From Planctomycetota bacterium (GTDB lineage: Bacteria > Planctomycetota > Planctomycetia > Gemmatales > HRBIN36), in NCBI GenBank assembly GCA_014584395.1, contig JACTMY010000006.1, positions 59,800 through 123,799 on the forward strand: a stretch of 64,000 nt of DNA. The letters run 5' to 3'. Each line of letters opens with the position of its first letter. Position 1 is the first letter of the stretch. Below the pieces are notes generated by a model that did no database searches, had not been told where the DNA came from, and saw only the letters and a list, made by a program, of their open reading frames with translations. The translations under genes were made by a program, and so were the position numbers. Shown here piece after piece: positions 1 through 64,000 of the stretch.

Positions 1-9
1 TTATCCGCG

Positions 10-252
10 ATGAGCGACGCACGCGACGATACGCCCGCCGGGGGTCTGAACCCGAACGCCCTGTCCGTGGCGAACGCGGCCCGGCTGCTGTCGAGGGTGG
101 GCGGCGAGCGGGTGACGGAGGAGATGATCCGGGCCGACCTGGCGGCGGGCGCGCCGGCGAACGCCGACGGGACGATCAACCTGGTGCACTACGCGGCCTG
201 GCTGGTTCGACAGGCTGGAGACCGGAGACTGGAGACCGGAGGTGAAGAATGA
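10..252 (+). CDS. Phage-associated small HTH-like protein (possible small-terminase/DNA-binding paralog)
   Basis: ATG-started ORF of 80 aa in very GC-rich DNA. It has an HTH-like stretch (LSVANAARLLSRVGG) and shares the motif LVHYAAWLV / LLRYVAWLV with the next ORF. It lies upstream of the terminase large-subunit remnant. Confidence 0.4.
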   Translation: MSDARDDTPAGGLNPNALSVANAARLLSRVGGERVTEEMIRADLAAGAPANADGTINLVHYAAWLVRQAGDRRLETGGEE

Positions 253-307
253 TGACCCGAACCGTGATTGGTTTTGCTACAGCCTCCAGCCTACGGACTC
301 CAGCCTA
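212..307. repeat. Cluster of CTGGAG/CTCCAG-containing direct and inverted repeats (candidate terminase or regulator binding array, cosB-like)
   Basis: TGGAGACCGGAG occurs twice at 14-bp spacing (216-227, 230-241). CTCCAGCCTA occurs twice at 14-bp spacing (284-293, 298-307). AGGCTGGAG (212-220) is the reverse complement of CTCCAGCCT (284-292, 298-306). The array sits immediately 5' of the Nu1-position ORF. Confidence 0.35.
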
Positions 308-645
308 TGCTTGACCCGCGGCGACTGCGACCGAGCGAACTCTGCCGCCTGCTGAACTCGACCCCGCTGGGCGAGGTTCTCAACGAGTGGCAGCTGTACC
401 GCCATCGCACGCGCGCGGGCCTGCGGATCGGCGACGCCCGCCACGTCGACCTGCTGCGGTACGTCGCCTGGCTGGTGAGCATCCGGCACGCCCCGAAGCG
501 GGAGCCGGAGAGCGACCCCTACGAGACGCTGAAGGCCCGCGCCTTGGCTCAGAGCATCGCCCAGTCGATTGTCGAGCCTATTCCGACCACAAAACGATCT
601 TACCGGGCCCTTGCAACAGTGGAGCCGCTAGTGCCGATGAGCTAG
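307..645 (+). CDS. Putative phage terminase small subunit-like HTH protein (Nu1 position)
   Basis: The ORF begins with ATG at 307 (the track starts it at TTG 268). It has an N-terminal HTH-like segment (PSELCRLLNSTPLGEVLNEW). Its C-terminal part runs into the GC drop at about 650, so it may be truncated. It lies directly upstream of the GpA remnant. Confidence 0.4.
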   Translation: MLDPRRLRPSELCRLLNSTPLGEVLNEWQLYRHRTRAGLRIGDARHVDLLRYVAWLVSIRHAPKREPESDPYETLKARALAQSIAQSIVEPIPTTKRSYRALATVEPLVPMS

Positions 646-681
646 AATTCAGTCAGTTTTTCAACGGACACCGGAGACAAG

Positions 682-1182
682 TCACAGAAGCTCACAGTTA
701 TAGTCGGACGCATAAAAGATCACTACGGACGTTCCGGTTTCAGGAAGAGGTGCTCCACGAAGGTCTTCACGATCCGCCGCTTCTTTCCGTTCGACCAATT
801 TTCCTTCGGGATTAACAAAGGCGTAGTGTATCTCAATTCCGAATGTGCCATCAGCGTCGCTGCCGCCGGTGCAAGAAATGATCTGTCCAGGCACAACGCG
901 TCCATGGTCTCGGCGTAACTTGGCGCGATAATATGAGCGCAAAGCCAGAGCTGCACAAAGGCCCGCCAAGGCCATGAAGAAAAACCCTCCAACGAGCGCA
1001 TTCTGATTTCCTCCTTCCTGCCTCCAATTCGCACCAAAGTAAAACAGCGCCACTAACACAAAGAACACGATGCCGGTGCAGGCTACCCTCGTTGTATTCC
1101 AAAGAGAACCAGGAATCGCACAGTTTCCTGCCAAGAAATCGCGGTTTTCCGGGTGAAATACAAAAATGTCCTTGTACATCAT
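682..1182 (-). CDS. DUF3592-like membrane protein (two N-terminal TM helices plus a beta-rich C-terminal domain)
   Basis: 166-aa ORF in a clearly lower-GC patch (about 650-1380). It has two hydrophobic helices (GIVFFVLVALFYFG; VGGFFFMALAGLCAALAL). The C-terminal domain resembles DUF3592, a call made from memory. Confidence 0.5.
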   Translation of the reverse strand: MMYKDIFVFHPENRDFLAGNCAIPGSLWNTTRVACTGIVFFVLVALFYFGANWRQEGGNQNALVGGFFFMALAGLCAALALRSYYRAKLRRDHGRVVPGQIISCTGGSDADGTFGIEIHYAFVNPEGKLVERKEAADREDLRGAPLPETGTSVVIFYASDYNCELL

Positions 1183-1380
1183 GTTCCTGCTCCCACAACC
1201 GAACCACTGTCTCTGTCACCGCCTTCAGGGCTGCGGTGTTTGGCAACCCGCATAGGCGAAGACTCAACTAATGTGTTTCCCGAAATAAAAGTTGCATTTG
1301 GTAAAAGAGTTTCCGCGCAATCGCACCTCGGTAGCAAGTTTAGCTCACTCTTTGGCCCTCCACAAAAACGCGATAGATGA

Positions 1381-2173
1381 GATGTTGGCACACAATCGCT
1401 GGCAGACTTCACCGGCTACGTCATCGACTACGGCACCTACCCGGACCAGAAGCGGCCGTACTTCACGCTCCGCGACGCCCGGCACACGCTGGCCGTCGCG
1501 ACCAAGGCCAGCGGCCTGGGGGGGGGCGATCTACGCCGGCTTGGAGACGCTGACCCAGGACTACCTCGGCCGCGAGTGGCGGCGGGACGACGGGGCGATG
1601 CTGCGGATCGAGCGCTGCCTCATCGACGCCAACTGGGGCTCCTCGACCGACATCGTTTACCAGTTCTGCCGGCAGTCGGCGTTCGCCGGGATCGTCCTGC
1701 CGAGCCACGGGCGCTTCGTCGGCGCCTCAAGCCAGCCGTTCTCCGAGTACAGGCGGAAACCCGGCGACCGCGTGGGGCACAACTGGCGAATGCCCAACGT
1801 GCAAGGCAAGCGGGCCGTGCGCCATGTGCTGTACGACACGAACTACTGGAAGTCGTTTATCCACGCGCGGCTGGCGGTGCCGATGGGCGAGCGGGGCTGC
1901 CTGTCGCTCTTCGGCGACAAGCCCGAGCAGCATCGCTTGTTCGCCGACCATCTCACCGCCGAGTACCGCGTGAAGACCGAGGGGCGCGGCCGCACGGTCG
2001 ATGAATGGAAGCTGCGGCCGGAGCGTGCCGACAACCACTGGCTTGACTGCCTCGTGGTCTGCGCCGTGGCGGCGTCGATTCAAGGGGCCGTGCTCTTCGG
2101 CACGGACGGCCAGGCGCCAGCGAAGCGCGAGCGCGTCAGCTTAGCCGAACTCCAGCGGAGGAGGCGGCGATGA
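1381..2173 (+). pseudogene. Phage terminase large subunit (lambda GpA family), C-terminal half only, frameshifted
   Basis: The translation IDANWGSSTDIVYQFCRQS...HNWRMPNVQGKRAVRHVLYDTNYWKSF...WKLRPERADNHWLDCLVVCAVAA is typical of the GpA C-terminal (nuclease) half. The upstream homologous part (ADFTGYVIDYGTYPDQKRPYFTL) is in another frame, and the frame change coincides with a run of 9 G at 1518-1526. The ATPase half is absent. Confidence 0.8.
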
Positions 2174-2370
2174 GCATGATGCGGCCCAAGCGAGATGAGC
2201 TGGGCATCCGCTGCCCGCGGTGCGGCTGCCGGCATCTTAAGACCACCCACACCGAACCGCTGCGCAACGGCCGCATTCGCCGCCGGAAAGTCTGCCGCCA
2301 TTGCGGTCGGAAGATGGTCACATTCGAGGCCCCGCCTGCCGTTCTCCAGGGGCCGGATTGCTACAGGTAG
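2170..2370 (+). CDS. Small C4 zinc-ribbon protein (Ogr/Delta-like)
   Basis: 66 aa with CPRCGC...CRHCG followed by VTFE. Its ATG overlaps the terminase stop (ATGA), which implies co-transcription with the packaging genes. Confidence 0.55.
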   Translation: MSMMRPKRDELGIRCPRCGCRHLKTTHTEPLRNGRIRRRKVCRHCGRKMVTFEAPPAVLQGPDCYR

Positions 2371-2472
2371 CAAGCTGCCCTTCTTTTTCTTCGCTCGCTG
2401 CGTCATCTCGCGCCCGAATTGCAAAGGTCTATCTGTAGAGGCCGGCGTCCCGCCTTTCACGGAGCGACATTC

Positions 2473-2670
2473 ATGGCCGACGAACTCGACGACACGATTC
2501 GCCAGAACGCCCAGGGGCCGGCCAAGGCCTCCGGCGACGCCGGCAGCGTCGAGCAGCACCCGCTGCCCGACCAGATCGAGGCGGACCGCTACCTCGCCGC
2601 AAAAGAGGCCGCCAAGGACAAGAAACGCGGCCTGCGCTTCAACAAGTTCGTGCCGCCAGGGGCCAACTGA
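2473..2670 (+). CDS. Phage head-tail joining (gpW-position) small protein
   Basis: 65 aa starting MADELDD, with a GGAG motif upstream. It lies between terminase and portal as gpW does in lambda, and has a C-terminal RGLRFNKFVPPGA tail. The assignment is mainly positional. Confidence 0.45.
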   Translation: MADELDDTIRQNAQGPAKASGDAGSVEQHPLPDQIEADRYLAAKEAAKDKKRGLRFNKFVPPGAN

Positions 2671-3040
2671 GTGTTCCGTTGGTTGTCCAATCTGTTCACG
2701 CCCAGAGCCGTGGGACATTCCCCACGTCGCGCTCCCCGGCTGCTCCGTGCTCGCTACGACGCGGCCGTGACCACGGACGACAACCGCCGGCACTGGGCCA
2801 ACGCGGATGGCCTGTCCGCCCATGCTGCTAACAGCGCCGAGGTCCGGCGCATCCTGCGGAACCGAGCGCGTTACGAGGCCGCCAATAACAGCTACACGCC
2901 CGCGGCATCGTCCTGACGCTGGCCAATGACGTGATCGGCACCGGCTCGCGACTCCCACTGCTCTCCGACAAGCCCGAAACGAACCGGCGAATGGAGTACG
3001 AGTCGGCGCGATCGGCGACAACCAGGTGGTTGCTTGAGAA
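2671..3040 (+). pseudogene. Phage portal protein (lambda family), N-terminal fragment, frameshifted and truncated
   Basis: YDAAVTTDDNRRHWANADGLSAHAANSAEVRRILRNRARYEAANNSY matches the lambda-type portal N-terminus. The homology continues in another frame (RGIVLTLANDVIGTGSRLPLLSD) and stops at the GC drop near 3040. Confidence 0.7.
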
Positions 3041-3070
3041 GAAAACAACGTCCGATCATTCTCGGATGAG

Positions 3071-4414
3071 TCAGGGTTTCTTCGGAAGCTCAGCAGCGTA
3101 TGACCGCATCAGTTGCTGTAAACTGGCTTTCTCCTGCTGAGGTAGGTTGTCGATATAGTCAGCTTCCCAGAACAAGATCTGTTTGGCTCCTAAAGCCGAC
3201 GCACGTTGCAGTTCCTGACGAAAGCTGTCTGGATTGTTGGGAACCCAAGCATAAAGCCAGACATCCACCTTCCCCCCAGTAAGCTCTTTGAGATGATTAA
3301 ACGCCTTCTCAGGAGTGCCTCCCCCTGTGTAATAGCCTGCCGCCACCACAGAATCCATGAGCTTTTCTTTGGCCCATGTTGCAACATCGAGATGCAGCCC
3401 CCGGAGATTGTCCGCATATTTGGGGTTTCCACCGCGATAGCCCCAGGGATGATGCACCATCACGGCAATAGGCAACCCAGGTTGGAGTCGATCGCACAGT
3501 TTTCGGACCGCACGCATGAACTCGGTGTAGGGTTCCGCCCGATGACGCACCCAGCGCTCATCATCGTTGGGCAAATCGCGAGGATCAATTTTGAACGATT
3601 GCTTGAAACGATCAATCAGAATTTGTTCATATCCATAAACAGCGTGTCCTGATTGATCCACTTGCAAATCTCGGACATCGCCAGTGCGAATCCAATCGAT
3701 GAAAATGCCATCGAAGCGATATTTCTCCAGCAACTCCTTGACGATCGACAGCTTATAGTCTCGAACCTCTGGCCAAGCGAAACTCAGCTGACTGCGAAAA
3801 AACGTGCCATCTTTCCGCCGCCAGCGATGTTCGGGATGCCGTAGAGTATACCGGCTCGGCCAGCCCCAGCCATGATCATCTTCGTTGAGGGTTAGCCATG
3901 CATGAACTTCAATTCCGATCTGGTGGCCATATTTCACAGCCTCCGCAGTGTAATCAATGGAATCATAGTGATAGCGCTCGCGAATTTTCTTAAGCATTGC
4001 CTCGTTTTTCGCAGCCCCTGCGATTCCGACCTCCTCAGGTTTCGGATTGAAATAATTGTCTGCCACCGGCATTCCCATTGGATCCATCAAGTTGCTAGGG
4101 TACAGCGATCGTCCTGCATCCAAGCACCTCCAATAGATGCGATTCCATCCGGCGGCTTTGCACATATTAAGCATGTGACGAACACCAGTGAGTTTGTCGT
4201 CAAGGCCGGGAACGTTGTCCTTGAGGATCCAGTCGGAGTGGGTCAATGGGGCACTGAGAATGAACTTCTGGTCCAGACCTTTAGGATCTTGAGACGGTGG
4301 ATTCTGAGCATAAGCCACCGTTGAGACAAGAGTCAGACCACTGACTGTGCTTAGCCAAAGGAGATAATGAAGAGGGCATATGCAGGGTATTCTTATCACG
4401 AGGAAAACTCCCAA
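3071..4414 (-). CDS. Secreted glycoside-hydrolase-like TIM-barrel protein (GHL10/DUF187-like)
   Basis: 447-aa ORF with an N-terminal signal-like segment (LLWLSTVSGLTLVSTVAYA). It has motifs such as IGIEVHAWLTL and FDGIFIDWIR. The family call is from memory. The start codon is uncertain (TTG at 4414 or a nearby GTG). Confidence 0.5.
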   Translation of the reverse strand: MGVFLVIRIPCICPLHYLLWLSTVSGLTLVSTVAYAQNPPSQDPKGLDQKFILSAPLTHSDWILKDNVPGLDDKLTGVRHMLNMCKAAGWNRIYWRCLDAGRSLYPSNLMDPMGMPVADNYFNPKPEEVGIAGAAKNEAMLKKIRERYHYDSIDYTAEAVKYGHQIGIEVHAWLTLNEDDHGWGWPSRYTLRHPEHRWRRKDGTFFRSQLSFAWPEVRDYKLSIVKELLEKYRFDGIFIDWIRTGDVRDLQVDQSGHAVYGYEQILIDRFKQSFKIDPRDLPNDDERWVRHRAEPYTEFMRAVRKLCDRLQPGLPIAVMVHHPWGYRGGNPKYADNLRGLHLDVATWAKEKLMDSVVAAGYYTGGGTPEKAFNHLKELTGGKVDVWLYAWVPNNPDSFRQELQRASALGAKQILFWEADYIDNLPQQEKASLQQLMRSYAAELPKKP

Positions 4415-4630
4415 TGCTTAAAAGTTGGCGTTCGATAACCTCGTCTGGGCCTAGGATCCAGAAACTGCTTCAATCCATCGCAACAATGATACTAAGCATA
4501 CTGGCCGAGCCGCTGGCCGGCATCCCGGTCAAGCTGCTGGGACAACACTGCCAAGGTCAAGGCTCAAAGCGACATGTTCGACTTGTTAATGTTTGAACTG
4601 ATTCAAGAAGCCTTCACCAAAAACGTTATC

Positions 4631-5119
4631 TTACAAGCCTTCCGCCCAGCGTTTCACGGTATCAGCATGCATTTGCCAAGCACTCCAGACAGAACGGGCC
4701 CATCCTTGAACCCTGCGGATATGATCCTCGAGATCCGTAGCATGGCAGATGTCTCGGATGGTGATGGTGCCCAGATCTTGAGGCGGTGTTAACCAACAAA
4801 ATCCGCCACGTTTGACCGCTTTGCCGATCTGGATGGTGATTGCCTTGGCCGGTAATCCTTTCTCGATCCGTGAACAGAGCCCAATGAGATGGATCGCCAC
4901 CGATTGGGTAGACTGACGAGATTCCGTTCCTGGGTGTTGGGCGGCGTAAGCATCGACGATGAGACGATGGATCTCGGGTTCGTTGAAATCCTCGTATTCC
5001 CTTGCCAAGACTTCCCCATAGGTTGTCCAACAGGCTGCTGAAGCGCCAATGTAGGGGTGGGTGGGACCGTCGCACCGATCGAACCGGGCGCGACAGCCGG
5101 GGCAAATTTCATCGTCCAT
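4631..5119 (-). CDS. DUF5946 family protein
   Basis: Taking the ATG at 5119 (GGAG upstream), the protein starts MDDEICPGCRARFDRCDGPTHPYIGASAACWTTYGEVLAREY...VDAYAAQHPG, a motif pattern characteristic of DUF5946. Confidence 0.6.
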   Translation of the reverse strand: MDDEICPGCRARFDRCDGPTHPYIGASAACWTTYGEVLAREYEDFNEPEIHRLIVDAYAAQHPGTESRQSTQSVAIHLIGLCSRIEKGLPAKAITIQIGKAVKRGGFCWLTPPQDLGTITIRDICHATDLEDHIRRVQGWARSVWSAWQMHADTVKRWAEGL

Positions 5120-5265
5120 CTCAAACTCCGTTGCCCGACGAGCCAGCAAGCGCGACAACCTCCAACACCAGACAGTCAATCTCGGTGGAAGGTTCACCGC
5201 GTCCCAAGGTGCTCAAGTAATTTGGAGGCGGCGGGTGCTGTCGAAGTTCGGGGCGTTCGTGCGGG

Positions 5266-6585
5266 TTACTTCAGCTTGAGCGTGTACTTGTAACAATCGG
5301 CGGCCGTCCACTTGGCTGGGTCGGGGTCTTCGCCGTAGGTGGTGAGATACAACTCCAGATGATGCGTTTTGCGGTCTTCGAGCAGCGAAAAATTCGAGAA
5401 CTGAATGTCGCCCTGCCCCTCACGTCGATCATCAATTAATGTCACGGTCGCTTTCATCAACAGCCCGGTTTTGTCGTCGACTTCCGCGATCACCAGCGGG
5501 TACCGAGGCGAATTGCCGCTCGGTGGTTGATTGGTGATGTTACCGAGCCAGTACAGCTTCCCGGTGATGCTGTGGCGAATCATCCGGTGGTACGACGAAG
5601 GAGAATAGAATGCCGTGCCGTCGTCATACGTCCAGATCGCCGGGGCCGAAAGCGTTTGGCCGTTGTCGTTCGAGATGCTGAAAAACTTGTGGCCAGGTAG
5701 CTTGGAGTTGGAACCACGCCAGACGACTAAGAGCCGGCCATCGGTCAGCTCGGCGACTTCGGGTTCCATCAAACCCCGGGATGATTCGTCGGGGGTAATC
5801 TCCACTCGTGCTCCCGCTCGCCAGTCGTAGTCCTTGCGGTCAGCGTTCCATTTCCCGACAAAAAGCACGGAACCCATTCGCCAAGCCCGCTGATGATTCA
5901 GTTTGTCGTGGGGAGCATTGGCGTGGGCCAAGACGGTCACGAGCGTACCGTCTTTACGGCGGAGGATGTTGTTGCCGAAGTAGCCTTCGTTGTGGTTGAG
6001 GAACGTCGCTTGGAGCGGATTCTCGCGATCAAAATCCGTGCCGTTGTTCTCGTAGCGAAGCAGTTGAGGAGCCGTCCACGTCTGTCCCAAATCTTTGGAA
6101 TAGCGGACATATGTGTGGTTGTGCCAGAGGTTCCCCTCTTGCACTTGGCGAAGCCAGAGTTGCACGAGCCAGCCGGAAGCTGGGTCATACTCACACGCGC
6201 CCTCAGTTTCATGGACAGGAATTCCTTTGATGAGTTTCTTGGAGGAGGGCACAATCTTTTTCAACTCGCTCCAGGTTTGGCCATTGTCGGAAGACCAGCG
6301 AGCCAGCACGTTGTCCGCCACGTCGCTTTCGGTTTCCTCCGCGAAGATTTCCCGCTTTTCCAGCTTAGGCCCCACGTAGGTAACGGAAACCAGCGGTGCT
6401 TGATTCGGGTTGCTTCGTTTGCGATACAGTTCTTTGTGAACCGTGACGATCGGCGTGTTCGTTTTCCAAGGTGTCTCGGTCGAGGGGCGGGGTGGTTCGG
6501 CTGCTTGCACAAGAACCGAGAACAGCAGGAGCAACGCGATGGCTCGGCGAAACAAACAGGTCAACATCGGATTCTCCAAAGCCAT
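5266..6585 (-). CDS. Secreted BNR-repeat sialidase / exo-alpha-sialidase-like glycosidase
   Basis: It has a signal peptide (AIALLLLFSVLVQA) and three Asp-box/BNR motifs (SSDNGQTWS, SKDLGQTWT, SNDNGQTLS). Confidence 0.75.
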   Translation of the reverse strand: MALENPMLTCLFRRAIALLLLFSVLVQAAEPPRPSTETPWKTNTPIVTVHKELYRKRSNPNQAPLVSVTYVGPKLEKREIFAEETESDVADNVLARWSSDNGQTWSELKKIVPSSKKLIKGIPVHETEGACEYDPASGWLVQLWLRQVQEGNLWHNHTYVRYSKDLGQTWTAPQLLRYENNGTDFDRENPLQATFLNHNEGYFGNNILRRKDGTLVTVLAHANAPHDKLNHQRAWRMGSVLFVGKWNADRKDYDWRAGARVEITPDESSRGLMEPEVAELTDGRLLVVWRGSNSKLPGHKFFSISNDNGQTLSAPAIWTYDDGTAFYSPSSYHRMIRHSITGKLYWLGNITNQPPSGNSPRYPLVIAEVDDKTGLLMKATVTLIDDRREGQGDIQFSNFSLLEDRKTHHLELYLTTYGEDPDPAKWTAADCYKYTLKLK

Positions 6586-6639
6586 GCAGTGACTACTTGT
6601 GTTGCGATTCCACTGAGTATCGGCATGCTGCGGTGATCA

Positions 6640-7281
6640 TACCCGCGGTGTTTTATTGATCTGATCTGTTAGTAGTAGTCCAAGGTCGCTGTGGCATGAC
6701 GGGCCTGCTTCGGCAACTCTGACGAACGAGTGCCCCATGCCGAAAGAGGGCGACCAAGCACATGGGCTTCGGCGTGAACCAGCCCGGCAACCGGGAGGAC
6801 GGCACCGTCGCCGAGCGGGAGAACGGCCACGGCCAACTGCGGATGGTCCTGAGCGTCTCGTCCGGCGATTCCGGCGGCGGCATCTTCCAGGCCGATACGA
6901 ACTGGTGTCGGTGGTCTGCTGCACTAGCGGCATGTCCTGCAAGGTGTCGATGTGGGGCTGCTCGGCCGAGGTCGCACGACGCACCTGCCCCAAGCCGGCC
7001 GAAGCCGACGAGGCCTGGGTACCGGTCCCCATTCCCATCTGCAAGGACGGCAAACGCACGGACACCGGCGGCGAATGGAGGCCGCACCCGATCTCGATCC
7101 GCACCGTGAGTTCAGCCACGAAGTGAGGGCCAGCGATGCACAGCTTTCAGGACAACGCCGTGCGGACCTGGACGGTGGCCATCAACGTGGCGCTGGTCAA
7201 GCGCGTCCGGGGATTGCTCGACCTAAACTCTTCAAGCTCCTGGACGACGGGGCCAAGCCGCTAGGCGAGGCGAGCTTCTAG
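6640..7281. pseudogene. Degraded GC-rich phage-derived segment (mutually overlapping broken frames; includes a MHSFQDNAVRTWTVAINVALVKRVR fragment at 7135-7281)
   Basis: There is a sharp GC rise after the sialidase gene. No single clean frame is present: the minus-strand reading MAELTVRIEIG... changes frame mid-way. The plus-strand fragment at 7135 loses its frame after about 30 codons. Phage origin is inferred from composition and context. Confidence 0.3.
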
Positions 7282-7598
7282 CCGACCCGGACAAAGCCGA
7301 CGTGTCTTCCACTCGGCCACATCCCGACCCCTCCGAGAAATCCGCCGACCGATGCGTCATCCGGCGCGCGAACTGGAAAGCTCTTCAGTAGAGGGACACA
7401 CGCCAAGACAGCAGAGATCGCGAATTCCACCACCGACGTTCGCGCGGTTCCGGTAGCTGAACAAGGGAGGGGCCGCATCGCCGTTTGAGATCTTCCAGCG
7501 ACGCGGACAACCTGTTCGCGGACGGCATAGGTAACGGTCGGGCACTGCGCATGAGGGACATCATGAACGAACCAACTCCAGACCGGGCCGGCGCGGCG

Positions 7599-7730
7599 AT
7601 GAGCGACACCGTCGCGGACGCCTGGGCCGCGTCGATCCAGGGCGTCATCCTCCCCGGCACCGGTGGACGCGAACCGGTCAAACGCGGCCGCGTCAGCTTT
7701 CGGGACTTGCAGAAGAAGTCCCGGACGTGA
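7599..7730 (+). pseudogene. Second terminase large subunit C-terminal tail fragment
   Basis: ADAWAASIQGVILPGTGGREPVKRGRVSFRDLQKKSRT* aligns with the end of the first remnant, CAVAASIQGAVLFGTDGQAPAKRERVSLAELQRRRRR* (ending at 2173). Confidence 0.5.
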
Positions 7731-7816
7731 TCAGGGCGAACGGATCCTCTCCAACCCACCGGCTTAAGACTTTTGCGGTGAATCACGCGCGAAACGACAC
7801 GATTGATCGGCGTGTT

Positions 7817-8302
7817 TCAAGTGAGGCTTGCTGATCGCTTCCAATCCATCAATTGGCCGAGGTGATACGACTCGTGGGCTGCTAGTAGGTAGACAATGAT
7901 TCGGCCAACGCTGGGTGCGAATTGATCAAACGGGGCTGGTGGAGTCTTAGAAAAGTAGTCCTGATGCTTGGCCCGGACGACGCGTTCAACAATCTCGTGT
8001 CGACGTGTCAATCGGCTAATGAGTTCTGCCTTAGTTGCGTATCTGCTGGGGTCCGCGATTGGTACGGAACCTGGGCCGTAAAGCTCCATGTCTTGATCGC
8101 CAACATCATCACATGGCTCATCGAGCAGAGTCGTTATGAACGCTGCGGCATGGGCCACATGGCTAAGCGTCCAAGCGGGGTGATTGACCAGCCCGGCGGG
8201 TTGCGCGGTCATTGCTGATTCCGGGATGCGAGCAACCGCTTCAACGAAATCGTTGAGCGAAGCTGAATACAAGTCCAAGATCCGTTCCAAGTGGTTCATC
8301 AT
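7817..8302 (-). CDS. DinB/YfiT-like metal-dependent hydrolase family protein
   Basis: 161 aa with a DinB-like four-helix pattern (HPAWTLSHVAHAA ... AHESYHLGQL). It is the last gene of a four-gene minus-strand operon. Confidence 0.7.
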   Translation of the reverse strand: MMNHLERILDLYSASLNDFVEAVARIPESAMTAQPAGLVNHPAWTLSHVAHAAAFITTLLDEPCDDVGDQDMELYGPGSVPIADPSRYATKAELISRLTRRHEIVERVVRAKHQDYFSKTPPAPFDQFAPSVGRIIVYLLAAHESYHLGQLMDWKRSASLT

Positions 8303-9225
8303 TTCTCCAAGGAACGCACGACATACGCCGCGTAGCTATCAAGGATTGCCTGCCAGCCGGATCGCTGCATCTCCACGGGATTGCTCTGCTCCGGGTCGAA
8401 TACGGTCTGCACACGTGTGCCGATCCCTTCCGGGGTAAAGGTGGTGCGGACGCCACGGCCATCATCGAGACGCAACGTCACGGCGTGAGGGGCGTCCACC
8501 TCTTCGTAAGTGCCTTCGTACTCGAAGCCGAAGGAACCATCGCGGGCCTCCATGCGGGAGACATGCCGACCACCCACACGCAGATCGACCTGGGACCACG
8601 GGCAATGCCAGTCGGGGCTGGCCTGGTTCCACTGCGTGATGGCCTCAGGTGTATTGAACGCTTGCCACGCCTGCTCGGGCGGAACGGGAACGAATGCCTC
8701 GATGGTGATGGGTTGCGACATGGCCTGTCCTTGTGAGTTGGGAGGTTGGTGTCCTCGGCGTGCCGCATCAATGGCGGCAACGTCAATCTTGCGCATGGTC
8801 ATCATGGCGGCAAAAGCCCGTTTGGCTTCGTCTCCACCGGCGGCCAATGCCTCGGTCAGCGTGCGCGGGATAATCTGCCAGTTGACACCCCAGCGGTCTT
8901 TGCACCACCCGCATTCGCTTTCCTGTCCGCCATTTCCCACAATCGCGTTCCAGTAGCGATCGGTTTCTTCCTGATCCTCCGTGGCGATCTGGAACGAAAA
9001 CGCCTCCGTCTGCGGGAACATTGGCCCGCCGTTCAGCCCGATGCACCGGACGCCACACACGGTGAACTCGACGACGAGCACCTCGCCCGCCTTGTTGCCG
9101 GGGTTGTCCATTGGCGAGCGGTGGATCGCACCCACGTGGCTATCGGGAAAGACTGAGGCGTAGAACCGGGCGGCTTGCTCGGCTTCGCGGTCGTACCAGA
9201 TGCAAATGGTGTTTTTGGCGATCAT
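8299..9225 (-). CDS. Fusion protein: VOC/PhnB-like (3-demethylubiquinone methyltransferase-like) domain plus SRPBCC/AHSA1 domain
   Basis: ATG at 9225 is preceded by AGGAG. The N-terminal half (IAKNTICIWYD...GWCKDRWGVNWQI) is PhnB/VOC-like. The C-terminal half (ITIEAFVPVPPEQAWQAFNTPEAITQW...) is Aha1/SRPBCC-like. No stop codon lies between the two halves. The 84-codon upstream extension shown in the track was rejected. Confidence 0.65.
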   Translation of the reverse strand: MIAKNTICIWYDREAEQAARFYASVFPDSHVGAIHRSPMDNPGNKAGEVLVVEFTVCGVRCIGLNGGPMFPQTEAFSFQIATEDQEETDRYWNAIVGNGGQESECGWCKDRWGVNWQIIPRTLTEALAAGGDEAKRAFAAMMTMRKIDVAAIDAARRGHQPPNSQGQAMSQPITIEAFVPVPPEQAWQAFNTPEAITQWNQASPDWHCPWSQVDLRVGGRHVSRMEARDGSFGFEYEGTYEEVDAPHAVTLRLDDGRGVRTTFTPEGIGTRVQTVFDPEQSNPVEMQRSGWQAILDSYAAYVVRSLEK

Positions 9226-9280
9226 GAGTACTCCTGTCGGGATGGTTCTATTGTGCGATTGTTGACAACGGTGATGGTTT

Positions 9281-9664
9281 TCAGCGCGCTTGCTCATCGG
9301 GCTGAAAGATACCGAAGGTGTTGCCCGCGGGGTCAATGAAGTAGCCCTGCCAGCAGCGTCCGGGAACAGCAAACTTCGGCATGGCTTCGCGACCGCCTCC
9401 GCGGATAATTGACTCAGCGGTGGAGTCGAAGTCGTTGACTTGGATGGAACACACGAAGGCGTTCGTCCCACAGCCATCAGGCGGTGTTGAGGCGGGACGT
9501 TTCAGCAGGCCCCCGGCGATTCCCGTGGTCTCGATGCGCCAATACTCGACCGGCAAGCCATCCTGCCTGAGGAACCGCCAGCCGAACAGAGTGCCGTAGA
9601 ACGTGGCCAACGCCTGCGGATCAGCGGCTTGAATCTCGAAGTAGCTGATATTGTTCATACTCAT
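9281..9664 (-). CDS. VOC family (glyoxalase/bleomycin-resistance fold) protein
   Basis: 127 aa with ISYFEIQAADPQALATFYGTLFGW...GYFIDPAGNTFGIF, typical of VOC proteins. Confidence 0.75.
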   Translation of the reverse strand: MSMNNISYFEIQAADPQALATFYGTLFGWRFLRQDGLPVEYWRIETTGIAGGLLKRPASTPPDGCGTNAFVCSIQVNDFDSTAESIIRGGGREAMPKFAVPGRCWQGYFIDPAGNTFGIFQPDEQAR

Positions 9665-10284
9665 CTTCGGCTTCCTGATTTGAGAAGAGGGAATAGTTGC
9701 TCGACATAACGCTTCAAATGCCTAATCGCCTCATGCACGACCTGTGGATCGTTCAAGGCTTTTGCGAGCACGAAGGCCCCTTGCAGCACGACTTGCGTTT
9801 GCTGCGCCAAGCTCTCGGCAGTCCACTTGGCCTGCGGAGCATACTTGGCCTTGGCAGCTCGGATCGTCGGTATCAGTGTTTGTATGTGCCCGTGCATCCC
9901 GGCGCCGCACGCCGCCTGAAGTACCGGGTGGCTGGCAAACGTCTCCTGCACCAAAGTCCCGAGCAAACAAGTAAATTCGGGGAGTTCTCCCCGCACGAGT
10001 TCCCCTCGGAAGTCGAGGTACGCCAACAGTCGCGCCCGGGGATCCTCCACCTGCCAGTACGGTGCGTTGGCGAACAACGCTCCCGTGAAACTGTTCCAAT
10101 ACTCAATCGCTGCAAGCGCGACCGATTCCTTGCTTTCGAAGTGGTGAAAGAAGGCTCCTTTGGTGACACCAGCCGCACGGCACAAATCATCCACCGTTGT
10201 TGCGGCGTAGCCCTGACAACGAAAGACATTCAATGCAGTTCCAAGAATCCGCTGCCTGGTTTGTTCTCCACGAGTGTCTGACAT
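9661..10284 (-). CDS. TetR/AcrR family transcriptional regulator
   Basis: It has an N-terminal TetR HTH (RQRILGTALNVFRCQGYAATTVDDLCRAAGVTKGAFFHHFESKE). It overlaps the next gene by 4 nt. Confidence 0.85.
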   Translation of the reverse strand: MSDTRGEQTRQRILGTALNVFRCQGYAATTVDDLCRAAGVTKGAFFHHFESKESVALAAIEYWNSFTGALFANAPYWQVEDPRARLLAYLDFRGELVRGELPEFTCLLGTLVQETFASHPVLQAACGAGMHGHIQTLIPTIRAAKAKYAPQAKWTAESLAQQTQVVLQGAFVLAKALNDPQVVHEAIRHLKRYVEQLFPLLKSGSRR

Positions 10285-10291
10285 GATATAA

Positions 10292-10313
10292 ACATACCAA
10301 CTGGTTGGTATGT
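10292..10313. promoter_or_regulatory. Candidate TetR operator: perfect 10-bp inverted repeat ACATACCAAC-tg-GTTGGTATGT
   Basis: The palindrome lies 8 nt upstream of the tetR start codon (10284, minus strand), at the head of the tetR-VOC-fusion-dinB operon. Confidence 0.6.
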
Positions 10314-10354
10314 GTTCAAGGCCATTTTGGGGATTTTTTGCGTCCCCTGAGTCG

Positions 10355-11040
10355 AGGAGCAGTGGATCGACTTCAAGAACTTCTTCATCGACACCTTCTA
10401 CCTACCGGGTGGTCTGCGGCCTGGCCCGCTTCCTCAACGACGCCTGGGCCGGCATCCCGGTCGCCTGGGTCGAGACGGTCAGCTTCCTCGGCACCGCCTG
10501 GACGAACTTCATCGGCGTCTTGCAGAAGGCGTGGAACCGCTTCAGCGGCTTCTTCAAGAAGGTGTGGGCGCGGGTCAAGAGCGTGTTCACCGGCAAGGAC
10601 GCCGGCGAGGAGATCGCCCGCATCAACGACGAGATCGCCGCCGAGGACAACGCCATCAACGCTCGCCGGGACGCCGCCGTCAACGAACGGGAGACGGAAC
10701 GTCAACGCCGCCGAGCGGCCATCGAGGGCGAACGCGCCGGGGTCGAGGACGAACTCAACCGCATGCAGCAGGCCGAGCGGGCCGAGCGCGAGAAGCGCAA
10801 GCAGGAGACGCTCGCGGCCGGCGAGGCCGACATCGCCGCCGCCCGCAAGGAGTGGGAGGAAGCCCTGGCCGAGGCCAAGCGGAAGCGCGAGGAGGCCGAC
10901 GCCCGGCTTCCAGGGGGCCGTCGGCGTGGTCTGCCCGGACCTGTGCCGGGGCGAAAGCACGTCAGGCGAGGGGTGCGACTGCCCGTCGGCGGAATCGGTG
11001 CCGGCCGTCGTGCTCTTTGGAGTCATGGACTCACTAGCTC
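10355..11040 (+). pseudogene. Phage tail tape-measure protein fragment
   Basis: This is a GC-rich segment. Its coiled-coil, Ala/Glu/Arg-rich translation (FIGVLQKAWNRFSGFFKKVWARVKSVF...INDEIAAEDNAINARRDAAVNERETERQRRRAAIEGERAG...AAARKEWEEALAEAKRKREEA) is typical of tape-measure internal regions. There is a frame change near 10397, and neither a credible N-terminus nor C-terminus. Confidence 0.5.
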
Positions 11041-11049
11041 GAATAGGGC

Positions 11050-11081
11050 TTGACTCTGTAGTATGGTACAGGGTCGATAAT
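11050..11081 (+). promoter_or_regulatory. MerR-type promoter/operator: TTGACT, a 19-20 bp spacer containing the dyad CTGTAg-tatg-gTACAG, then GATAAT
   Basis: The layout closely mirrors the Tn21/Tn501 mer operator (TTGACTCCGTACATGAGTACGGAAGTAAGGT, quoted from memory). An over-long spacer is the hallmark of MerR-activated promoters. It lies 26 nt upstream of the merR ATG. Confidence 0.6.
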
Positions 11082-11106
11082 GGAGAAAGACGAAGGAAGC
11101 CAGACC

Positions 11107-11535
11107 ATGACCATCAAGCCATTGACCATCGGGCAGGTTGCCCGGCGTTCCGGCGTGGGCATCGAGACGGTGCGGTTCTACGAACGGGAAGGACTGCTTG
11201 CCAAGCCGGAACGCACCGTGTCTGGCTATCGGCAGTTCGATGAGGAAGTCATTGCCCGCTTGCTGTTCATTCAGCGTGCGAAGGAACTCGGTTTCACGCT
11301 TAACGAAATCAAGGAACTTCTTTCCTTGCGGATTGATCCCGACACGTCTTGCGACGATGTGAAGGCCAGAGCAGAAATCAAGATTGCCGACATTGAGGAC
11401 AAAATCAGGACATTGCAGCGGATGAAGAAAGCACTGGTACGGCTGACCCAAGAGTGTTGCGAAAAAGGCGGCGGTTCGGAGTGTCCCATCCTTGACGCAC
11501 TGGATGGACACCCCCGCAGTTCAAGAAAGGAATAA
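11107..11535 (+). CDS. merR: MerR family heavy-metal-responsive transcriptional regulator (Hg-type Cys triad)
   Basis: ATG at 11107 with GAAGGAAG upstream. It has an N-terminal MerR HTH (LTIGQVARRSGVGIETVRFYEREGLL). Cysteines lie at the MerR-like positions (..DTSCDD.., ..QECCEKGGGSECP..). The stop overlaps the next ATG (TAATG). Confidence 0.8.
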   Translation: MTIKPLTIGQVARRSGVGIETVRFYEREGLLAKPERTVSGYRQFDEEVIARLLFIQRAKELGFTLNEIKELLSLRIDPDTSCDDVKARAEIKIADIEDKIRTLQRMKKALVRLTQECCEKGGGSECPILDALDGHPRSSRKE

Positions 11536-12710
11536 TGAGCATGACAACTACCACAGCGACGGCTACGGATTGCCCGAAGTGCGGCAAGAAGGGAAAGACC
11601 GTCAAGCCTGTGACCCTTCGGGCGTTGCTCAAGGATGAGTACGCTGCGGCGGTTGCCGTTGCAGACGAGTCGAATTGCGAATCCGGTTGTACCCCTTCCA
11701 AAGGAAATACCGGCTGGCGGTTTTGTGACTCGCCCGAATGCGACGTGGTGTACTTCGGGGAGCAGAACGGTATCACGTTCACCAAAGATCAACTCAAGGT
11801 TGCAGTCGGTGTGAAGGAAACAACGGGGGAACGCCCCCTTTGCTATTGCTTCGGTCACTCCGTCGCCACGATCACCAGCGAACTTCGACTGAAAGGCCAG
11901 TCGGACGCCTTGGCGGACATTCGCACAAAGATGAAAGACCCCGGCTGTTCGTGCGAGGTCACGAATCCGTCCGGGTCATGCTGTCTTGGCACTGTCGCCA
12001 AAGGCATCGAAACTGCAAAGGCTGAACTCACCCCGATAGCCCCCGTCATTTCATCAGGAAACAAGGCCGAGACGATTACAAAAATTGGAACGGTCCTGTC
12101 GGCAATCATCGCCTCAAGCTGCTGCTGGTTGCCGTTGCTGCTGTTGGCCTTCGGCGTCTCAGGAGCGGGAATCGCCGGGGCGTTGGAAGCGTATAGACCG
12201 CTCTTCATCGTGCTGACCTTCGGCTTCTTGGCGGCGGCGTTCTACTTTACCTACCGCCCCCGAAAGTCACCCACCACGGAAAGCAACTGCTGTTCCACCG
12301 CCCATGACTGCTGTGCCGTTCCGCAAAAGGAAACTAAGCAGCGGTTCTCCATGATAACCATGAACAAGATCATGCTATGGGGCGTGACGCTGCTGGCGGC
12401 GCTGTTTCTATTTTTCCCGAAGTACGTCAGCTTCTTCATGGCGAGCCAAGAGGCTGAAAGCGAAACCACGGCCACAAGCCCGCTTGTCACAAAGACGACC
12501 ATCGCCATCGAAGGGATGACCTGCGAAGGTTGCTCCGTCGCTCTGGAAAAATCAATCAGAGGCGTGCCGGGAGTGTTGAGTGCCAAAGTGGATTTCAAGA
12601 ACAAGCAAGCCGTGGTGTCCACCGAAGCCTGTTGTCCATTCCCTCAAGATCAAATCCTCAAAGCTATCGAAGATGCCGGGTTCGCAGGATCGTTGGTAAC
12701 GCCTCAGTGA
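11535..12710 (+). CDS. Three-domain fusion: N-terminal Cys-rich metallochaperone-like domain (CopZ-N-terminal/2Fe-2S-like), MerT-like transporter and C-terminal HMA (MerP-like) domain
   Basis: aa 12-152 carry CPKCG, CESGC, CDSPEC, CYC, CSC and SCC clusters. aa about 185-300 align with MerT: the TM1 vicinal pair SSCCWLPLLLLAFGVSGAG, then EAYRPLF, a loop with NCCSTAHDCC, and a third TM ending FFPKYVSFF. aa 320-391 carry the HMA motif GMTCEGC. Confidence 0.75.
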   Translation: MSMTTTTATATDCPKCGKKGKTVKPVTLRALLKDEYAAAVAVADESNCESGCTPSKGNTGWRFCDSPECDVVYFGEQNGITFTKDQLKVAVGVKETTGERPLCYCFGHSVATITSELRLKGQSDALADIRTKMKDPGCSCEVTNPSGSCCLGTVAKGIETAKAELTPIAPVISSGNKAETITKIGTVLSAIIASSCCWLPLLLLAFGVSGAGIAGALEAYRPLFIVLTFGFLAAAFYFTYRPRKSPTTESNCCSTAHDCCAVPQKETKQRFSMITMNKIMLWGVTLLAALFLFFPKYVSFFMASQEAESETTATSPLVTKTTIAIEGMTCEGCSVALEKSIRGVPGVLSAKVDFKNKQAVVSTEACCPFPQDQILKAIEDAGFAGSLVTPQ

Positions 12711-12850
12711 ACCGCGTGATTTCTCAAATCGTCGATCCTGTCGTCCAGTACCGCACCCAGAACATCGGCGACGACATCTAGTCGCTGGCTTTTGAATATT
12801 TCCTGCCCCGTGTTGATTTGCGGATGAGTAACCTATCGACTCTCCGCTGT

Positions 12851-13156
12851 TCACGGGTTGTCATGCGGCGGCACAAGCGCCACTTTCTGCCATTGCTGAT
12901 TTTCCGTCTCCGGTCCACGAACATTGACACTGTCAATTCGCCGCACGGCCACGATCCCGGGTATACGGTGCAGTGTCCGCCCGATGACCGCGTGGGTCGT
13001 CCGGATCGGATCGACTGCGGTGACGTTCTCGTACAGATCGCGTACATACTCCTGGGGATACGCGGTCATGATGGCTTGAATGACATTATGGGAATCGAAC
13101 GAGTCGGGCATCCGACTGACGACGATCGCAAGAATCGAATCAGTCAGGTGTGTCAT
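12851..13156 (-). CDS. Hypothetical protein (101 aa)
   Basis: ATG at 13156 is preceded by GAGGAG at good spacing. The amino-acid composition looks natural, while the 143-aa ORF on the opposite strand looks like a shadow. I recognised no family. Confidence 0.5.
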   Translation of the reverse strand: MTHLTDSILAIVVSRMPDSFDSHNVIQAIMTAYPQEYVRDLYENVTAVDPIRTTHAVIGRTLHRIPGIVAVRRIDSVNVRGPETENQQWQKVALVPPHDNP

Positions 13157-13351
13157 TGTCGGCTCCTCAACATGGGTTTCACCGGTGAACTGACAACCTC
13201 ACGGCTGGACTCCAGAACGACCGGCACACTCTCTACCCGCGAGAACTGAGAAATCGCTGCGAGCAAAGCACTATTTTGAAGAAGATATGAAGATTTTCAA
13301 GGCGGCTGCTTCCGCCCCGCTCCGCGACGCCGTTCGGAGGTTCGTGGACTC

Positions 13352-13700
13352 ATGAAGCTCGCCGCGCTCTGCTGCACGTTCCACCGGCCGCACCTGCTCA
13401 GCCAGTTGGTCGAGTCGTTCCTCCGCCAGGACTACCTGCGGCACCTGCGGGAGTTGGTCATCCTCGAAAACGCCGGCTACCGCGACCTGGGCAAGAAGGC
13501 CACCAAGGGCAGGCACAAGCTCCAGCCCGGCTGGCCCCGTGACTTCACCAAGCTGCCCGTGGTCAAGCGGTTCACTTGCGCCCCGCACGTCTCCCACCGC
13601 GACGGCTAGTTGCCGGTCGAGTTGATCGGCCCGGTCCACGCCCCCGGCCGCGACGGCCCGACCAACGGCATGTACGCCCTGCAAAAGGAACTCCGTTAGC
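13352..13700 (+). pseudogene. Glycosyltransferase gene scraps (GT2-like N-terminus plus an unrelated C-terminal scrap)
   Basis: MKLAALCCTFHRPHLLSQLVESFLRQDY..RELVILENAG resembles a GT2 N-terminus but degenerates after about 45 codons. The following frame reads LPVELIGPVHAPGRDGPTNGMYALQKELR*. The segment is GC-rich like the phage fragments. Confidence 0.4.
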
Positions 13701-13983
13701 TAACGCAGACACTCGCCGACCATCGACCCGCTGTCCTTCCGAAGAGGGTGCGGTTCGCCCGTGACCAACCGAACGGTTGGCCGCTCGGGAGCGATGCCGA
13801 CAAGGCTATAACCCGAACGTGGGAACAGGGCCGAGACACCGAGAGTTTCCCCGATCCCTCCGGGCCAGTAGTCGTGGGTATGTCTCCACCCCAGCATGGG
13901 GAGAGACAACGGCAGAGCCTCGGGTGACGGGTAAACCCTTGCGGTGATGGGCGTAAAACGCGGAGGTGAGGCGATGAAAGTCT

Positions 13984-14010
13984 CCGACCCGGCGTGAACC
14001 GCCGGGTCGG
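13984..14010. other. Perfect GC-rich hairpin CCGACCCGGC-gtgaacc-GCCGGGTCGG, 26 bp from the tRNA 3' end
   Basis: The inverted repeat was read directly from the sequence. Neither side has a clear U-tract. Its function is unknown; it may be an attachment-site or terminator remnant. Confidence 0.3.
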
Positions 14011-14035
14011 GAAGTTGCTTGGAGCGTTGGGTCAG

Positions 14036-14108
14036 TACCCCCGGCAGGATTCGAACCTGCGACCCTCGGTTTAGGAAACCGATGCTCTATCCCCTGAGCT
14101 ACGGGGGC
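14036..14108 (-). tRNA. tRNA-Arg (anticodon CCT)
   Basis: The reverse complement folds as a cloverleaf: GCCCCCG TA GCTC AGGGGATA GAGC A TCGGT TTCCTAA ACCGA GGGTC GCAGG TTCGAAT CCTGC CGGGGGT A. That is 73 nt with a GTTCGAATC T-loop, anticodon CCT and a G1-U72 wobble. CCA is not encoded. Confidence 0.9.
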
Positions 14109-14233
14109 GCGGTATCACCATTCTATGGGTTGACTTGCCGCCGCGACAGCATTCCTTGCTTGGCCATCGCGGGTTCCATTGAACGTTCCACGGCGTCGTG
14201 TGGTCGCTCATCTCATGGATAGACCGCCCACCA

Positions 14234-14764
14234 TCATTTGGCGTTCGGTGGATGGGGTTGCCAGGCAAACAGGGCCAGGGCTAAGAACGCGCACAGCAGC
14301 GTGACCATGTCGCAGATCAAGCTGTAGTTATGCAGCAGACTGAACGATGTCTCTGCCAGCTTGGCTTTTTCCACGTCCTGATCGTAACGCTGCAGCCGCA
14401 CTTCATGGACCTTGGGCGCGAAGACGACCAGGTTCAGCGTCGCCAGCCCCAAGGCCAGGCCGAGCAGGCCAATCCGTGTCTTCTGTATGAAGCCCGGACT
14501 AGAGTAGAGCAGCAGGCCCGTCAGGGTGGCGACCACGCCGCAGGCCACTTGCCAGGGAAAATACCGGGCGAACACCACATCCAGAGCCTCCCCCGCCATG
14601 CGAACGCCCTGCTTCTCATCGGTAAATCCGGCCCAATTGCCCGCCGTGGAGGCTAATTCACGCATCCGAGCAATGATCGGCAAGGCCGTGAAGAATCCGA
14701 AAAAAGTGCTCGAACCAACCCACAAGCCCAACGACAACATGTGCAGCATTTTGATCCAATTCAT
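14234..14764 (-). CDS. DUF4149-like integral membrane protein
   Basis: ATG at 14764 is preceded by AAGGAG. The 177-aa protein has four hydrophobic helices (MNWIKMLHMLSLGLWVGSSTFFGFF...). The 316-aa form in the track has an Arg/Pro-rich N-terminal extension that overlaps plsY and was rejected. Confidence 0.6.
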   Translation of the reverse strand: MNWIKMLHMLSLGLWVGSSTFFGFFTALPIIARMRELASTAGNWAGFTDEKQGVRMAGEALDVVFARYFPWQVACGVVATLTGLLLYSSPGFIQKTRIGLLGLALGLATLNLVVFAPKVHEVRLQRYDQDVEKAKLAETSFSLLHNYSLICDMVTLLCAFLALALFAWQPHPPNAK

Positions 14765-14808
14765 GGGTTGGACTCCTTCTCGATGACGACTTCGAAAACG
14801 AAACCAAT

Positions 14809-15522
14809 TTAGGATGCCGGTTGATGAACTTCGATATTGCTCGAATCGGTATTGGCGCGTTGGCCTATTTTCTGCTCCGTGCCTTGCCAAAGGCGGAGCA
14901 TGTTGCCGCGGTGCCGCCACAGCACCAATCCCGCTCCCAGGATGCAGAATAGCGTCAGTGCACGCTGTTCGGGTTGCAGCGCGGCTGAACCGACCTCCAT
15001 GAAGCGGGCGGCAAGGAGCACGATGGCCGCTACGATGGCTCCCAGGGAAACATAGCGAAAGCCCAGCAACAAAACGACGAAGGCGGCCACGGCGGCGAGG
15101 GTGGGAATGGGCAGCAGCAGAACAAAGACGCCTGCTCCAGTGGCCACGCCCTTGCCGCCGCGAAAACCAATGTAAATGGGCCACAAGTGTCCGAGCAGGG
15201 CCGCCAAGCCGACCAAGGCGGCGATTTCATCAAGGGGTATGCCCGACGGTCCAGGGTTGATCGGCACCCAGGCCCAGCGAATCGCGGCAACCGGCAATGC
15301 CCCTTTGAGGAAGTCCAACAGAAAGACGATGGGAAACCACTTCCAACCCAAGACGCGGCCGACGTTGGTCGCGCCGATATTGCCGCTGCCTTTGGAGCGA
15401 ATATCGATGCCGCCGACGATCAGGGCCACCAGGTAGCCGAAGGGGATGGCGCCGATGAAATAGGCCGCCACAATCACCAAGACGATGAGCAAATCCATGA
15501 CATTCTCGAGGCACGATGCCAT
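14809..15522 (-). CDS. plsY: Glycerol-3-phosphate acyltransferase PlsY
   Basis: It carries PlsY motifs: YFIGAIPFGYL, SGNIGATNVGRVLG and GGKGVATGAG. The ATG at 15522 overlaps the stop of the upstream GT4 gene by 1 nt. Confidence 0.85.
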   Translation of the reverse strand: MASCLENVMDLLIVLVIVAAYFIGAIPFGYLVALIVGGIDIRSKGSGNIGATNVGRVLGWKWFPIVFLLDFLKGALPVAAIRWAWVPINPGPSGIPLDEIAALVGLAALLGHLWPIYIGFRGGKGVATGAGVFVLLLPIPTLAAVAAFVVLLLGFRYVSLGAIVAAIVLLAARFMEVGSAALQPEQRALTLFCILGAGLVLWRHRGNMLRLWQGTEQKIGQRANTDSSNIEVHQPAS

Positions 15523-16685
15523 CAAGCCGCTTGCTTGCGACGCGCCACTTCCGCGAATAATTCGAGCAAGGCTTGATAATGATCCTCAAACGTCCAGGCC
15601 ATGGCCGCCTGCCGGGCCGATCGGGCCAATCCCTGGCGATAAGCGTCGTCGCAAAATTGTTGTATGTGCCAGGCCAGGTGATCGGCATCATGCGGATCGG
15701 AAATCACGTGGGATTGCATGGCGGGAGGGAGCAATTCCGCGGCCCCATTGTGCACCGTGGTGATCACAGGCAATCCACAGGCAAGGGCTTCCAGAGTGAC
15801 CAGCGCGCAAGGATCATAGAAGGTTGGATGGACCAGGAAATCCGCGGCAAAATAGGGCTGCCTCACTTCCTCGACGAAGCCCAGAAAATGAACCTGATCG
15901 GCCACGCCCAAATCGCGGACCAGGCGTTCATAGGGTTTGACGTTTTGCCCGCCGCAGACGATCAATTGAGCAGACCCCTTAAGCCTGGCCCAAGCCCGCA
16001 GCAAAGGCCCGAGTCCCTTCAGCCGATAGTTATGGCCGCAGAACAACCCCACCACTTCTTCTGGATGTATCCCGAGCCGATCGCGCAATTCCGCGCGCAG
16101 CATGGGGCGGTCATAGGCTGTCATGCGGTCGGCATCGATGGCATTGGGAATGACGCGGACGCGGCTCGGATCGACGGAATACGACTGTTGCAAATGTCCC
16201 AGCACCATGCGACTCGGCACCACCACCCAGAGCGGTCGGTCCGCACGATATTGTTTTTGCTCCAGCCAGCGAAACGACCAATAACTCAAGCTGCAGCGCT
16301 GGACGCACCAGGCCAAGGAACGCATCCCAAAGGAAGCATGTTTGCGCAGGTTCTCCCGAGCGGAAACAACATGCACCCCCCCTTGGGGAATGAGCACGTC
16401 CTGGTGCCAGGTTTTGATCAGACCGACCACGACGTCATGCCGATGCAAGGGAATCGCTTGCTCGCAAGCCCTAGCGAAGTGCCATGGCCTAAGAAAACGA
16501 GGAGCTCGTCTGGGGGGAAGCGGATGATGTATCAATTCTTGAGGAAGCGACGCGGCGTCGTAGTCCACGGCGTAGAGATGCACTTCATGGCGATCGCGCA
16601 CCAGGCGGTGCAGCAGATCAGCCAGGTAGGTCTCCGCTCCACCCCGCTGGGGAAACACCGCTTCATAGGCAAAGGCAAGATTCAT
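15522..16685 (-). CDS. Glycosyltransferase family 4 (GT-B, RfaG/WaaG-like LPS core glycosyltransferase)
   Basis: 387 aa with N-terminal FPQRGGAETYLADLLHRLVRDRHEVHLY and a C-terminal GT1/GT4 motif (PTFYDPCALVTLEALACGLPVITT). It sits in the LPS gene cluster. Confidence 0.75.
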   Translation of the reverse strand: MNLAFAYEAVFPQRGGAETYLADLLHRLVRDRHEVHLYAVDYDAASLPQELIHHPLPPRRAPRFLRPWHFARACEQAIPLHRHDVVVGLIKTWHQDVLIPQGGVHVVSARENLRKHASFGMRSLAWCVQRCSLSYWSFRWLEQKQYRADRPLWVVVPSRMVLGHLQQSYSVDPSRVRVIPNAIDADRMTAYDRPMLRAELRDRLGIHPEEVVGLFCGHNYRLKGLGPLLRAWARLKGSAQLIVCGGQNVKPYERLVRDLGVADQVHFLGFVEEVRQPYFAADFLVHPTFYDPCALVTLEALACGLPVITTVHNGAAELLPPAMQSHVISDPHDADHLAWHIQQFCDDAYRQGLARSARQAAMAWTFEDHYQALLELFAEVARRKQAA

Positions 16686-16700
16686 GTGTTCATCGTCGAG

Positions 16701-17630
16701 TTAAGCAGCCGGCTTGGACACGCGCTGATGCGCCCCATCATGCTTTTGGACCATCGGCAAGGCTGGCTCCGAGGTTTTCGCTAGATTATGGTTCAGGTAA
16801 CGCTTGGCCTTAAGGGCCACCCATCGAGCGAGCCGTCGATCCGCGTTTGAAAACTTGCGGACGTTCAAATAAGCACGGAAAAAAGCCCATCGATCCCGGT
16901 CGGTAATCTCTGGAAGAAACGACGAATAGAGCAGTTGCGCCAGGTCTTTGATCCGCCAATAAAAACCCGTGATCGGATGATGGCCGAGCCGATGAAAATC
17001 GATCATGCTGATCTGACCAGGTTGGATGCGGGGGGGGTCGTCCCGAGTCGGCAGCGGCGCGTAAAAATGGCACAGATACAGGTCCTGATGGTAATGATGC
17101 GCATCATGCATGATGCGGACCAGGCGAGCCAGTTCGCGGATGAGGGAACGCCACCATTGCGGCGCCTCGGAGCGAGGCCGGATCGCCACGGCATGAGGAA
17201 GCCACTCGTTGAGGCTAAGCTGACCGGTCAATTCACGCAGCGCCAGATAACTCTGGCATCGTCCGCGCGGCCCTCGCCATTGGCCGACGGCCAAAGCATC
17301 CGGTACCGGAATCCCATGCTCCCTGGCCCACTGTAAATGTTTCCATTCCAACCAGGCGGGGGACCAGGCGCTTTGCGGGGCGATCCAGGCTTGCAACCGT
17401 TCCAGCCATGTGAAATGAAAATGACGTTTCAGATAAACCACCAAAGTGCGGCCATCGCGGTGAAACACCAACCTCCCCGTGGATCGTCCTTGCTTGGCAT
17501 GATACCGATCCGTGACCGGCATATTCATGAGGGCGGCCGCCTCGACGTGGCCGAGGAAGTCGTGCCATTCCGGATGCGTCAGGAAGCGCCCCTGCCCCGT
17601 GCGGCCGCGGGTCCAAAGTTTCAGGAACAT
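16701..17630 (-). CDS. Lipopolysaccharide kinase (Kdo/WaaP/InaA) family protein
   Basis: 309 aa with a kinase-like core, including HDAHHYHQDLYLCHFY (catalytic-loop-like) and IDFHRL. It lies next to a paralog and to the heptosyltransferase. Confidence 0.65.
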   Translation of the reverse strand: MFLKLWTRGRTGQGRFLTHPEWHDFLGHVEAAALMNMPVTDRYHAKQGRSTGRLVFHRDGRTLVVYLKRHFHFTWLERLQAWIAPQSAWSPAWLEWKHLQWAREHGIPVPDALAVGQWRGPRGRCQSYLALRELTGQLSLNEWLPHAVAIRPRSEAPQWWRSLIRELARLVRIMHDAHHYHQDLYLCHFYAPLPTRDDPPRIQPGQISMIDFHRLGHHPITGFYWRIKDLAQLLYSSFLPEITDRDRWAFFRAYLNVRKFSNADRRLARWVALKAKRYLNHNLAKTSEPALPMVQKHDGAHQRVSKPAA

Positions 17631-18538
17631 GGACCCTCTCCCGACGACTCATGGGGCTGAACCACCCGCAGTGAAGGCAGCCATGCCGTGGCATCCACGC
17701 TCACTCGCCAATAGGAGACGGCAGGCATGGCGTCGCCCTCCAGGGCCGGCGGGATCGTGGCCTGCCGCATCTTGCGGATTTTGTTGCGCTTCAATAATTG
17801 GGCTTCGCGTTGGCGAATGGCCCGCAGCGCGGCCCATTGTTCTTGTCGTTGGCGGCGGACCGCGGTGCTCCGCCAATAACGGGCATAAAAGGCCATCCGC
17901 TCCCTCGGTGTCACGGCGGCTTCGTGAAGGGATGCGGACAGGCTGGCCAAATCCCGCATGCGCTCGGCGAGCCGGGTGCCGCGCGGCGAATAGCGGGAGC
18001 GCTGAAAATCCACGAAGGCGACGTCGCTGGACTGCGTGCCGATGAAGACGTGCTTGGCGTAAAGGTCCGCATGCAGGAAGCCCGCATTGTGAAAGCGCGC
18101 CAGGGTATCGGCCAACTGCTCCAGCACTTTCCGCCGGGCCAAGCCGGGAGTCGCCGCGGCCAGGAAACGCGGCAAATCCACCGCCATGGGCAAGGCGCGC
18201 AGCATCAGGAACGCCTGCCCCTTGCGTTCCCCCATGGCCATCGGTTCGGGAGCAAAAAAGCCCAATTCACGCAAGCGAATCAATAACTGCCACTCGCGGC
18301 GCGCCTTGCTCACCCAACCAAAACCCGACCACCAATTGGTTAGCGCATCCTTCCAGGGCGACACGTACTCTTTCTTCAGGAAGACCTGGAGCTGATCCAA
18401 CGTCAATTGCCTGACGTCCCGTTGCCGGTGCCCCCCCACGAGGATGCCGTCCTCGATGCCCATGAAATCATGGAACGATCGGAGCCCCCATTTCCACAGG
18501 AAGAGGGCATAGCGCGGATTGATCAACAGGGCCGCCAT
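17621..18538 (-). CDS. Lipopolysaccharide kinase (Kdo/WaaP/InaA) family protein, second paralog
   Basis: 305 aa with FHNAGFLHADLYAKHVFI and VDFQRS motifs. It overlaps the downstream paralog by 10 nt. Confidence 0.65.
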   Translation of the reverse strand: MAALLINPRYALFLWKWGLRSFHDFMGIEDGILVGGHRQRDVRQLTLDQLQVFLKKEYVSPWKDALTNWWSGFGWVSKARREWQLLIRLRELGFFAPEPMAMGERKGQAFLMLRALPMAVDLPRFLAAATPGLARRKVLEQLADTLARFHNAGFLHADLYAKHVFIGTQSSDVAFVDFQRSRYSPRGTRLAERMRDLASLSASLHEAAVTPRERMAFYARYWRSTAVRRQRQEQWAALRAIRQREAQLLKRNKIRKMRQATIPPALEGDAMPAVSYWRVSVDATAWLPSLRVVQPHESSGEGPCS

Positions 18539-18539
18539 G

Positions 18540-19607
18540 TCACGCTCGCTTTCGTTGATCCTGTTGTGGCAAGGGCCAAGTCCATCGCGTCATCAGTTGG
18601 CGAACGGCATCGTAAACTTCCTCCGGCCCCAACTCAGTCATGCAGCGATGATCGAGCGGGCAGGTGCGCAGTTGGCACGGGCCACATGAAACCGGTTTTT
18701 GCAGGTGAATCGCCAAGGGGTGATACGTTTCCGTCCAGGCAATATGGGTCGGTCCAAACAACGTGACGACGGGTTTGTTGAACGCCGCCGCGAAGTGGCG
18801 CGGGCCGCTGTCGGTCGTGACGAGCAGGTCGCCGCGCCGCACACAGGCCTTGAGCAGGCCAATGGACAGCGTTTCCTCGGCCAGGCTGTGCACTGTGCGC
18901 CGTTGGGCCTGGTCGACAATCGACCGGGCCAGGGAGCGCTCCGAGGGGCCGCATAAAACCAAGACGTGAGCCTGGTCCTGATCCGCCAACCGTTGTGCCA
19001 GCCTGGCAAAGTGTTCGCTCGGCCAAAGCTTGGCTGAACCATAAGCCGCCCCCGGATTGAGCAGGACGACCTTGGCCGCTGCCTGCAAGCCAAACTTCGT
19101 CCAGACCTTGTCCGTCTGCTCTTCGTCTTGAGGCGACGTGAAGAGATGCATTTGATGGCCTGGCCACGGCGTTCCCAGGATCATCGCGATATGGTTATAT
19201 GCATCCAAGACGGGACTGGGAACATACCGGCCGCGTTCGTTGACCAAGGGCGGCAAGCGATCCGTCAGCATCCAGGAACGGCGGTCGCGGGCATAGCCCA
19301 CGATTCGGCGGCATCCCCCCAAATATGCGGTGAAGGCCGAACGAAAGGAATTGGGGAACAGGATGGCCACGTCGGCTTTCATTTTGCGCAAGTGGTATGC
19401 CGTGGAAGCGACGCTCTCCGCCCAGCCTTTCCCTTGGGTGCCCAGCCATTCATCGAACCACGGGCTGCCGGCGATGACGCCGTGAACGTATTTGCGCCCC
19501 ACGGCCACGAGTCGAGCCTGGCGGAAATGGCTGCGCAGGGCCGCGATCGCGGGAGTCGCCATGACCACGTCGCCAATCCAATTGGGCAGAAAGACGGCCA
19601 GGTTCAT
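18540..19607 (-). CDS. Glycosyltransferase family 9 (ADP-heptose:LPS heptosyltransferase)
   Basis: It has the N-terminal MNLAVFLPNWIGDVVMATPAIAALR signature of GT9 and the C-terminal TTDSGPRHFAAAF..P.V.LFGPT motif. Confidence 0.8.
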   Translation of the reverse strand: MNLAVFLPNWIGDVVMATPAIAALRSHFRQARLVAVGRKYVHGVIAGSPWFDEWLGTQGKGWAESVASTAYHLRKMKADVAILFPNSFRSAFTAYLGGCRRIVGYARDRRSWMLTDRLPPLVNERGRYVPSPVLDAYNHIAMILGTPWPGHQMHLFTSPQDEEQTDKVWTKFGLQAAAKVVLLNPGAAYGSAKLWPSEHFARLAQRLADQDQAHVLVLCGPSERSLARSIVDQAQRRTVHSLAEETLSIGLLKACVRRGDLLVTTDSGPRHFAAAFNKPVVTLFGPTHIAWTETYHPLAIHLQKPVSCGPCQLRTCPLDHRCMTELGPEEVYDAVRQLMTRWTWPLPQQDQRKRA

Positions 19608-19610
19608 GTT

Positions 19611-21146
19611 TCAAGCCACCTTGAGTGCGTTGCTGGGAGGCTCGCCTTGATCGCGAAGCTTGACCACCGCTGAAGTCGTGCTCAAGCCCGGCTTCATCGC
19701 CGCCAGATGAACCCGACCGCCGCGCGCTTCGACCCACTCCGCGCCGACGACTTGCTCCTTGCTGTAATCAGCACCTTTCACCAGCACGTCGGGGCTGATG
19801 CGTTCGATCAACGACAAGGGCGTGGGATCATCGAACAGCACGACGTAATCCACCGCCGCCAGCCCCGCCAAAACCTCCGCCCGATCCGCTTCATGATGAA
19901 TGGGCCTTTGCGGACCTTTCAGGCCGCGCACGCTGTGATCGCTGTTGAGGCCGACGATCAACACGTCGCCCTGGGCCTTGGCTTCGTTCAGATACTGCAC
20001 GTGGCCGGCGTGGAGCAGGTCGAAGCAACCGTTGGTGAAGACGATTTTACGATTTCGCGCGCGTTCGTATCTGAGCTGCATGTCCAGCACATCCAGACTG
20101 ACCTGCTTGTGCACAGACCCTGCCGCACCGCCGTGGCTGGCTTGCAAATCCGCGATCATCTCCTCGCGTGAAACCGGAGCGATCCCGACTTTTTCGACTT
20201 CCAGCCCCCCCGCGACGTTGGCCAAAGGAATGGCCGTTTCATAACCACTGCCCCCCGCCAAGGCCAGGCCGAGCACGCTCAATACCATGTCCCCCGCGCC
20301 GGTGATGTCGTAAACCTGCCGGGGCCGCGTGGGGAAATGTTGGCGGCGGCCATCCCGATGAACCATGGCCATGCCGTCCTTGTCGAGCGTGATAATCGAC
20401 GCTTCCATGGCGAGCATGTGCAAGAGCGTTTCCCCCGCCTTCCACGCTTGATCGAGCGTGTCGATCGGGAGACCAGTCGCCAGGCTGGCCTCGAGCCGAT
20501 TGGGGGTCATCGCATGACAACCCTTGTATTTCATGTAGGGGTGATTGCCATCGTTACTGCCGCAGCGAATGGGGTCCACTAAAATGCGCTTGCCCCCATG
20601 CAGGGCTTGGCGGATCACAGCCTGGGTCAATGTGGAAGTGCAAACGCCCTTGTCGTAATCGCTGATGAGAACGATATCGGCCAGGGCGATTTGGCGCGTG
20701 AGTATCGCGAGCAGCCGCTGCTCCAACGGCGCATCGATGGCCTGGCGGGTTTCATAATCTACGCGCAGGATTTGCTGCGGATGTTTCTGTTGGGCGCGGC
20801 CGACGTACCGTTCCTTCACCGTGGTCGGCCGCGACTCATCCGTCAACACCGCGTCGTGGTTGACCTGAAGCTGGTTCAAGAGATGGCGGAGGCGTTCCGC
20901 ATCGGCGTCCGCCCCTACAACTCCCGCCAAGGCGACACGGGCTTTCAAGGCTCGGAGCATCGTGGCGACGCTACTGGCCCCGCCCAGCCGCTCTTCCCGG
21001 CGATCCGCGCGCAGCAGGATCACCGGTGCTTCCTGGCTGATCCGTTCCGCGTCTCCCCAGACGTAACGGTCCAGCATCAGGTCGCCAAGAACCAAGACTT
21101 GGGGCTCGCCCCAATGCTCAATCTGTTGGATGAGATCCGTGGACAT
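19611..21146 (-). CDS. hldE: Bifunctional D-beta-D-heptose 7-phosphate kinase / D-beta-D-heptose 1-phosphate adenylyltransferase
   Basis: 511 aa. The N-terminal part is a ribokinase-like domain (VLVLGDLMLDRYVWG...DITGAGD). The C-terminal part is a cytidylyltransferase domain (FTNGCFDLLHAGHVQYL). Confidence 0.9.
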   Translation of the reverse strand: MSTDLIQQIEHWGEPQVLVLGDLMLDRYVWGDAERISQEAPVILLRADRREERLGGASSVATMLRALKARVALAGVVGADADAERLRHLLNQLQVNHDAVLTDESRPTTVKERYVGRAQQKHPQQILRVDYETRQAIDAPLEQRLLAILTRQIALADIVLISDYDKGVCTSTLTQAVIRQALHGGKRILVDPIRCGSNDGNHPYMKYKGCHAMTPNRLEASLATGLPIDTLDQAWKAGETLLHMLAMEASIITLDKDGMAMVHRDGRRQHFPTRPRQVYDITGAGDMVLSVLGLALAGGSGYETAIPLANVAGGLEVEKVGIAPVSREEMIADLQASHGGAAGSVHKQVSLDVLDMQLRYERARNRKIVFTNGCFDLLHAGHVQYLNEAKAQGDVLIVGLNSDHSVRGLKGPQRPIHHEADRAEVLAGLAAVDYVVLFDDPTPLSLIERISPDVLVKGADYSKEQVVGAEWVEARGGRVHLAAMKPGLSTTSAVVKLRDQGEPPSNALKVA

Positions 21147-21204
21147 CCCTGTCCCTCGATTCGTCCATGAACAAAGTCACTCACCGGTTCGCCTTTAACC
21201 CAAC

Positions 21205-22188
21205 TCAAGCGGCCTGGGACTGAGGCTCCGGAATCGACCGCTGTTGGTACAGTTTGGCGGCCACCGCGGCGTGGACCAGCGGAATCATGATTTCATGATG
21301 GCCGATCAGTTCGATCCCTTGATGCACGGGCCGCTCGACCACGTTGACGCGGCTGCGGTAGTTGGCATTTTTGTCCAGATTGACCGCGATCAGCTTGTCG
21401 AGGGCATAACCAAAATTGCGGACCACGCTCACGGCCTTGAGGAAGACCTCGGGCATGATCACCGCGCTGCCGAGATTCATCCAAATCCCCTCGGCCATCG
21501 TCGCCACCACGGAGCAAAGAAGGCGAAAATCCACCAGGCTGGCTTCGCCCATGGCCGCCCCGCTCACGTGCGGGTGCATGTGCACGATGTCCGTTCCCAG
21601 AGCGACGTGCACCGTGCAGGGGATGCCCGCTCGATGGGCCGCCAACAATAAACTCGCCTCGGGGTAAGCACAGTTTTGATCGGCCAGGTAGCGACCCAAG
21701 GCCGCCCCCAAACCGACGTGTTCCTGCGCCCCGATGCGCGCCGCCACGGCAAAGCCGTCCGCCGTCTCCTGGGCCATGCCGAATTTGCCGCTGGGCAATT
21801 GTCCGGCGACGTCCTCGCTGGTCTTGCCCACCAGGGCTAGTTCCAGGTCGTGAATGGCCGCGGAGCCGTTCATGGCCACGGCCGTGAGATAGCCGCGTTC
21901 GATCCAATCAATCAAGTAGGGAGCACAACCCGTCTTGATGACGTGCCCGCCCAGCGCCGCGACCACGGGACGCCCCTGCTCGAAGGCCGCACTCAAGTGA
22001 TCGCGCAAGGCCCGGACGCCATTGGCCGCCAATTGTCGGGGGAGTTGGTCCATCCATGCTTCGAGGGTAATCGGCCCCTCCGCCGGTCGTCCCAACTCAT
22101 CATGAAACACCTTGCTCGGGCGTTCTTTCAGTGGATACGTCTGCAATCCGTGCAGATTAAAGGGAGCAAATTTGCCTTGGGCTTCCAT
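21205..22188 (-). CDS. Deoxyhypusine-synthase-like (DHS-like NAD-binding fold) family protein
   Basis: 327 aa. The architecture parallels archaeal DHS: LGGHVIKTGCAPYLIDWIERGYLTAVAMNGSAAIHDLE vs FLGYTSN.ISSG.RE.I..L......D.IVTT.G...ED. IPCTVHVALGTDIVH is also present. The family call is from memory at low-identity level. Confidence 0.5.
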   Translation of the reverse strand: MEAQGKFAPFNLHGLQTYPLKERPSKVFHDELGRPAEGPITLEAWMDQLPRQLAANGVRALRDHLSAAFEQGRPVVAALGGHVIKTGCAPYLIDWIERGYLTAVAMNGSAAIHDLELALVGKTSEDVAGQLPSGKFGMAQETADGFAVAARIGAQEHVGLGAALGRYLADQNCAYPEASLLLAAHRAGIPCTVHVALGTDIVHMHPHVSGAAMGEASLVDFRLLCSVVATMAEGIWMNLGSAVIMPEVFLKAVSVVRNFGYALDKLIAVNLDKNANYRSRVNVVERPVHQGIELIGHHEIMIPLVHAAVAAKLYQQRSIPEPQSQAA

Positions 22189-22197
22189 GCCTTTCCC

Positions 22198-23253
22198 CTA
22201 TAAATGGAACACTCGATCCAACAACGAATGAAATGAATCCAAGCTCTCACGCAACCGAATCGCGATCTTGACTGCCAGCAAGCGGTGGCGGCCCAATGTT
22301 GGCACGCGCAGTTTGACTAAGTCTTTTTGGGTGGTGACGACCCAACCGTCTGGAGGCAGCTCTTCCGCCCAGCGTTCGAGAGCTTGCACGTCTGCTCGCG
22401 AATAGGGGTGATGATCCGCAAAGGTGCGTTGGAGCCGCACGTCCGCCCCCAGCCCTCGAAGCATGCGGAAGAACGCTTCGGGATTGCCGATGCCGCAAAA
22501 CGCCGCGACGGTCTTGCCCGCCAGGGCTGCCGTCGGCTCTGTCTGCTGCTGGGCATCCATCAGGACCTCGGGAACATGTTCCGACAAGAAGACCGGCCGC
22601 GATCCCATGCGCCGTTGGGCTTCCGCCCGCAAATGGCCCATGGCCTCAGGATCGACCTGATCGCAGCGCGTTAACACAACGGCATCCGCCCGGGCCAGTC
22701 CGTGAATCGATTCACGCAGCAATCCGCGAGGCAACTGCCAGCCATGACCCCATGGCTGCGTGGCATCGATCAGGACCAAGTCTAGATCGCGGGCCAGGCG
22801 GCGATATTGAAATCCATCATCCAGCACGATGACTTCGCTCTCCAACTCTTCCGGGGCCATCCGAGCCAAGGCGACGCGGTCGATTCCCTGCAAATGCGGC
22901 ACGTCGGGCAAATTGTCTTCCAACACCATCGCTTCGTCATTGCGGCCATGCGTCGCGCCATAACCGCGGCTGAGGATCACAACGCGGCGCTCCTGTTGTC
23001 TGAAATGACGGGCGACGTATTCGACCATCGGCGTTTTACCCGTCCCGCCCACCGTCAGATTGCCGATCGAGATTACCGGGCAAGCCGCGCGATGGACGGT
23101 TTTCCATCCCAAGTCAAAGAGCCAATTGCGCGTCGACGTGACCGTGCCATAAGCCATGGTCCCCAAACTCAAACCGCCGCGCAGCAGACTCGGCCACATC
23201 CCTCGCGAGTCGCCGCTGATTAATTGACGATGACATTCGCCCCAATCACTCAC
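22198..23253 (-). CDS. lpxK: Tetraacyldisaccharide 4'-kinase
   Basis: It has the P-loop ISIGNLTVGGTGKTPMVEYV followed by VVILSRGYG, which is diagnostic of LpxK. Confidence 0.85.
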   Translation of the reverse strand: MSDWGECHRQLISGDSRGMWPSLLRGGLSLGTMAYGTVTSTRNWLFDLGWKTVHRAACPVISIGNLTVGGTGKTPMVEYVARHFRQQERRVVILSRGYGATHGRNDEAMVLEDNLPDVPHLQGIDRVALARMAPEELESEVIVLDDGFQYRRLARDLDLVLIDATQPWGHGWQLPRGLLRESIHGLARADAVVLTRCDQVDPEAMGHLRAEAQRRMGSRPVFLSEHVPEVLMDAQQQTEPTAALAGKTVAAFCGIGNPEAFFRMLRGLGADVRLQRTFADHHPYSRADVQALERWAEELPPDGWVVTTQKDLVKLRVPTLGRHRLLAVKIAIRLRESLDSFHSLLDRVFHL

Positions 23254-23460
23254 GCTTGGTCCGCTCCACGAGTTTGGGTTCGACCATGGCGATTTATACT
23301 GTCAGTAAAATCAGGGAGCAACCGCAACTCGCGGTGAACCGCCGCAACTTTGCGTGAGAGCGACGAGGCGGACTTGACAAGATGGAAGCGCACCCGGCAA
23401 AGCCAGCGACCTGAGGCAGGCACGGGATCGAACGTGGGACTCGCCGGCGGGAGCGGCAGA

Positions 23461-25755
23461 TCAGGGCGGCTGCGGCGGCGGCGTCTCGCGGCGCATCAAA
23501 GAATGGATGTGTTGCATCAAGGTATCCGGCGAGAACGGCTTGCGCAGCAAGGCCTGCCCGGGCTTGAGCACCCGCAGAAACCGACTCCCGGTGTCCTTGG
23601 CATAGCCCGTCATGAACATGACGAGCATGCGCGGATGCCGTTCCAACAACTGTTCCGAGAGTTGATAGCCATTCATTTGCGGCAGCACGATGTCGGTGAC
23701 GAGAATGTCGATCGGCTCCTTGGCACTGTCGAAGATTTGCAAGGCTTCGATGCCATGGCTCGCCACCAGGACGCGAAACCCATAAAGCTTGAGCACGCGC
23801 TCCGTGAACGAGCGGACCGATTCTTCGTCCTCCACGAGCAAGATGGTCTTGTCCGCTGCCGCCAGCTTGACGCGCTTGGGCGAATAAGGCTCGCCATCGG
23901 CGAGGGGCTGCGTGCCCAAGTGCGGCAGGTAAATGCTGAACATGGTCCCGCGGTCCAGTTCGCTGTCGACCAGGATGGCGCCTCCCGCCTTTTGAATAAT
24001 ATCCGCCGCGGAAGCCAGGCCCAATCCCGTCCCATGGCCTGGCCCCTTGGTCGTGAAGAAGGGCTCGAACAGTCGCGCTTTGACGCTGTCATCCATCCCC
24101 TTGCCGGTGTCGGCCACCGTGATCAGGGAATATTCTCCCTTGTTCAACTTGCCCTTCAGGTAAGCTTCATCGCCGTTGACCGAAACGTTGCACGTTCGAA
24201 TCGTCAGCTTGCCGCCGTTGGGCATGGCGTCGCGGGCATTGAGCGCCATGTTGAGCAAGACCGATTCGATCTGCCCGTGGTCGGCTTGGATGCTCTTCAG
24301 GTCGGGGGATAATTGCACGTCGATGTCGATGTGCTCGCCGAGCAGCAGCCGCAGCATTTTTTCCAGGTCCGTCACCACCTCATTGAGATTCAACACCCGG
24401 GGAACGACGACTTGATTGCGCGAGAAGGAAAGCAGCCGGCGCACCAGGCCCGCCGAGCGTTCCCCCGCCTTGATGATCTCTTGCAACCCCTCGCGGACCA
24501 GTTTTTGATCCTCGGGGACCGTTTCCATCAGAATGTTGCTGTACCCCACGATGGCGGTGATCATGTTGTTGAAGTCGTGAGCAATGCCGCCCGCGAGCCG
24601 GCCCACGGCGTCCATCTTCCCGCTCTGCAGGAGTTGTTCTTCTAACAGCTTGCGGCGAGTGTCATCCACGACGTAGCCCCGCAAGGCGAGGAGGCGGCCT
24701 GCTTCATCGAATTCACCAAACACATTTTCAGTGACGTAGACCGGTTTGCCGTCCAAGCGCCGCAGTTCGACTTCGAGGTTCTGGATGCTTTTTTCCTTGC
24801 GCAGCCGATCGATGAATTGATCACGCGCCGCGGGCGGGGCGTACAGCGTGTTCATCGAGTACGTTCGCGCCTCTTCAACGGAGGCGAAGCCGAAAATCTT
24901 GGCAAACACGGAATTGCAGGCCAAGAGCCGGCCATCCGGCGTGGTGATGTAATTGCCCGACAGGCTTTCCTCAAAGAAGCGGCGATAGCTTTCTTCCTGC
25001 TTCTTGAGCGAATCTTGCATGCGTTTGCGATGGGCGATTTCCTGGGCCAGGGAGCGATTCGCCACGGCCAAGGCTTGCGTTTGGCCGTTGAGCTGCCGAA
25101 TGGTGCCGCGATTGGCCAGGAACAGAAAAAAGATGATGCCGGTGAGAATCGCTCCCGAGATCACCAACAGCCAAATCGAGTCCCAATTTTTCAAGACCAC
25201 GTTGCGATGCGACCAGAGGCGCGAGTGGATCGCTTGCACGCTGTCTTCCAGTTCCTGGACGAATTGATGGGCCGACAAAGTGTAGAGGGAATGGATGACA
25301 TCTTCCCACAGGGGGTCGGCCGACCGCAACCATTGCTCAAAACCCGCCATCTGCAAAATTCTTTGATCGATGCGGTCGAGCAGACGCGCGACCTCATCCC
25401 CTTCGTCCTGCCGCAAGAGCCGCTCCAGCAGATCTCCCTGTTCCTTGCGCCACGCTTGATAGAAATCCATGGGCGTTTGTTCGGGATTGCTCAAATACCT
25501 CGTGTTGAGCATGTAGAGGGCCAAGCGCTGTTCCAGATCGAGCACGATCTCCACGAGCTGCGCTTCGACTTCAATGTAGGTTTGGCTTTGGCGAACGTGC
25601 CACATCATCCAGAAGTGAAAAATCAGCACCACGACGGCAATGACGCCAAATGCCCAAACCCAAAAAGAACCGGCAAAACGAACCGGGGTCTCGGGCCTGG
25701 CCGCGTCATCGGAAAGGTGGGGGATTCGGTAAGTCTCTCTTGATGATGGTGGCAT
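23461..25755 (-). CDS. Hybrid sensor histidine kinase / response regulator (TM, PAS, HisKA, HATPase_c, REC)
   Basis: 764 aa with two TM segments and a PAS-like region. It has an H-box (IAHDFNNMITAIVGYSNIL), N and G boxes (LNARDAM; DTGKGMD; GTGLGLA) and a C-terminal receiver (ILLVEDEESV...DILVTDIVLPQMNG). Confidence 0.85.
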   Translation of the reverse strand: MPPSSRETYRIPHLSDDAARPETPVRFAGSFWVWAFGVIAVVVLIFHFWMMWHVRQSQTYIEVEAQLVEIVLDLEQRLALYMLNTRYLSNPEQTPMDFYQAWRKEQGDLLERLLRQDEGDEVARLLDRIDQRILQMAGFEQWLRSADPLWEDVIHSLYTLSAHQFVQELEDSVQAIHSRLWSHRNVVLKNWDSIWLLVISGAILTGIIFFLFLANRGTIRQLNGQTQALAVANRSLAQEIAHRKRMQDSLKKQEESYRRFFEESLSGNYITTPDGRLLACNSVFAKIFGFASVEEARTYSMNTLYAPPAARDQFIDRLRKEKSIQNLEVELRRLDGKPVYVTENVFGEFDEAGRLLALRGYVVDDTRRKLLEEQLLQSGKMDAVGRLAGGIAHDFNNMITAIVGYSNILMETVPEDQKLVREGLQEIIKAGERSAGLVRRLLSFSRNQVVVPRVLNLNEVVTDLEKMLRLLLGEHIDIDVQLSPDLKSIQADHGQIESVLLNMALNARDAMPNGGKLTIRTCNVSVNGDEAYLKGKLNKGEYSLITVADTGKGMDDSVKARLFEPFFTTKGPGHGTGLGLASAADIIQKAGGAILVDSELDRGTMFSIYLPHLGTQPLADGEPYSPKRVKLAAADKTILLVEDEESVRSFTERVLKLYGFRVLVASHGIEALQIFDSAKEPIDILVTDIVLPQMNGYQLSEQLLERHPRMLVMFMTGYAKDTGSRFLRVLKPGQALLRKPFSPDTLMQHIHSLMRRETPPPQPP

Positions 25756-25971
25756 GGATCCGTCTATCGGAGCGCGTGCCGCAGAGAAACATTAGCTTGC
25801 CCCCTGGCTCAAGCCGCATCCCTTGCGAAGGCATGCGGCGGGCGGCCACCCAAGGAGTCCGGGATTCGCGGCACGATACCAGCGAAGCCCCCATGCATGA
25901 TAATCGGGAGAATGTTCCGCCTCAATCAAATATTCAAAGACAGGGTGATGAGGCCGCGGATTTCACCTCGA

Positions 25972-26832
25972 CTAGGACGAAGGCAGAGGTTTGCTTGTTG
26001 ACCTTAGGATTCGCCCGGGATCCCGCAACGTTGGCTTGTCCCATTCTCCATAGAGCGGATTGGGGAACACGATCCAGTCCTGCCCCCAATGAGCACCATG
26101 CCGCTGCACGAGCCGGGCTCGCTCCTCGATGGCTTTCTGTTTCTCTTCCATGGGAGCTTGATCAATCCCCTTGGGAAAGGCATAGGCATCATCAAAATCA
26201 CGCAAATTATCGCCCAAATAGAGCAATACCTGAAACATCTGCTCGGCTCTGCGGCAGCGTTCCGATTTGTCGCTGGCGCCTTCGTGCAAAAGCAATTGAC
26301 GATCCGCGTCCTCGATGGGCAAGCCAAGCCTTTGGAGAGTGGCCAGGGTTGACGCTCGGTTTTTATTGGATCGATTGGAGATGTACACCATTCTCACGTC
26401 CAAGCGCGCCGCTTCCTGAGCAAATGCCAGCGCTCCAGGCACGAGCCGCACGTCGTCGCCGCATTCGGCTTCGAAGAATTCCCATATCTTGGGCTGGAAA
26501 ATCAGCTTTTGCTGCATCATGGCGGCGTTGAAGGCAGAGTTGTCGAAAATGGTTTCATCCAAATCGGTCACCACGGCCCAGGGTTTGCCGTCCATCGGTG
26601 TGTGCGTCTGTCGCTTTTCTTTGAGCCGAAAGAGCGCCAATTGGAACGCTTGCAAACAGCAAGCGTGATACTCGGCCGACATTTGCATATACAAAAGTGC
26701 GTTCAGCTCCCGATGGCTGTCGACCTGATGATGGGAATTAGAAGATAAAGGGCCATGACCCCATAGGCCAAAGCTGACAGCCGCGATCACCAGCAGGATC
26801 GTTTTCCAACTCGTACGCGATGGACCCGACAT
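25972..26832 (-). CDS. Class C acid phosphatase / 5'-nucleotidase lipoprotein e(P4) family (HAD, DDDD type)
   Basis: It has a signal/anchor (ILLVIAAVSFGLW). The bipartite class C motifs are present: VVTDLDETIFDNSAF and LLYLGDNLRDFDD. Confidence 0.75.
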   Translation of the reverse strand: MSGPSRTSWKTILLVIAAVSFGLWGHGPLSSNSHHQVDSHRELNALLYMQMSAEYHACCLQAFQLALFRLKEKRQTHTPMDGKPWAVVTDLDETIFDNSAFNAAMMQQKLIFQPKIWEFFEAECGDDVRLVPGALAFAQEAARLDVRMVYISNRSNKNRASTLATLQRLGLPIEDADRQLLLHEGASDKSERCRRAEQMFQVLLYLGDNLRDFDDAYAFPKGIDQAPMEEKQKAIEERARLVQRHGAHWGQDWIVFPNPLYGEWDKPTLRDPGRILRSTSKPLPSS

Positions 26833-26919
26833 GCTTGTCTTCTCCGAGAGGGGATGGGGATGAATCGAACAGGAGTTAAATTGCGTTCAAGGTAATGAAG
26901 TTGATCAATCGCTTTCCAA

Positions 26920-27936
26920 TCAACCTTCCATGAAGTGGGGATCGAAGCCATGACGTGCAGGCTCGAAATCCATGCGGCGAACAAACGCGGCTGCTTCCTG
27001 CGCCAAGAAGTCCCGATCCATTTCTGGATCTTCCGCTTTCACGATCCAGGGACCTTCATACCCTGTTCGATGCAAGGCGCGAACGAGCGATGACCAATCC
27101 ACCGAGCCATGCCCCGGCGCCCGGCAGGAACGACCGCGCCGCGGGTCCCCAGCCGTGAGACGCGAACCCAGGATCCCGGTTCGACCGTTAAGATTCAGGG
27201 CCGCATCTTGCCAATAAATCATGAAGATGCGGTCGGGGAAAGCCTGGATGAATTCGACCGGATCGACTCCTTGCCAATGAAGCTGCCCAGGGTCCACGGC
27301 AAAGCCAATGGTTTCACTACCCTGGAACAGATTCAGCATCGCTTCCGCGGAATACAGATCGAAGGCCATTTGACCTGGCTGCACCTCGAAAGCCAGGCGC
27401 AGGTTCAATGCTTGGAATTCCTGCACGATGGGCAGCCAGCGTTCCACCCATTCTTGACATTTCGTCGTCCACCATGCTCTTGGCACGGGCGGGTAGTCAA
27501 ACAGGGCTTGCCCATGGGGTGAGCCGCCACAAGTCGCAACCAGGTTCACGCCCAAGCTATGCGCCACGCGAGCCGTCGCCGCCAGCTCCTCGCTGGCACG
27601 GTCGCGCACGCCATGAGCCTGACCGTCTCCCCAAACGTAATCCGGTAATCCCGCCTGATGCCTTTCATCGGCATCCTCGCCGACAACCTGGCCCACCATG
27701 CGATTGCATATCGCTGCCAGGCGAATTTCATGTTTCTCCAACAGCGACACCAAACGCTGCGGATAGTCTGGCTCGCTCAAGGCCCTTTGAATGGCCAGAT
27801 GCTCTCCCTGGCAATCCAGTTCGATCGCCGCATAGCCCCATTCAGCCGCTTTTTGGACAAACGCTTCGAGTCCGCGGTCCGTCCACGAGCGGCTGCTCAA
27901 TCCAATCAGGCGTGGCATATCCCTTTCCTCCGCCAA
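26920..27936 (-). CDS. Sugar phosphate isomerase/epimerase (xylose isomerase-like TIM barrel)
   Basis: 338 aa with AP endonuclease 2/Xyl-isomerase-like barrel features (GYAAIELDCQ..., LRLAFEVQPGQ). The start may instead be the second Met at 27918. Confidence 0.65.
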   Translation of the reverse strand: MAEERDMPRLIGLSSRSWTDRGLEAFVQKAAEWGYAAIELDCQGEHLAIQRALSEPDYPQRLVSLLEKHEIRLAAICNRMVGQVVGEDADERHQAGLPDYVWGDGQAHGVRDRASEELAATARVAHSLGVNLVATCGGSPHGQALFDYPPVPRAWWTTKCQEWVERWLPIVQEFQALNLRLAFEVQPGQMAFDLYSAEAMLNLFQGSETIGFAVDPGQLHWQGVDPVEFIQAFPDRIFMIYWQDAALNLNGRTGILGSRLTAGDPRRGRSCRAPGHGSVDWSSLVRALHRTGYEGPWIVKAEDPEMDRDFLAQEAAAFVRRMDFEPARHGFDPHFMEG

Positions 27937-28002
27937 TGGAAAACAGGGAGCGGTGGATGCCGCTCCCTGATGAGTTCACGTCATGCAAGTCCGGTTTGGC
28001 CG

Positions 28003-29379
28003 TCAGTTGCCGGGCGGCGAGCTGGGCGGCGCGCCGCCTTCTCCCGGCGTTCCACCCCCAGAGACCGGCGGTTCATTGCCTCCGGAGCCGCCGGCTGGGG
28101 CAGGTGCATTCCCTCCCGAGATGGGCAAGGTGTTGGGCTCCTGGCTCATGGGCGAGGAAAATGGCACCATCACGTCTTCATCCTCTAGATAAACTTCATC
28201 CAGGTCCGTGTCGTCCACCAACTTGCGCATGAGGAAGTAAACGACCGTGCCCGCCGACCAGAAGAAGCTGTAGGCGAAGCCAAGCACGAACAAGAAGATG
28301 ATGTGCAGCCAGATGGCCACGATGCCTGCGGCGAACTTTTGGAACCATTCGGGCTTCAGGTCCTTGTGATCGCCGCCGAGCAGCGTGCACCACTCATAGG
28401 ACGTGGGGGCGTAGATGAACAGCGTGCTCAACGGGTCGCCGCGCCAGCCATGCCAGGGAATCAACTCCACGCCCCACTTGGCGAGATAGACCATGAAGGA
28501 CGTCATGAAGACCATGAAAAAGACGGCGATGAAGCCGTACAGGATCGCCAGGAAGGCGTAGAGCAGATACTGCCAAGGTCGCTGATAGACGTAAGCATAG
28601 CAGCGGCTCAAGGCGTCGAAGCTATCCGTGCCCTCGGCGCTGACTGTGGCATACATCAAAGGCCAGCCGATGTAGCCGATGACCAACAGAGCGATGATCA
28701 AGCCGGCAATGAGGGGGAGAAACCAGAGAATGGCGACGAGCCAATCGCCCACCAGGGGAATGTGCAGCAACAGGCCGCCCAACACCATCAAAATGCCCAG
28801 CCCGGCGATGCCGAGCAGCGGTATCAGGGGCGCGGTGAAAAACGACCAGAATTTTTGGCGGGCGAAGCGAATGCCGTCGGACATGGAGAGTTTTTCGCGG
28901 CGGGCCACCTGCACGGCGGCAATGCGCGTGATCGCTCCGCCAAAGATGGACCACACCGCCAAGGAATAAAACAAGCCGAACAGGGCATACCACCACTTGC
29001 CCTCGCGCGGGGAAGAGCGAATGACGTCGATGACCGGACCAAAGAATTTCTGGAAGGGTTCGACCTGAGCGGGAGGCTGCTGCCCCTCGCCGCCAAACCA
29101 GAACGTCCCGGAGAACAGATGGCCTTCGCTAGGATGGGTGACCACGATGAAGGGGTTTTTGCCGCGATTGACGTAGCCCGGCCAGGTGCTGTAGGCGCTG
29201 TCGCTTTGACCAAAGACCAACCCTAAAATCCACCAGCCCAGCCAAAGGACCACGACGGCGGCCGTGGCCAAGATCAACTTGGAAGGGTCCAAGGCGATTT
29301 GAAAGGCGCGAAAGACCTCGGTCCATGGCCGTCGTGTTGGACTGGTCGACTCTCGCATTTCCCCACGTTCATCAGACAT
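28003..29379 (-). CDS. Polytopic membrane protein with acidic then Gly/Pro-rich C-terminal tail (hypothetical)
   Basis: ATG at 29379 is preceded by AAGGAG. At least seven hydrophobic helices are visible. The C-terminus reads DDTDLDEVYLEDEDV...GGNAPAPAGGSGGNEPPVSGGGTPGEGGAPPSSPPGN. I recognised no family. Confidence 0.6.
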   Translation of the reverse strand: MSDERGEMRESTSPTRRPWTEVFRAFQIALDPSKLILATAAVVVLWLGWWILGLVFGQSDSAYSTWPGYVNRGKNPFIVVTHPSEGHLFSGTFWFGGEGQQPPAQVEPFQKFFGPVIDVIRSSPREGKWWYALFGLFYSLAVWSIFGGAITRIAAVQVARREKLSMSDGIRFARQKFWSFFTAPLIPLLGIAGLGILMVLGGLLLHIPLVGDWLVAILWFLPLIAGLIIALLVIGYIGWPLMYATVSAEGTDSFDALSRCYAYVYQRPWQYLLYAFLAILYGFIAVFFMVFMTSFMVYLAKWGVELIPWHGWRGDPLSTLFIYAPTSYEWCTLLGGDHKDLKPEWFQKFAAGIVAIWLHIIFLFVLGFAYSFFWSAGTVVYFLMRKLVDDTDLDEVYLEDEDVMVPFSSPMSQEPNTLPISGGNAPAPAGGSGGNEPPVSGGGTPGEGGAPPSSPPGN

Positions 29380-29795
29380 TCCCGACTCCTTGATGAGGCT
29401 TCTAGGCGCGTCGAGCACCCTCAAGAAATGGTTCGCAAAGTTGGTCGTATTATAGTTGCCTCCCCTGCTCTTTCAATCAAGACGAAGGCAAGTCGACGGA
29501 AATTCACCCTGCCGGGTCGGCCCCTGGTTCCGGCCCTGTCGCAAAAATCTTCATCAGGAAACCGGTAAAGCACTTAGGGCGACTTGACAAGCTTGCCAGA
29601 GTTTACTACTCAAGTAGGTGAAATCGACGCGGCTGTACTTGGAGTGCGGCTCGAAAAGAATGGATGACCCCTGGCTCTGATCCGGCAACGCGGCTCGAAT
29701 GACGCGGAATGGCTCCCATGGGATGCGACTCGGCCAGCTTTGCGAAACCGGAGCTTTTCGTCAGGATTCAAGTGATTTGATTTAAGGAATCCCTT

Positions 29796-30218
29796 ATGCT
29801 CCTACGGAAAACCATTCAAGAGTTGCAGGACCTGCTCGCCTGCTTGTCGCCCAGCACCGCCGGGGAGACGCTTTCTCGAGAGCGCCTGAGCGAGCCTCGG
29901 GCTGGTCGTCGCAAAAAAGAGGGCGATAACAACGAAGATGACATCGAAGACGAGGATGAGGACGACGACGAAGAGGATGAGGATGATGATTTAGAGGAAG
30001 ATGAAGAGTTCGAAGACGATCTCGAGGATGATGACCTCGATGATTTAGATGATGATGATTTCGACGACGATGACTTCGACGACTTGGACGATGACGACCT
30101 CGATGAGGACCTCGAAGACGATTTTGAAGATGAATTCGAGGACGACGATGATTTAGAGGATGACGAAGAGGAAGAAGAAGAGGAAGAGGAAGAGGAGAAT
30201 TTTGACGACGAAGAATAA
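29796..30218 (+). CDS. Poly-acidic (Asp/Glu-rich) low-complexity protein, 140 aa
   Basis: ATG with AAGGAA upstream. The first 45 aa or so are ordinary sequence. From there to the C-terminus almost every residue is D or E, with only L/F/I/N spacers (e.g. DDLDDLDDDDFDDDDFDDLDDDDLDEDLEDDFEDEFEDDDD, and a run of 14 E). A strong intrinsic terminator follows. Confidence 0.65.
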   Translation: MLLRKTIQELQDLLACLSPSTAGETLSRERLSEPRAGRRKKEGDNNEDDIEDEDEDDDEEDEDDDLEEDEEFEDDLEDDDLDDLDDDDFDDDDFDDLDDDDLDEDLEDDFEDEFEDDDDLEDDEEEEEEEEEEENFDDEE

Positions 30219-30256
30219 TGCTGTTCGAAATGGCTTTAGGACGATTTGGCATCCCA

Positions 30257-30290
30257 GGGGTTGTGATGAATTTCACAACCCTTATATTTT
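30257..30290 (+). terminator. Rho-independent terminator of the acidic-protein gene
   Basis: GGGGTTGTGA-tgaatt-TCACAACCC stem-loop followed by TTATATTTT. Confidence 0.7.
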
Positions 30291-30489
30291 CCCTCAATTA
30301 AAGCCACCTTGAGAAATGAGGATTGCATCGATAGATGGGATTACGGAGAAATAAGACGCCGCCCGCAGGAATGGAATTCCTTGAAGCGGCAAGAGTAAGG
30401 GGTATAATTGCGTTATCTTTCGTAATCGTGCAGGTTTCGCGCGGTGTCATACCTATCCATTCCGCCATCATTTGCCGAGGTGAGCAGTC

Positions 30490-30954
30490 ATGGCCGGCAA
30501 AGGCAATTTGCAAGACCCGTCATGTGCTTCGTCTACCACTCCCTATCCGGGTGCTGCGTTCATGGACATGAACCAAATCGACTTTGAAATCGAATTCTAT
30601 CAGGGCATTCTGAAGCGCCACCCGGAATACGTTGACGCCCTGCGGATCCTGGGCAATAACCTCACCATCAAAGGACGGTTCGCGGACGGGTTGGCGATCG
30701 ATCTGCGCCTGGTTCAGCTCCGCCCGCGTGATTTCCTGGCCCACTACAACCTGGCGTGCAGCTTTTCCTTATTGAGGCAAACCGAGCCAGCCTTGGCTGC
30801 TTTGCGGCGGGCGATTGAATTGGGGTATCGCGATTATCGCTATCTCAGCCAGGACCGCGACCTGGAAAACATCCGCCACGACCCCCGCTACCGCCAATTG
30901 CTGCTCGAATTCGAATTGCCGCTCTTGCGCAAAACCAAACATCGCCAAGCCTAG
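30490..30954 (+). CDS. TPR-repeat protein
   Basis: TPR-like helices are visible (YQGILKRHPEYVDALRILGNNL; AHYNLACSFSLLRQTEPALAALRRAIELGY). The start may instead be the Met at 30562. Confidence 0.6.
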   Translation: MAGKGNLQDPSCASSTTPYPGAAFMDMNQIDFEIEFYQGILKRHPEYVDALRILGNNLTIKGRFADGLAIDLRLVQLRPRDFLAHYNLACSFSLLRQTEPALAALRRAIELGYRDYRYLSQDRDLENIRHDPRYRQLLLEFELPLLRKTKHRQA

Positions 30955-30996
30955 TTCCACCCTTCCGATCCAACTCGCAGAAAGGAACGGGTTTCC

Positions 30997-32004
30997 ATGG
31001 GTTCCGCTGCCGATTCGCCGCCCCTGTTTGCATCCCCCGCCAGCCAGCCGATCCGAGAACATTTTCGCGGCAAAAATCGCTCGCTCACGGATAAAGTGAT
31101 GAGCGTGGCCGACGCCGTGCGGCAATGGGTGCGGGATGGGGATTATGTGTGCATCGGCGGGTTCGGCGTCAACCGACTCCCCACGGCCGTGTGCCATGAG
31201 ATCCTTCGTCAGGGCAAACAAGGACTGTCCTTTGCCGGGCATACCGCCACCCATGATTTTCAAATTCTCTGCGCGGGCAATCTCCTCGGGCGCGGGCAGA
31301 CCCTCAAGCGCGTCGACGCGGCTTACATCGTCGGCCTCGAGGCGCGCGGGCTGTCGCCGCACGCTCGCCGGGTGATGGAAAGCGGCACGGTGGAATGCGT
31401 CGAATGGACCAATTATGCCTTGGCCGTGCGCTTCAAGGCCGCCGCCATGGGCGTGCCCTTCCTGCCCTCGCACACCATGCTGGGAACGGATACACAACAA
31501 CAAAGCGCCGCCAAGGAAATCACCTGTCCGTTCACCCGCGAGCGTTTGATGGCCATTCCCGCCCTTTATCCCGACGTGGCCGCCATTCACGTTCACGAAG
31601 CGGATCGTTTTGGCAACGGCCGCATTCGCGGGGTCAACGTCGCCGACAGCGATTTAGCGCGTGCCGCCAAGCGTTTGATCATGACGTGCGAGCGGCTGGT
31701 TCCGACCGAGGAATTTCGCCGCGACCCCACGAGCACGACCATTCCCTTTTTCTGCGTCGACGCCGTCTGCGAAGTCCCCTACGGCAGTTATCCAGGCAAC
31801 ATGGCCTATGAATACTTCTCCGACGAGGAGCATTTGCGCACCTGGCTGCGCGTCGAGGAAAACCTCGATGAATTCAAGCGCTTCATCGATGAGATGATCT
31901 ACCAGACCAAGGATTTCACGGAGTATCTGCACCGCTGCGGCGGCTTCGCTCGGCTGCCCAAGCTGCGCCGGCAAGAGTTGATGATCGATTCGCCTTCCTC
32001 TTGA
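30997..32004 (+). CDS. CoA-transferase subunit A (glutaconate/3-oxoacid CoA-transferase family)
   Basis: DKVMSVADAVRQWVRDGDYVCIGGFGVNRLPTAVCHEILRQG matches the GctA/AtoD-type N-terminus. A 30-aa N-terminal extension makes the start uncertain. Confidence 0.8.
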   Translation: MGSAADSPPLFASPASQPIREHFRGKNRSLTDKVMSVADAVRQWVRDGDYVCIGGFGVNRLPTAVCHEILRQGKQGLSFAGHTATHDFQILCAGNLLGRGQTLKRVDAAYIVGLEARGLSPHARRVMESGTVECVEWTNYALAVRFKAAAMGVPFLPSHTMLGTDTQQQSAAKEITCPFTRERLMAIPALYPDVAAIHVHEADRFGNGRIRGVNVADSDLARAAKRLIMTCERLVPTEEFRRDPTSTTIPFFCVDAVCEVPYGSYPGNMAYEYFSDEEHLRTWLRVEENLDEFKRFIDEMIYQTKDFTEYLHRCGGFARLPKLRRQELMIDSPSS

Positions 32005-32786
32005 CGAGATCGCTCATGACCTACAACAAAATGGAATTGATGATCATCTGCGCCTCGCGGCTGCTTGAAAATGGCCGACTCGTGACCGTCGGGACAGGGG
32101 CGCCGTGCGCCGCCACGATGCTGGCCCAGAAACTGCATGCCCCGGACCTGGTCATGTTCTTCGAGGCCGGCGGCGTCGCTCCCCAACTCCCCACGATGCC
32201 CATCAGCGTCGGCGACTCCCGCACCTACTATCGCGGTCTCATGGCCACCTCCATGTGCGACATCATGGAAACGTGCCAGCGCGGCCTCATGGATTATGCT
32301 TTTCTCGGCGGCGCGCAGATCGATCCGCATGGCAACTTGAATTCCACGATCATTGGCACCGACTATCATCGCCCCAAGGTTCGGCTGCCCGGCAGCGGGG
32401 GAGCGTGCGATCTGGCGTCCTTCTGTTGGCGCGTGATCACGCTGATGAATCACGATCCGCGCCGCTTCGTGCCCAAGCTCGATTTCCTCACCACGCCGGG
32501 GTATCTCTCCGGACCGGGAGCCAGGGAAGCCGCCGGATTGCCCTCCGGCACGGGACCGTACCGCGTGGTCACCGATTTGGCCATCTTGGGGTATCACGAA
32601 GAGACCAAACGCATGGAAGTCGTGAGTCTGCATCCAGGGGTCGCCCTGGAACAGGTGCGCCAGCAAACGGGTTTTCCCCTGGGCGTGCGGGAACCTTTGG
32701 AACAAACCCCCGCCCCAACGGATCAAGAACTGCATCTGCTCCGCACCGAGGTCGACCCCCATCGCTATCTGATCGGTCGAGCCTAG
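32001..32786 (+). CDS. CoA-transferase subunit B
   Basis: It overlaps subunit A by 4 nt. EAGGV... and GSGGACD motifs typical of the beta subunit are present. Confidence 0.8.
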   Translation: MTRSLMTYNKMELMIICASRLLENGRLVTVGTGAPCAATMLAQKLHAPDLVMFFEAGGVAPQLPTMPISVGDSRTYYRGLMATSMCDIMETCQRGLMDYAFLGGAQIDPHGNLNSTIIGTDYHRPKVRLPGSGGACDLASFCWRVITLMNHDPRRFVPKLDFLTTPGYLSGPGAREAAGLPSGTGPYRVVTDLAILGYHEETKRMEVVSLHPGVALEQVRQQTGFPLGVREPLEQTPAPTDQELHLLRTEVDPHRYLIGRA

Positions 32787-32818
32787 CGTGACCGCGGCCT
32801 CCGAACTGGCCGAGTCCA

Positions 32819-33370
32819 TCACAGCCGTTCGAACTTGGCGGCGAATTCCCGGAAGATGTCCTCGGGATGGAAGTTAAAAATCGTCTTCTCCGAGGGATGC
32901 CACTGGCCTCCCTCGAAGGTGAACAGCACCGTGGCATTCTTGGCCAAATCCACGGCGGGCAGACCCTCCATGTCGCTGTCAGGGATGACATCGAATTGGA
33001 TGTCGCAGCCCATCAGCATGACGTACTGCCCCGAACGCCGCTCGCGCCCCAAGTGGGCCTCGGTTTGCCAATCGATCTGCTGCCAGCGCAGGCCGCGCGG
33101 CTTGCCCGATGCTGCCGCTTGCGCTTGAAAGCGCTGCTGCAGGGCTGGTTGCTGTTCGGCAAAGAGCGCATGGAGCTTTTCCTTGCGCCACCGGGCCAGG
33201 GGTAAGCGCAACATTCCCCCCAGGATGGCCAGGCCCATCAGCAGCAGGATGATCCAAACCCAAACAGTCCAGGATGGCCAGGCCCAAGGCATCATGTCAT
33301 TGATTGACCTTCGTGACACAAACACAAATGGATGGTCTTGCGGCTTTCTCGTCGCTTCCCTTTTCGCCAA
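32819..33370 (-). CDS. Hypothetical single-pass membrane protein
   Basis: 183-aa ORF with one Trp-rich TM segment (WAWPSWTVWVWIILLLMGLAILGG). I recognised no family. Confidence 0.45.
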   Translation of the reverse strand: MAKREATRKPQDHPFVFVSRRSINDMMPWAWPSWTVWVWIILLLMGLAILGGMLRLPLARWRKEKLHALFAEQQPALQQRFQAQAAASGKPRGLRWQQIDWQTEAHLGRERRSGQYVMLMGCDIQFDVIPDSDMEGLPAVDLAKNATVLFTFEGGQWHPSEKTIFNFHPEDIFREFAAKFERL

Positions 33371-33436
33371 GGATTATATTAGGAACGAATACAGCCAATT
33401 TTGGCAAGAAATGTCATCGCTCGAGGGTTGCCTTTC

Positions 33437-34108
33437 ATGATGAACGATCCCGTCCCTGCCGATCGTTTCCCCACGCTCGATGAAGCCGTGGCGACGCTGA
33501 TCGACTGGGGTCGGCTCTTTTACGATCGGAGGTGGTGCGAAGCGGGCAGCGGCAGCTTCAGCATGGTCTTGGGTAGAGACCCCTTGCGGATGGTGATGAC
33601 GGCGCCCCAAAGCGACAAGCGCCGCCTGACCGAACGGGATTTGATCGTCATCGATGCACAGGGGCAGATCGAGGGCTCGCCGCCGGCGCCGCCGAGCGGG
33701 GAAGCGCCGCTGCACGGCGTCATCGCGGAGTTTCTGCCCGCCGTTCGCGTGATTGTGCACACGCAATCCCAAGCCGCGACCTTGATCTCAGAACCCAACT
33801 ATCCACAGAACAACCTGGTGCTCGAAGGCTACGAAATGCTCAAGGGGTTGAGCGGCGTGACGAATCCGACGACCAAGGTTTATCTCAAGATTTACGACAA
33901 CACCCAGCAGATCGGCGAGCTGACCCGCCGGCTTCGGCTCGTCTTTCCTGAAGCCACTCCCGCCATGAAATATGGCTTCCTGCTCAAGCGGCACGGTCTG
34001 TTTACCTGGGGCAAGGATGGCGAGGAAGCACGCCGGCACCTGGAGACGCTGGAATATCTCTTCGAATTGATGCTTCGGCGATCGCTGATCTTTCCCGACC
34101 GTTTGTAG
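33437..34108 (+). CDS. Methylthioribulose-1-phosphate dehydratase-like class II aldolase/adducin family protein (diverged metal site)
   Basis: It is collinear with MtnB: GSGSFS (vs GTSGN.S), PSGEAPLH, VIVHTQSQAATLIS (vs AVLHTHS..AT), LVLEGYEMLKGLSGV, IYDNTQ and LLKRHGLFTWG. ATG at 33437 was chosen; the track starts at TTG 33401. Confidence 0.65.
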   Translation: MMNDPVPADRFPTLDEAVATLIDWGRLFYDRRWCEAGSGSFSMVLGRDPLRMVMTAPQSDKRRLTERDLIVIDAQGQIEGSPPAPPSGEAPLHGVIAEFLPAVRVIVHTQSQAATLISEPNYPQNNLVLEGYEMLKGLSGVTNPTTKVYLKIYDNTQQIGELTRRLRLVFPEATPAMKYGFLLKRHGLFTWGKDGEEARRHLETLEYLFELMLRRSLIFPDRL

Positions 34109-34245
34109 ACGGCATCCCCTTGATCGTCTGGTTCCGAGCTCCAACAGGATCGCTGCTGCGGGATGCAAGACGTGAACCATGCTTGAACGTTTTCCCTTTC
34201 CCGCATAAACTCCCATCTACCCATGGAGCCGTGGTTCGACGTCTG

Positions 34246-34986
34246 ATGAAAAGTGACAGCCTCATGCAAACGTCCGACGCTTATTTGCTTCTCAAGCTCT
34301 CCGGCACCCTGCTGCGTCCGGATTACATCGAAAGCGTGCTTTATCCCCATGCGCGCTTGCAAATGTACATGTTCTTGCGGCGGGCGTGGTGCCATCCCCA
34401 GGTCCAAGAAGCGCGTGAACGCTTCGCCAAAAGCGAAGGTGCCGACAGTTTCGCGGAGTGGCTGGGAGGGCCAGGCTTGCCGCCGGAGTATGCTTATGAG
34501 CGGTTCCGCGAAGTCATCACTCGCATGTTGGTGCAAAAGGTGCACACCGAGCCGCTGGCCATCTTGTTGCAGCTTCTCTGGGAAGAACAACTGCGCGCCA
34601 ATGCCATTGAAGGGGTGGTGCTCCCCAATGCGGTTCGAGCGCTGCAACAGTGGAACGAAAAACACAAACGCTTCGCTTTTTATTCACCCGAGAACGCCGT
34701 CCTGGAAAAGTTGATCGTTCAATTCAACGAGATGGAAAACATCGGCCAGCTTGCCAGCCACCACTTTGGCTCGGAACTCGGCTCCGCCTGTGACGCCGCC
34801 ACGTACCGCCGCATGGCGGAACATTTGAAGATCCCCCCTGGCCAGTTGCTTTACGTGGCCACCGATGCAGATTGCCTGTTCCATGCCAAGGAAGCGGGAT
34901 GCAAGACGGTTTGTCTCGCCGCCAAGGACGCTCCTCCTGGCCAGAACGGCCTGGCTACCATCCATGATCTCATGGACATCGCCTAG
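34246..34986 (+). CDS. Enolase-phosphatase E1 (MtnC)-like HAD-fold protein lacking the HAD nucleophile motif
   Basis: It aligns end to end with E1/ENOPH1: LLLKLSGTLLRPDYIESVLYPHA vs ILLDIEGTTTPI.FV.D.LFPY, FYSPEN vs IYSSGS and YVATD vs FLTD. The DxE nucleophile motif and the motif III Lys are replaced. Confidence 0.55.
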   Translation: MKSDSLMQTSDAYLLLKLSGTLLRPDYIESVLYPHARLQMYMFLRRAWCHPQVQEARERFAKSEGADSFAEWLGGPGLPPEYAYERFREVITRMLVQKVHTEPLAILLQLLWEEQLRANAIEGVVLPNAVRALQQWNEKHKRFAFYSPENAVLEKLIVQFNEMENIGQLASHHFGSELGSACDAATYRRMAEHLKIPPGQLLYVATDADCLFHAKEAGCKTVCLAAKDAPPGQNGLATIHDLMDIA

Positions 34987-35020
34987 GCCGTGAGGTCGAA
35001 GCAAACGCACAAAGTCCAAA

Positions 35021-37315
35021 TCAAATCCACTGGCCGATCTGATAGGTCGCCAGGGCGGCGAGATACGCCAGCGCTGTCATGTAGGTGAAGGTGAAGAGAG
35101 GCCAGCGCCAACTATGGGTTTCGCGTTTGATGACCACCAACGTCGAAGCACATTGGCAGCACAATGCAAAAAAGATCATCAAGGAGAGCGCCACAGACAG
35201 CGTGAACACGGGTTGACCGGCCCGCGGGCTGCCGGCGTCCCAGGTTGAGTTTTTCAGCTTTTGCGCCAAGGCCAGGCGCGCCTGTTCATCCTCGACGTCC
35301 ACTTCGCCTTCGTCATAGATGATGCCCAGGGTGCCGACCACGATCTCCCGAGCGGGAAAGCTTGCCAGGGCCGCCATGCCAATCCGCCAGTCCCAGCCGA
35401 GGGGTTGGAACGCCGGTTCGAGGAAGCGGCCCGTGCGGCCGAGATAACTTTGCGTGCGCCAGCACTGCAGCATGGCGTTTCGCTGTTCTTCCAAATCCTC
35501 GAGGCGCTTCAGCTCCTCGGCTGTGGCCTTCTCCTTGGCGGGCAGTGCCTCGATCTGCTCCTCCAGGGCAGCGACTTGCACATCGTAACTGTGCCCGTTT
35601 TCGTCCGTCGAGGGGAAATAGAGCAAGGCCCATACCAGGATCATGCTCGCCAAGATCAAGGTGGCGGCGCGCCGCACAAACGCCCAGCCGCGCTCCACCA
35701 TGCGATAAAGGACCAGGGAGGGGGATGGCCATTTGTAACTTGGCATCTCCAGGATGAACAACGGCGTCTCGCCGCGCAGCAGCGTTCGCTTGAGCAGCAA
35801 GGCGACCAAGGGAGCCGCGATCAGGCCCACGAGGTACATGCCGAAGATGACCACGGGCGGCACCCACCAGCCAAACGGCGCGAAAAAGGCGGCACTCAGC
35901 AGCACATACACCGGCAGACGCGCCGAACAACTCATGAGCGGCGCAATCAGAATGGTGGCGATCCGGTCGCGGCGATTTTCGATGACGCGCGTGGACATGA
36001 TGCCGGGGATGGCACAGGCAAACGATGACAGCAAGGGAATGAACGATTTTCCTCCCAGACCGCATTTGGACATGATTTTGTCCATCAGGAAGGCCGCCCT
36101 GGCCATGTAGCCGCAATCTTCCAACATCGCAATAAAGGCGAACAGGATCATGATCTGCGGGAGAAAAATCAACACGCCGCCCACGCCTTCGAGCACGCCG
36201 GAAACGAGCAGACTGCGGAGCACCCCGGGCTCCATCCACTCGTTCAGTCTGGCCGCCAGCCAGCCTTTGCCCGCGTCAATGCCGTCCATTAACGGTTTGG
36301 CGCCTAGAAACAGACCGACGAACATCAGGAAAAAGATGACCAAGAACGTCAGCGTGCCCCAAACCTTGTGCATCAAAAACGCATCGATGCGGCTCGTCCA
36401 GGTCACGGTTTTCTCAGTCGACCGCTTCACGCAGCCTTGAAGCCGTTCCTTGATCCAGCCATAGCGAACCCGAGCCTCGATCTGGGGAATGGGGCATTGC
36501 GCCGCTTGCAAGCGCGCCCGCGCCGCTTCCAGCTCGGCTTTAGCTTGCGGGCCAACCTGGCTCAAATAGCGCTCCTGGGTGGCTCCATCACGGTCGATGA
36601 AGAGACGCTTAATCATTTCCACCGGCCAGGCTGCGAGCATTTCGGGCCTTTGCCGCTGCAGTTCGCTGCGCCACTGGTTGACTTCCCGCGTGAACGGTTC
36701 TGGATAGTGCGGATATTGATCGGGCGGCTGCAAAGTTTCCGCCCTTGCCAAGACGCTTTTCAATTCCTGGAGGCCCTGACCCCGATGAGCCTGCATGGGG
36801 ATCACGGGAACGCCCAAGCGCTGACTGATTTGTTCCGGATCGAGCACCACGCCCTTGTTCTGGGCGATATCCATCATGTTGAGGGCCACGATGACGGGCC
36901 GCCCCAGCTCCATGAGCTGCGTGGTCAGATAAAGGTTCCGCTCCAGGTTGGAGGCATCGACGATGTTCAAAATGACGTCGGGCTTGGCCGTGCCTGGTTG
37001 ATGACCGAGCAGGACGTCGATGGCGACCATTTCATCGGGGCTGCGCGGCGCGAGGCTATAGGTGCCGGGCAGGTCGATTAGGTCGAACTGCATCGCAGCG
37101 AACGTGAAGGAGCCGACTTTTTTCTCAACAGTGACGCCCGGATAATTGCCGATCTTTTGACGCAGACCCGACAAGGCGTTGAACAGGCTCGACTTGCCCG
37201 TGTTGGGATTGCCGACCAAAGCGACGACCAGGCGATTCGATGAGTGGGAACCGGCGGCTGACGCGGCGCGGGGTTCAGTTTGGCCGGCGAGAGGGTTCGG
37301 CGGGTTGGACGTCAT
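35021..37315 (-). CDS. feoB: Ferrous iron transport protein B
   Basis: It has an N-terminal GTPase (VALVGNPNTGKSSLFNALSG, DLPGTYSL, NMMD) and a large polytopic membrane domain. 764 aa. Confidence 0.9.
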   Translation of the reverse strand: MTSNPPNPLAGQTEPRAASAAGSHSSNRLVVALVGNPNTGKSSLFNALSGLRQKIGNYPGVTVEKKVGSFTFAAMQFDLIDLPGTYSLAPRSPDEMVAIDVLLGHQPGTAKPDVILNIVDASNLERNLYLTTQLMELGRPVIVALNMMDIAQNKGVVLDPEQISQRLGVPVIPMQAHRGQGLQELKSVLARAETLQPPDQYPHYPEPFTREVNQWRSELQRQRPEMLAAWPVEMIKRLFIDRDGATQERYLSQVGPQAKAELEAARARLQAAQCPIPQIEARVRYGWIKERLQGCVKRSTEKTVTWTSRIDAFLMHKVWGTLTFLVIFFLMFVGLFLGAKPLMDGIDAGKGWLAARLNEWMEPGVLRSLLVSGVLEGVGGVLIFLPQIMILFAFIAMLEDCGYMARAAFLMDKIMSKCGLGGKSFIPLLSSFACAIPGIMSTRVIENRRDRIATILIAPLMSCSARLPVYVLLSAAFFAPFGWWVPPVVIFGMYLVGLIAAPLVALLLKRTLLRGETPLFILEMPSYKWPSPSLVLYRMVERGWAFVRRAATLILASMILVWALLYFPSTDENGHSYDVQVAALEEQIEALPAKEKATAEELKRLEDLEEQRNAMLQCWRTQSYLGRTGRFLEPAFQPLGWDWRIGMAALASFPAREIVVGTLGIIYDEGEVDVEDEQARLALAQKLKNSTWDAGSPRAGQPVFTLSVALSLMIFFALCCQCASTLVVIKRETHSWRWPLFTFTYMTALAYLAALATYQIGQWI

Positions 37316-37548
37316 TGAACGATGACTCGAGCAGCTTCCGATCGACGCAAGCTCAATAAATAGCCACCAATGCGAATCTCAATCGGATCTCCAAGCGGCG
37401 CCACGGTGACCATCTCGACCTGCTCCCCTTCCAGCAACCCCATCTCCATTAGTCGTTGACAAAGATGATCCTGGCCCAAAATGGCCGTGATGCATCCCGA
37501 TTCGCCGGGTCGAAGTTCGCTCAAACTCGGCATGGGAATGAGTCTCAT
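37312..37548 (-). CDS. feoA: FeoA family protein
   Basis: 78-aa SH3-like FeoA domain (LSELRPGESGCITAI...RLMEMGLLEGEQVEMV). It overlaps feoB by 4 nt. Confidence 0.8.
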   Translation of the reverse strand: MRLIPMPSLSELRPGESGCITAILGQDHLCQRLMEMGLLEGEQVEMVTVAPLGDPIEIRIGGYLLSLRRSEAARVIVQ

Positions 37549-37775
37549 TCGTTGGTGGACAGAGGTCTGACCAACACTTGCTGCCGGTCATTCAGCCGAA
37601 GGCTTAAACGCGCTTCTCCGATTTGCACCACACAAGGCGAGCCAGCCTGAATCATTTGAATGGCGGACCCCACATGCAAACCGATGTCTGCCAAACGCGC
37701 GACAAAGTTAGGATCACCTTCCACCACGGTGATCTCAGCTTGTTCACAGTTTTGCAGGAATTCAAGGGGAAGCAT
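37545..37775 (-). CDS. feoA: FeoA family protein (second copy)
   Basis: It starts MLPLEFLQNCEQAEITVVEGDPNFVARLADIGLHVGSAIQMI... The start was taken at the internal Met (37775) because the longer form would begin inside the upstream palindrome. Confidence 0.7.
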   Translation of the reverse strand: MLPLEFLQNCEQAEITVVEGDPNFVARLADIGLHVGSAIQMIQAGSPCVVQIGEARLSLRLNDRQQVLVRPLSTNE

Positions 37776-37806
37776 GATCGTTCTCGTAGCGTCTTTGATC
37801 TTGCTA

Positions 37807-37823
37807 TTGAGAATCAGTCTCAA
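37807..37823. promoter_or_regulatory. Palindrome TTGAGAatcagTCTCAA in the AT-rich feoA / FMN-reductase divergent control region
   Basis: The inverted repeat was read directly from the sequence. It lies about 30 nt upstream of the feoA-2 start, in the only strongly AT-rich stretch of this area. The match to the Fur-box consensus is weak (about 11/19 by eye). Confidence 0.35.
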
Positions 37824-37955
37824 TAATCTTATCGGTCAATTAGCCCGTCGTCAAGCAATGAATTTCAAGTTATCTTCAATGGTCGTGCTTTCTTTACGAA
37901 TGTATCGGCTAATATCCATCCTAATCATGCTGAAACAGAACAAGGAAATCACTTG

Positions 37956-38507
37956 ATGGCCAACCTCATCGGTCTCTCGGGCAGTTTGAGAAAGGGATCC
38001 ATCAATACGGCCTTGCTCCGGGAGGCAGCGACCATGATGCCTTCAGGTTCAACACTCTCGGTGCGAACCATACATGGCATCCCGCTTTATGATGCCGACC
38101 TTGAAGCGGCCCAAGGCATTCCATCGGTCGCGGCCAATTTGAAAGATGCCATAGCCGCTTCGGATGGGCTGATCCTCGCCACACCGGAGTACAACAATTC
38201 CATTCCTGGCGTGTTCAAGAACGCCATCGATTGGCTCAGCCGGCCACCCGCCGATCAAAAGCGCGTGTTCGCCGGCAAGCCCGTCGCCATCATGGGGGCC
38301 ACGCCCGGAGGATTCGGCACGATCCTCAGTCAAAACGAATGGCTGACCGTCCTTCGCTATCTTGGAACGCGCCCATGGTTCAGCGGAAGGCTGTTGATCT
38401 CCAATGCCGCCAACGTCTTCGATGCCGATGGCCGCATCAAGGACGAAAAAGTGCGGGAATTGCTGAAAGAGTTCGTGACCGGCTTCGCGGCCTTCATCAA
38501 TGGATGA
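37956..38507 (+). CDS. NADPH-dependent FMN reductase family protein
   Basis: LIGLSGSLRKGSINTALL...ILATPEYNNSIPGVFKNAIDWLSR is the classic FMN_red signature. Confidence 0.85.
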   Translation: MANLIGLSGSLRKGSINTALLREAATMMPSGSTLSVRTIHGIPLYDADLEAAQGIPSVAANLKDAIAASDGLILATPEYNNSIPGVFKNAIDWLSRPPADQKRVFAGKPVAIMGATPGGFGTILSQNEWLTVLRYLGTRPWFSGRLLISNAANVFDADGRIKDEKVRELLKEFVTGFAAFING

Positions 38508-38654
38508 AAACCGAAGCGGTTTGATCCAATCATGAGAGAATGAAAGCCCATCGACCGCTGACGGATTGTGCGGTCAAGACTATCGGTCGCCATCTTGCTT
38601 CCACCTTTCAAATCGAAGACAATGGGGGCATTTCACCCTATGTGAGGATTGGCC

Positions 38655-39797
38655 ATGGGCATGATGTGGCTGAATGGCATGGCGTTGCTGATGACGATTT
38701 GTCAAGGGCCGCTGCCCGCGACGGAGGAGGAACGCTTCCGAGACCTTCTTCGAGAGCTGCGTCAGAAGGCCGAGGCCACAAAAACCAGTGAGCGACAACA
38801 GGCCTTGGACCTGTTCAAACAGGCGGAGCAAGCAGGGAAAGCCGGCCGTTGGAGCGATGCTCAGTCCCTGGCTCGACAGGCGGAGCAGATCGATCCAGAC
38901 CTGCCCGGCCTGCGGCTGTTTCAAAAACACATCGACCAGCAGTTGAAGACGCCCGCGCCGCTCAAGACCGATTTGCAAATGGCCCGGCTCTGTCTCATGG
39001 AGGCCGTCGTCCATTTGCAAAGCCTTGTTCAGGAACGCCGCTACGCCGAGGCGCAGCGATGGAGCGAGATGGTGCGCGGCACCGTGCATCGCTTTCCCAA
39101 GGATTACGATCTGTCAGCCGTGCTAGAGCGGATGGAAGAAGTCATCCGGGAATTTCAGCAACGTTTGGATCAACCGCCTCCCCCGCCTATCCCTGCTTCC
39201 TCGAAGACCAAGCTCCCCGCCCCCGATAGCGACTCGACTACCTGGAAAAAGCGACTTTCCAAGCCGATAAACATTGAATGGGATCAAGTCACGGTCCGCG
39301 AAGCCTTGCAACAGATTGCCGACGCCACGGGTGTGACCTTTATCATCGACGAACCACGCGTTTCTGTGCGACAGCTCGATCAGCGGACCATCAGCCTGCA
39401 CCAACAAACCTCAGCCAACCTTGCTTTGGAAACCATCCTGCAATCGATGGCTCTCGAGTTTGTTCCTCTCAGCCAGAATCAGCTTTTATTGACGACCAAG
39501 GCACAGGCTCTGGCTCGAGCGGTCCGCCCCGAGTCGCTGCAATCGAATGTCACCCTGCAGCCCTCAACCCAGGCCAAAGACCCACGCTCGGAGCCGCCGC
39601 CCAGGACCGAGTCCCCTGCCCCTTCAGGGAAGGTTGGCCAAAAACCTCCGGCTTATTTGCAATCCCCTGAAGCGTTTCGCAGGCACATGGAGGCGATGCT
39701 CGGTCCCGAACTCACTCAACCTCCTCCGCCGCCAAGCATCTTGCCGCCTCCCAAAGGTGAGGTCTTGCCGCCTCCTAAGGCCGATTTGCCGCCATGA
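38655..39797 (+). CDS. Secreted protein with STN-like (secretin/TonB N-terminal) domain and Pro-rich C-terminus
   Basis: It has a signal-like N-terminus (MGMMWLNGMALLMTIC) and a helical TPR-like part. An STN-like segment follows (VTVREALQQIADATGVTFIID...LALETILQSMALEFV). The tail is proline-rich. Confidence 0.5.
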   Translation: MGMMWLNGMALLMTICQGPLPATEEERFRDLLRELRQKAEATKTSERQQALDLFKQAEQAGKAGRWSDAQSLARQAEQIDPDLPGLRLFQKHIDQQLKTPAPLKTDLQMARLCLMEAVVHLQSLVQERRYAEAQRWSEMVRGTVHRFPKDYDLSAVLERMEEVIREFQQRLDQPPPPPIPASSKTKLPAPDSDSTTWKKRLSKPINIEWDQVTVREALQQIADATGVTFIIDEPRVSVRQLDQRTISLHQQTSANLALETILQSMALEFVPLSQNQLLLTTKAQALARAVRPESLQSNVTLQPSTQAKDPRSEPPPRTESPAPSGKVGQKPPAYLQSPEAFRRHMEAMLGPELTQPPPPPSILPPPKGEVLPPPKADLPP

Positions 39798-39841
39798 CAG
39801 GACGCTCCCGCTGCCAAACGCTAATATGATCGAGACGTTGC

Positions 39842-40663
39842 ATGGCGGAGACACCGATGCAGGAATGGCTGAAGGAAATCCTCGATCATGCCCGCAGTTG
39901 GCAAGCCGCGGGCATCCATTGGCTGCCTCCCTCCGATGCCCCGCCCTGGAAGCGCCGACATGATGCCGAGGCTGAAAAACCGACCACGGACTCCAGCAGT
40001 GCAAATCGTTCCGCTTCCGTGTCCGCTGCAGCCACGACCCATCAACATTGGTTCGAACCATCCCCTTCGCCAACGGTTCCCATGAGTTTAGAAGAACGCC
40101 GCATCGCCCTCCAAACGCTCGATGAGCAACAAGTGAAAACCTGCACGCGCTGCACGGAATTGGTCCGCAACCGCACGCAGACCGTGTTTGGCGTGGGCAA
40201 TCTCGAAGCGGAATTGTGCATCGTGGGCGAAGCTCCTGGAGCGGACGAAGACGCTCAAGGGGAACCCTTTGTCGGCGCCGCGGGTCAGTTGCTCAATCGC
40301 ATCCTCGAGGCCTGCCAACTGAAGCGCAGCGACGTTTACATTTGCAACGTGCTCAAATGCCGCCCGCCGGGCAATCGGCCGCCCTTGCCCGATGAAGTGG
40401 CCCATTGCCGGCCGTTCCTGGAAAGGCAACTCGACGTGATTCAGCCCAAGTTCATTTGTTGCTTGGGAGCTGCCGCGGCGCAAACGATTCTGAACACCAA
40501 CCTGGCGATCGGCAAATTACGCAAGAAGTTCCATACCTATCGCGGCATCGCCGTGATCTGCACCTATCACCCGGCTTATCTGCTCCGCAATCCCAACGCC
40601 AAGCGGGACGTCTGGGAAGACATGAAAATGCTGATGGCTAAAATGGGCCGCCCCGTGAGCTGA
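39842..40663 (+). CDS. Uracil-DNA glycosylase, family 4, with a roughly 90-aa N-terminal extension
   Basis: It carries CTRCTELVRNRTQTVFGVGNLEAELCIVGEAPGADEDAQGEPFVGAAGQLLNRIL and HPAYLLRNP, which are family 4 UDG motifs. Confidence 0.85.
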   Translation: MAETPMQEWLKEILDHARSWQAAGIHWLPPSDAPPWKRRHDAEAEKPTTDSSSANRSASVSAAATTHQHWFEPSPSPTVPMSLEERRIALQTLDEQQVKTCTRCTELVRNRTQTVFGVGNLEAELCIVGEAPGADEDAQGEPFVGAAGQLLNRILEACQLKRSDVYICNVLKCRPPGNRPPLPDEVAHCRPFLERQLDVIQPKFICCLGAAAAQTILNTNLAIGKLRKKFHTYRGIAVICTYHPAYLLRNPNAKRDVWEDMKMLMAKMGRPVS

Positions 40664-40666
40664 GCG

Positions 40667-42016
40667 TCAGGCCAGATCGGGCTGGAGAAAGCGGACGCGC
40701 ATCCCCTCGGATTGCATAATGGCTTCGGCGGCCAGGTAGCCGCTGCGAACGGCCCCTTCCATGGTGGCGGGCCAGCCGGTCGCCGTCCAATCTCCCGCCA
40801 AATACAGCCCCGCGATGGGCGACCGCTGGTCCGGCCGCCAGCGATCCACCCCCGGTTCGACGCTGAACGTCGCGTGCGGCTCGGTGATGACCCGCGATCG
40901 CAACAGCTTCGCCTCGGCCGGAATGGGCAGCCTCGCTTGCAATCCTTCCAGGACCGCCGCCAAAATGCGCTCGCCGCCCCATCCTCGCAAGTCGCGCGCC
41001 GCGCTGATGACGACTTGATAGTAGTGCTCCCCGGCCACACCCGAGGGGCGATGGAAGAGCCATTGCGAAATGCCTTCCAGCAACACCAAGTGCGGATAGG
41101 TCGTGATGGGACGATCAAACCACATGTGCACGCTGGTGATGGGAGAGGTTTTGAGCAGTTGCATTCTCGTGAACACCGGGTATTGCTGCACGACCTCGGA
41201 AGGCAGCAGGTCAAGCAAGCGGTAAAAGGGAACGGCGGCCAGATAGAGGTCCGCTTCAAGCGTCTCGCCGCCGCGCAGTTGAACGCCGTGAATGACCGCA
41301 TTCTCGATTAGCAATTGCCGAGCAGGGCAATCGAGCCGAAGGTCGATGTGATGGTCCTTGAGCCAAGCCTGCATTTCCTTGCCGTACAATTCGCTTAAGG
41401 GCACCTTCGGCAGATAGACCACGCCCCCTTCACGGTGCTTCATCAAACCCTCGACGAAAACCTTGCGCGCATATTTGAGGCCGATCTGTTCAATGCCTTC
41501 GTTCAATGCGCTAACGAGAATGACGTTCCAAAAACAGTTGATGGACGTGCGTTGTTGCCCCTGCTCCTCGAGCCACTCCATGAAGGGGGGATCGGATTGA
41601 GGCGAAAAGCGCTCCAGGGCCGCCAAGGCCCAGCCAATGCTGAGCTTGTCCGAACGGGAAAGAAAATGGGCGCGGAGAAACGAGCGGATCAAATGCCAGG
41701 GCGCCGGCAAGCCATCGGCCCGCCATTGGGAGACGCGGCCATCCGCCGTCATGAAGTAAAGCGTTGTGACGCGTTCCAGCAGGTGAGCGATGCCGACCTG
41801 TTCGCAGAAGTGGGTAAAATTGGTGCAGCAGCCCATGCTGACGTGCTGACAGAGGTCGACGGCTTGCCCCGAGTTGGGGTCCGTGAAGGAACTGGCCCGG
41901 CCTCCTAATTGACTGCGTGCTTCCACCAGGGTAATGCGCCATCCGCGAGGAGCGAGGGCCGTCGCCGCGGCCAGCCCCGCGAGTCCGCCGCCAATGATCA
42001 GGAGTCGTCCGGACAT
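40667..42016 (-). CDS. hpnE: Hydroxysqualene dehydroxylase HpnE (FAD-dependent amine-oxidase/phytoene-desaturase fold)
   Basis: ATG at 42016 gives MSGRLLIIGGGLAGLAAA (Rossmann GxGxxG). It lies immediately downstream of the tandem squalene-synthase-like gene. Confidence 0.75.
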   Translation of the reverse strand: MSGRLLIIGGGLAGLAAATALAPRGWRITLVEARSQLGGRASSFTDPNSGQAVDLCQHVSMGCCTNFTHFCEQVGIAHLLERVTTLYFMTADGRVSQWRADGLPAPWHLIRSFLRAHFLSRSDKLSIGWALAALERFSPQSDPPFMEWLEEQGQQRTSINCFWNVILVSALNEGIEQIGLKYARKVFVEGLMKHREGGVVYLPKVPLSELYGKEMQAWLKDHHIDLRLDCPARQLLIENAVIHGVQLRGGETLEADLYLAAVPFYRLLDLLPSEVVQQYPVFTRMQLLKTSPITSVHMWFDRPITTYPHLVLLEGISQWLFHRPSGVAGEHYYQVVISAARDLRGWGGERILAAVLEGLQARLPIPAEAKLLRSRVITEPHATFSVEPGVDRWRPDQRSPIAGLYLAGDWTATGWPATMEGAVRSGYLAAEAIMQSEGMRVRFLQPDLA

Positions 42017-42044
42017 CGTGCCGATCTCCACATGCCTGGGGCGG

Positions 42045-43889
42045 TCATGAGCCAGCCGCCCAACGCTGAGGGATCGTCTTTAGGAACAACTGCAGCTTGC
42101 GCCAGCGCGGCAACCGAAAACGTTTTCCCTTCCATTGAAATTGCGAGTTTTCCAACCGGTCCAAAATTTCCGCATAAGTTTGCGACATCAACCGCCATAC
42201 GGCCCGCCCATCATGGGGGAGAAAATCCGCCACGGCCGCGGCATCCTTATAATGACCTCGGGCGATCCGGGCCATGTCGCGCAACAGGGCCAAAGCGTCC
42301 GCGGGAGGCGGTTCTTGGACGATTTCTTCCTCCCGCACTTGATGCTGATTCATAAGGTCCAAGGGCACATAGCACCGATTGTCGCGCGCATCGAGCCGAA
42401 CATCACGCAAAATATTAGTAATTTGCAACGCCCGACCAGCGGACAGGGCGTGGGGCAGCACCTTGGGATCATGGCAACCCCACACCGCCAGGCAGCATAA
42501 GCCGACATACCCGGCTACCTGGTCGCAATAACGCTCCAATTCCGCCAGGGTTTGAAAGCGTCGGCAAGCCAGGTCGCTCTCCACGCCATCGATCACCACG
42601 TGAAACCACGCAGGGTCGATGCGAAAACGCTGCACGGCCCGGATCAAAGCAGGGTGAAGGCGATGAGAAAATTGGCCCCGCAAGGCCCGATCCAAATCGT
42701 CGCGCCACCGTTTGAGAGCGGCTGTCTTCCAGGCCGCGGGAGCAGGGTCATCGGCCAGGTCGTCCGTGATGCGCATGAAGGCATAGAGGGCGCACATGCC
42801 CATGCGTTGTTCGGGAGGCAACATCCAAAAGGAGTAGTAGAAATTGCCTGCGCGCTGCCGAGCCAAATATTCGCAATAACGCTCGGATTGCGCGAGGGAG
42901 ATGCGCTCCCTCCAACCGCGGCGGTGCGGCGATGCACTTCGATCGGTTGGACATGGGGAACAGCGATCGGGAGCCAATTGCTGCCACCGGCATTGCAGCC
43001 AGTGCTGAATGAGCATGGCGGCCTGCCGCGTCTTGCTCACCGTGGGCCGTCGAGACCAGACGTCGAACTGCTGTCTTTCAATCGCTTCAAGGATCGCCAT
43101 GCCGCCGGAGATGATGAGGTCCACCTCGCCGGACACCTCGCTCGGCAGCTTTTGCACCAAGGCCCGGCCGGCTTGTAACAGATGTCGCGCGCGGTTGACC
43201 TCAAACGACATCAAGGCTTGAAAGGCCGGCGTGCAGCGGCGCTGGGCGAGATCTTCGTCGGCATAGCCAAACCGCTCCCGATCTTCGCGCGGGAGATAGC
43301 AGCGCCCCTTGCCATGATCCACGGCGACGTCTTGCCAAAAGTTGGCCAATTGCAGTCCCGTGCATATCTGATCGGACCGTTCAAGCGATTCCGCATCGAC
43401 GGCGCGAAACAGATGCAGCAAAATGCGGCCAACGGGATTGGCGGAGGAGCGGCAATAGGCAAGCAGTTGTTCGAAGGCGGCATATTCCTTGACGGTCTGG
43501 TCCTGCTCGAAGGCGGCCAGCAGATCGAGAAAAAGCTCAGGCGGAATGGCAAAGGCCCGAATCGTCTCCCGCAAAGCGATCATGACGGGGTGCCGGCTCG
43601 ATCCTTGCAACATGGCCTGAAACTCTTGCCGCCACCATTGGAGCAAGGCCAAGGCCTGCTGCCCTTCGGGCGTCTCGTCGGCCAAATCGTCCGCCCATCG
43701 GCAATAGGCGTAAATGGCATGAAAATGTTGCTGCAGGGAACGCGGTAAAAGAAGGGAGCCAACCGCGAAGTTCTCATAGTGTCTTTGGGCCAAACGCCGG
43801 CAATAACGCCGGGCAGCCGCGAGGGTGGGCCGTCGGCAACGGGCTTGCGGGCCGAATTGTTGCAAGTCCAAAGCGAACGAATCGTGCAT
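42045..43889 (-). CDS. Fused HpnC-like / HpnD-like protein (two tandem squalene/phytoene synthase domains)
   Basis: 614 aa. Domain 1 has HYENFAVGSLLLPRSLQQHFHAIYAYCRWADDLADE (HpnC-like). Domain 2 has AGNFYYSFWMLPPEQRMGMCALYAFMRITDDLADD (HpnD-like). Each domain has its own second Asp-rich region. Confidence 0.75.
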   Translation of the reverse strand: MHDSFALDLQQFGPQARCRRPTLAAARRYCRRLAQRHYENFAVGSLLLPRSLQQHFHAIYAYCRWADDLADETPEGQQALALLQWWRQEFQAMLQGSSRHPVMIALRETIRAFAIPPELFLDLLAAFEQDQTVKEYAAFEQLLAYCRSSANPVGRILLHLFRAVDAESLERSDQICTGLQLANFWQDVAVDHGKGRCYLPREDRERFGYADEDLAQRRCTPAFQALMSFEVNRARHLLQAGRALVQKLPSEVSGEVDLIISGGMAILEAIERQQFDVWSRRPTVSKTRQAAMLIQHWLQCRWQQLAPDRCSPCPTDRSASPHRRGWRERISLAQSERYCEYLARQRAGNFYYSFWMLPPEQRMGMCALYAFMRITDDLADDPAPAAWKTAALKRWRDDLDRALRGQFSHRLHPALIRAVQRFRIDPAWFHVVIDGVESDLACRRFQTLAELERYCDQVAGYVGLCCLAVWGCHDPKVLPHALSAGRALQITNILRDVRLDARDNRCYVPLDLMNQHQVREEEIVQEPPPADALALLRDMARIARGHYKDAAAVADFLPHDGRAVWRLMSQTYAEILDRLENSQFQWKGKRFRLPRWRKLQLFLKTIPQRWAAGS

Positions 43890-44108
43890 GGACCGTGTCC
43901 ATGGGTCATGGGAAACCGCGGCGTTCCAATAAGGCTCGAAGCCGCGGTCTCAAAGGAAAGGCATCCGTTGCGACGTTGCCACCCTGGGGCAACCCTGGTA
44001 GAGAATCATCATAGGAGTTTTACGTTTCCCCGCATCGAGGCCGATGGCTTGCCCATCCGCCGTTCGATTTTCTCCTCCCTCTGGGAGGCCATTGAAGGTG
44101 TATCCCAC

Positions 44109-45572
44109 TTGAGCACGCCAATCACCAACAAGCTCGAAGCCGATCGTTTGGAAAAGCTGCACGCCATCGAAGCCTTGGGGATCGATCCCTGGGGATGCCG
44201 GTTTGACGGCCGGCAGATGATTGGCGACGTCCGCAACCTGCCTCATTCCGATCAATTCGATACCGGCCCCGCGGTGCGGGTGGCAGGCCGGATCATGACC
44301 ATGAGGAAAATGGGAAAAATCCGCTTTCTGGACCTCGCGGATCGCACCGGCCGCATCCAGATCATGATCGGACAAAAGCAAATCGGCGAAACGGGCTGGC
44401 GCCTGGCGGAACTGATGGACTTGGGCGATCTGCTGGGCATTGAAGGCAAGCTCGGCACCACCAAGACCGGCGAACTAACGATCTTGGCGGACGCGCTGCA
44501 CTATCAGGCGAAATCCCTGCTGCCCCACCCCGACAAATGGAGCGGCATCGAGGACATCGAATTCGCCTTGCGGCATCGCTACCTCGATCTTTTTTACAAT
44601 GAAACCCTGCGCGCCAAGGCCGAACTGCGGATCAAGATGGTGCAAGCCATCCGCGAATACTTGAATGGCCGCGGGTATTGGGAAGTGGAGACGCCGGTCC
44701 TTCATGCCATCGCGGGAGGCGCGGCGGCCCGGCCATTTCGCACCCACCATCACGCGCTGGACCTGCCTTTGTTCCAACGCATCGCCCTGGAACTGCCCCT
44801 GAAGCGGCTCCTCGTGGCGGGATTTGACCGCGTTTACGAGATTGGCCGCGTGTTTCGCAATGAAGGCATCAGCCCCAGGCACAATCCCGAATTCACGATG
44901 ATGGAACTGTACGAAGCCTACGGCAATTACCATACCATGATGGACCTGACCGAGTCCATGATCGCCCATTGCGTAGCGCAGTTGGGCAAGGGCTTCAAGC
45001 TACCCTATGGCGACCGGGAGATCGATTTCACTCCCCCCTTCCAGCGGGCCAGCTATGCCGAACTCTTCGAGCGGCACGTCGGCTTTTCCATGGATCATCA
45101 GGAGAAAGCGGCTGAGCGCTGCCGTCAAATGCAATTCGATCCCGCCGGCAAGGACCACGACGTCCTGATCCAATTTCTCTTTGATGAGATCGTCGAGGAT
45201 CATTTGGCGGGACCGGTGTTTGTGTATGACTACCCCGCGTCCCTGTGTCCCTTGACCAAGCGCAAGCAGGGCCGCCCAGACATCGCCGAGCGGTTTGAGC
45301 TGTACGTCCTGGGTATGGAGTTGGCGAACGCCTACACGGAATTGAACGACCCCCTCACGCAAGAGCAGACGTTTCGCCAGCAATTGGCGGGTCTGTCGGA
45401 AGATGAGTCCATGGCCAAGATGGATGAAGAGTTCATCAAGGCGCTGAAGTACGGCATGCCGCCGGCCGGGGGGTTGGGCGTGGGGATCGATCGTTTGATC
45501 ATGCTCCTCACCAACAGCCAAACCATCCGCGACGTCATTCTCTTTCCCTTGCTGCGGCCAGAAAAGAAATAA
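44109..45572 (+). CDS. lysS: Lysine--tRNA ligase (class II)
   Basis: It has an OB-fold N-domain and class II motifs (FRNEGIS..HNPEFT; GGLGVGIDRLIMLL). The start is uncertain. TTG at 44109 (GAAGGTG upstream) gives a typical 487-aa protein. The in-frame ATG at 43908 would add 67 poorly protein-like residues. Confidence 0.85.
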   Translation: MSTPITNKLEADRLEKLHAIEALGIDPWGCRFDGRQMIGDVRNLPHSDQFDTGPAVRVAGRIMTMRKMGKIRFLDLADRTGRIQIMIGQKQIGETGWRLAELMDLGDLLGIEGKLGTTKTGELTILADALHYQAKSLLPHPDKWSGIEDIEFALRHRYLDLFYNETLRAKAELRIKMVQAIREYLNGRGYWEVETPVLHAIAGGAAARPFRTHHHALDLPLFQRIALELPLKRLLVAGFDRVYEIGRVFRNEGISPRHNPEFTMMELYEAYGNYHTMMDLTESMIAHCVAQLGKGFKLPYGDREIDFTPPFQRASYAELFERHVGFSMDHQEKAAERCRQMQFDPAGKDHDVLIQFLFDEIVEDHLAGPVFVYDYPASLCPLTKRKQGRPDIAERFELYVLGMELANAYTELNDPLTQEQTFRQQLAGLSEDESMAKMDEEFIKALKYGMPPAGGLGVGIDRLIMLLTNSQTIRDVILFPLLRPEKK

Positions 45573-45615
45573 GCGCGTCTTCCCTCTTCGCACGGCGGAA
45601 GGTGGAGTGCATCTC

Positions 45616-46164
45616 ATGTACGACATCGCCAAAGATTTCGTGATTCCCTTGATCGCACCCGTGGTCGCGATCATTGTGCCGACCATTTTCTTCTACGTCA
45701 TCCCAAGCCGATGGAACCGGCAAAGCGCCGCCATCTCGCTGTTCAATTCCTTTTTCAGCGAAGACATGCGCCGCGCGCGGCTCGAGGCCTGGACTTTCTT
45801 CGTGACCGAAAACCACCAGGTGACGGCCGAAAGCATCAACGAACGCTTGGATCGCTTCTTGGTCTACTTGATCGAGCCGGCCGCGAACAAGCGGCTCGAA
45901 CAAGGCGAGCACGACATCTTTCAAAAAGTGTCCCGGGTGCTCGACTTTTTCGCCATCGTGGATGGTTGCCTGGAGCGCCGCGTGGTCGAGCCGCAAATGG
46001 TCCGTGCTTTCCTGTCCTACTACTATCTATGGTGGCGGGACATGGTCATGATCCCTTTGCGGTCGCGCCCCTTGGGCCAGTCCCAGCCCATGCGCGTGGT
46101 GCCGATCTGGTGGCATCCTTTGCGGCATCTCGACGCCATCTGCCGATATGAAACCGCCGGTTGA
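45616..46164 (+). CDS. Hypothetical N-terminally membrane-anchored protein (possibly DUF4760-like)
   Basis: ATG at 45616 is preceded by GGAAGGTGGAG. It has one N-terminal TM (VIPLIAPVVAIIVPTIFFYVI) followed by a helical soluble domain. The family guess is weak. Confidence 0.5.
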   Translation: MYDIAKDFVIPLIAPVVAIIVPTIFFYVIPSRWNRQSAAISLFNSFFSEDMRRARLEAWTFFVTENHQVTAESINERLDRFLVYLIEPAANKRLEQGEHDIFQKVSRVLDFFAIVDGCLERRVVEPQMVRAFLSYYYLWWRDMVMIPLRSRPLGQSQPMRVVPIWWHPLRHLDAICRYETAG

Positions 46165-46247
46165 CCCCGACGCGGTTCTTTCATGGCCAATCGGTCTTTC
46201 TGCTTTTGCCCCCTTTCCTCCGGCCAGGGGCTTGTTAGCATGTCTGC

Positions 46248-47309
46248 ATGGCCAAATTATCTTATCGTGACGCCGGGCTGGACTTGGACCTGTATGAAGA
46301 AAGTCTGGCCCAAATCGCCCCCCTGGTCCGCCGCACCCACACACCCAGGGTCCTGGATGGCTTCGGCGGCTTCGCCAGCTTGGTGAGCATTGATTTCAAT
46401 AGCCGCCTATTCGCCAAGAATTATCGCCGCCCCGTGCTGGTCAGTTCGACCGATGGCGTGGGCAGCAAGCTGAAAATCGCCATGATGATGCAGAAACACG
46501 ACACCGTCGGCATCGACCTGGTGGCGATGAGCGTCAACGATTGCCTGTGCGTGGGCGGGGAGCCGCTGTTCTTTCTCGACTATCTGGCCATGTCCAAGGA
46601 CGATCCCGCCCTGTCGCGGCAAATCCTAAAAGGCATCAGCGACGGCTGCCTCGAAGCGGAATGCGCCCTCGTCGGCGGCGAAACGGCCATCCTCCCCGAT
46701 TTCTATCAACCCGGCGACTACGACCTGGCCGGCTTCTGCGTCGGCGTCGTGGAAAAGGACCGCATGATCACCGGCAAGGCGATCCAGCCTGGCGACCTGG
46801 TCCTGGGCCTGGCCAGCACGGGCATCCATTCCAACGGCTACAGCCTGGTTCGCAAAATCGTCTTCGACCATGCCGGGCTGAAAGTGGATCAAATGATCCC
46901 CGATCTGGCCCAGACCGTGGGCGAAGCCCTCCTCGAACCGACGCGCATCTACGTTCGACCGGTCTTGAACGTGCTCCATCATTATGCCGTGAAGCAAGTC
47001 GTCCGCGGCATGGCGCACATCACGGGCGGCGGTTTGATCGATAACTTGCCGCGCATCCTTCCCAAGCAGTGCCAAGTGGTCTTGCGCCGCCAAAGTTGGG
47101 AGGTGCCCGCCGTCTTTCAATGGCTGCAAAAGCTCGGGAACATTGAACAGGCCGAGATGGATCGCGTCTTCAACCTCGGCATTGGTTTCGTCATGATCGT
47201 TCGTGAATACTATGCGGACAGCATCATCAGCCAACTGCAAGAAAGACAGTGCCCCACGCGCGTCATCGGCGAGGTCCGGCGCGGTCCCGCGGAAGTGATC
47301 TATGAGTGA
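46248..47309 (+). CDS. purM: Phosphoribosylformylglycinamidine cyclo-ligase (AIR synthetase)
   Basis: It starts MAKLSYRDAGLDLD and carries GGFASL, STDGVGSKLK, DLVAMSVNDCLCVGGEPLFFLDY and HITGGGL. Confidence 0.92.
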   Translation: MAKLSYRDAGLDLDLYEESLAQIAPLVRRTHTPRVLDGFGGFASLVSIDFNSRLFAKNYRRPVLVSSTDGVGSKLKIAMMMQKHDTVGIDLVAMSVNDCLCVGGEPLFFLDYLAMSKDDPALSRQILKGISDGCLEAECALVGGETAILPDFYQPGDYDLAGFCVGVVEKDRMITGKAIQPGDLVLGLASTGIHSNGYSLVRKIVFDHAGLKVDQMIPDLAQTVGEALLEPTRIYVRPVLNVLHHYAVKQVVRGMAHITGGGLIDNLPRILPKQCQVVLRRQSWEVPAVFQWLQKLGNIEQAEMDRVFNLGIGFVMIVREYYADSIISQLQERQCPTRVIGEVRRGPAEVIYE

Positions 47310-47323
47310 CGAGGCGAATTATC

Positions 47324-47539
47324 ATGAACGAGCCAACCCGGCTGGCGCCGCGGCCCTTGACCGATCTCACCACGGAAGAAGCTTACACACTGGCGGTGCA
47401 AGCGGGCACGCGGGAACTGCCCGATTGGAAGGCGATCGAAAATGAGGATTGGGGCCGCGACTTTCTGCTGCAATTCCTGGCCGAACTGCCCGCGGCGAAG
47501 CTGGCTGAATGGGGCCTCGTCGTTGCCCGCGATGCATGA
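47324..47539 (+). CDS. Hypothetical small protein (71 aa)
   Basis: ATG is 15 nt after the purM stop, with GAGG upstream. Composition is acidic and helical. I recognised no family. Confidence 0.35.
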   Translation: MNEPTRLAPRPLTDLTTEEAYTLAVQAGTRELPDWKAIENEDWGRDFLLQFLAELPAAKLAEWGLVVARDA

Positions 47540-47598
47540 GCCAACAAGAAGACCCAACCGCTATTGGCTGGGTCAAGAGACACGTTCGAGGTGATCGT

Positions 47599-47787
47599 TT
47601 AAGCAAGCGAGGAAAAGGCCGGTTCCGTGTTGCTCATCAGATCGCGATCCTTTTTGGCCATTTCATCCAGAATCACTGGATGCCAGGAGTTTTCTCGGCT
47701 AGGCCGGGGGACATAATTCTCACGTGCCCACCGGCGCATCCGCAACTCTTCGATAAAGTCCAACTCCATGGTCGATTCTTGATACAT
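47599..47787 (-). CDS. Hypothetical small protein (62 aa)
   Basis: ATG at 47787 is preceded by GAGGTGG. The protein starts MYQESTMELDFIEELRMRRWARENYVP... I recognised no family. Confidence 0.35.
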   Translation of the reverse strand: MYQESTMELDFIEELRMRRWARENYVPRPSRENSWHPVILDEMAKKDRDLMSNTEPAFSSLA

Positions 47788-47945
47788 GACCCACCTCTTT
47801 GCCGTGATCAACTTTCATCTGGTAAGCAATAATATCGACTAAGAACTCAAGTTCAAGCATGAATTCACGATGAGTTCAAAATTCCTCCCCCCTACGCATG
47901 GAATGGAGGACTCGACACGGAATATTTTACCCATATTGACCATTT

Positions 47946-48944
47946 TCAGTCAAATAGAATGGGAATGTTCAATGGCACAGGCTGCCCTTGCAGTTCGATC
48001 TGCAGAAAATCTCTTTCGTTCATTGCTGGACTGCGATCCCATGTGACCTGAATCTGGACCGAGCCTGGAGAAGAGCGAATCACCTTGGCTTGCACCGCCT
48101 TCGACGTGGACGAAAGCTTCGTGATGTTGATCGTTTCGCCGCGCGCATCGCGAAGTGTGATGACGCGATGAGGCTGCGAAGCCGTGGACTGGGTTCGAAA
48201 ATCCACCATGGGGGGAAGGCTCGTGAACCGCTGCGGCCCGCGCCGATGGATGGTGATGGGCAACTGCAGTAACGCATATTGTGGATCATTCGTGTGAATC
48301 AAGAGCCGCTCCTCATGCACGCCCACGTCAAATCCGCCCTCGATGGTCAGTTGAATGCCTAGCGGTGGTCGTGCCGTTGCACCGGCCTCCGGCTCGTTCG
48401 TTGCGATGGCTGCCTTGATCCGCTCCGAACTGCTCTCGACCTTGATCACTTTCAGCGAACGGTTGGAGCGAAGATCGCGGATGGTGATGTGATGCTGCGT
48501 GGTGCGCGTACCCCCATAAATGGTCAACTCCGCCGGGGAAATCTGCAGCTCCTGCTCCACGTCCGCCTTGACGATCATTTCCGCCGATTGTGCTCCTTGC
48601 GGGGTCTCGACTTGGAGTTGAACGCGCCAGCCTTGGGCCCCAGCGGGTCGGCCAAGCGTGTTGAACTGCAGATGCAAATGAGCGGTGCCGCCGGGGAGCA
48701 CGGTCGCGGGTTCGATGCGGTGGCGGGTGCAGCCGCAACTTGTTTTGATCTGCAGGACCGTCACGGGATAGCTTCGGGGGTTGTGCACCTGCACGGTTCG
48801 TTCGATCACCTGCCCCGCCTTGACGGCTCCCAGATCGAGCCATTCGGGATGAAAGCGCAGGCACGCCTCGGTCGGAGCCTGCGCCTGTGGCAGCAGACCC
48901 ACAAAACCGAACCACAAACAAGCCAACGTCCACCAATGCATCAT
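47946..48944 (-). CDS. DUF1573 domain-containing secreted protein
   Basis: It has a signal peptide (WWTLACLWFGFVGLLPQAQA). The DUF1573 hallmark follows: LDLGAVKAGQVIERTVQVHNPRSYPVTVLQIKTSCGCT. Further Ig-like repeats follow. Confidence 0.7.
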   Translation of the reverse strand: MMHWWTLACLWFGFVGLLPQAQAPTEACLRFHPEWLDLGAVKAGQVIERTVQVHNPRSYPVTVLQIKTSCGCTRHRIEPATVLPGGTAHLHLQFNTLGRPAGAQGWRVQLQVETPQGAQSAEMIVKADVEQELQISPAELTIYGGTRTTQHHITIRDLRSNRSLKVIKVESSSERIKAAIATNEPEAGATARPPLGIQLTIEGGFDVGVHEERLLIHTNDPQYALLQLPITIHRRGPQRFTSLPPMVDFRTQSTASQPHRVITLRDARGETINITKLSSTSKAVQAKVIRSSPGSVQIQVTWDRSPAMNERDFLQIELQGQPVPLNIPILFD

Positions 48945-49224
48945 GGCTCATCGACTCCCTGCCACAAGATTGCATGGATTCTGAATCCATGCCGACCTCG
49001 CCGGCAGCTATACACCAAGCCGATGAGTCTCGCAAGGCGAGCGGGCCGACCCTGTTCAATAAACCATTGAATTCAGGGAAAATAGCGAAGGTCTCTCATG
49101 GGGTCGCTTCAAGAGTAAGTCCGATTCATTTTCCATCTCAGGCGGGAAACGAGTCCATAAGATGGAAATGGTCCAGTGGAGCCTGGCGAGTGAGAGGGAG
49201 GTTTGAGAGTTGAGTCGATCCGTG

Positions 49225-49887
49225 ATGTATGAATTGCTGCTGCGCATCGCTCCCCATGCCATGGAATGGACGCTCATTCTCGCACCGGTGACGTTGTACA
49301 TCTTGTATTTGGCCATGTGGGTCAATGTCCGTAAAACGCCCAAGCTGGTCACCGGCCGCCGCAACGCCTGCCACCTATTACTGGCTGGTTCAGGCATCCT
49401 GCTGCTTGGACCGCCCACCTGGATACTGGCTTTTCTGCATCCCTATGGAGCCAAGGTTTACTGGGCGGGATACACGCTCTATGCGGCCGCGATTGCCATG
49501 CTCGCCTGGCGGTTTATTTCGCGACAAGCAAGGCGGTATCAACTCTTTCATGTCTCGCCCTTTGCCCTGCGGGATGCCCTCGAGTCCGTGCTCGCTGCCT
49601 TGAATCAACCCTACCTTGCCCAGTCCAGGCAGGTGACATGGACCGCGCGGCCATTGACCCTGGAAGTGGACATCTACCCCTTTTGGCGTTCGGCCCAGTT
49701 GCGTTTTTCCGGAACCGACGCCGCGCTGGAGAGCCAATTCATCGAACGTCTGCAGGAAGAGTTGCGGAGCATGGACCATGCCTCCATGGTGGTCCATTAT
49801 GTGTTAACCATCTGGGGAGGTCTGTTCTTGCTCTTCCACGTTTTATCGGTCGTCTTGTTCATTTGGTATTTGCAAGCCATCCCCTGA
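49225..49887 (+). CDS. Hypothetical polytopic membrane protein
   Basis: Four or five hydrophobic helices are visible. The track start is TTG at 49210; the first ATG is at 49225. I recognised no family. Confidence 0.5.
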   Translation: MYELLLRIAPHAMEWTLILAPVTLYILYLAMWVNVRKTPKLVTGRRNACHLLLAGSGILLLGPPTWILAFLHPYGAKVYWAGYTLYAAAIAMLAWRFISRQARRYQLFHVSPFALRDALESVLAALNQPYLAQSRQVTWTARPLTLEVDIYPFWRSAQLRFSGTDAALESQFIERLQEELRSMDHASMVVHYVLTIWGGLFLLFHVLSVVLFIWYLQAIP

Positions 49888-49908
49888 GCACGGCATCCAT
49901 GAAATGCA

Positions 49909-49939
49909 CCAAGCCCATGGGATGTTCCCATGGGCTTGG
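49909..49939. terminator. Perfect 14-bp stem hairpin between convergent genes (candidate bidirectional terminator)
   Basis: CCAAGCCCATGGGA-tgt-TCCCATGGGCTTGG lies between the stop of the 49225..49887 gene and the stop of the YTV gene. There is no clear U-tract. Confidence 0.45.
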
Positions 49940-49966
49940 CATCGGTTAACGGGTTAACGATTCTCG

Positions 49967-51859
49967 TTACTTGCCGGGGGCCGGCATCGGGCTCGGCTCG
50001 GCGGTTTTCTCCGCCGGGGCGCTGGTCGCACAACCCTGGCAAGGCGCATCGCAGCACAGACGCTTGGCGAAGATGCGCTGCAACAGGCCGGTGCACCGCG
50101 GCTGGCACGCACAGGGATCGCAAGGCTTGCAAGGTTCGCAAGGCTGGCAGCAGGGCTTGCAGCAAGGCGTGCGGCATTCCCACACCCGTTCCTTGCGAAC
50201 GCGGCACTTGCAGACGTCTTCGCACCAGGTCACTGGCACTTTCTTGACGCACTTGACCGGCACGCATTCCGTCGTCTGATAAGGCACCTTCACGCAGAAC
50301 GTGTAGGGCACTTGCTTGGCCACGCACACCGGGACGTGCTTGGTCACCTTGACCGGCACCTGCTTGGCGACGGTGTAAGGCACGCGCGTCACGACTTCCT
50401 CTTGCGTCATCTGCACGGTCGTCACCGGAACCTGGCGGGTCACCTGCTCCTGCACGGTGCGGGTCACCGTGTAGGGGATGCGCTGGGTCACGTTTTCGGC
50501 CACCATGCGCGTCACGACGCGAGGCGGATTCTGACGGACGATCTTGGCGCCTTCGACGAACCGGGTCGAGCCGGCGCCGCCTGGTCCCGCCGTCGCGCCG
50601 CCTTCGCCGGCCGTGCTGCCGCCGCTGGCACCGGCCGCGGCCGCTTCCGTCGGATGGCCAACGCCGCGGTCATCCACGTAGGCGCCGTAGATCGTGCGGC
50701 TCGTGGTGTAGGGAATCCGTTCCACCACGTTTTCCTGAACCATGCGGGTCGTCGTGATCGGGATGTCCCGGGTCACGGTTTCCTGCACGTTGCGGACCAC
50801 GGTGACGGGCACTTTGCGCACTTCGGTCGTCGGGACCATGCGGGTCACCTTGTAAGCGACGCGTTCGGTCACGCACTCTTCCACCATGCGGGTGCAAGGC
50901 ACTTGCTCGCAAACGACCTTGGGCTTCTTGACCGTGCGGGTCTTGACCTGCGGTGGTTCCTGGCACGTGACGAACTTCCAACCGCCGCTCTTCTTGCAGG
51001 TGTGTCCCGTGCAAGGATCGGTGTAGCTGCAGCCGTCTTCATGGACAAGGCGGACGTACTTCTTGCCGGGCACGCAGTAGGTCTCGCAGCAATCTTCATA
51101 GATCGTCCGCTTGACCATCTTCATCTCGCACACGGGCTTGCTCACCTTCTTGACCACGTCCTTGTAGCACGTTTCCTCGACCGGCTTGCACACGGTCACG
51201 CAAACGTCCTTGACGATGGTCTCTTGCACCGGCTTGCAGACGACGTAGGTGCACGTTTTCGTGACCGTTTCTTGCACCGGCTTGCACACCGTCTTGCACA
51301 CTTCGCGGTAATGCGTTTCACACACCGTCTTGGGGACCATGTATTCACAAGGCGGGTCCTGGATGGTTTCCTGGACGGGCTTGCACACAGTATAGGTGCA
51401 TTCCTTGTAGTGCGTTTCCTGGACGGGCTTGCAAATGGTTTCCGTGATCGTCTTCATTTCGGTCTTGTACACGGGTTTGCAAACGATTTGCTTGCATTCC
51501 TTGTAGTGCGTTTCATGGACCGTCTTCACGCATTCCTGCTCGACGGCCTGGAACTGCACTTCATTCACGGTTTTGTAGCAGGTCCGCATCTCATCGCGAT
51601 AGCAGGTCTTGGTCACGGGTTTGTAGGTGATTTCTTCCACCCTTTGATAGCACGTATGGAATTTCTTCTCGTGCACCGTGTCGTAGACCAGGCGATAGGT
51701 GGGACGCAAACGAGCCTTGAGCGCGGACAGACCACAAGGGTCGCCGCAAGGCCCACAATTCACCGCCGACGCGCAGCCGCAATCGCCCGCCGCGGCCATG
51801 CCGTAAAACGACAAGGCGACGATGGCGGACAACAGGGGCGCGACCCAGCGCATTCTCAT
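49967..51859 (-). CDS. Secreted Cys/Pro/Val/Thr-rich repeat protein with YTV-type motifs (planctomycetal cell-wall-type protein)
   Basis: ATG is preceded by AAGGAGG, and a signal peptide is present (MRMRWVAPLLSAIVALSFYGMAAA). There are at least six CKPV[QEY]ET repeats. (I/V)PYT(V/T) motifs occur (TYTVCKP, IPYTVTRTV, VPYTVAKQV, IPYTTSRT). A Gly/Ala linker is present. The C-terminus reads CCKPCCQPCEPCKPCDPCACQPRC. Confidence 0.75.
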   Translation of the reverse strand: MRMRWVAPLLSAIVALSFYGMAAAGDCGCASAVNCGPCGDPCGLSALKARLRPTYRLVYDTVHEKKFHTCYQRVEEITYKPVTKTCYRDEMRTCYKTVNEVQFQAVEQECVKTVHETHYKECKQIVCKPVYKTEMKTITETICKPVQETHYKECTYTVCKPVQETIQDPPCEYMVPKTVCETHYREVCKTVCKPVQETVTKTCTYVVCKPVQETIVKDVCVTVCKPVEETCYKDVVKKVSKPVCEMKMVKRTIYEDCCETYCVPGKKYVRLVHEDGCSYTDPCTGHTCKKSGGWKFVTCQEPPQVKTRTVKKPKVVCEQVPCTRMVEECVTERVAYKVTRMVPTTEVRKVPVTVVRNVQETVTRDIPITTTRMVQENVVERIPYTTSRTIYGAYVDDRGVGHPTEAAAAGASGGSTAGEGGATAGPGGAGSTRFVEGAKIVRQNPPRVVTRMVAENVTQRIPYTVTRTVQEQVTRQVPVTTVQMTQEEVVTRVPYTVAKQVPVKVTKHVPVCVAKQVPYTFCVKVPYQTTECVPVKCVKKVPVTWCEDVCKCRVRKERVWECRTPCCKPCCQPCEPCKPCDPCACQPRCTGLLQRIFAKRLCCDAPCQGCATSAPAEKTAEPSPMPAPGK

Positions 51860-52208
51860 GATAATGCCTCCTTGCGTGTAACCGACGTTCGTTGACCTTC
51901 CAGTGATTCAACGTTGCCAGGCGATTCGGCCATGGGGGGAACGACTCTGCCGAAGAGTCGGTTTGGGATGCTGGCGTTGACAGGATTTCACCCCTGATCC
52001 GCCCTCCATGGCTTGCCCACGGCGATTTCCTTGCCGTGATGCTGGCTCTTTATCGTCCGCGAGCGCGGCTAGCTATCACCAGCAACCGCCAAACTCGCGC
52101 GGCTTGCTCCTCTTCCCTAGACGGTGGTAGGCGGCGTAGGGGCTATGACGATCGTCCCTAGGAGACGTCCTTTTCGGACGGTGCTTGGGATAACGTTCCT
52201 GACGGCGG

Positions 52209-52251
52209 GAAACAAACAAACGGTCGGAAGCGGGGGGGCGCTTCCGACCGT
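52209..52251 (-). terminator. Rho-independent terminator (minus strand)
   Basis: There is a 13-bp perfect stem: ACGGTCGGAAGCG-gggggg-CGCTTCCGACCGT. On the minus strand it is followed by TTGTTTGTTT. It lies about 110 nt downstream of the 65-aa ORF. Confidence 0.65.
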
Positions 52252-52361
52252 TCAGGGGGGACAGGGAGGAGGTTTCGTTCAGACTCGGTTTCTAGACAAA
52301 AGCGGAGTGATGTATCAATTGGTCCGCCTGGACGGCGGCGGTTCGATGCGCCAATCAGGTT

Positions 52362-52559
52362 TTAGTTCAAGGATGGCCAAGCTGCCCGGCGTTGCAACTT
52401 GAGGCATTGCTTGCGGCACTCTTCGATGTCCCGGAGCATGCGCTCGGTCAAATAGATCACAAAGGGAGCATCGTCCGCCGCGGACAATTCGTCGTGCGTC
52501 GAGGTCAGCTTGGTCAGCGAATCACGCATGCGAAGCAATTCAGCAATGTGTGCAGGCAT
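52362..52559 (-). CDS. Hypothetical small protein (65 aa)
   Basis: The internal ATG at 52559 is preceded by GAGGAG. The protein starts MPAHIAELLRMRDSLTKLTSTHDEL... The upstream part of the 129-aa track ORF looks non-coding. Confidence 0.4.
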   Translation of the reverse strand: MPAHIAELLRMRDSLTKLTSTHDELSAADDAPFVIYLTERMLRDIEECRKQCLKLQRRAAWPSLN

Positions 52560-52860
52560 GATGATGGACTCCTCATTGGGTATTGACTTGGTTGATGACG
52601 GAGGGAACAAAAAGCAAGGTCGATGCCAAGAGCCAAAAATTCCCGGCAAGTTTTTAGCTGCGATGCAAAACCTGAGTACAGATAAGCAGTTATGGATTTG
52701 TGTTTTCCCTAGACGTGCGGCATGACCGATGGGGCGAATTTGTAAGATCATCTTGAAGAGCGTGGCAGCGAAGGCAATCCTTACAAAACGCTTACAAAAC
52801 TGATTTTGACTAAAGTCGGATGCACGCTTTGGCCGATATCAATTTGTTTGTCCGTCGCGC

Positions 52861-52897
52861 AGAAAATACAAAACCCCCTGGCGTTGACCGCAGGGGG
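52861..52897 (-). terminator. Rho-independent terminator (minus strand) of the zinc-ribbon membrane protein gene
   Basis: CCCCCTG...CAGGGGG stem. On the minus strand it is followed by TTTTGTATTTTCT. It lies 27 nt after the stop at 52924. Confidence 0.6.
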
Positions 52898-52923
52898 TTT
52901 GGCGATTTGGTAGATCGGATCGC

Positions 52924-53409
52924 TCAGCGCGGACTGAGATAGGCCGGGATGAACCACATCAACGTCAGCACCGGATAAATGAGGGCGCCAACCAATCCCG
53001 CGATGATGCCGAAGACGGCCCGACCCATGCCGGGTTTCTCGGTTTGCACGACTTGCAGCAAGGCCACGATGCCCATGATGATGGCCGCCACGCCCAGCAC
53101 CGCATTGATCATGCTGCAGTATTGCAAGACTTTCCTGGTGGTGTCGGCATCCGTGGGAAACGCGGTGATGGCATAGACCCAACCTAGAGCGGGTCCGGGA
53201 ATGAGCGCCAAGATGCCCACGTAACAAGACAGCATGGCCCAAAGATTGACGCCCACGGGAAACAGCCATTGCATGAACTCGGCCGATCCCCCATCATCCC
53301 CATGGTCTTCCTCATCGAGGAACTCGCCGCAAAACCGGCACTTGATCGCATTGATCTTGATGGTTTCGCCACAATAGGGGCATGGTTTCATATCACGGGC
53401 GTTTGGCAT
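52924..53409 (-). CDS. Zinc-ribbon plus multi-pass membrane protein (hypothetical)
   Basis: ATG at 53409 gives MPNARDMKPCPYCGETIKINAIKCRFCGEFLDEED (C4 ribbon). Four hydrophobic helices follow. Confidence 0.6.
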   Translation of the reverse strand: MPNARDMKPCPYCGETIKINAIKCRFCGEFLDEEDHGDDGGSAEFMQWLFPVGVNLWAMLSCYVGILALIPGPALGWVYAITAFPTDADTTRKVLQYCSMINAVLGVAAIIMGIVALLQVVQTEKPGMGRAVFGIIAGLVGALIYPVLTLMWFIPAYLSPR

Positions 53410-53505
53410 GGGGATAACCTGCGACAACCAAAGGATGGTGCTTGATCTACTCGTTTTAGGATTTCCGCTCAGCAATGCCTAGCCTGACATGAAGCGCTCC
53501 ATGAA

Positions 53506-54834
53506 TCAAGAGGCAGTCGCGGACTTTTTCTCTTCTGGCCCCGCCAAGCCTTCAAAGACTTCGTGGACGGCTTGAAGCGTCTGCTGGATCAGCTTCTCGT
53601 CGTGAGCCGCCGAGAGAAATGCCGCCTCGAACGGACTGCATGGCCAATAGACGCCGCGATCCATCAACCCCCAAAAGAAACGGGCAAACCGCTTTTGATC
53701 GCACCGTTTGGCGGCGGTGTAATGCATCACCGGTTCGTCCGTGAAAAAGAGGGTGATCATGCTGCCGACGCGCTGGACCCGATGAGCCAAGCCCCAATGC
53801 GCCGCCGATCGGGCCATCCCATCCGCAAGCTGAGCGGTCAGCCGGTCCAGTTTCTCATAGGGCGGGTCTTTCAGCAAGCATCGCAAGGTGGCCAGTCCCG
53901 CGGCCATGGCCAAGGGGTTGCCCGAAAGCGTCCCGGCTTGGAAAACCGGCCCGCTGGGCATGACATGCCGCATGATGTCCCTTCGTCCGCCAAAGGCGCC
54001 GACGGGAAGCCCCCCGCCGATGATCTTGCCCAGGACGGTCAGGTCGGGCCGTTGTCCGTACAGTTCCTGGGCGCCGCCCAAGCTCAGGCGAAAACCGGTC
54101 ATGACTTCGTCATAAATGAGCAGGCTGCCATGCTTGGCCGTCACATCGCGCAGGGCCTTGAGGAATGCGGCGCTGGGGGGGACCAAGCCCATGTTGCCCG
54201 CCACCGGCTCAACGATCACGCCCGCAATGGTTGGCCCTTGCTGCCTAAAGGCGTCCTCTAAAGCCTCCGCGTCGTTGTACTCCAGGACCAAGGTATCCTG
54301 GACGGCCCCCGGGGGCACGCCAGGGCTGTTGGGCACACCCAAAGTCGTTGCGCTCGAACCAGCTTGCACCAGCAAGCTGTCGACGTGGCCATGATAACAA
54401 CCAGCGAACTTGATGATGCGATGACGCCCTGTGAAGCCGCGGGCCAGGCGAATCGCGCTCATGGAGGCTTCGGTTCCCGAACTGGTGAACCGCACCATTT
54501 CGATGGATGGAACGCATTGGACCACGCACTCGGCCAACTCGGACTCGCGCTCCGTGGGCGCGCCGAAACTGCTTCCGCCTCGCATGGCCGCTTGCACGGC
54601 CTCGACGACTTCGGGGTGGGCGTGCCCCAAAATCATGGGCCCCCAGGAACCGATGTAGTCCACATAGGGCCGGCCATCCACATCGAACAGCAACGGCCCC
54701 GACGCACGGTCGATGAAAAGCGGCTGTCCTCCCACGGCTCCGAAGGCTCGCGCCGGGCTGTTGACGCCGCCCGGGATCGTTTTCTGAGCGCGCTGGAAAG
54801 CCTGGGCACTTTTGGGACGATCCATGGACGACAT
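53506..54834 (-). CDS. hemL: Glutamate-1-semialdehyde 2,1-aminomutase
   Basis: It carries IPGGVNSPARAF, DYIGSWGPMILGH, FTSSGTEA and DEVMTGFR, with a Lys-containing GKIIGGGLPVGAFGG motif. Confidence 0.92.
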   Translation of the reverse strand: MSSMDRPKSAQAFQRAQKTIPGGVNSPARAFGAVGGQPLFIDRASGPLLFDVDGRPYVDYIGSWGPMILGHAHPEVVEAVQAAMRGGSSFGAPTERESELAECVVQCVPSIEMVRFTSSGTEASMSAIRLARGFTGRHRIIKFAGCYHGHVDSLLVQAGSSATTLGVPNSPGVPPGAVQDTLVLEYNDAEALEDAFRQQGPTIAGVIVEPVAGNMGLVPPSAAFLKALRDVTAKHGSLLIYDEVMTGFRLSLGGAQELYGQRPDLTVLGKIIGGGLPVGAFGGRRDIMRHVMPSGPVFQAGTLSGNPLAMAAGLATLRCLLKDPPYEKLDRLTAQLADGMARSAAHWGLAHRVQRVGSMITLFFTDEPVMHYTAAKRCDQKRFARFFWGLMDRGVYWPCSPFEAAFLSAAHDEKLIQQTLQAVHEVFEGLAGPEEKKSATAS

Positions 54835-54906
54835 CAGGAGCCCTCGTCAAGGGTTGCAAGATCAACCATCTGTTCGCTTGATAATCGAATGGCGGCGCTG
54901 CGAGCT

Positions 54907-56763
54907 TCAACTGGCTTGCATGCGAAACAGGCGTTCCTCGGCCAACTTGATGTAGCCCCGATATTTGGGGATATCCTTGGCCTTCAAATCCAACCCTTGA
55001 GTGGAATCGCCAAACGCTTTCACTTCCATCCACAGCTCGCGAATGGCGTTGGGATCGGGAGTGTCTTTTAGTTCTTCCTCGATCGCCTTGATCACCAAGG
55101 TTTCCGCTTCGTTCAGCGAGTTGCGCTTGTTGCGCGCCATATGAATGGCCGATTCGAAGGCGATCAAGACCTCATACAAAGCCGCTCCCTTCTTGGCGTC
55201 ATCCTGTTCGAGGGGAAGGTAGCGTTCGACGAGCAAACCCAGATTGGCCTTGGCTTGATTCCAGACGTTTTGATTGAGGGGATCGTAGGCGTTGCGCCCT
55301 GTCATCAAAATTTTATATTTGTCGCTGCCGACCTCAAACAACTTGGGAGCTTCAAAAGGCGCCAGCAGTTCCCGGGCTTTCTGAATGAACTTCAATTCGG
55401 GAGCATTGCGCGCTTTGGCTTGGGGGTATTGCTGCAGGAGATCATCGAACCCCGCTTCCTTGGCCTTGACCCAATCCTTGCTTTTGATTTTTGGTTCGCC
55501 GCGGAGGAACAGCTTCCCCGCCTTGATGTAGTCCAATTGCGCCTGCGCCTTGCCGGCCCACTCGCTGTTGGGATCGCGCGACAGGATGCGATTGAAGTAT
55601 TTTTCCTCGGCGTCCTTCCACTTGTAATAACTGTTCGCCCGCACGTCCTCGTTCGCGTCGTCGAACAGCTTGTCTCCCTCCTGCACCAGCTTCATGCCGG
55701 CCTGGTAAAGCTGCTCGGCACTGGCGGGTTGCAGGAGAAAAACAAGCAATGAGATCATGATAACCAAGATCAAGCTCAGTCCCGCCACGCTCAGCCACTT
55801 GCTCATCGACGAGCTTGCGCCGGTCCCTGTTTTCCGTTTGCGTTTGCGGCCGCCTGGAGCCGCCAGGGAATCGCCATCGACCGTTTTTCTCTTGCCAGAG
55901 AGTTTCTTGGTGCCGCCTTCCACGCTTTGAACCGTTTCCACTTTCTGCTTCACGTCCAACATAGCTTCGGCCACGGTCTTGGCGTCGAGCGGCCGATGCT
56001 CGGGCTTCTTTTCCATGCATTGGCAGACGAGATTATCGAGCCAAATGGGAATGTCCATCACGGTCGACGTGGGGCGCTCAAACGTGCCCTGAACGTGCTG
56101 GATGAACATGTCCATGGCATTCTCGGCAAAAAAAGGCTTCTTGCCCGTAAGCAGTTCGTACATCAGGATGCCAAAGGAATAGATGTCCGATTTGGGCGTC
56201 AAGTTCCGTTCGCCGCGGCATTGCTCCGGCGACATGTAGGCGGCGGTGCCGACGGTGGAGTTGGCCGAGGTCAAGCCGGTGACGTCCGTGTCCTTGGCAA
56301 TGCCAAAGTCGGTCAGTTTGACCACGCCGCCCTTGGCGATCATGATGTTTGATGGTTTCAAGTCGCGGTGAATGATGCCGTTTTCATGAGCGTGCTGCAG
56401 CGCGGTGCACAACTGCTGTCCGATGTCGATGACTTCTTCCCACGTCAGCCGGCCGCGCCGCTGCAGGATTTGATCCAGCGGCTCGCCTTCGATGAATTCC
56501 ATGGCGTAAAACGGGGAGCGGTGATACTTGCCGATGGCCAGGAGGCGAACGATGTTGGGATGCTTGAGCTGCTTGAGAATCGCGGCCTCGCGCTCGAACC
56601 GCTGCTGCACGCGCTCATTGTCGCCCAGGCCCGCCACAATGACCTTGATCGCCACGGGTCGGCCCGTATTCGTGTAGATGGCGCGGTACACCGTGCCCAT
56701 GGCGCCGCTGCCAAGTTCCTTTTCGATCTCAAAGGGACCAATCTTTTGGCCAACCAGGATCAT
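54907..56763 (-). CDS. Serine/threonine protein kinase with TM segment and C-terminal TPR-like helical domain
   Basis: ATG at 56763. Hanks motifs are present: GSGAMGTVYRA, AIKV, HRDLKPSNIM, DFGIA and SPEQ. A TM segment follows (WLSVAGLSLILVIMISLLVFLL), then helical repeats. Confidence 0.85.
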   Translation of the reverse strand: MILVGQKIGPFEIEKELGSGAMGTVYRAIYTNTGRPVAIKVIVAGLGDNERVQQRFEREAAILKQLKHPNIVRLLAIGKYHRSPFYAMEFIEGEPLDQILQRRGRLTWEEVIDIGQQLCTALQHAHENGIIHRDLKPSNIMIAKGGVVKLTDFGIAKDTDVTGLTSANSTVGTAAYMSPEQCRGERNLTPKSDIYSFGILMYELLTGKKPFFAENAMDMFIQHVQGTFERPTSTVMDIPIWLDNLVCQCMEKKPEHRPLDAKTVAEAMLDVKQKVETVQSVEGGTKKLSGKRKTVDGDSLAAPGGRKRKRKTGTGASSSMSKWLSVAGLSLILVIMISLLVFLLQPASAEQLYQAGMKLVQEGDKLFDDANEDVRANSYYKWKDAEEKYFNRILSRDPNSEWAGKAQAQLDYIKAGKLFLRGEPKIKSKDWVKAKEAGFDDLLQQYPQAKARNAPELKFIQKARELLAPFEAPKLFEVGSDKYKILMTGRNAYDPLNQNVWNQAKANLGLLVERYLPLEQDDAKKGAALYEVLIAFESAIHMARNKRNSLNEAETLVIKAIEEELKDTPDPNAIRELWMEVKAFGDSTQGLDLKAKDIPKYRGYIKLAEERLFRMQAS

Positions 56764-56919
56764 GGCTGCCCCATTGGCTGAATTTCCTCGGTGATCAGGG
56801 CCATGCTTCGATCTATGATAGTCAATAACCGCGGAAGATACCAGCAGCCACTTGTAGGGAATTCGCACTCCCTGGTGGAGCGTTTCTATCCGCTCCTTGA
56901 AGCCACAGGGCTATCGGCG

Positions 56920-57699
56920 ATGTCGCAGCGCCAGATCACGCTTACGACCGATTTCGGCCGGCAATCCCCCTATGCCGCCAGCATGAAAGGGGTGATCCTT
57001 TCCCTGTACCCGCAGGTTAACCTGCTCGACCTCAGTCATGATCTGCCGCCGCAGAACCTGCGCCATGCCGCGTTTTACATTCGCTCCGCCTGGCCCCATT
57101 TTCCGGAAGGCACGATCCATCTCCTGGTCGTCGATCCGGGGGTTGGCACCGATCGATCCTTGCTCATGATCGAGTGGCGGAACCAAGTCATCCTTGCCCC
57201 CGACAACGGCGTCTGTTCCTGGCTGCCGGGGTTCGAACAGGCGGTGGCTCGCGCCATTGAAAATCCGTTGTGTCGGCGATCATCGGTCAGTCCCACGTTT
57301 CACGGCCGGGATATTCTCGCACCCACGGCGGCGCATCTGGCCATGGGGTTAGCCCCCGAGGACGTCGGTCCTATCGTCCAACCGCAGCACCGCCTTCCCT
57401 GGCCGCAGCCGGTCTGGACCGATGGCGGCGTCGACGCGGAGATCATCTTCATCGACGATTTCGGCAATCTCATCACGGCCCTCGATGCAGCGGCTTTGCA
57501 AGGCCATGTCCCCATTGAAGCGAAGATCGGCGACCTGGCCGCCCCCTGGTCAGCCACCTACGGCATGGCCCCGCCAGGGTCGCTGGTCGCGCTTTTTTCC
57601 AGCGATGGTTTGGTCGAAGTGGCGTTGGTCAATGGCAGCGCAGCCCGGCAATATGGCCTTGAAGCGGGCATGAAAATCCGGCTGCGAGTTTCGCCCTAA
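56920..57699 (+). CDS. SAM hydrolase / S-adenosyl-L-methionine hydroxide adenosyltransferase family protein (DUF62)
   Basis: ATG at 56920 gives MSQRQITLTTDFGRQSPYAASMKGVILSL...DLSHDLPPQN...VVDPGVGT, typical of DUF62. Confidence 0.75.
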   Translation: MSQRQITLTTDFGRQSPYAASMKGVILSLYPQVNLLDLSHDLPPQNLRHAAFYIRSAWPHFPEGTIHLLVVDPGVGTDRSLLMIEWRNQVILAPDNGVCSWLPGFEQAVARAIENPLCRRSSVSPTFHGRDILAPTAAHLAMGLAPEDVGPIVQPQHRLPWPQPVWTDGGVDAEIIFIDDFGNLITALDAAALQGHVPIEAKIGDLAAPWSATYGMAPPGSLVALFSSDGLVEVALVNGSAARQYGLEAGMKIRLRVSP

Positions 57700-57868
57700 G
57701 ACCCGCCTTGGCCATGCGTTTCCAGCCAAAGTCAGCCCCATAACCGCGCTTCCTTGGCCGCGATGAGCTTGACGGACAACGCCTGGACTCCTAAATTGCG
57801 GTACGGAAGCATTTAACTTCGAACGCTCTCGTTCGGAGTTCTTTTTATTTGCACGACAGGTCCAGTTC

Positions 57869-59149
57869 ATGAACCGATCCACCTGTGTCGTCGGGCTGCA
57901 ATGGGGCGACGAAGCCAAGGGCAAGATCGTCGATCTCCTGGCTCAGGAGCACGACGTCATCGTGCGCTACAACGGCGGCTCCAATGCGGGGCACACCGTG
58001 GTTCATGGCGGTCAAAAGTTCAAATTGTCTCTTATACCCACGGGCATCATCCGGCCCGATAAGTTTGCCGTCGTTTCCGTGGGCGTGGTGATTCACCCGG
58101 CTAGTTTCTTCGACGAATTGCAGCGTTTGGAGGAAGCCGGCGTTCGGGCGGATAGCCGTCTCCTGGTGAGCGATCGCGCCCACGTCATTTTTCCATACCA
58201 CATGCAGGAGGAAGCGGCCCACGAACGTCTTTCCGGAAGGCCCATCGGCACCACGGGCCGGGGCATCGGCCCATGCTACCAGGACAAGGTCGGCCGCACC
58301 TACGCCGTGCGGGTCGGTGAATTGCTGGAGGAAAACCATCTCCGCCAGCGGCTGCATCAGATCGTGCCCGTCAAGAACAAGATCTTGCATGCCTTGGACC
58401 CGGCCGCCACTCCCTTGGACGCGGACGCTCTCACGGCGGCATACGCCCAATTTGGCCAGCGGCTCAAACCCTTCGTGACCGACACCACCCGCTGGCTGCA
58501 TGAGCAACACCGCGCGAACCGCTCCATTCTCTTCGAAGCGGCCCAAGGGTCTCTTCTCGACGTGGATCATGGCACTTTCCCGTATGTGACGAGTTCCAAT
58601 AGCTCGACGGCGGGAGTCTGGGCAGGGACGGGCCTGTCGGTGCGGCGCTTGGAGCGCGTCGTGGGCGTGATCAAGGCCTATACGACCCGCGTCGGCGAAG
58701 GCCCCATGCCCACGGAGTTGTTTGACGCGGCTGGGGACCAGATTCGACAAACGGGCCGGGAATACGGCACCGTGACCGGTCGGCCGCGCCGCTGCGGCTG
58801 GTTCGACGCCGTGGCCGTGCGCTACAGTGCCGCCCTGGCCGGCGCGGATGAATTAGCCCTGATGCTGCTGGACGTGTTGAGCGAGTTTGACCGGATCGGC
58901 GTCTGTGTGGCCTACGAATTGGATGGCCGTCAAATCGACCACTTCCCGAGCGATGCCCATGTCCTGGCGCGCTGTCAGCCTGTTTACGAATGGTTGGCCG
59001 GCTGGCAGGTGGATATCTCCCAATGCCGGCGGCGCCAGGACCTCCCCGCCGCCGCCACGGCCTATTTGGAATATCTGCAAACCATCCTTGGCCTGCCCGT
59101 GAAGATCGTTTCCGTCGGCCCCGATCGCGAACAGACGATCATGGGATAG
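57869..59149 (+). CDS. purA: Adenylosuccinate synthase
   Basis: It carries VVGLQWGDEAKGKIVDLL, NGGSNAGHTV, TTGRGIGPCY and GTVTGRPRRCGWFD. Confidence 0.93.
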   Translation: MNRSTCVVGLQWGDEAKGKIVDLLAQEHDVIVRYNGGSNAGHTVVHGGQKFKLSLIPTGIIRPDKFAVVSVGVVIHPASFFDELQRLEEAGVRADSRLLVSDRAHVIFPYHMQEEAAHERLSGRPIGTTGRGIGPCYQDKVGRTYAVRVGELLEENHLRQRLHQIVPVKNKILHALDPAATPLDADALTAAYAQFGQRLKPFVTDTTRWLHEQHRANRSILFEAAQGSLLDVDHGTFPYVTSSNSSTAGVWAGTGLSVRRLERVVGVIKAYTTRVGEGPMPTELFDAAGDQIRQTGREYGTVTGRPRRCGWFDAVAVRYSAALAGADELALMLLDVLSEFDRIGVCVAYELDGRQIDHFPSDAHVLARCQPVYEWLAGWQVDISQCRRRQDLPAAATAYLEYLQTILGLPVKIVSVGPDREQTIMG

Positions 59150-59191
59150 CGGGTTGTCGATCACGACCGTGCCACGCACAAGGACCCTCCA

Positions 59192-61822
59192 TTAAGCGGG
59201 CAGTTGCTTGAGGAGTTCCTCATCCAATTGCTTGGTGCCGCGGCATTTGGGGTACTTGGTGCAGCCGAGGAAATAGCCCTTGGCCGAGCTGCGCAGCTTC
59301 ATCGCCGCGCCGCATTTGGGGCACGTCTCCTTGATTTCGATCTCGGGAATCTCCTTCTTGGGAGGAGGCGGCGGCAGCACGTCCTTCAGCTTTTCCTTCA
59401 ACTCCTCCGTAAGCGGTTTGGCGTTGCGGCACTTGGGATACTTGGTGCAGCCGAGGAAGGGTCCGCGCGGCCCCTTGCGCACGGCCATGGGGCTGCCGCA
59501 CTTCTCGCACGACACCCCCGTGTCAATCGGCTTGAGCGGGTTGCCCTGGGCATCCACGTCCTGGGCGTTGCGGCATTTCGGATAGGCGGAGCAGGCCAGG
59601 AAGGGTCCCCGGCGGCCTTGCCGGAGCACCATCACGCTGCCGCATTTCTCGCAGGTGTGCTCGGTCTTGGTGACGGCGGGGATGGGCTTGCCTTCGGCGT
59701 CGAGGTTCATGATCGTCTTGCAGTCCGGATAGCCGCTGCAGGAAAGGAAGGGGCCGAATTTGCCCATGCGCTGCACGAGCGGTTTGCCGCATTCGGGGCA
59801 CTGAAACTCCGTGGGCGTGACGGCGGGGGCCGTTTCGCCCTCGCGCGGCTTGATGTACTTGCACTCGGGATATTTCGAGCAGCCGAGAAACTTGCCCCGC
59901 TTGCTGAAGCGAACGACCAGCGGCGCGCCGCACTGTTCGCATTTTTCGTCCGTCTCCAGGCCGCGGACAGACTGCATTTTGACTTCCGCTTCCTTGAGCG
60001 ATTGCGCAAACGGTTCGTAAAACTCATTGAGGACGTTTTGCCAGGCGATCTTGGCGTTTTCGATGTCGTCCAACTCATCCTCCATGTGGCTGGTGAATTT
60101 CACGTTGATGATCTTGGGGAAATGCTCGACGAGCAGGTCGGTGACCAGCATGCCGAGTTCGGTGGCGAAAAAGCGCCGCTCCTTTTGCTCGACGTAGCCC
60201 CGCTCCTGGATTTTGCTGATGATGGCCGCATAGGTGCTGGGGCGGCCGATGCCCTCCTTTTCCAGCGTCTTGACCAGCGAGGCTTCGTTGTACCGCGGCG
60301 GCGGCTGCGTGAAATGTTGCGAGGGGTCCAGTTCGACGAGATGCAGCGGCTGCTTCTCCTCGAGCGCGGGCAGCAAGGCGTCTTCTTCCTGCCGGCCGGC
60401 CGGGGCATAAATCTTGCGGAAGCCGTCGAACTTCAAAATCTTGCCTTGCGCCTTGAGCACGCCCTCGCCGGCGCGCACTTCGACGTTGGTGATGGCAAAT
60501 TGGGCCGGCTTCATCTGGCAGGCCACGAAGCGGTTGTAGATCAGCGTGTAAAGCTTGAGTTGGTCCTGCGGCAAAAAGGCGGCCACCTTCTCCGGCGTAT
60601 AGCTCAAATCCGTCGGCCGGATCGCCTCGTGGCCCTCCTGGGCCGACTTGCCCGACGCATAACGGTTGGGATTCTCCGGTAAATAACGCTCGCCGAACCG
60701 CGCCCCGATATAGTCACGGCAAGCCTTGACGGCGTCATCGGAGACGCGGACCGAGTCGGTGCGCATGTAGGTGATCAAGGCGACCGGGCCATCCGCTCCC
60801 AGGTCCACGCCTTCGTAGAGCCTTTGGGCGAGCATCATGGTTTTCTTGGCCGGGTAGCGCAGCCGCAAGGAGGCCTGCTGCTGCAGCGTGCTCGTGGTGA
60901 AGGGAGGCGGCGCTTTTTCCTGGCGCTCTTTCTGCTCGATCTGATGGACCACAAAGTCCGCCTGCCGCAGCGACTCGACGATCCGCTGCGCTTCCTCCCC
61001 CTGGCTGACGCGGAACTTTTGCCCCTGCCATTCGACGAGTTCGGCCTGAAAGGCATCGGGGGGCAGGCCGCGTTTCCCCGACTCGGGGGCCATCTCGGAA
61101 GCCGGGTCCGTCTCCGCCTCGGTGTCTTGATCCTGGTCGATTTGATCCTGGACCAGGTGCGGCGCGATGACGTGAATCTGCGACGTTTCCACGGGATTCG
61201 TGCTCAACGTGGCGGTGATCCGCCAAAATTCCTCGGGCTTGAAGGCCAGAATCTCGCGCTCCCGCTCCACGATCAAACGGACCGCCACCGACTGAACGCG
61301 GCCCGCAGAGAGCCCCTTGGAGACTTTCTTCCGCAGCAAGGGACTAAGCTGATAGCCCACGACGCGATCCAAAAAGCGCCGCGTCTCCTGGGCGCGGACC
61401 CGGTCCATGTCGATCTGGCCAGGCTCAACGAAGGCTTTCTGGATGGCCGTCTTGGTGATTTCGTTGAAGCGCACGCGCCGCACGCGCTCATCGTCCAGCC
61501 CCAGGGCTTCCTTCAAATGCCAGGCAATGGCCTCGCCCTCGCGATCGGGATCAGGCGCCAGGTAAACCAGCTCCGCCTTCTTGGCTTGCTTCTTGAGCGC
61601 ATCGATGAGTTGCTTGCGGTCGGCCAGGTTTTGATAAGTCGGCACCCACCCCTTGTCGATGTCGATGCCGAAGCGCTTGGCGGGCAAATCGCGAACGTGT
61701 CCCTTGCTAGCCGCCACTTCGAAATCCGCGCCAAGGTATTTGCCGATGGTTTTGGCTTTGGCTGGCGACTCGACAATCACCAGTTTTTTCTTCTTCGGGG
61801 GCACTTCGATCTCCTTCCGCAT
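59192..61822 (-). CDS. topA: DNA topoisomerase I (type IA) with five C-terminal C4 zinc ribbons
   Basis: It has a Toprim N-terminus (KLVIVESPAKAKTIGKYLG, DPDREGEAIAWH) and the active-site region YMRTDS. Five CxxC...CxxxxxC ribbons are present (e.g. CEQCGAPLV..GCSKYPECK). Confidence 0.93.
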   Translation of the reverse strand: MRKEIEVPPKKKKLVIVESPAKAKTIGKYLGADFEVAASKGHVRDLPAKRFGIDIDKGWVPTYQNLADRKQLIDALKKQAKKAELVYLAPDPDREGEAIAWHLKEALGLDDERVRRVRFNEITKTAIQKAFVEPGQIDMDRVRAQETRRFLDRVVGYQLSPLLRKKVSKGLSAGRVQSVAVRLIVEREREILAFKPEEFWRITATLSTNPVETSQIHVIAPHLVQDQIDQDQDTEAETDPASEMAPESGKRGLPPDAFQAELVEWQGQKFRVSQGEEAQRIVESLRQADFVVHQIEQKERQEKAPPPFTTSTLQQQASLRLRYPAKKTMMLAQRLYEGVDLGADGPVALITYMRTDSVRVSDDAVKACRDYIGARFGERYLPENPNRYASGKSAQEGHEAIRPTDLSYTPEKVAAFLPQDQLKLYTLIYNRFVACQMKPAQFAITNVEVRAGEGVLKAQGKILKFDGFRKIYAPAGRQEEDALLPALEEKQPLHLVELDPSQHFTQPPPRYNEASLVKTLEKEGIGRPSTYAAIISKIQERGYVEQKERRFFATELGMLVTDLLVEHFPKIINVKFTSHMEDELDDIENAKIAWQNVLNEFYEPFAQSLKEAEVKMQSVRGLETDEKCEQCGAPLVVRFSKRGKFLGCSKYPECKYIKPREGETAPAVTPTEFQCPECGKPLVQRMGKFGPFLSCSGYPDCKTIMNLDAEGKPIPAVTKTEHTCEKCGSVMVLRQGRRGPFLACSAYPKCRNAQDVDAQGNPLKPIDTGVSCEKCGSPMAVRKGPRGPFLGCTKYPKCRNAKPLTEELKEKLKDVLPPPPPKKEIPEIEIKETCPKCGAAMKLRSSAKGYFLGCTKYPKCRGTKQLDEELLKQLPA

Positions 61823-62049
61823 GCTTGGCCTTCAGCCCGGCCGCCGCGCTGCCCGCGGCGGCATCGCGCCGCTCCAACCGGCGCCGGGGACTTGGCCCAG
61901 ACCGCTGCAAGGTGGGTTGTTCCCGGCCTTCAAGTCGGTACAATGCCTACAGCCGTACGTTCTCTCTCTTTAACCCATAGTATGGCCCGGTGCACTCCGT
62001 CAAGGGTGGCCCCGGTTCAGGGATGGTTTTTTTTCAGCAGCAGGACAGG

Positions 62050-64000
62050 TGAGGTGGTCATGGCTTGGGACACCGCGGATTACTTTCGCAAGCACAAAAA
62101 AATCGTCTTCGCCGTCTTGACGGTCATCGCCATGTTCGTGTTTATCATCGGCGATCCCCTCTCTTCGCGCGGTTTTGGAGACAACCCAAACCAGAAGCGC
62201 TCCCGGGGCTGGTTTACGGACGATGACTCCCAACTCGTGGCGGTCGTCGAAGGGCAAAAAATTTTTCCCGAAGACTTGAACGAGATGGCCATGACCAGGA
62301 CCGTGGTGCTGGCCTTCATCGGCGGCGTGGAAGTGCGCGGCCGGGCCGTGGTCTTTGGCCAACTAGGCTTCACGCCGCAGGAAATGCTTGAACTCGATCG
62401 GCTCATGCAAATTATGCAGCAATACGGCCAGCTTGCCGGACAGATTTTGAATCAACTACCCGAACCCAGGCGGAAACTGCTGGAACGCTACTTCGCGGCA
62501 CGCAACAGCCAGTTTGATCTTTGGCAATTGTCGACCATGTCGCGCGACTCGCTGAGCATGGATTACTACCAAAACTGGCAGCAAATGCAGGACCCAACGA
62601 CGGAACGCCCCCTGGGCACGTTCGAGCGCGGCACGGGCCGCGAATTCACCGCGCCGGAAACGCTTATCGACAACCTGTATTGGAAAAAACAGGCCGATAT
62701 CATGGGGATTGTTCTCACCCCCGCGCAAATCAAGGAAGATCTACTGCGCTGCGGCCGCGATCGCTTGACGGAAGTCGAATTGAATGAAGTTATGCGCGCC
62801 GTTCGCCAGCGCACCCAATCGACGATGACCTTGGATGAGATGTACAAGGAAATCGGCCACGAGCTGCGCGCCGCCATCGCGCGGACGGTGCTCCTGGGCG
62901 ATCAAGACAACAAATTGGCCCAGCTCACGCCCTTGGATTTATGGGAAGGCTACGTGCAACTCAAAACCCAATTGGACGTGGGTATTTTGCCCCTGGCCGC
63001 ATCGGATAACCAATTCATCAGCCAGGCTCCTTCGCCCAAACCGGAGGAGTTGAAAGCTTATTTCCACAAATACCGCGATAAACTGCCCGACCCCAACAGC
63101 GACACGCCGGGCTTCAAGGTTCCCAAGCTGCATAAGATCAGCTACCTGTATGCGAATCTGCGCGAGACTCAGGAAACCCGCAAGCATTATGAATCTTTCG
63201 TTCAACTGAGCCTGGCGCTCAACCCCCTCTATTTTCATTTGAGCTTGCTCCAGGAGTATGGACAACAATCGTTGCGCTACACCTCCAATGAAAGCATCTG
63301 GGATTTCACGCTCGGCGACGCCGCGAACCGGCAAGAGGTGCGCTTGCATCCTTTCGCCGCTCAGCCGGTCGATCCGATGCTCGGCGCGCAAACGTTGTGC
63401 GGCGCCGCGCTGCAGATGCTTCAGCCCGGTGCGGGGCATTGGGCCGTGCTGGCCACCCGGCATCCGAGCTTTCGCCTGCTCTCGCCCAAGGAACAAGCGG
63501 TCATGCAAGCCGCTCAAGCGCTGGCCCTGGCCAACGCGGCCGCGCTGCATTGGACCGGACTGTTGACCGCCTTCCCTGAAAAGCGCATCATACAAAGCAC
63601 GATCATCAAGCCCTTCGATGAAGTCCACGATCAATTGAAGTACGATTTCATCGAGGAACAGTGCCGCCAGGAATTGCAGCGCGACCTCAAGCACGTCGAG
63701 GCCGTCCTCACCGAATACGGCAAGCGCTACACCGAAAAGCGGCTCAAATGGCGCAACGTTCGCCGCACGACCAACGTCCCCTTCGATCCGCCGTTTTACG
63801 ATGAAGAGAAAAAGGTGACGCTGGACGAATATCTGATGCAGTTCGCTCAGAAGCGGGGTTTGCAATACGCCGTGAGCCAGGAGGCGCGGACGCAAGACGA
63901 TCTGGTCAAGGAAAGCTTGGAATCCTCGATCGGCACACTGAAAAACCTCTTCAAGTCGCAGTATGCTTTGATGCCGCAGGAGCAAATCGACCAGCAGATC
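62050..64000 (+). CDS. PpiD/SurA-N-like periplasmic chaperone (membrane-anchored), 3'-truncated by the window edge
   Basis: This ORF is not in the supplied track. I translated it by hand from ATG 62050 (GAGGTGG upstream) to position 64000 and found no stop (650 codons). The N-terminus MAWDTADYFRKHKKIVFAVLTVIAMFVFII is a PpiD-type signal anchor. The 348-aa minus-strand ORF 62939..63985 is its shadow. The family call is tentative. Confidence 0.6.

What the first reader, a model, noticed from the sequence alone, without database searches (positions are those of the whole stretch)
33437..34986. Adjacent MtnB-like and MtnC-like genes that have both lost canonical catalytic residues
The pair looks like methionine-salvage mtnB (class II aldolase-fold dehydratase) and mtnC (enolase-phosphatase E1). 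Both align collinearly with those families.

In the E1-like protein:
- HAD motif I, D-I-E-G-T, reads K-L-S-G-T, so there is no Asp nucleophile.
- The motif III Lys region reads GSACDAATY.
- SSGS reads SPEN.
- Only the motif IV Asp (VATD) is kept.

In the MtnB-like protein the zinc-binding HTH(S) motif reads HTQS.

No other mtn genes (mtnA, mtnD, mtnK/mtnP) are in the window. The pair may be a co-evolved pseudoenzyme/enzyme couple or may catalyse different chemistry.
Basis: partly seen in the sequence, partly recalled or inferred. Interest (0 to 1): 0.55.

Follow-up and report, generated by a model that had tools for sequence, protein, structure and literature searches.

The report
Repurposed relic of methionine-salvage operon
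Two neighbouring genes in a planctomycete descend from the methionine-recycling enzymes MtnB and MtnC, have lost residues those enzymes need, yet are still kept intact by selection, so they probably do a different, unknown job.

Summary
Window 33437-34108 (+) encodes a 223-aa MtnB-family protein. One of its three zinc histidines is Gln (VHTQS), and three of five phosphate-pocket positions are replaced. Window 34246-34986 (+) encodes a 246-aa enolase-phosphatase E1 (MtnC) homologue with no Asp nucleophile (KLSGT), no motif III Lys and no SGS loop.

Both are predicted to fold well (pLDDT 93). The E1-like model superposes on human E1 (TM 0.84). The same substitutions, with synonymous codon differences, occur in the only other lineage found, a Gemmatales MAG (71% and 57% identity, synonymous sites saturated). 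They are therefore neither sequencing errors nor drifting pseudogenes.

Synteny shows the pair sits at the ancestral mtn locus. A related planctomycete has a canonical mtnB-mtnD-mtnC operon there, and other relatives show intermediate or MtnB-less degenerate states.

Best reading: this is a methionine-salvage operon relic that cannot run the canonical chemistry. The E1-like protein is a pseudo-phosphatase. The MtnB-like protein probably keeps an altered metal site and binds a differently anchored ligand. The actual function is unknown, and a genome-wide mtn inventory could not be made. Interest is moderate: a new variant of known kinds.

The parts
33437..34108 (+). MtnB-like gene (MtnB*), 223 aa, class II aldolase fold. 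It keeps E89, H108, E133 and H186. H110 is replaced by Gln (codon 33764-33766). The phosphate-pocket equivalents of FucA T26, N29, T43 and G44 are replaced by G37, S40, P57 and Q58.
34246..34986 (+). Enolase-phosphatase E1 (MtnC)-like gene (E1*), 246 aa, HAD fold. The substitutions are K17 (codon 34294-34296) for the Asp nucleophile, S19 for Glu, P148-E149-N150 for S-G-S, G175 for Asp, A181 for the motif III Lys, T206-D207 at motif IV, and A226 for a family-invariant Arg. An alternative start is the ATG at 34264.
34109..34245 (+). The 137-bp spacer between the two genes. The block CCGCATAAACTCCCATCTACC (34201-34221) is conserved with the orthologous locus, while the rest has diverged. There is no remnant of mtnD.
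33372..33384 (+). TATA-type box GATTATATTAGGA, 53 nt upstream of the MtnB* start. Its TATA core and four flanking bases are invariant at five orthologous loci. It is inferred to be the -10 element of the ancestral mtn promoter.
32819..33295 (-). Divergently transcribed small protein with an N-terminal hydrophobic helix (about 158 aa from the MMPW start) and no known family. It is a conserved neighbour of the mtnB/E1-like locus in all related loci, including those that have lost MtnB. Whether it is functionally linked is unknown.

Best explanation
**What it is.** The pair is the vertical, positional descendant of a methionine-salvage operon mtnB-mtnD-mtnC in a Gemmatales-type planctomycete. In this lineage mtnD has been deleted and both remaining proteins have been rebuilt at their active sites.

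**The E1/MtnC descendant.**
- It has lost the Asp nucleophile (now Lys), the Glu two residues later, the motif III Lys, the SGS loop, and 33 of 47 family-conserved positions.
- It therefore cannot be a HAD phosphatase. This step is inferred with high confidence from the established HAD mechanism.
- It is a pseudo-phosphatase whose cap/core cleft has been relined with new residues that are themselves conserved (KLSGTLLRPDY, LLWEEQL, GSELGSA).
- I infer that it now serves as a ligand- or partner-binding module, or less likely as a catalyst of a different kind.

**The MtnB descendant.**
- It keeps the fold, the catalytic Glu loop (GYEMLKG), the Glu equivalent to FucA E73, and two of three metal histidines.
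- The third histidine is Gln, and three of five phosphate-anchoring residues are replaced.
- I infer that it still binds a metal and a ketose-like ligand, but not methylthioribulose-1-phosphate in the canonical way.

**Consequence.** The canonical steps (dehydration, enolisation/dephosphorylation, dioxygenation) are not run by this locus.

**Shown versus inferred.**
- Shown: homology, loss of residues, conservation of the derived states, orthology of the locus, confident predicted folds, and maintenance under purifying selection.
- Inferred: loss of canonical activity, a retained metal site in MtnB*, a binding role for E1*, and joint action of the two proteins.
For: **Orthologous locus.**
- The small protein (-)/MtnB/.../E1 arrangement recurs in relatives.
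- L004/L005 carry canonical MtnB, MtnD (ARD) and MtnC (TIGR01691 239 bits). L007/L008 lack MtnD and are partly altered.
- The same divergent TATA box is present at all loci.

**Loss of catalytic residues.** PMC3698126 states that the three His coordinate an essential metal in MtnBs and that motifs I-III of MtnC are essential for dephosphorylation. An APIP triple His->Ala mutant is inactive (PMC3532061).

**Selection.**
- The orthologue in a Gemmatales MAG has intact ORFs of the same length.
- Synonymous sites are saturated (dS 1.5 to above 2.8).
- dN is 0.23 for MtnB*, equal to FeoB. dN is 0.42 for E1*, close to the neighbouring small protein.
- The derived motifs are encoded by different synonymous codons.
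- GC3 is typical of the window's genes.

**Pattern of constraint.**
- MtnB*: family-conserved columns are 86% identical between the two lineages versus 64% elsewhere (p = 8e-4). Of the 19 derived residues, 15 are shared.
- E1*: invariant runs of 12 and 18 residues cover motif I and the cap.

**Folds.** pLDDT is 93.4 and 93.3. TM is 0.84 to human E1 1ZS9 and 0.79 to Aquifex MtnB 2IRP.

**Accelerated change in E1*.** It is 32% identical to the canonical relative's MtnC, while MtnB* is 54% identical to that relative's MtnB. The two canonical-type loci differ by about 61% identity in both genes.
Against: - No biochemical evidence exists. A Gln can in principle ligate a metal, so MtnB* might retain some dehydratase activity.
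- For E1*, the former active-site columns are not significantly more conserved than the rest (66% versus 54%, p = 0.14). That fits a purely structural role as well as a binding cleft.
- Only two lineages of this clade exist in the searched data, so selection estimates rest on one saturated comparison.
- Joint action is only suggested by adjacency. Degenerate E1-like genes persist without MtnB in related loci.
- The rest of the genome could not be inspected for canonical mtn genes.
Confidence: 0.6

Rival explanations
1. The pair is a neofunctionalised enzyme couple and both proteins are catalysts. MtnB* uses a His2/Gln/Glu metal centre on a substrate that lacks the canonical phosphate anchor. 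E1* uses the new Lys17, with neighbouring conserved Arg24, Asp26, Glu113 and Glu114, for non-phosphoryl chemistry on MtnB*'s product, for example as a general base or Schiff base. Together they form a new short pathway derived from methionine salvage.
For: - The derived residues are fixed and conserved in both lineages (15/19 in MtnB*).
- Invariant runs include KLSGTLLRPDY, LLWEEQL and GSELGSA in E1*.
- The phosphate-handling residues changed in both proteins together.
- The class II aldolase fold already hosts enzymes of non-phosphorylated substrates, such as pyruvic oxime dioxygenase and a pyridine-dicarboxylate decarboxylase among the fold matches.
Against: - E1* has replaced 33 of 47 family-conserved positions. 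Its old active-site columns evolve at the background rate.
- I know of no HAD-fold enzyme that works with Lys at the nucleophile position (own knowledge, not tested).
- Related lineages keep degenerate E1-like genes without MtnB. This argues against an obligatory two-step pathway.
Confidence: 0.22
2. The genes are decaying relics under relaxed selection, on their way to loss after the methionine salvage pathway was abandoned. They have no remaining function.
For: - mtnD is gone.
- Catalytic residues are lost in both genes.
- E1* evolves faster than its neighbours (dN 0.42).
- Its family HMM score falls in steps across relatives: 239, 216, 149, then 60 bits.
- Relatives show MtnB already deleted.
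Against: - Both ORFs are intact and of equal length in two lineages separated by saturated synonymous divergence.
- dN stays well below dS.
- The derived motifs are kept with synonymous codon changes.
- Predicted folds are very confident.
- MtnB* conserved columns are significantly more constrained than the rest.
Confidence: 0.1
3. The pair is still a working methionine-salvage MtnB/MtnC pair with unconventional residues. Gln would act as the third metal ligand, and another residue or a water/metal mechanism would replace the Asp nucleophile.
For: - MtnB* passes NCBI's mtnB equivalog cutoff.
- It keeps the catalytic Glu loop and two His.
- The genes stay adjacent and in the ancestral order.
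Against: - All HAD phosphotransfer motifs are missing in E1*, which scores far below the family cutoff.
- Three of five phosphate-pocket positions in MtnB* are replaced.
- mtnD is absent from the locus, and no mtnA/K/P/D is in the window.
Confidence: 0.05

Closest known systems
MtnB, methylthioribulose-1-phosphate dehydratase (TIGR03328; Aquifex aq_1979 PDB 2IRP; human APIP PDB 4M6R)
   Same: - Same fold: TM 0.79 to 2IRP.
- 35% identity to 2IRP.
- Passes the HMM cutoff.
- Keeps the GYEMLKG loop with its catalytic Glu, the HGL(F/Y)TWG motif with the third His, and the first His.
- Sits at the ancestral mtnB position in the operon.
   Different: - The second metal His is Gln.
- The positions equivalent to FucA T26, N29, T43 and G44 (phosphate anchoring) are G, S, P and Q.
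- No mtnD or canonical mtnC partner is present.
MtnC / enolase-phosphatase E1 (TIGR01691; human ENOPH1 PDB 1YNS/1ZS9; yeast Utr4 2G80)
   Same: - Same HAD core plus helical cap: TM 0.84.
- Collinear alignment.
- Keeps Gly-Thr of motif I, the motif II Ser, and the planctomycete-specific cap motif GGPGLPPE.
- Sits at the ancestral operon position.
   Different: - No Asp nucleophile (Lys instead).
- No Glu at +2, no motif III Lys, no SGS loop.
- The motif IV Asp is displaced by one residue.
- 33 of 47 family-conserved positions are replaced.
- The HMM score is 60 bits against a cutoff of 128.
Non-catalytic members of catalytic folds: HAD-fold Tim50 and the adducin head domain (class II aldolase fold). 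These are recalled from my own knowledge. Adducin also appears among the fold matches.
   Same: They keep the enzyme fold, have lost metal or nucleophile residues, and are retained under selection as binding modules.
   Different: - Those are eukaryotic and unrelated in sequence.
- Here, two consecutive enzymes of one bacterial operon are affected together.
- MtnB* keeps most of its catalytic apparatus.
Rewired methionine-salvage variants: Tetrahymena MtnBD fusion (PMC3698126, PMC2759508) and the Ald2 aldolase of the DHAP shunt, which is annotated as MtnB (PMC6302742)
   Same: They show that the MtnB scaffold changes function readily and that automatic 'MtnB' annotations can hide different chemistry.
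   Different: Those variants keep the three-His metal site and act on phosphorylated substrates. None involves an E1 homologue without a nucleophile.

Membership tests
MtnB (methylthioribulose-1-phosphate dehydratase) | Sequence matches the curated family model above its cutoff | tested here: met
   TIGR03328 scores 160.9 bits against a cutoff of 137.05. The best PDB hit is Aquifex MtnB 2IRP at E 2.7e-32.
MtnB (methylthioribulose-1-phosphate dehydratase) | Three histidines coordinate the essential divalent metal (H-x-H plus a distal H) | tested here: not met
   The sites read H108-T-Q110 plus H186. H-x-H is present in 101 of 104 homologues. The requirement is stated in PMC3698126 and PMC3532061.
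MtnB (methylthioribulose-1-phosphate dehydratase) | Phosphate-anchoring residues of the class II aldolase fold (equivalents of FucA N29, T43, G44, S71, S72) | tested here: not met
   N29->S40, T43->P57, G44->Q58; S71 is kept in the window (S87) but is Ile in the orthologue; S72->G88. This comes from adding the FucA 1FUA sequence to the family alignment. The role of these residues in FucA is from my own knowledge of the FucA-inhibitor structures.
MtnB (methylthioribulose-1-phosphate dehydratase) | Catalytic Glu loop (GYEMLKG) and the Glu equivalent to FucA E73 | tested here: met
   E133 and E89 are invariant in all 59 aligned sequences, including this one.
MtnB (methylthioribulose-1-phosphate dehydratase) | Dehydratase activity on methylthioribulose-1-phosphate, within a complete salvage pathway | not testable with these tools
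The window holds no mtnA/D/K/P. The rest of the genome is unavailable.
MtnC / enolase-phosphatase E1 (acireductone synthase) | Sequence matches the curated family model above its cutoff | tested here: not met
   TIGR01691 scores 59.8 bits against a cutoff of 128.1, and there is no Pfam hit. Relatives at the same locus score 239, 216 and 149 bits.
MtnC / enolase-phosphatase E1 (acireductone synthase) | HAD motif I with the Asp nucleophile (D-x-E/D-x-T) | tested here: not met
   The motif reads K17-L-S19-G-T. The family has Asp in 92% and Glu in 95% of sequences at these columns.
MtnC / enolase-phosphatase E1 (acireductone synthase) | Motif II Ser/Thr and the SGS loop | tested here: inconclusive
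   Ser147 is kept, but S-G-S is replaced by P-E-N (P-S-H in the orthologue).
MtnC / enolase-phosphatase E1 (acireductone synthase) | Motif III Lys | tested here: not met
   A181 in both lineages. The family has Lys in 92% of sequences.
MtnC / enolase-phosphatase E1 (acireductone synthase) | Motif IV Asp (metal ligand) | tested here: inconclusive
   The family Asp column holds T206 (Asn in the orthologue). A conserved Asp follows at 207. Coordinates of the model could not be inspected.
HAD superfamily (fold level, C1 cap) | Rossmannoid core with a helical cap, superposable on solved members | tested here: met
   The AlphaFold2 model has pLDDT 93.4. Foldseek gives TM 0.84, E 4e-15 to human E1 1ZS9.

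The most novel reading that the evidence does not exclude
The two proteins form a new two-step pathway derived from methionine salvage that works without a phosphate handle. MtnB* would use a His2-Gln-Glu metal centre on a non-phosphorylated ketose-like substrate. E1* would be the first HAD-fold catalyst in which a Lys at the nucleophile position replaces both the Asp and the Mg2+, by charge swap, to process the reactive diketone or enediol product.
Probability: 0.12. Interest if true: 0.7.

Novelty: new variant of a known kind. Interest (0 to 1): 0.4.

Why it matters
**Annotation.** Automatic pipelines would name the first gene 'methylthioribulose 1-phosphate dehydratase', because it passes NCBI's equivalog cutoff. 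A methionine-salvage step would then be inferred that this locus almost certainly cannot perform.

**Biology.**
- The set of orthologous loci runs from a canonical mtnB-mtnD-mtnC operon, through partly altered forms and MtnB-less forms, to this doubly altered pair.
- It is a natural series showing what happens to consecutive pathway enzymes after the pathway is abandoned.
- The E1-like gene is repeatedly kept as an intact, selected, catalytically disabled protein. This points to a second, non-phosphatase role of this fold in planctomycetes.
- Bacterial pseudoenzymes are little studied. Human MtnB (APIP) has reported roles in cell-death control and ERBB3 signalling beyond its salvage reaction (PMC6302742, PMC5008309). 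A bacterial counterpart could therefore be tested directly.

Tried and rejected
**Searches that found nothing more.**
- Two JGI metagenome scans, one with the E1* alignment and one with the MtnB* alignment, found no further clade members.
- The genome-collection scan found one member, a Gemmatales MAG.
- The exhaustive representative search found only one 50% cluster for E1*. The next hit is 33% identical.
- The third homologue search, with a 13-sequence profile, returned only three proteins because of the candidate cap.

**Regulation and expression.**
- No Rfam riboswitch, SAM or otherwise, is in the window; the only hit is a tRNA.
- The consensus promoter and terminator scans gave nothing above the shuffled expectation.

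**Close-strain comparison.** The close strain differs at only 3 of 4367 bases, and strain proteins differ by single residues. This gives no power for an unsaturated dN/dS estimate.

**Remnants and second copies.** tblastn found no mtnD remnant in the spacer and no second canonical copy in the window.

**The small neighbouring protein.** It has no Pfam, NCBIfam or PDB match.

**Literature.** Searches found no description of E1/MtnC homologues without a nucleophile, nor of methionine salvage in planctomycetes.

**Ideas rejected.**
- A link to the adjacent feoAB genes: they are convergent, and they are absent from the canonical and intermediate loci.
- A link to the CoA-transferase genes: they are separated by an opposite-strand gene and are absent from the canonical locus L004.

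**Not possible.** The model coordinates could not be inspected, so I could not see what fills the nucleophile pocket.
Full report
**1. What is at the coordinates.**

Two same-strand genes fill 33437-34986.
- The MtnB-like gene (MtnB*) runs 33437-34108 and encodes 223 aa.
- The E1/MtnC-like gene (E1*) runs 34246-34986 and encodes 246 aa.
- A 137-bp spacer separates them.
- The mechanical ORFs start further upstream at TTG codons. Those extensions are not conserved in the orthologue. Public assemblies call exactly these proteins.
- GC3 is 0.75 for the MtnB* ORF and 0.67 for the E1* ORF, typical of the window's genes.

**2.

MtnB*:
- It matches Pfam Aldolase_II and passes NCBI's mtnB equivalog, TIGR03328, at 160.9 bits against a cutoff of 137.05.
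- HMMER aligns its VHTQS with VHTHS of Aquifex MtnB (2IRP) and IHTHS of human APIP (4M6R).
- Among 104 homologues, only this protein, its orthologue and one unrelated sequence lack H-x-H.

E1*:
- It has no Pfam hit. It matches acireductone synthase TIGR01691 at only 59.8 bits against a cutoff of 128.1.
- Against human E1 (1YNS) the alignment gives D16->K17, E18->S19, S154-G155-S156->P-E-N, D181->G175 and K187->A181. D212 aligns to T206, with an Asp at 207.
- A 130-sequence alignment gives the same registers.
- Of 47 columns conserved in at least 80% of the family, E1* differs at 33, including an Arg that is invariant in the other 78 sequences (A226).
- The AlphaFold2 model puts K17 at the end of strand beta1 (residues 13-17), where HAD nucleophiles sit. 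No Asp is available there.

Other mtn genes in the window:
- Pfam scans of the 40 largest other ORFs found no mtnA, mtnD, mtnK or mtnP.
- tblastn with a relative's MtnB, MtnD, MtnC and PEP_hydrolase-like proteins found nothing beyond the pair itself.

**3.

I added the E. coli FucA sequence to the MtnB alignment. I had typed it from memory and verified it as identical to PDB 1FUA. This maps the phosphate-anchoring positions of the fold:

| FucA residue | Window MtnB* |
|---|---|
| T26 | G37 |
| N29 | S40 |
| T43 | P57 |
| G44 | Q58 |
| S71 | S87 (Ile in the orthologue) |
| S72 | G88 |

E73, H92 and the distal His are kept (E89, H108, H186). So is the GYEMLKG loop that carries the catalytic Glu. 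MtnB* has therefore lost one metal ligand and most of its phosphate pocket, but not its general acid/base machinery. The role of the FucA residues rests on my knowledge of the FucA-inhibitor structures.

**4. Not an error, not a drifting pseudogene.**

- The only other lineage found is a Gemmatales MAG (JBDHUG010000003; also an ENA contig). It has the same gene pair with the same substitutions. MtnB* is 71% identical and E1* 57% identical.
- KLSGT is encoded by AAG-CTC-TCC-GGC-ACC here and by AAA-CTC-TCG-GGC-ACA there.
- Synonymous sites between the two genomes are saturated (NG86 dS 1.5 to above 2.8).
- dN is 0.23 for MtnB*, equal to FeoB. It is 0.42 for E1*, close to the neighbouring small protein at 0.36.
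- Both ORFs are intact and of nearly equal length.
- Both proteins are predicted to fold with high confidence: pLDDT 93.4 and 93.3.
- The E1* model superposes on human E1 at TM 0.84. The MtnB* model superposes on Aquifex MtnB at TM 0.79.

**5. Where the pair comes from.**

Contigs carrying the closest homologues show the same locus in different states.

| Locus | MtnB | MtnD | E1/MtnC |
|---|---|---|---|
| L004/L005 | canonical (HIHS, TSSNYS) | present (ARD) | canonical (DVEGT, YSSGS, K, SD; 239 bits), then a PEP_hydrolase-like gene |
| L007/L008 | phosphate loop altered (GGGTCS), H-T-H kept | absent | keeps D, K, D; SSGS is SCES |
| L012/L013 | absent | absent | P0009: DLEGT kept, motif IV Asp lost; 149 bits |
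| L011 | absent | absent | P0005: DLEAT, Lys and Asp lost |
| Window and L003 | H-T-Q, phosphate pocket altered | absent | KLSGT etc.; 59.8 bits in the window (L003 not scored) |

- In every case a small protein with an N-terminal hydrophobic helix is encoded divergently just upstream. It is 41-57% identical among the better-conserved loci.
- A TATA-type box lies 50-65 nt upstream of the first gene. Its TATA core and four flanking bases are invariant across five loci.
- Coenzyme A transferase genes flank the locus in the window, L003 and L008.
- The window pair is thus the positional orthologue of a canonical mtnB-mtnD-mtnC operon, not a stray duplicate.
- Pairwise identities group the window with L003 and group L007 with L004. 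The loss of mtnD and the alterations therefore arose at least twice.
- E1* was specially accelerated. It is 32% identical to the L004 MtnC, while MtnB* is 54% identical to the L004 MtnB. L007 and L004 differ by about 61% identity in both genes.
- Other E1-like proteins without the nucleophile exist elsewhere, for example P0017 of another Gemmatales MAG and P0006, each standing alone.

**6. Pattern of constraint.**

MtnB*:
- The 70 family-conserved columns are 86% identical between the two lineages, against 64% for other columns (Fisher p = 8e-4).
- Of the 19 columns where the window departs from the family, 15 carry the same derived residue in the orthologue.
- This is the signature of a shifted but still constrained site.

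E1*:
- The 47 family-conserved columns are 66% identical against 54% elsewhere (p = 0.14).
- Only 18 of the 33 derived residues are shared.
- However, the longest identical runs lie on the former cleft: LKLSGTLLRPDY (motif I and flap), GGPGLPPEYAYERFREVI and LLWEEQL (cap), and GSELGSA (the motif III loop).
- A uniform model gives a mean longest run of 8.9 residues, a 95th percentile of 13 and a 99.9th percentile of 19.
- So the old catalytic residues are no longer specially protected, but parts of the cleft are.

**7. Most likely mechanism.**

- Established HAD chemistry requires the motif I Asp as nucleophile and metal ligand, the motif III Lys and the motif IV acidic residues. PMC3698126 lists these motifs for MtnC as essential for dephosphorylation and metal coordination.
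- E1* lacks them all, so it is not a phosphatase. Lys17 puts a positive charge where Asp plus Mg2+ used to be.
- I read E1* as a pseudo-phosphatase kept as a ligand- or partner-binding module.
- MtnB* keeps enough to remain a metal-dependent protein. It has a His2-Gln-Glu site and a pocket that no longer anchors a phosphate in the canonical way.
- With mtnD absent from the locus, the canonical route from methylthioribulose-1-phosphate to the methionine keto acid cannot be run by this locus.
- Whether the two proteins act together is inferred only from retained adjacency. The MtnB-less relatives show that E1-like proteins can persist alone.
- I give this reading 0.6. The rivals score as follows: a fully catalytic new couple 0.22, functionless decay 0.10, and still-canonical salvage 0.05.

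**8. Comparison with what is known.**

- By fold and descent these are MtnB and MtnC homologues.
- MtnB* passes the sequence model but fails two defining features: the three-His site and the phosphate pocket.
- E1* fails the sequence model and three of four HAD motifs.
- Precedents exist for non-catalytic descendants of both folds. Adducin is one for the class II aldolase fold and is seen among the fold matches. Tim50 is one for the HAD fold (my own knowledge).
- The MtnB scaffold is known to change function readily (Ald2, the MtnBD fusion; PMC6302742, PMC3698126).
- I found no paper describing E1 homologues without a nucleophile, or this pair.
- The finding is therefore a new variant of known kinds.

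**9. Limits.**

- Only two lineages of this clade are available, and their synonymous sites are saturated.
- The rest of the genome could not be inspected for other mtn genes.
- The model coordinates could not be examined.
- No experiment was possible.

**10. Verdict.**

The pair is best described as a repurposed relic of a methionine-salvage operon. Interest is moderate (0.4).

Noticed in passing
window 32819-33295 (-); L003 8569-9042; L004 6768-7244; L008 1053-1523; L012 5360-5830; L011 1064-1480: A small protein (about 156-158 aa) with an N-terminal hydrophobic helix and no Pfam, NCBIfam or PDB match. It is encoded divergently next to the mtnB/E1-like locus in every related locus. This includes loci that have lost MtnB and keep only a degenerate E1-like gene (51% identity to L012; E 9e-6 to L011).
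   Followed up: partly
window 33372-33384: A TATA-type box (GATTATATTAGGA) in the divergent intergenic region. Its TATA core and four flanking bases are invariant across five orthologous loci, while the surrounding DNA has diverged. It is probably the -10 element of the ancestral mtn promoter.
   Followed up: partly
window 34201-34221: A 21-nt block (CCGCATAAACTCCCATCTACC) in the MtnB*-E1* spacer. It matches the Gemmatales MAG at 19 of 21 positions, although the rest of the spacer has diverged. It is absent from the shorter spacer of L007.
   Followed up: partly
L009 8001-8786 (P0017); L011 1675-2493 (P0005); L012 6001-6738 (P0009); P0006, P0054, P0060, P0065, P0111: Several other E1-like proteins lack one or more HAD catalytic residues. 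At least the first four come from planctomycete-like contigs. Most stand alone without mtnB or mtnD. Degeneration of E1 therefore seems recurrent rather than unique to this window.
   Followed up: partly
P0226 (metagenomic protein, 1.5-kb contig): An unrelated MtnB-family protein in which the H-T-H metal motif reads Y-S-Q and GYEMLKG reads GFEALKG. This is a second, independent loss of the metal site.
   Followed up: no
L004 9404-10246; L007 1831-2670: A PEP_hydrolase-like TIM-barrel gene (PF09370) directly follows mtnC in the canonical and intermediate loci. It is absent from the window and from L003. Its link to methionine salvage is unknown.
   Followed up: no
window 29796-30218 (+): A 140-aa protein whose C-terminal two thirds are almost pure Asp/Glu. 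It is conserved in position and sequence (64% identity) in the Gemmatales MAG (L003 5580-5999).
   Followed up: no
window 40667-43889 (-): A 614-aa protein with two squalene/phytoene synthase domains, next to a flavin amine-oxidase-type gene. This looks like a squalene (HpnCDE-type) synthesis cluster.
   Followed up: no
window 15522-23253 (-): A run of lipopolysaccharide core genes: a GT4 glycosyltransferase, two Kdo/WaaP-family kinases, a heptosyltransferase, a PfkB-kinase/cytidylyltransferase fusion, and LpxK.
   Followed up: no
window 11535-12710 (+): A fusion protein with CopZ-type zinc-binding, MerT mercury-transport and heavy-metal-associated domains. It lies next to a TetR-family regulator (9661-10284).
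   Followed up: no

Follow-up and report, generated by a model that had tools for sequence, protein, structure and literature searches.

A divergent, cysteine-rich YTV-family protein of a Gemmatales planctomycete: repeat architecture and probable role in the cell envelope

The Locus

The window analysed here is the whole stretch of 64,000 nucleotides of DNA from a planctomycete of the order Gemmatales, and its minus strand carries an open reading frame of 630 aa with an ATG start (Table 1). Among the residues of the encoded product, 56 are Cys (8.9%), 95 are Val and 74 are Thr. A secreted, Cys-rich repeat protein of this length had been proposed in the original prediction, and this description was confirmed by the reading frame, the Cys content, a match to the Pfam YTV family (PF07639) and a signal-peptide-like N-terminus. 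The closest genome is a metagenome-assembled genome labelled 'Gemmatales bacterium', with an ortholog (L008) of 85% identity and shared synteny; L008 and a further ortholog, L009, were found by a single-protein genome scan, and the more distant homologs L006 and L007 do not share synteny with the window. In comparison with L008, the dN/dS of the sense frame is 0.09 for the whole gene and falls to 0.04 within the repeat blocks, and the gene is the best-conserved DNA within a 14-kb block syntenic with that genome. The GC3 of the sense frame is 0.81. Independent Logan contigs in which the exact protein is assembled number at least 23; these copies were picked by exact protein identity, and hence the finding that the differences among them are purely synonymous is circular and does not count as evidence.

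The YTV gene is real, strongly constrained and monocistronic, with its own Shine-Dalgarno sequence and probable terminator. The neighbouring genes are unrelated housekeeping or hypothetical genes that give no operon clue, and no paralog is found within the window. The locus presents not a new family, but a clean, strongly constrained, single-copy example of the YTV family with close orthologs.

Table 1. Features of the YTV locus in the order of transcription of the gene (positions in the window)
Feature	Position	Strand	Basis
Upstream terminator-like hairpin	52217..52254		
Conserved upstream leader and putative promoter region	51860..52216	-	identity to L008
Conserved block TGATAG	52073..52078	-	inside leader/promoter region
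Conserved block GACGATA	52051..52057	-	inside leader/promoter region
Shine-Dalgarno AAGGAGG, 7 nt before ATG	51867..51873	-	sequence; kept in L008 and L009
CDS, 630-aa YTV-family protein	49967..51859	-	ORF; Pfam PF07639, 89.1 bits; dN/dS 0.09 vs L008
Signal-peptide-like N-terminus, aa 1-24 (MRMR, hydrophobic core, AAA/GD)	51788..51859	-	most hydrophobic stretch; inferred cleavage site
Cys-rich N-terminal segment, aa 25-54, with 5 Cys; disordered in the models	51698..51787	-	pLDDT <50 in both models
Predicted strand β-1, aa 55-166, 16-residue repeats of CKPVQETHYKECTYTV type	51362..51697	-	lag-16 z=10; both AF2 models
Predicted turn 1, aa 167-174 (IQDPPCEY)	51338..51361	-	strand break in AF2; antiparallel centre aa 170
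Predicted strand β-2, aa 175-263, 16-residue repeats, three CKPV units	51071..51337	-	periodicity; AF2
Predicted central turn module, aa 264-303 (VPGKK..DGCSYTDPCTGHTC..)	50951..51070	-	D281/P282; centre aa 284; pLDDT 70-89
Predicted strand β-3, aa 304-396, VTRxV / (I/V)PYT repeats	50672..50950	-	periodicity; AF2
Predicted hinge, aa 397-446, GAYVD..G(V)GH..(GPG)..RFVEGA plus lineage-specific Gly/Ala insertion	50522..50671	-	family consensus
Predicted strand β-4, aa 447-558, VTRxV / VPYT repeats	50186..50521	-	lag-16 z=8.6; dN/dS 0.04; AF2
Cys/Pro-rich tail, aa 559-590, (x-P-C) triplets	50090..50185	-	sequence
Conserved C-terminal motif, aa 591-610: GLLQRIFAKRLCC(D)xxC	50030..50089	-	homolog alignment
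Pro/Ala-rich C-terminal end, aa 611-630, ends ..PMPAPGK	49970..50029	-	similar homolog ends
Stop codon of the 630-aa CDS	49967..49969	-	
Post-stop hairpin, probable terminator, 3-nt loop, between convergent genes	49909..49939	-	-34.8 kcal/mol
Antisense ORF, 527 aa, not a gene (repeat shadow)	50312..51895	+	GC1/GC3; dN/dS 1.4; no Pfam match

Flanking Signals

The strong Shine-Dalgarno sequence and the perfect 14-bp hairpin that had been noted on either side of the gene are both present. The hairpin consists of 14 Watson-Crick pairs and 2 G.U pairs, with an energy z-score of -5.1 to -5.7; it is followed by no U-tract in the window and was not called by a terminator consensus scan, and a different hairpin with a U-tract lies at the same post-stop position in L008 and L009. 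An upstream untranslated region of approximately 350 nt had likewise been described, and this holds as the distance from the ATG to the upstream terminator-like hairpin (357 nt), but the interval is 502 nt when counted from the stop codon of the upstream ORF.

The leader is 65-78% identical to that of L008 and aligns gap-free, compared with 12-58%, with gaps, for other intergenic regions. The blocks TGATAG and GACGATA lie 15 nt apart within it, and both the blocks and their spacing are kept in three orthologs; the region is a putative promoter. A structured RNA in the leader was also considered and is not supported, though the region is conserved, because no Rfam 15 family matched it, the covariation term of RNAalifold (three sequences only) was -0.33 and the single-sequence minimum free energy had a z-score of -0.35. 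The only Rfam 15 hit was a sub-threshold match to ar14 (26.3 bits vs 58.8) over the upstream terminator.

Membership in the YTV Family

What the planctomycete wall is made of, and how it bears load, has been disputed for decades, the wall being attributed to protein, to peptidoglycan, or to both. The main protein candidates are the YTV proteins, which are lineage-specific, and we know of no structure or mechanism for this family. The YTV model PF07639 matched eight stretches of the 630-aa protein (E=1.8e-25; 89.1 bits, well over the gathering cutoff of 21), as anticipated in the original prediction; the tandem Thr/Val/Pro-rich motifs, the Cys content and the placement of the host in Planctomycetia agree with this assignment. 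Homologs numbered 125, with PF07639 in nearly all of them and every named one from Planctomycetota, and the Cys content of the family has a median of 8.8% and a range of 1.5-15.5%. Best identities to the 630-aa protein in general protein collections were only 39-46%, a metagenome scan by protein found no relative, and an NCBIfam search returned nothing meaningful; when searched in isolation, the modules of the N-terminus, centre, hinge and tail matched nothing in Pfam at E<=10. The gene is a divergent and previously unreported member of a family that is itself already known.

The family is confined to the class Planctomycetia (PMC12673574, PMC8567305). In walls prepared by boiling in SDS, or in SDS-only fractions, its members make up a major part (PMC5287468, PMC8567305), and one of them is essential in Planctopirus limnophila (PMC10632474). 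The association of YTV proteins with planctomycete cell walls that had been put forward is borne out by the literature (PMC8567305, PMC5287468, PMC12673574, PMC10632474). Wall localization has been established by proteomics for homologs and is probable, by extrapolation, for the 630-aa protein itself. A protein-only wall is not required, because peptidoglycan has by now been reported from several planctomycetes (PMC5287468, PMC12673574).

Repeat Unit and Modules

The N-terminus, for which a signal peptide had been proposed, is indeed signal-peptide-like: n/h/c features (MRMR, an uncharged hydrophobic stretch, AAA/GD) were identified by a crude home-made scan, with a putative cleavage site, and the same scan recovered the pattern in 34 of 43 aligned homologs; the nine without it include N-terminally truncated fragments. 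Homologs share a G(D/H/Y)(C/F)G motif directly behind this N-terminal signal.

Most of the remaining chain is repetitive. The repeat unit is 16 residues long and consists of two 8-residue halves, with V or I at every fourth residue, and approximately 24 copies are present. At lag 16 the periodicity lies well beyond chance in each of three repeat blocks (z-scores of 10.0, 6.7 and 8.6), and it is significant also at lags of 8, 24 and 32. Six CKPV units are found, at aa 127, 143, 159, 192, 208 and 224; five of them read CKPV(Q/E)ET and the sixth reads CKPVYKT, and hence the earlier count of six stands but its wording as CKPV(Q/E/Y)ET was slightly loose. Other motifs are T(C/H)YK (four), VTR (six), PYT (four) and YTV (three), and the two V-T-R / PYT blocks are parted, as had been described, by a Gly/Ala stretch at aa ~406-430. 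Three conserved non-repeat motifs interrupt the repeats, which are then followed by the Cys/Pro tail and a GLLQR(I/L)F motif.

These modules differ in their conservation. D281 and P282 of the central module are among six near-invariant columns of the family alignment. The hinge has the consensus GAYVD...GPGRxFxEG across the family and the highest dN/dS among the modules (0.43); it has changed in length relative to L008, contains the apparent frameshift of L009, and was modelled with a pLDDT <50 in both AlphaFold2 (AF2) models. L009 also lacks exactly one 16-aa unit in the β-3 region, and β-4 carries Cys in its C-terminal half. The tail sequence CCKPCCQPCEPCKPCDPCACQPRC singled out in the original prediction is present at aa 566-589; the indel that separates the tail from that of L008 is one 3-residue step, and tail length is variable across the family. 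The G(L/F)LxR(L/I)F..R..C motif beyond it occurs in 20 of 43 homologs, and a short helix at aa 593-598 within it appears in AF2 model 1 only and is absent from the other run. A search of 5.8 billion proteins with the C-terminal GLLQRLF profile, a low-power test, returned one 91-aa fragment only and so offers no sign of this module beyond the YTV proteins. C-terminal ends of the type ..(L/M)P.(P).(K/N) are found in homologs.

Predicted Long-Strand Topology

Two AF2 runs, with inputs of 43 and 120 sequences, agreed on four strands, at aa 54/55-166, 175-263, 304-396 and 447-558/9. Confidence was moderate (mean pLDDT 61; pTM 0.24-0.25), with the pLDDT reaching 88-89 near the central turn. The pairing of these strands was assessed by a register test, in which strand boundaries were taken from the AF2 output, and by a family-wide scan for antiparallel centres that is independent of AF2. 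In the former, β-1/β-2 at i+j=341 gave 12 salt bridges with 3 repulsive pairs (second among 102 registers), β-2/β-3 at i+j=569 gave 12 and none (rank 1 of 83), and β-3/β-4 at i+j=843 gave 7 and none. Summed, the AF2-implied registers hold 31 opposite-charge and 3 like-charge pairs; their charge complementarity ranks first or second of approximately 100 and was reached by 0-2 of 2000 shuffles. Runner-up registers are offset by +/-16, and V:V and K/R:E pairs alternate along the hairpins. In the scan from sequence, the top antiparallel centres were aa 170 (z=4.8) and aa 284 (z=4.4). In homologs, the former recurs at an identical position of the alignment and the latter maps to FDPCTC; for most full-length homologs examined, the top centre peaks fall on one or both of these positions.

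With this independent sequence support, the repeats are predicted to form four continuous antiparallel β-strands of about 90-113 residues each, joined at a DPP turn, a CETYCVPG..DPCTG module and a GAYVD..RFVEGA hinge. Together, the strands would make a ribbon with a length of roughly 30-37 nm, and alternating V:V and K/R:E cross-strand rungs are predicted on one of its faces; the strands may compose one sheet or two hairpins. No description of this module map or of the long-hairpin topology was found in the accessible YTV literature.

Cysteine Placement and Alternative Explanations

At the supported registers there is one direct Cys:Cys cross-strand pair only, and the Cys of the CKPV units lie opposite Thr. 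An intramolecular ladder of Cys was considered and rejected; any hairpin register yields at most four Cys:Cys pairs and the supported registers yield 0-1. Among the three orthologs, 37 of 76 Cys columns are variable, mostly by exchange of Cys and Thr or Val. Such Thr-facing, fast-changing repeat Cys would fit intermolecular disulfide cross-linking.

A protein of the same family and location could instead use its Cys mainly within the molecule, as a stable secreted or periplasmic rod and not a covalent lattice, an arrangement that we regard as rather unlikely. The even Cys count (56) in both the window protein and L009 would be expected of it; the count in L008 is odd (59). The central module of L009 lacks C257, C258, C262 and C277 of the window protein and has other Cys nearby, as if pairs had been exchanged, and the closely spaced Cys of the N-terminal, central and tail segments could pair locally. 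Against this stand the near absence of cross-strand partners, the turnover of half of the Cys columns in close orthologs despite a dN/dS of 0.04-0.09, and the resistance of YTV homologs to boiling SDS (PMC5287468).

That the repeats form a parallel β-solenoid instead of antiparallel strands, with one coil per 16-residue unit and in-coil disulfides, and that the protein serves as a surface adhesin or an ice- or mineral-binding protein, is improbable. In its favour, the repeats are regular and of small size, Thr, Cys and Val abound in them, and their Cys occupy fixed positions in the unit; they may resemble the antifreeze repeats of Tenebrio and spruce budworm, and the AF2 confidence is only moderate. 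However, in-register stacking of successive units, which would have to be sterically and electrostatically favourable in a solenoid of the insect-antifreeze type, would at lag 16 place 39 like-charge against 16 opposite-charge pairs in the 630-aa protein, compared with 3 against 31 at the antiparallel registers. On the face that bears Val, K/R and E alternate as well, and there is consequently no apolar core face. Furthermore, both AF2 runs show unbroken strands of ~100 residues instead of coils, and the C-terminal repeat blocks are nearly Cys-free.

Highly improbable is a thiol-rich, metallothionein-like envelope protein that buffers metals or redox state, with metals bound by the Cys/Pro tail and by CxC/CxxC motifs. 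It would account for 56 Cys in CxC, CC and (xPC)n arrangements, among others, and for the fast turnover of Cys positions, as expected if number alone matters. Yet no metallothionein or metal-binding Pfam family was matched even at E<=10, family members with as little as 1.5% Cys keep the architecture, the non-Cys repeat residues are very strongly constrained (dN/dS 0.04), and homologs are abundant in wall fractions (PMC8567305, PMC5287468).

Finally, the 527-aa His/Arg/Gly-rich ORF of the plus strand, long and stop-free as it is, is almost certainly not the true gene but the artefact it had been taken for, since conservation relative to L008 favours the minus strand (dN/dS 1.4 in the antisense frame vs 0.09 in the sense frame), its GC1 of 0.81 and GC3 of 0.56 mirror those of a coding frame, Pfam gave no match, and the antisense strand of L008 is split into ORFs of 358 aa and 171 aa.

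Proposed Role in the Envelope

The 630-aa product is probably a Sec-exported structural protein of the Gemmatales cell envelope, a YTV ribbon linked by intermolecular disulfides. Its repeats would fold into the four-strand ribbon, a fold that would need none of the many Cys. Standing out from the ribbon and the (xPC)n tail, these Cys would form disulfides with neighbouring molecules, and the wall would in this way be stiffened by a protein layer that resists SDS. The locus thereby yields a testable architecture, comprising the repeat unit, three turn modules, hairpin registers and Cys without in-sheet partners.

A further-reaching proposal, which we hold only tentatively and consider doubtful, is that YTV proteins constitute an undescribed bacterial wall polymer, in which coreless four-strand ribbons build a cross-linked, redox-tunable sacculus that partly replaces peptidoglycan mechanically in Gemmatales. 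The ribbons, of ~30-37 nm and without a hydrophobic core, would be held in register by the V:V and K/R:E rungs, and would present Cys on both faces with a 16-residue period, while one end would bear the (xPC)n tail. Since the pairing code recurs with each 16-residue unit, strands of different molecules could also pair in slipped registers. Slipped pairing together with intermolecular disulfides would then generate a covalently cross-linked protein sacculus of tunable redox state, and this sacculus would assume some of the mechanical function that peptidoglycan otherwise has.

Comparison With Known Systems

A search of the PDB with the family profile gave no match at E<=1, nor did any PDB chain match in sequence. 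Foldseek against the PDB returned only generic long hairpins, with TM-scores <=0.09 and rmsd values of tens of Angstrom. The pore stems of lysenin, aerolysin and anthrax PA and the tail knobs of phi29 and Andhra share extended two-stranded antiparallel β-hairpins with the model; these pore-stem and tail-knob hairpins, however, build barrels with a lipid-facing side, whereas the YTV protein has no apolar face.

The tail CCKPCCQPCEPCKPCDPC had been called keratin-associated-protein-like. The mammalian high-sulfur keratin-associated proteins are likewise built of short Cys/Pro-rich repeats and share the presumed role of disulfide cross-linker, but the likeness is compositional and restricted to ~30 residues; neither the whole protein nor the isolated tail, however, matched a Pfam family of keratin-associated proteins at E<=10.

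From the same PVC superphylum come the chlamydial proteins OmcB and OmcA, Cys-rich envelope proteins believed to make the envelope rigid through disulfides between molecules. The superphylum, the Cys richness and the cross-linking mechanism correspond to what is proposed for the YTV protein, but the repeat type and predicted fold differ, and no relationship in sequence is detectable, as the 630-aa protein has no Pfam match besides YTV.

The closest likeness is to the known YTV wall proteins of Rhodopirellula baltica, Gemmata obscuriglobus (GobsU_38067, GobsU_28375 and GobsU_21360) and Tuwongella immobilis, which are similarly Cys-rich, with short Thr/Val/Pro repeats, and whose signal peptide would have its counterpart in the signal-peptide-like N-terminus; the host order, Gemmatales, lies within Planctomycetia, the class of these proteins. 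In comparison with them, the 630-aa protein is set apart by the lineage-specific Gly/Ala insertion in its hinge. Its overall architecture is common to C1280_03040 (P0003) of G. obscuriglobus, at 41-44% identity.

Family Membership and Relatives of the Window Protein

The Pfam YTV profile (PF07639) matched the window protein, W, over eight stretches at a score of 89.1 bits (cutoff, 21; E = 1.8e-25), confirming its proposed YTV membership. Cys-rich YTV proteins form a major part of the boiled-SDS wall preparations of G. obscuriglobus (PMC5287468), and YTV proteins were the top scorers in wall preparations of T. immobilis, in the SDS-soluble fraction only (PMC8567305). Their earliest report, from R. 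baltica, is Hieu 2008, as cited in PMC5287468 and PMC8567305. The proteins are confined to the class Planctomycetia (PMC12673574), one YTV-family gene is essential in P. limnophila (PMC10632474), and YTV cysteines have been suggested to regulate wall rigidity (PMC10632474). Given the profile match and the published wall proteomics of homologs, the original prediction of a planctomycete wall protein is supported; W is a new, divergent member of this already known family from a Gemmatales planctomycete.

Among 5.8 billion proteins searched, 125 relatives were found, nearly all with PF07639; those that are named all belong to Planctomycetota or Gemmata, and best identities to W did not exceed 39-46%. 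Exhaustive comparison with 1.84 billion cluster representatives gave 605 relatives at E<=1e-3, only 18 of them at E<=1e-30. As judged from these searches, the YTV family is small, lineage-restricted and fast-diverging. Neither W nor the family profile matched any PDB chain.

Coding Strand and Repeats

The predicted Cys-rich repeat ORF was recovered in full (Table). Its product contains 95 Val, 74 Thr, 56 Cys (8.9%), 55 Lys and 51 Pro, and BLOSUM autocorrelation reached its maximum at a lag of 16 residues in all three repeat blocks (z = 10.0, 6.7, and 8.6; well beyond chance), with harmonics at lags 8, 24, and 32 and Val or Ile at each fourth position. Six CKPV units, beginning at aa 127, 143, 159, 192, 208, and 224, were found as anticipated; five read CKPV(Q/E)ET, but the sixth is CKPVYKT and so departs from the proposed consensus. 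The T(C/H)YK motif, including the T-C-Y-K form, and the VTR and PYT motifs were likewise present. With a pI of 8.8 (family median, 8.85) and a net charge of +28, W is basic, and it may be speculated that such a charge would favor binding to anionic envelope polymers.

A scan of GTDB species genomes identified two orthologs, L008 (85% identity), from a "Gemmatales bacterium" MAG with the same gene order as the window, and L009 (66% identity). Between the window and L008, the sense frame had a dN/dS (Nei-Gojobori) of 0.09 and a dS of about 1.0; dN/dS in the stop-free antisense frame was 1.4. GC3 was 0.81 in the minus frame, a value mirrored by a GC1 of 0.81 in the 527-aa plus-strand ORF; this ORF had no Pfam match and is split into two shorter ORFs in L008. 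For these reasons the antisense ORF is regarded, as originally proposed, as an artefact, a by-product of the repeats. An identical protein is encoded by at least 23 Logan contigs with exclusively synonymous nucleotide differences; as these contigs were fetched by exact protein identity, that pattern is circular and was not counted as evidence. The nine synonymous differences of the Logan variant L002 include five that lie within 46 nt (CDS 1743-1788; window about 50072..50117) in the Cys/Pro tail and GLLQRIF region. The cluster may reflect a short tract of recombination or gene conversion, or else an effect of assembling repeats.

Modular Organization

Module landmarks were taken from an alignment of 43 homologs, in which the non-repeat parts were the best conserved (Table). 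No Pfam family, keratin-associated families included, matched the non-repeat modules at E<=10; the proposed likeness of the tail, CCKPCCQPCEPCKPCDPCACQPRC, to keratin-associated proteins therefore holds in composition only.

Features of the YTV locus and modules of its product (nt, window positions; aa, residues of W)
Feature	Position	Strand	dN/dS	Remarks
225-aa hydrophobic (membrane-like) protein	49210..49887	+		Convergent, downstream; no Pfam match
YTV gene	49967..51859	-		630 aa; ATG start
Leader	51860..52216	-
GACGATA	52051..52057
TGATAG	52073..52078
Terminator-like hairpin after 65-aa ORF	52217..52254	-		Compensatory change (GCG/CGC vs. GTG/CAC) between window and L008
65-aa ORF	52362..52559	-		No Pfam match; conserved in L008, same C-terminus ..RRAAWPSLN
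Signal-peptide-like N-terminus				34/43 homologs; other nine include N-terminally truncated fragments
YRLVYDTVxEKRxHTCY start				Follows signal-peptide-like N-terminus
Repeat blocks			0.04 (N- and C-terminal), 0.10 (middle)
..QDPP.. break	aa 167-174
Central CETYCVPG...DPCTG module			0.07	D281 and P282 among only six near-invariant columns
GAYVD...GPGRxFxEGA hinge			0.43 (Gly/Ala)	Gly/Ala stretch inserted in W lineage
Cys/Pro tail			0.20	Variable
G(L/F)LxR(L/I)F..R..C motif				Conserved; C-terminal to Cys/Pro tail
Pro-rich end				Last module
Predicted strand beta1	aa 54/55-166			Unbroken
Predicted strand beta2	aa 175-263			Unbroken
Predicted strand beta3	aa 304-396			Unbroken
Predicted strand beta4	aa 447-558/9			Unbroken

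Indels among the orthologs follow the units: L009 lacks exactly one 16-residue unit, and the tail differs in length by one 3-residue (xPC) step. The length of the hinge varies freely. A frameshift in L009 (pieces 5812..7308 and 7181..7912) falls exactly within the GC-rich Gly/Ala hinge; either this low-complexity DNA was misassembled or the gene is truly split into two half-proteins of two strands each. Annotated N-termini of four homologs, P0003 (G. obscuriglobus C1280_03040), P0009, P0021, and P0053, seem about 90-170 residues too long, the family-aligned signal-peptide-like start lying internally at aa 171, 157, 88, and 128, respectively.

Predicted Fold

From alignments of 43 and of 120 sequences, AlphaFold2 returned the same topology of four long strands, the connectors being the three conserved non-repeat motifs. 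Allowing 0.33 nm per residue, the strands would be 29-37 nm long. The mean pLDDT was just 61, rising to 80-89 around beta2, the central turn and beta3, and because of this moderate confidence the topology was tested from sequence alone. The turns imply antiparallel registers of i+j = 341, 569, and 843, at which cross-strand pairs of K/R with D/E outnumbered like-charge pairs by 12:3, 12:0, and 7:0; these registers ranked first or second of about 100 and were matched by 0-2 of 2000 shuffles, the runners-up being displaced by exactly +/-16. When displayed in pairs, V:V and K/R:E rungs alternate every four residues. A scan made independently of AlphaFold2 placed the two top centers of antiparallel self-complementarity at aa 170 and 284, and in most full-length homologs examined the top centers map to one or both aligned sites (DPP-like, FDPCTC). 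Were the 16-residue units the coils of a parallel solenoid, 39 like-charge and 16 opposite-charge pairs would be in contact, vs. 3 and 31 for the antiparallel registers. On the register test, the center scan and the solenoid comparison, a long-hairpin ribbon is the best-supported predicted fold for W. Foldseek returned only generic very long hairpins, from pore-toxin stems and phage tail knobs, at TM<=0.09; there is no solved analog. The 16-residue unit, the module map and the predicted four-strand hairpin topology with its family-wide sequence test are newly added here.

Six homologs (P0004, P0005, P0009, P0012, P0026, and P0037) carry the hinge module twice, which under the hairpin model would add two long strands to give six-stranded versions.

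Cysteine Residues

At the supported registers, C110:C231 is the single direct cross-strand Cys pair. The CKPV cysteines of beta1 lie opposite Thr of beta2 and vice versa, alternating on one face; that most repeat cysteines lack in-sheet partners in the predicted fold is also new. Of the Cys columns in the three orthologs, 39 are conserved; the other 37 vary, mostly by Cys/Thr or Cys/Val swaps, despite very strong constraint on the backbone, and the Cys count of L008 is odd (59). Within one architecture, Cys makes up between 1.5 and 15.5% of the family's proteins. From these observations we infer that the fold of W is independent of its cysteines. Most would thus be surface-exposed and free for intermolecular disulfides, which would fit the detergent resistance reported for homologs. 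Pointing the other way, W and L009 have even Cys counts, and four Cys of the W central module are missing from that of L009. The N-terminal, central and tail segments in particular may therefore hold some local intramolecular disulfides.

Flanking Signals and Genomic Context

The YTV gene forms a monocistronic unit. A terminator-like hairpin precedes it, and a hairpin of its own follows the stop codon, in the gap to the convergent downstream gene. This second hairpin has exactly the 14 Watson-Crick pairs predicted, plus two G.U (-34.8 kcal/mol, z = -5.1), and the strong Shine-Dalgarno sequence, AAGGAGG, indeed lies 7 nt before the ATG. A sub-threshold Rfam ar14 match over the upstream hairpin (26 bits vs. 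58.8) is probably just the terminator. Neighboring genes encode a Ser/Thr kinase, a class-III aminotransferase, a DUF4190 protein, the 65-aa ORF, the 225-aa membrane-like protein and a DUF1573 protein, in an order common to the window and L008 that differs in more distant homologs. The gene for the 225-aa protein shares 46-61% nucleotide identity with L008, far below the YTV gene. No second YTV gene was found within the window.

The putative upstream untranslated region of about 350 nt corresponds to the 357 nt that separate the hairpin after the 65-aa ORF from the ATG. About 400 nt preceding the ATG align gap-free to L008 at 65-78% identity, about that of coding DNA, compared with 12-58% and many gaps in other intergenic regions of the syntenic block; synonymous sites of the two genomes are almost saturated. 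Both TGATAG and GACGATA are unchanged across the three orthologs, separated by a variable spacer of fixed length (15 nt); the arrangement is promoter-like, and if it is a promoter the 5' UTR would measure about 180 nt. A consensus sigma-70 scan found no promoter, and no Rfam family matched the leader, the folding energy of which was ordinary (z = -0.35) and its covariation, from three sequences only, weak. In two distant YTV homologs that lack the window's synteny (L006, 7524..8001; L007, 7535..8001 plus an internal start) the upstream intergenic regions extend over at least about 470 nt, and YTV genes in general may have a long leader or promoter region.
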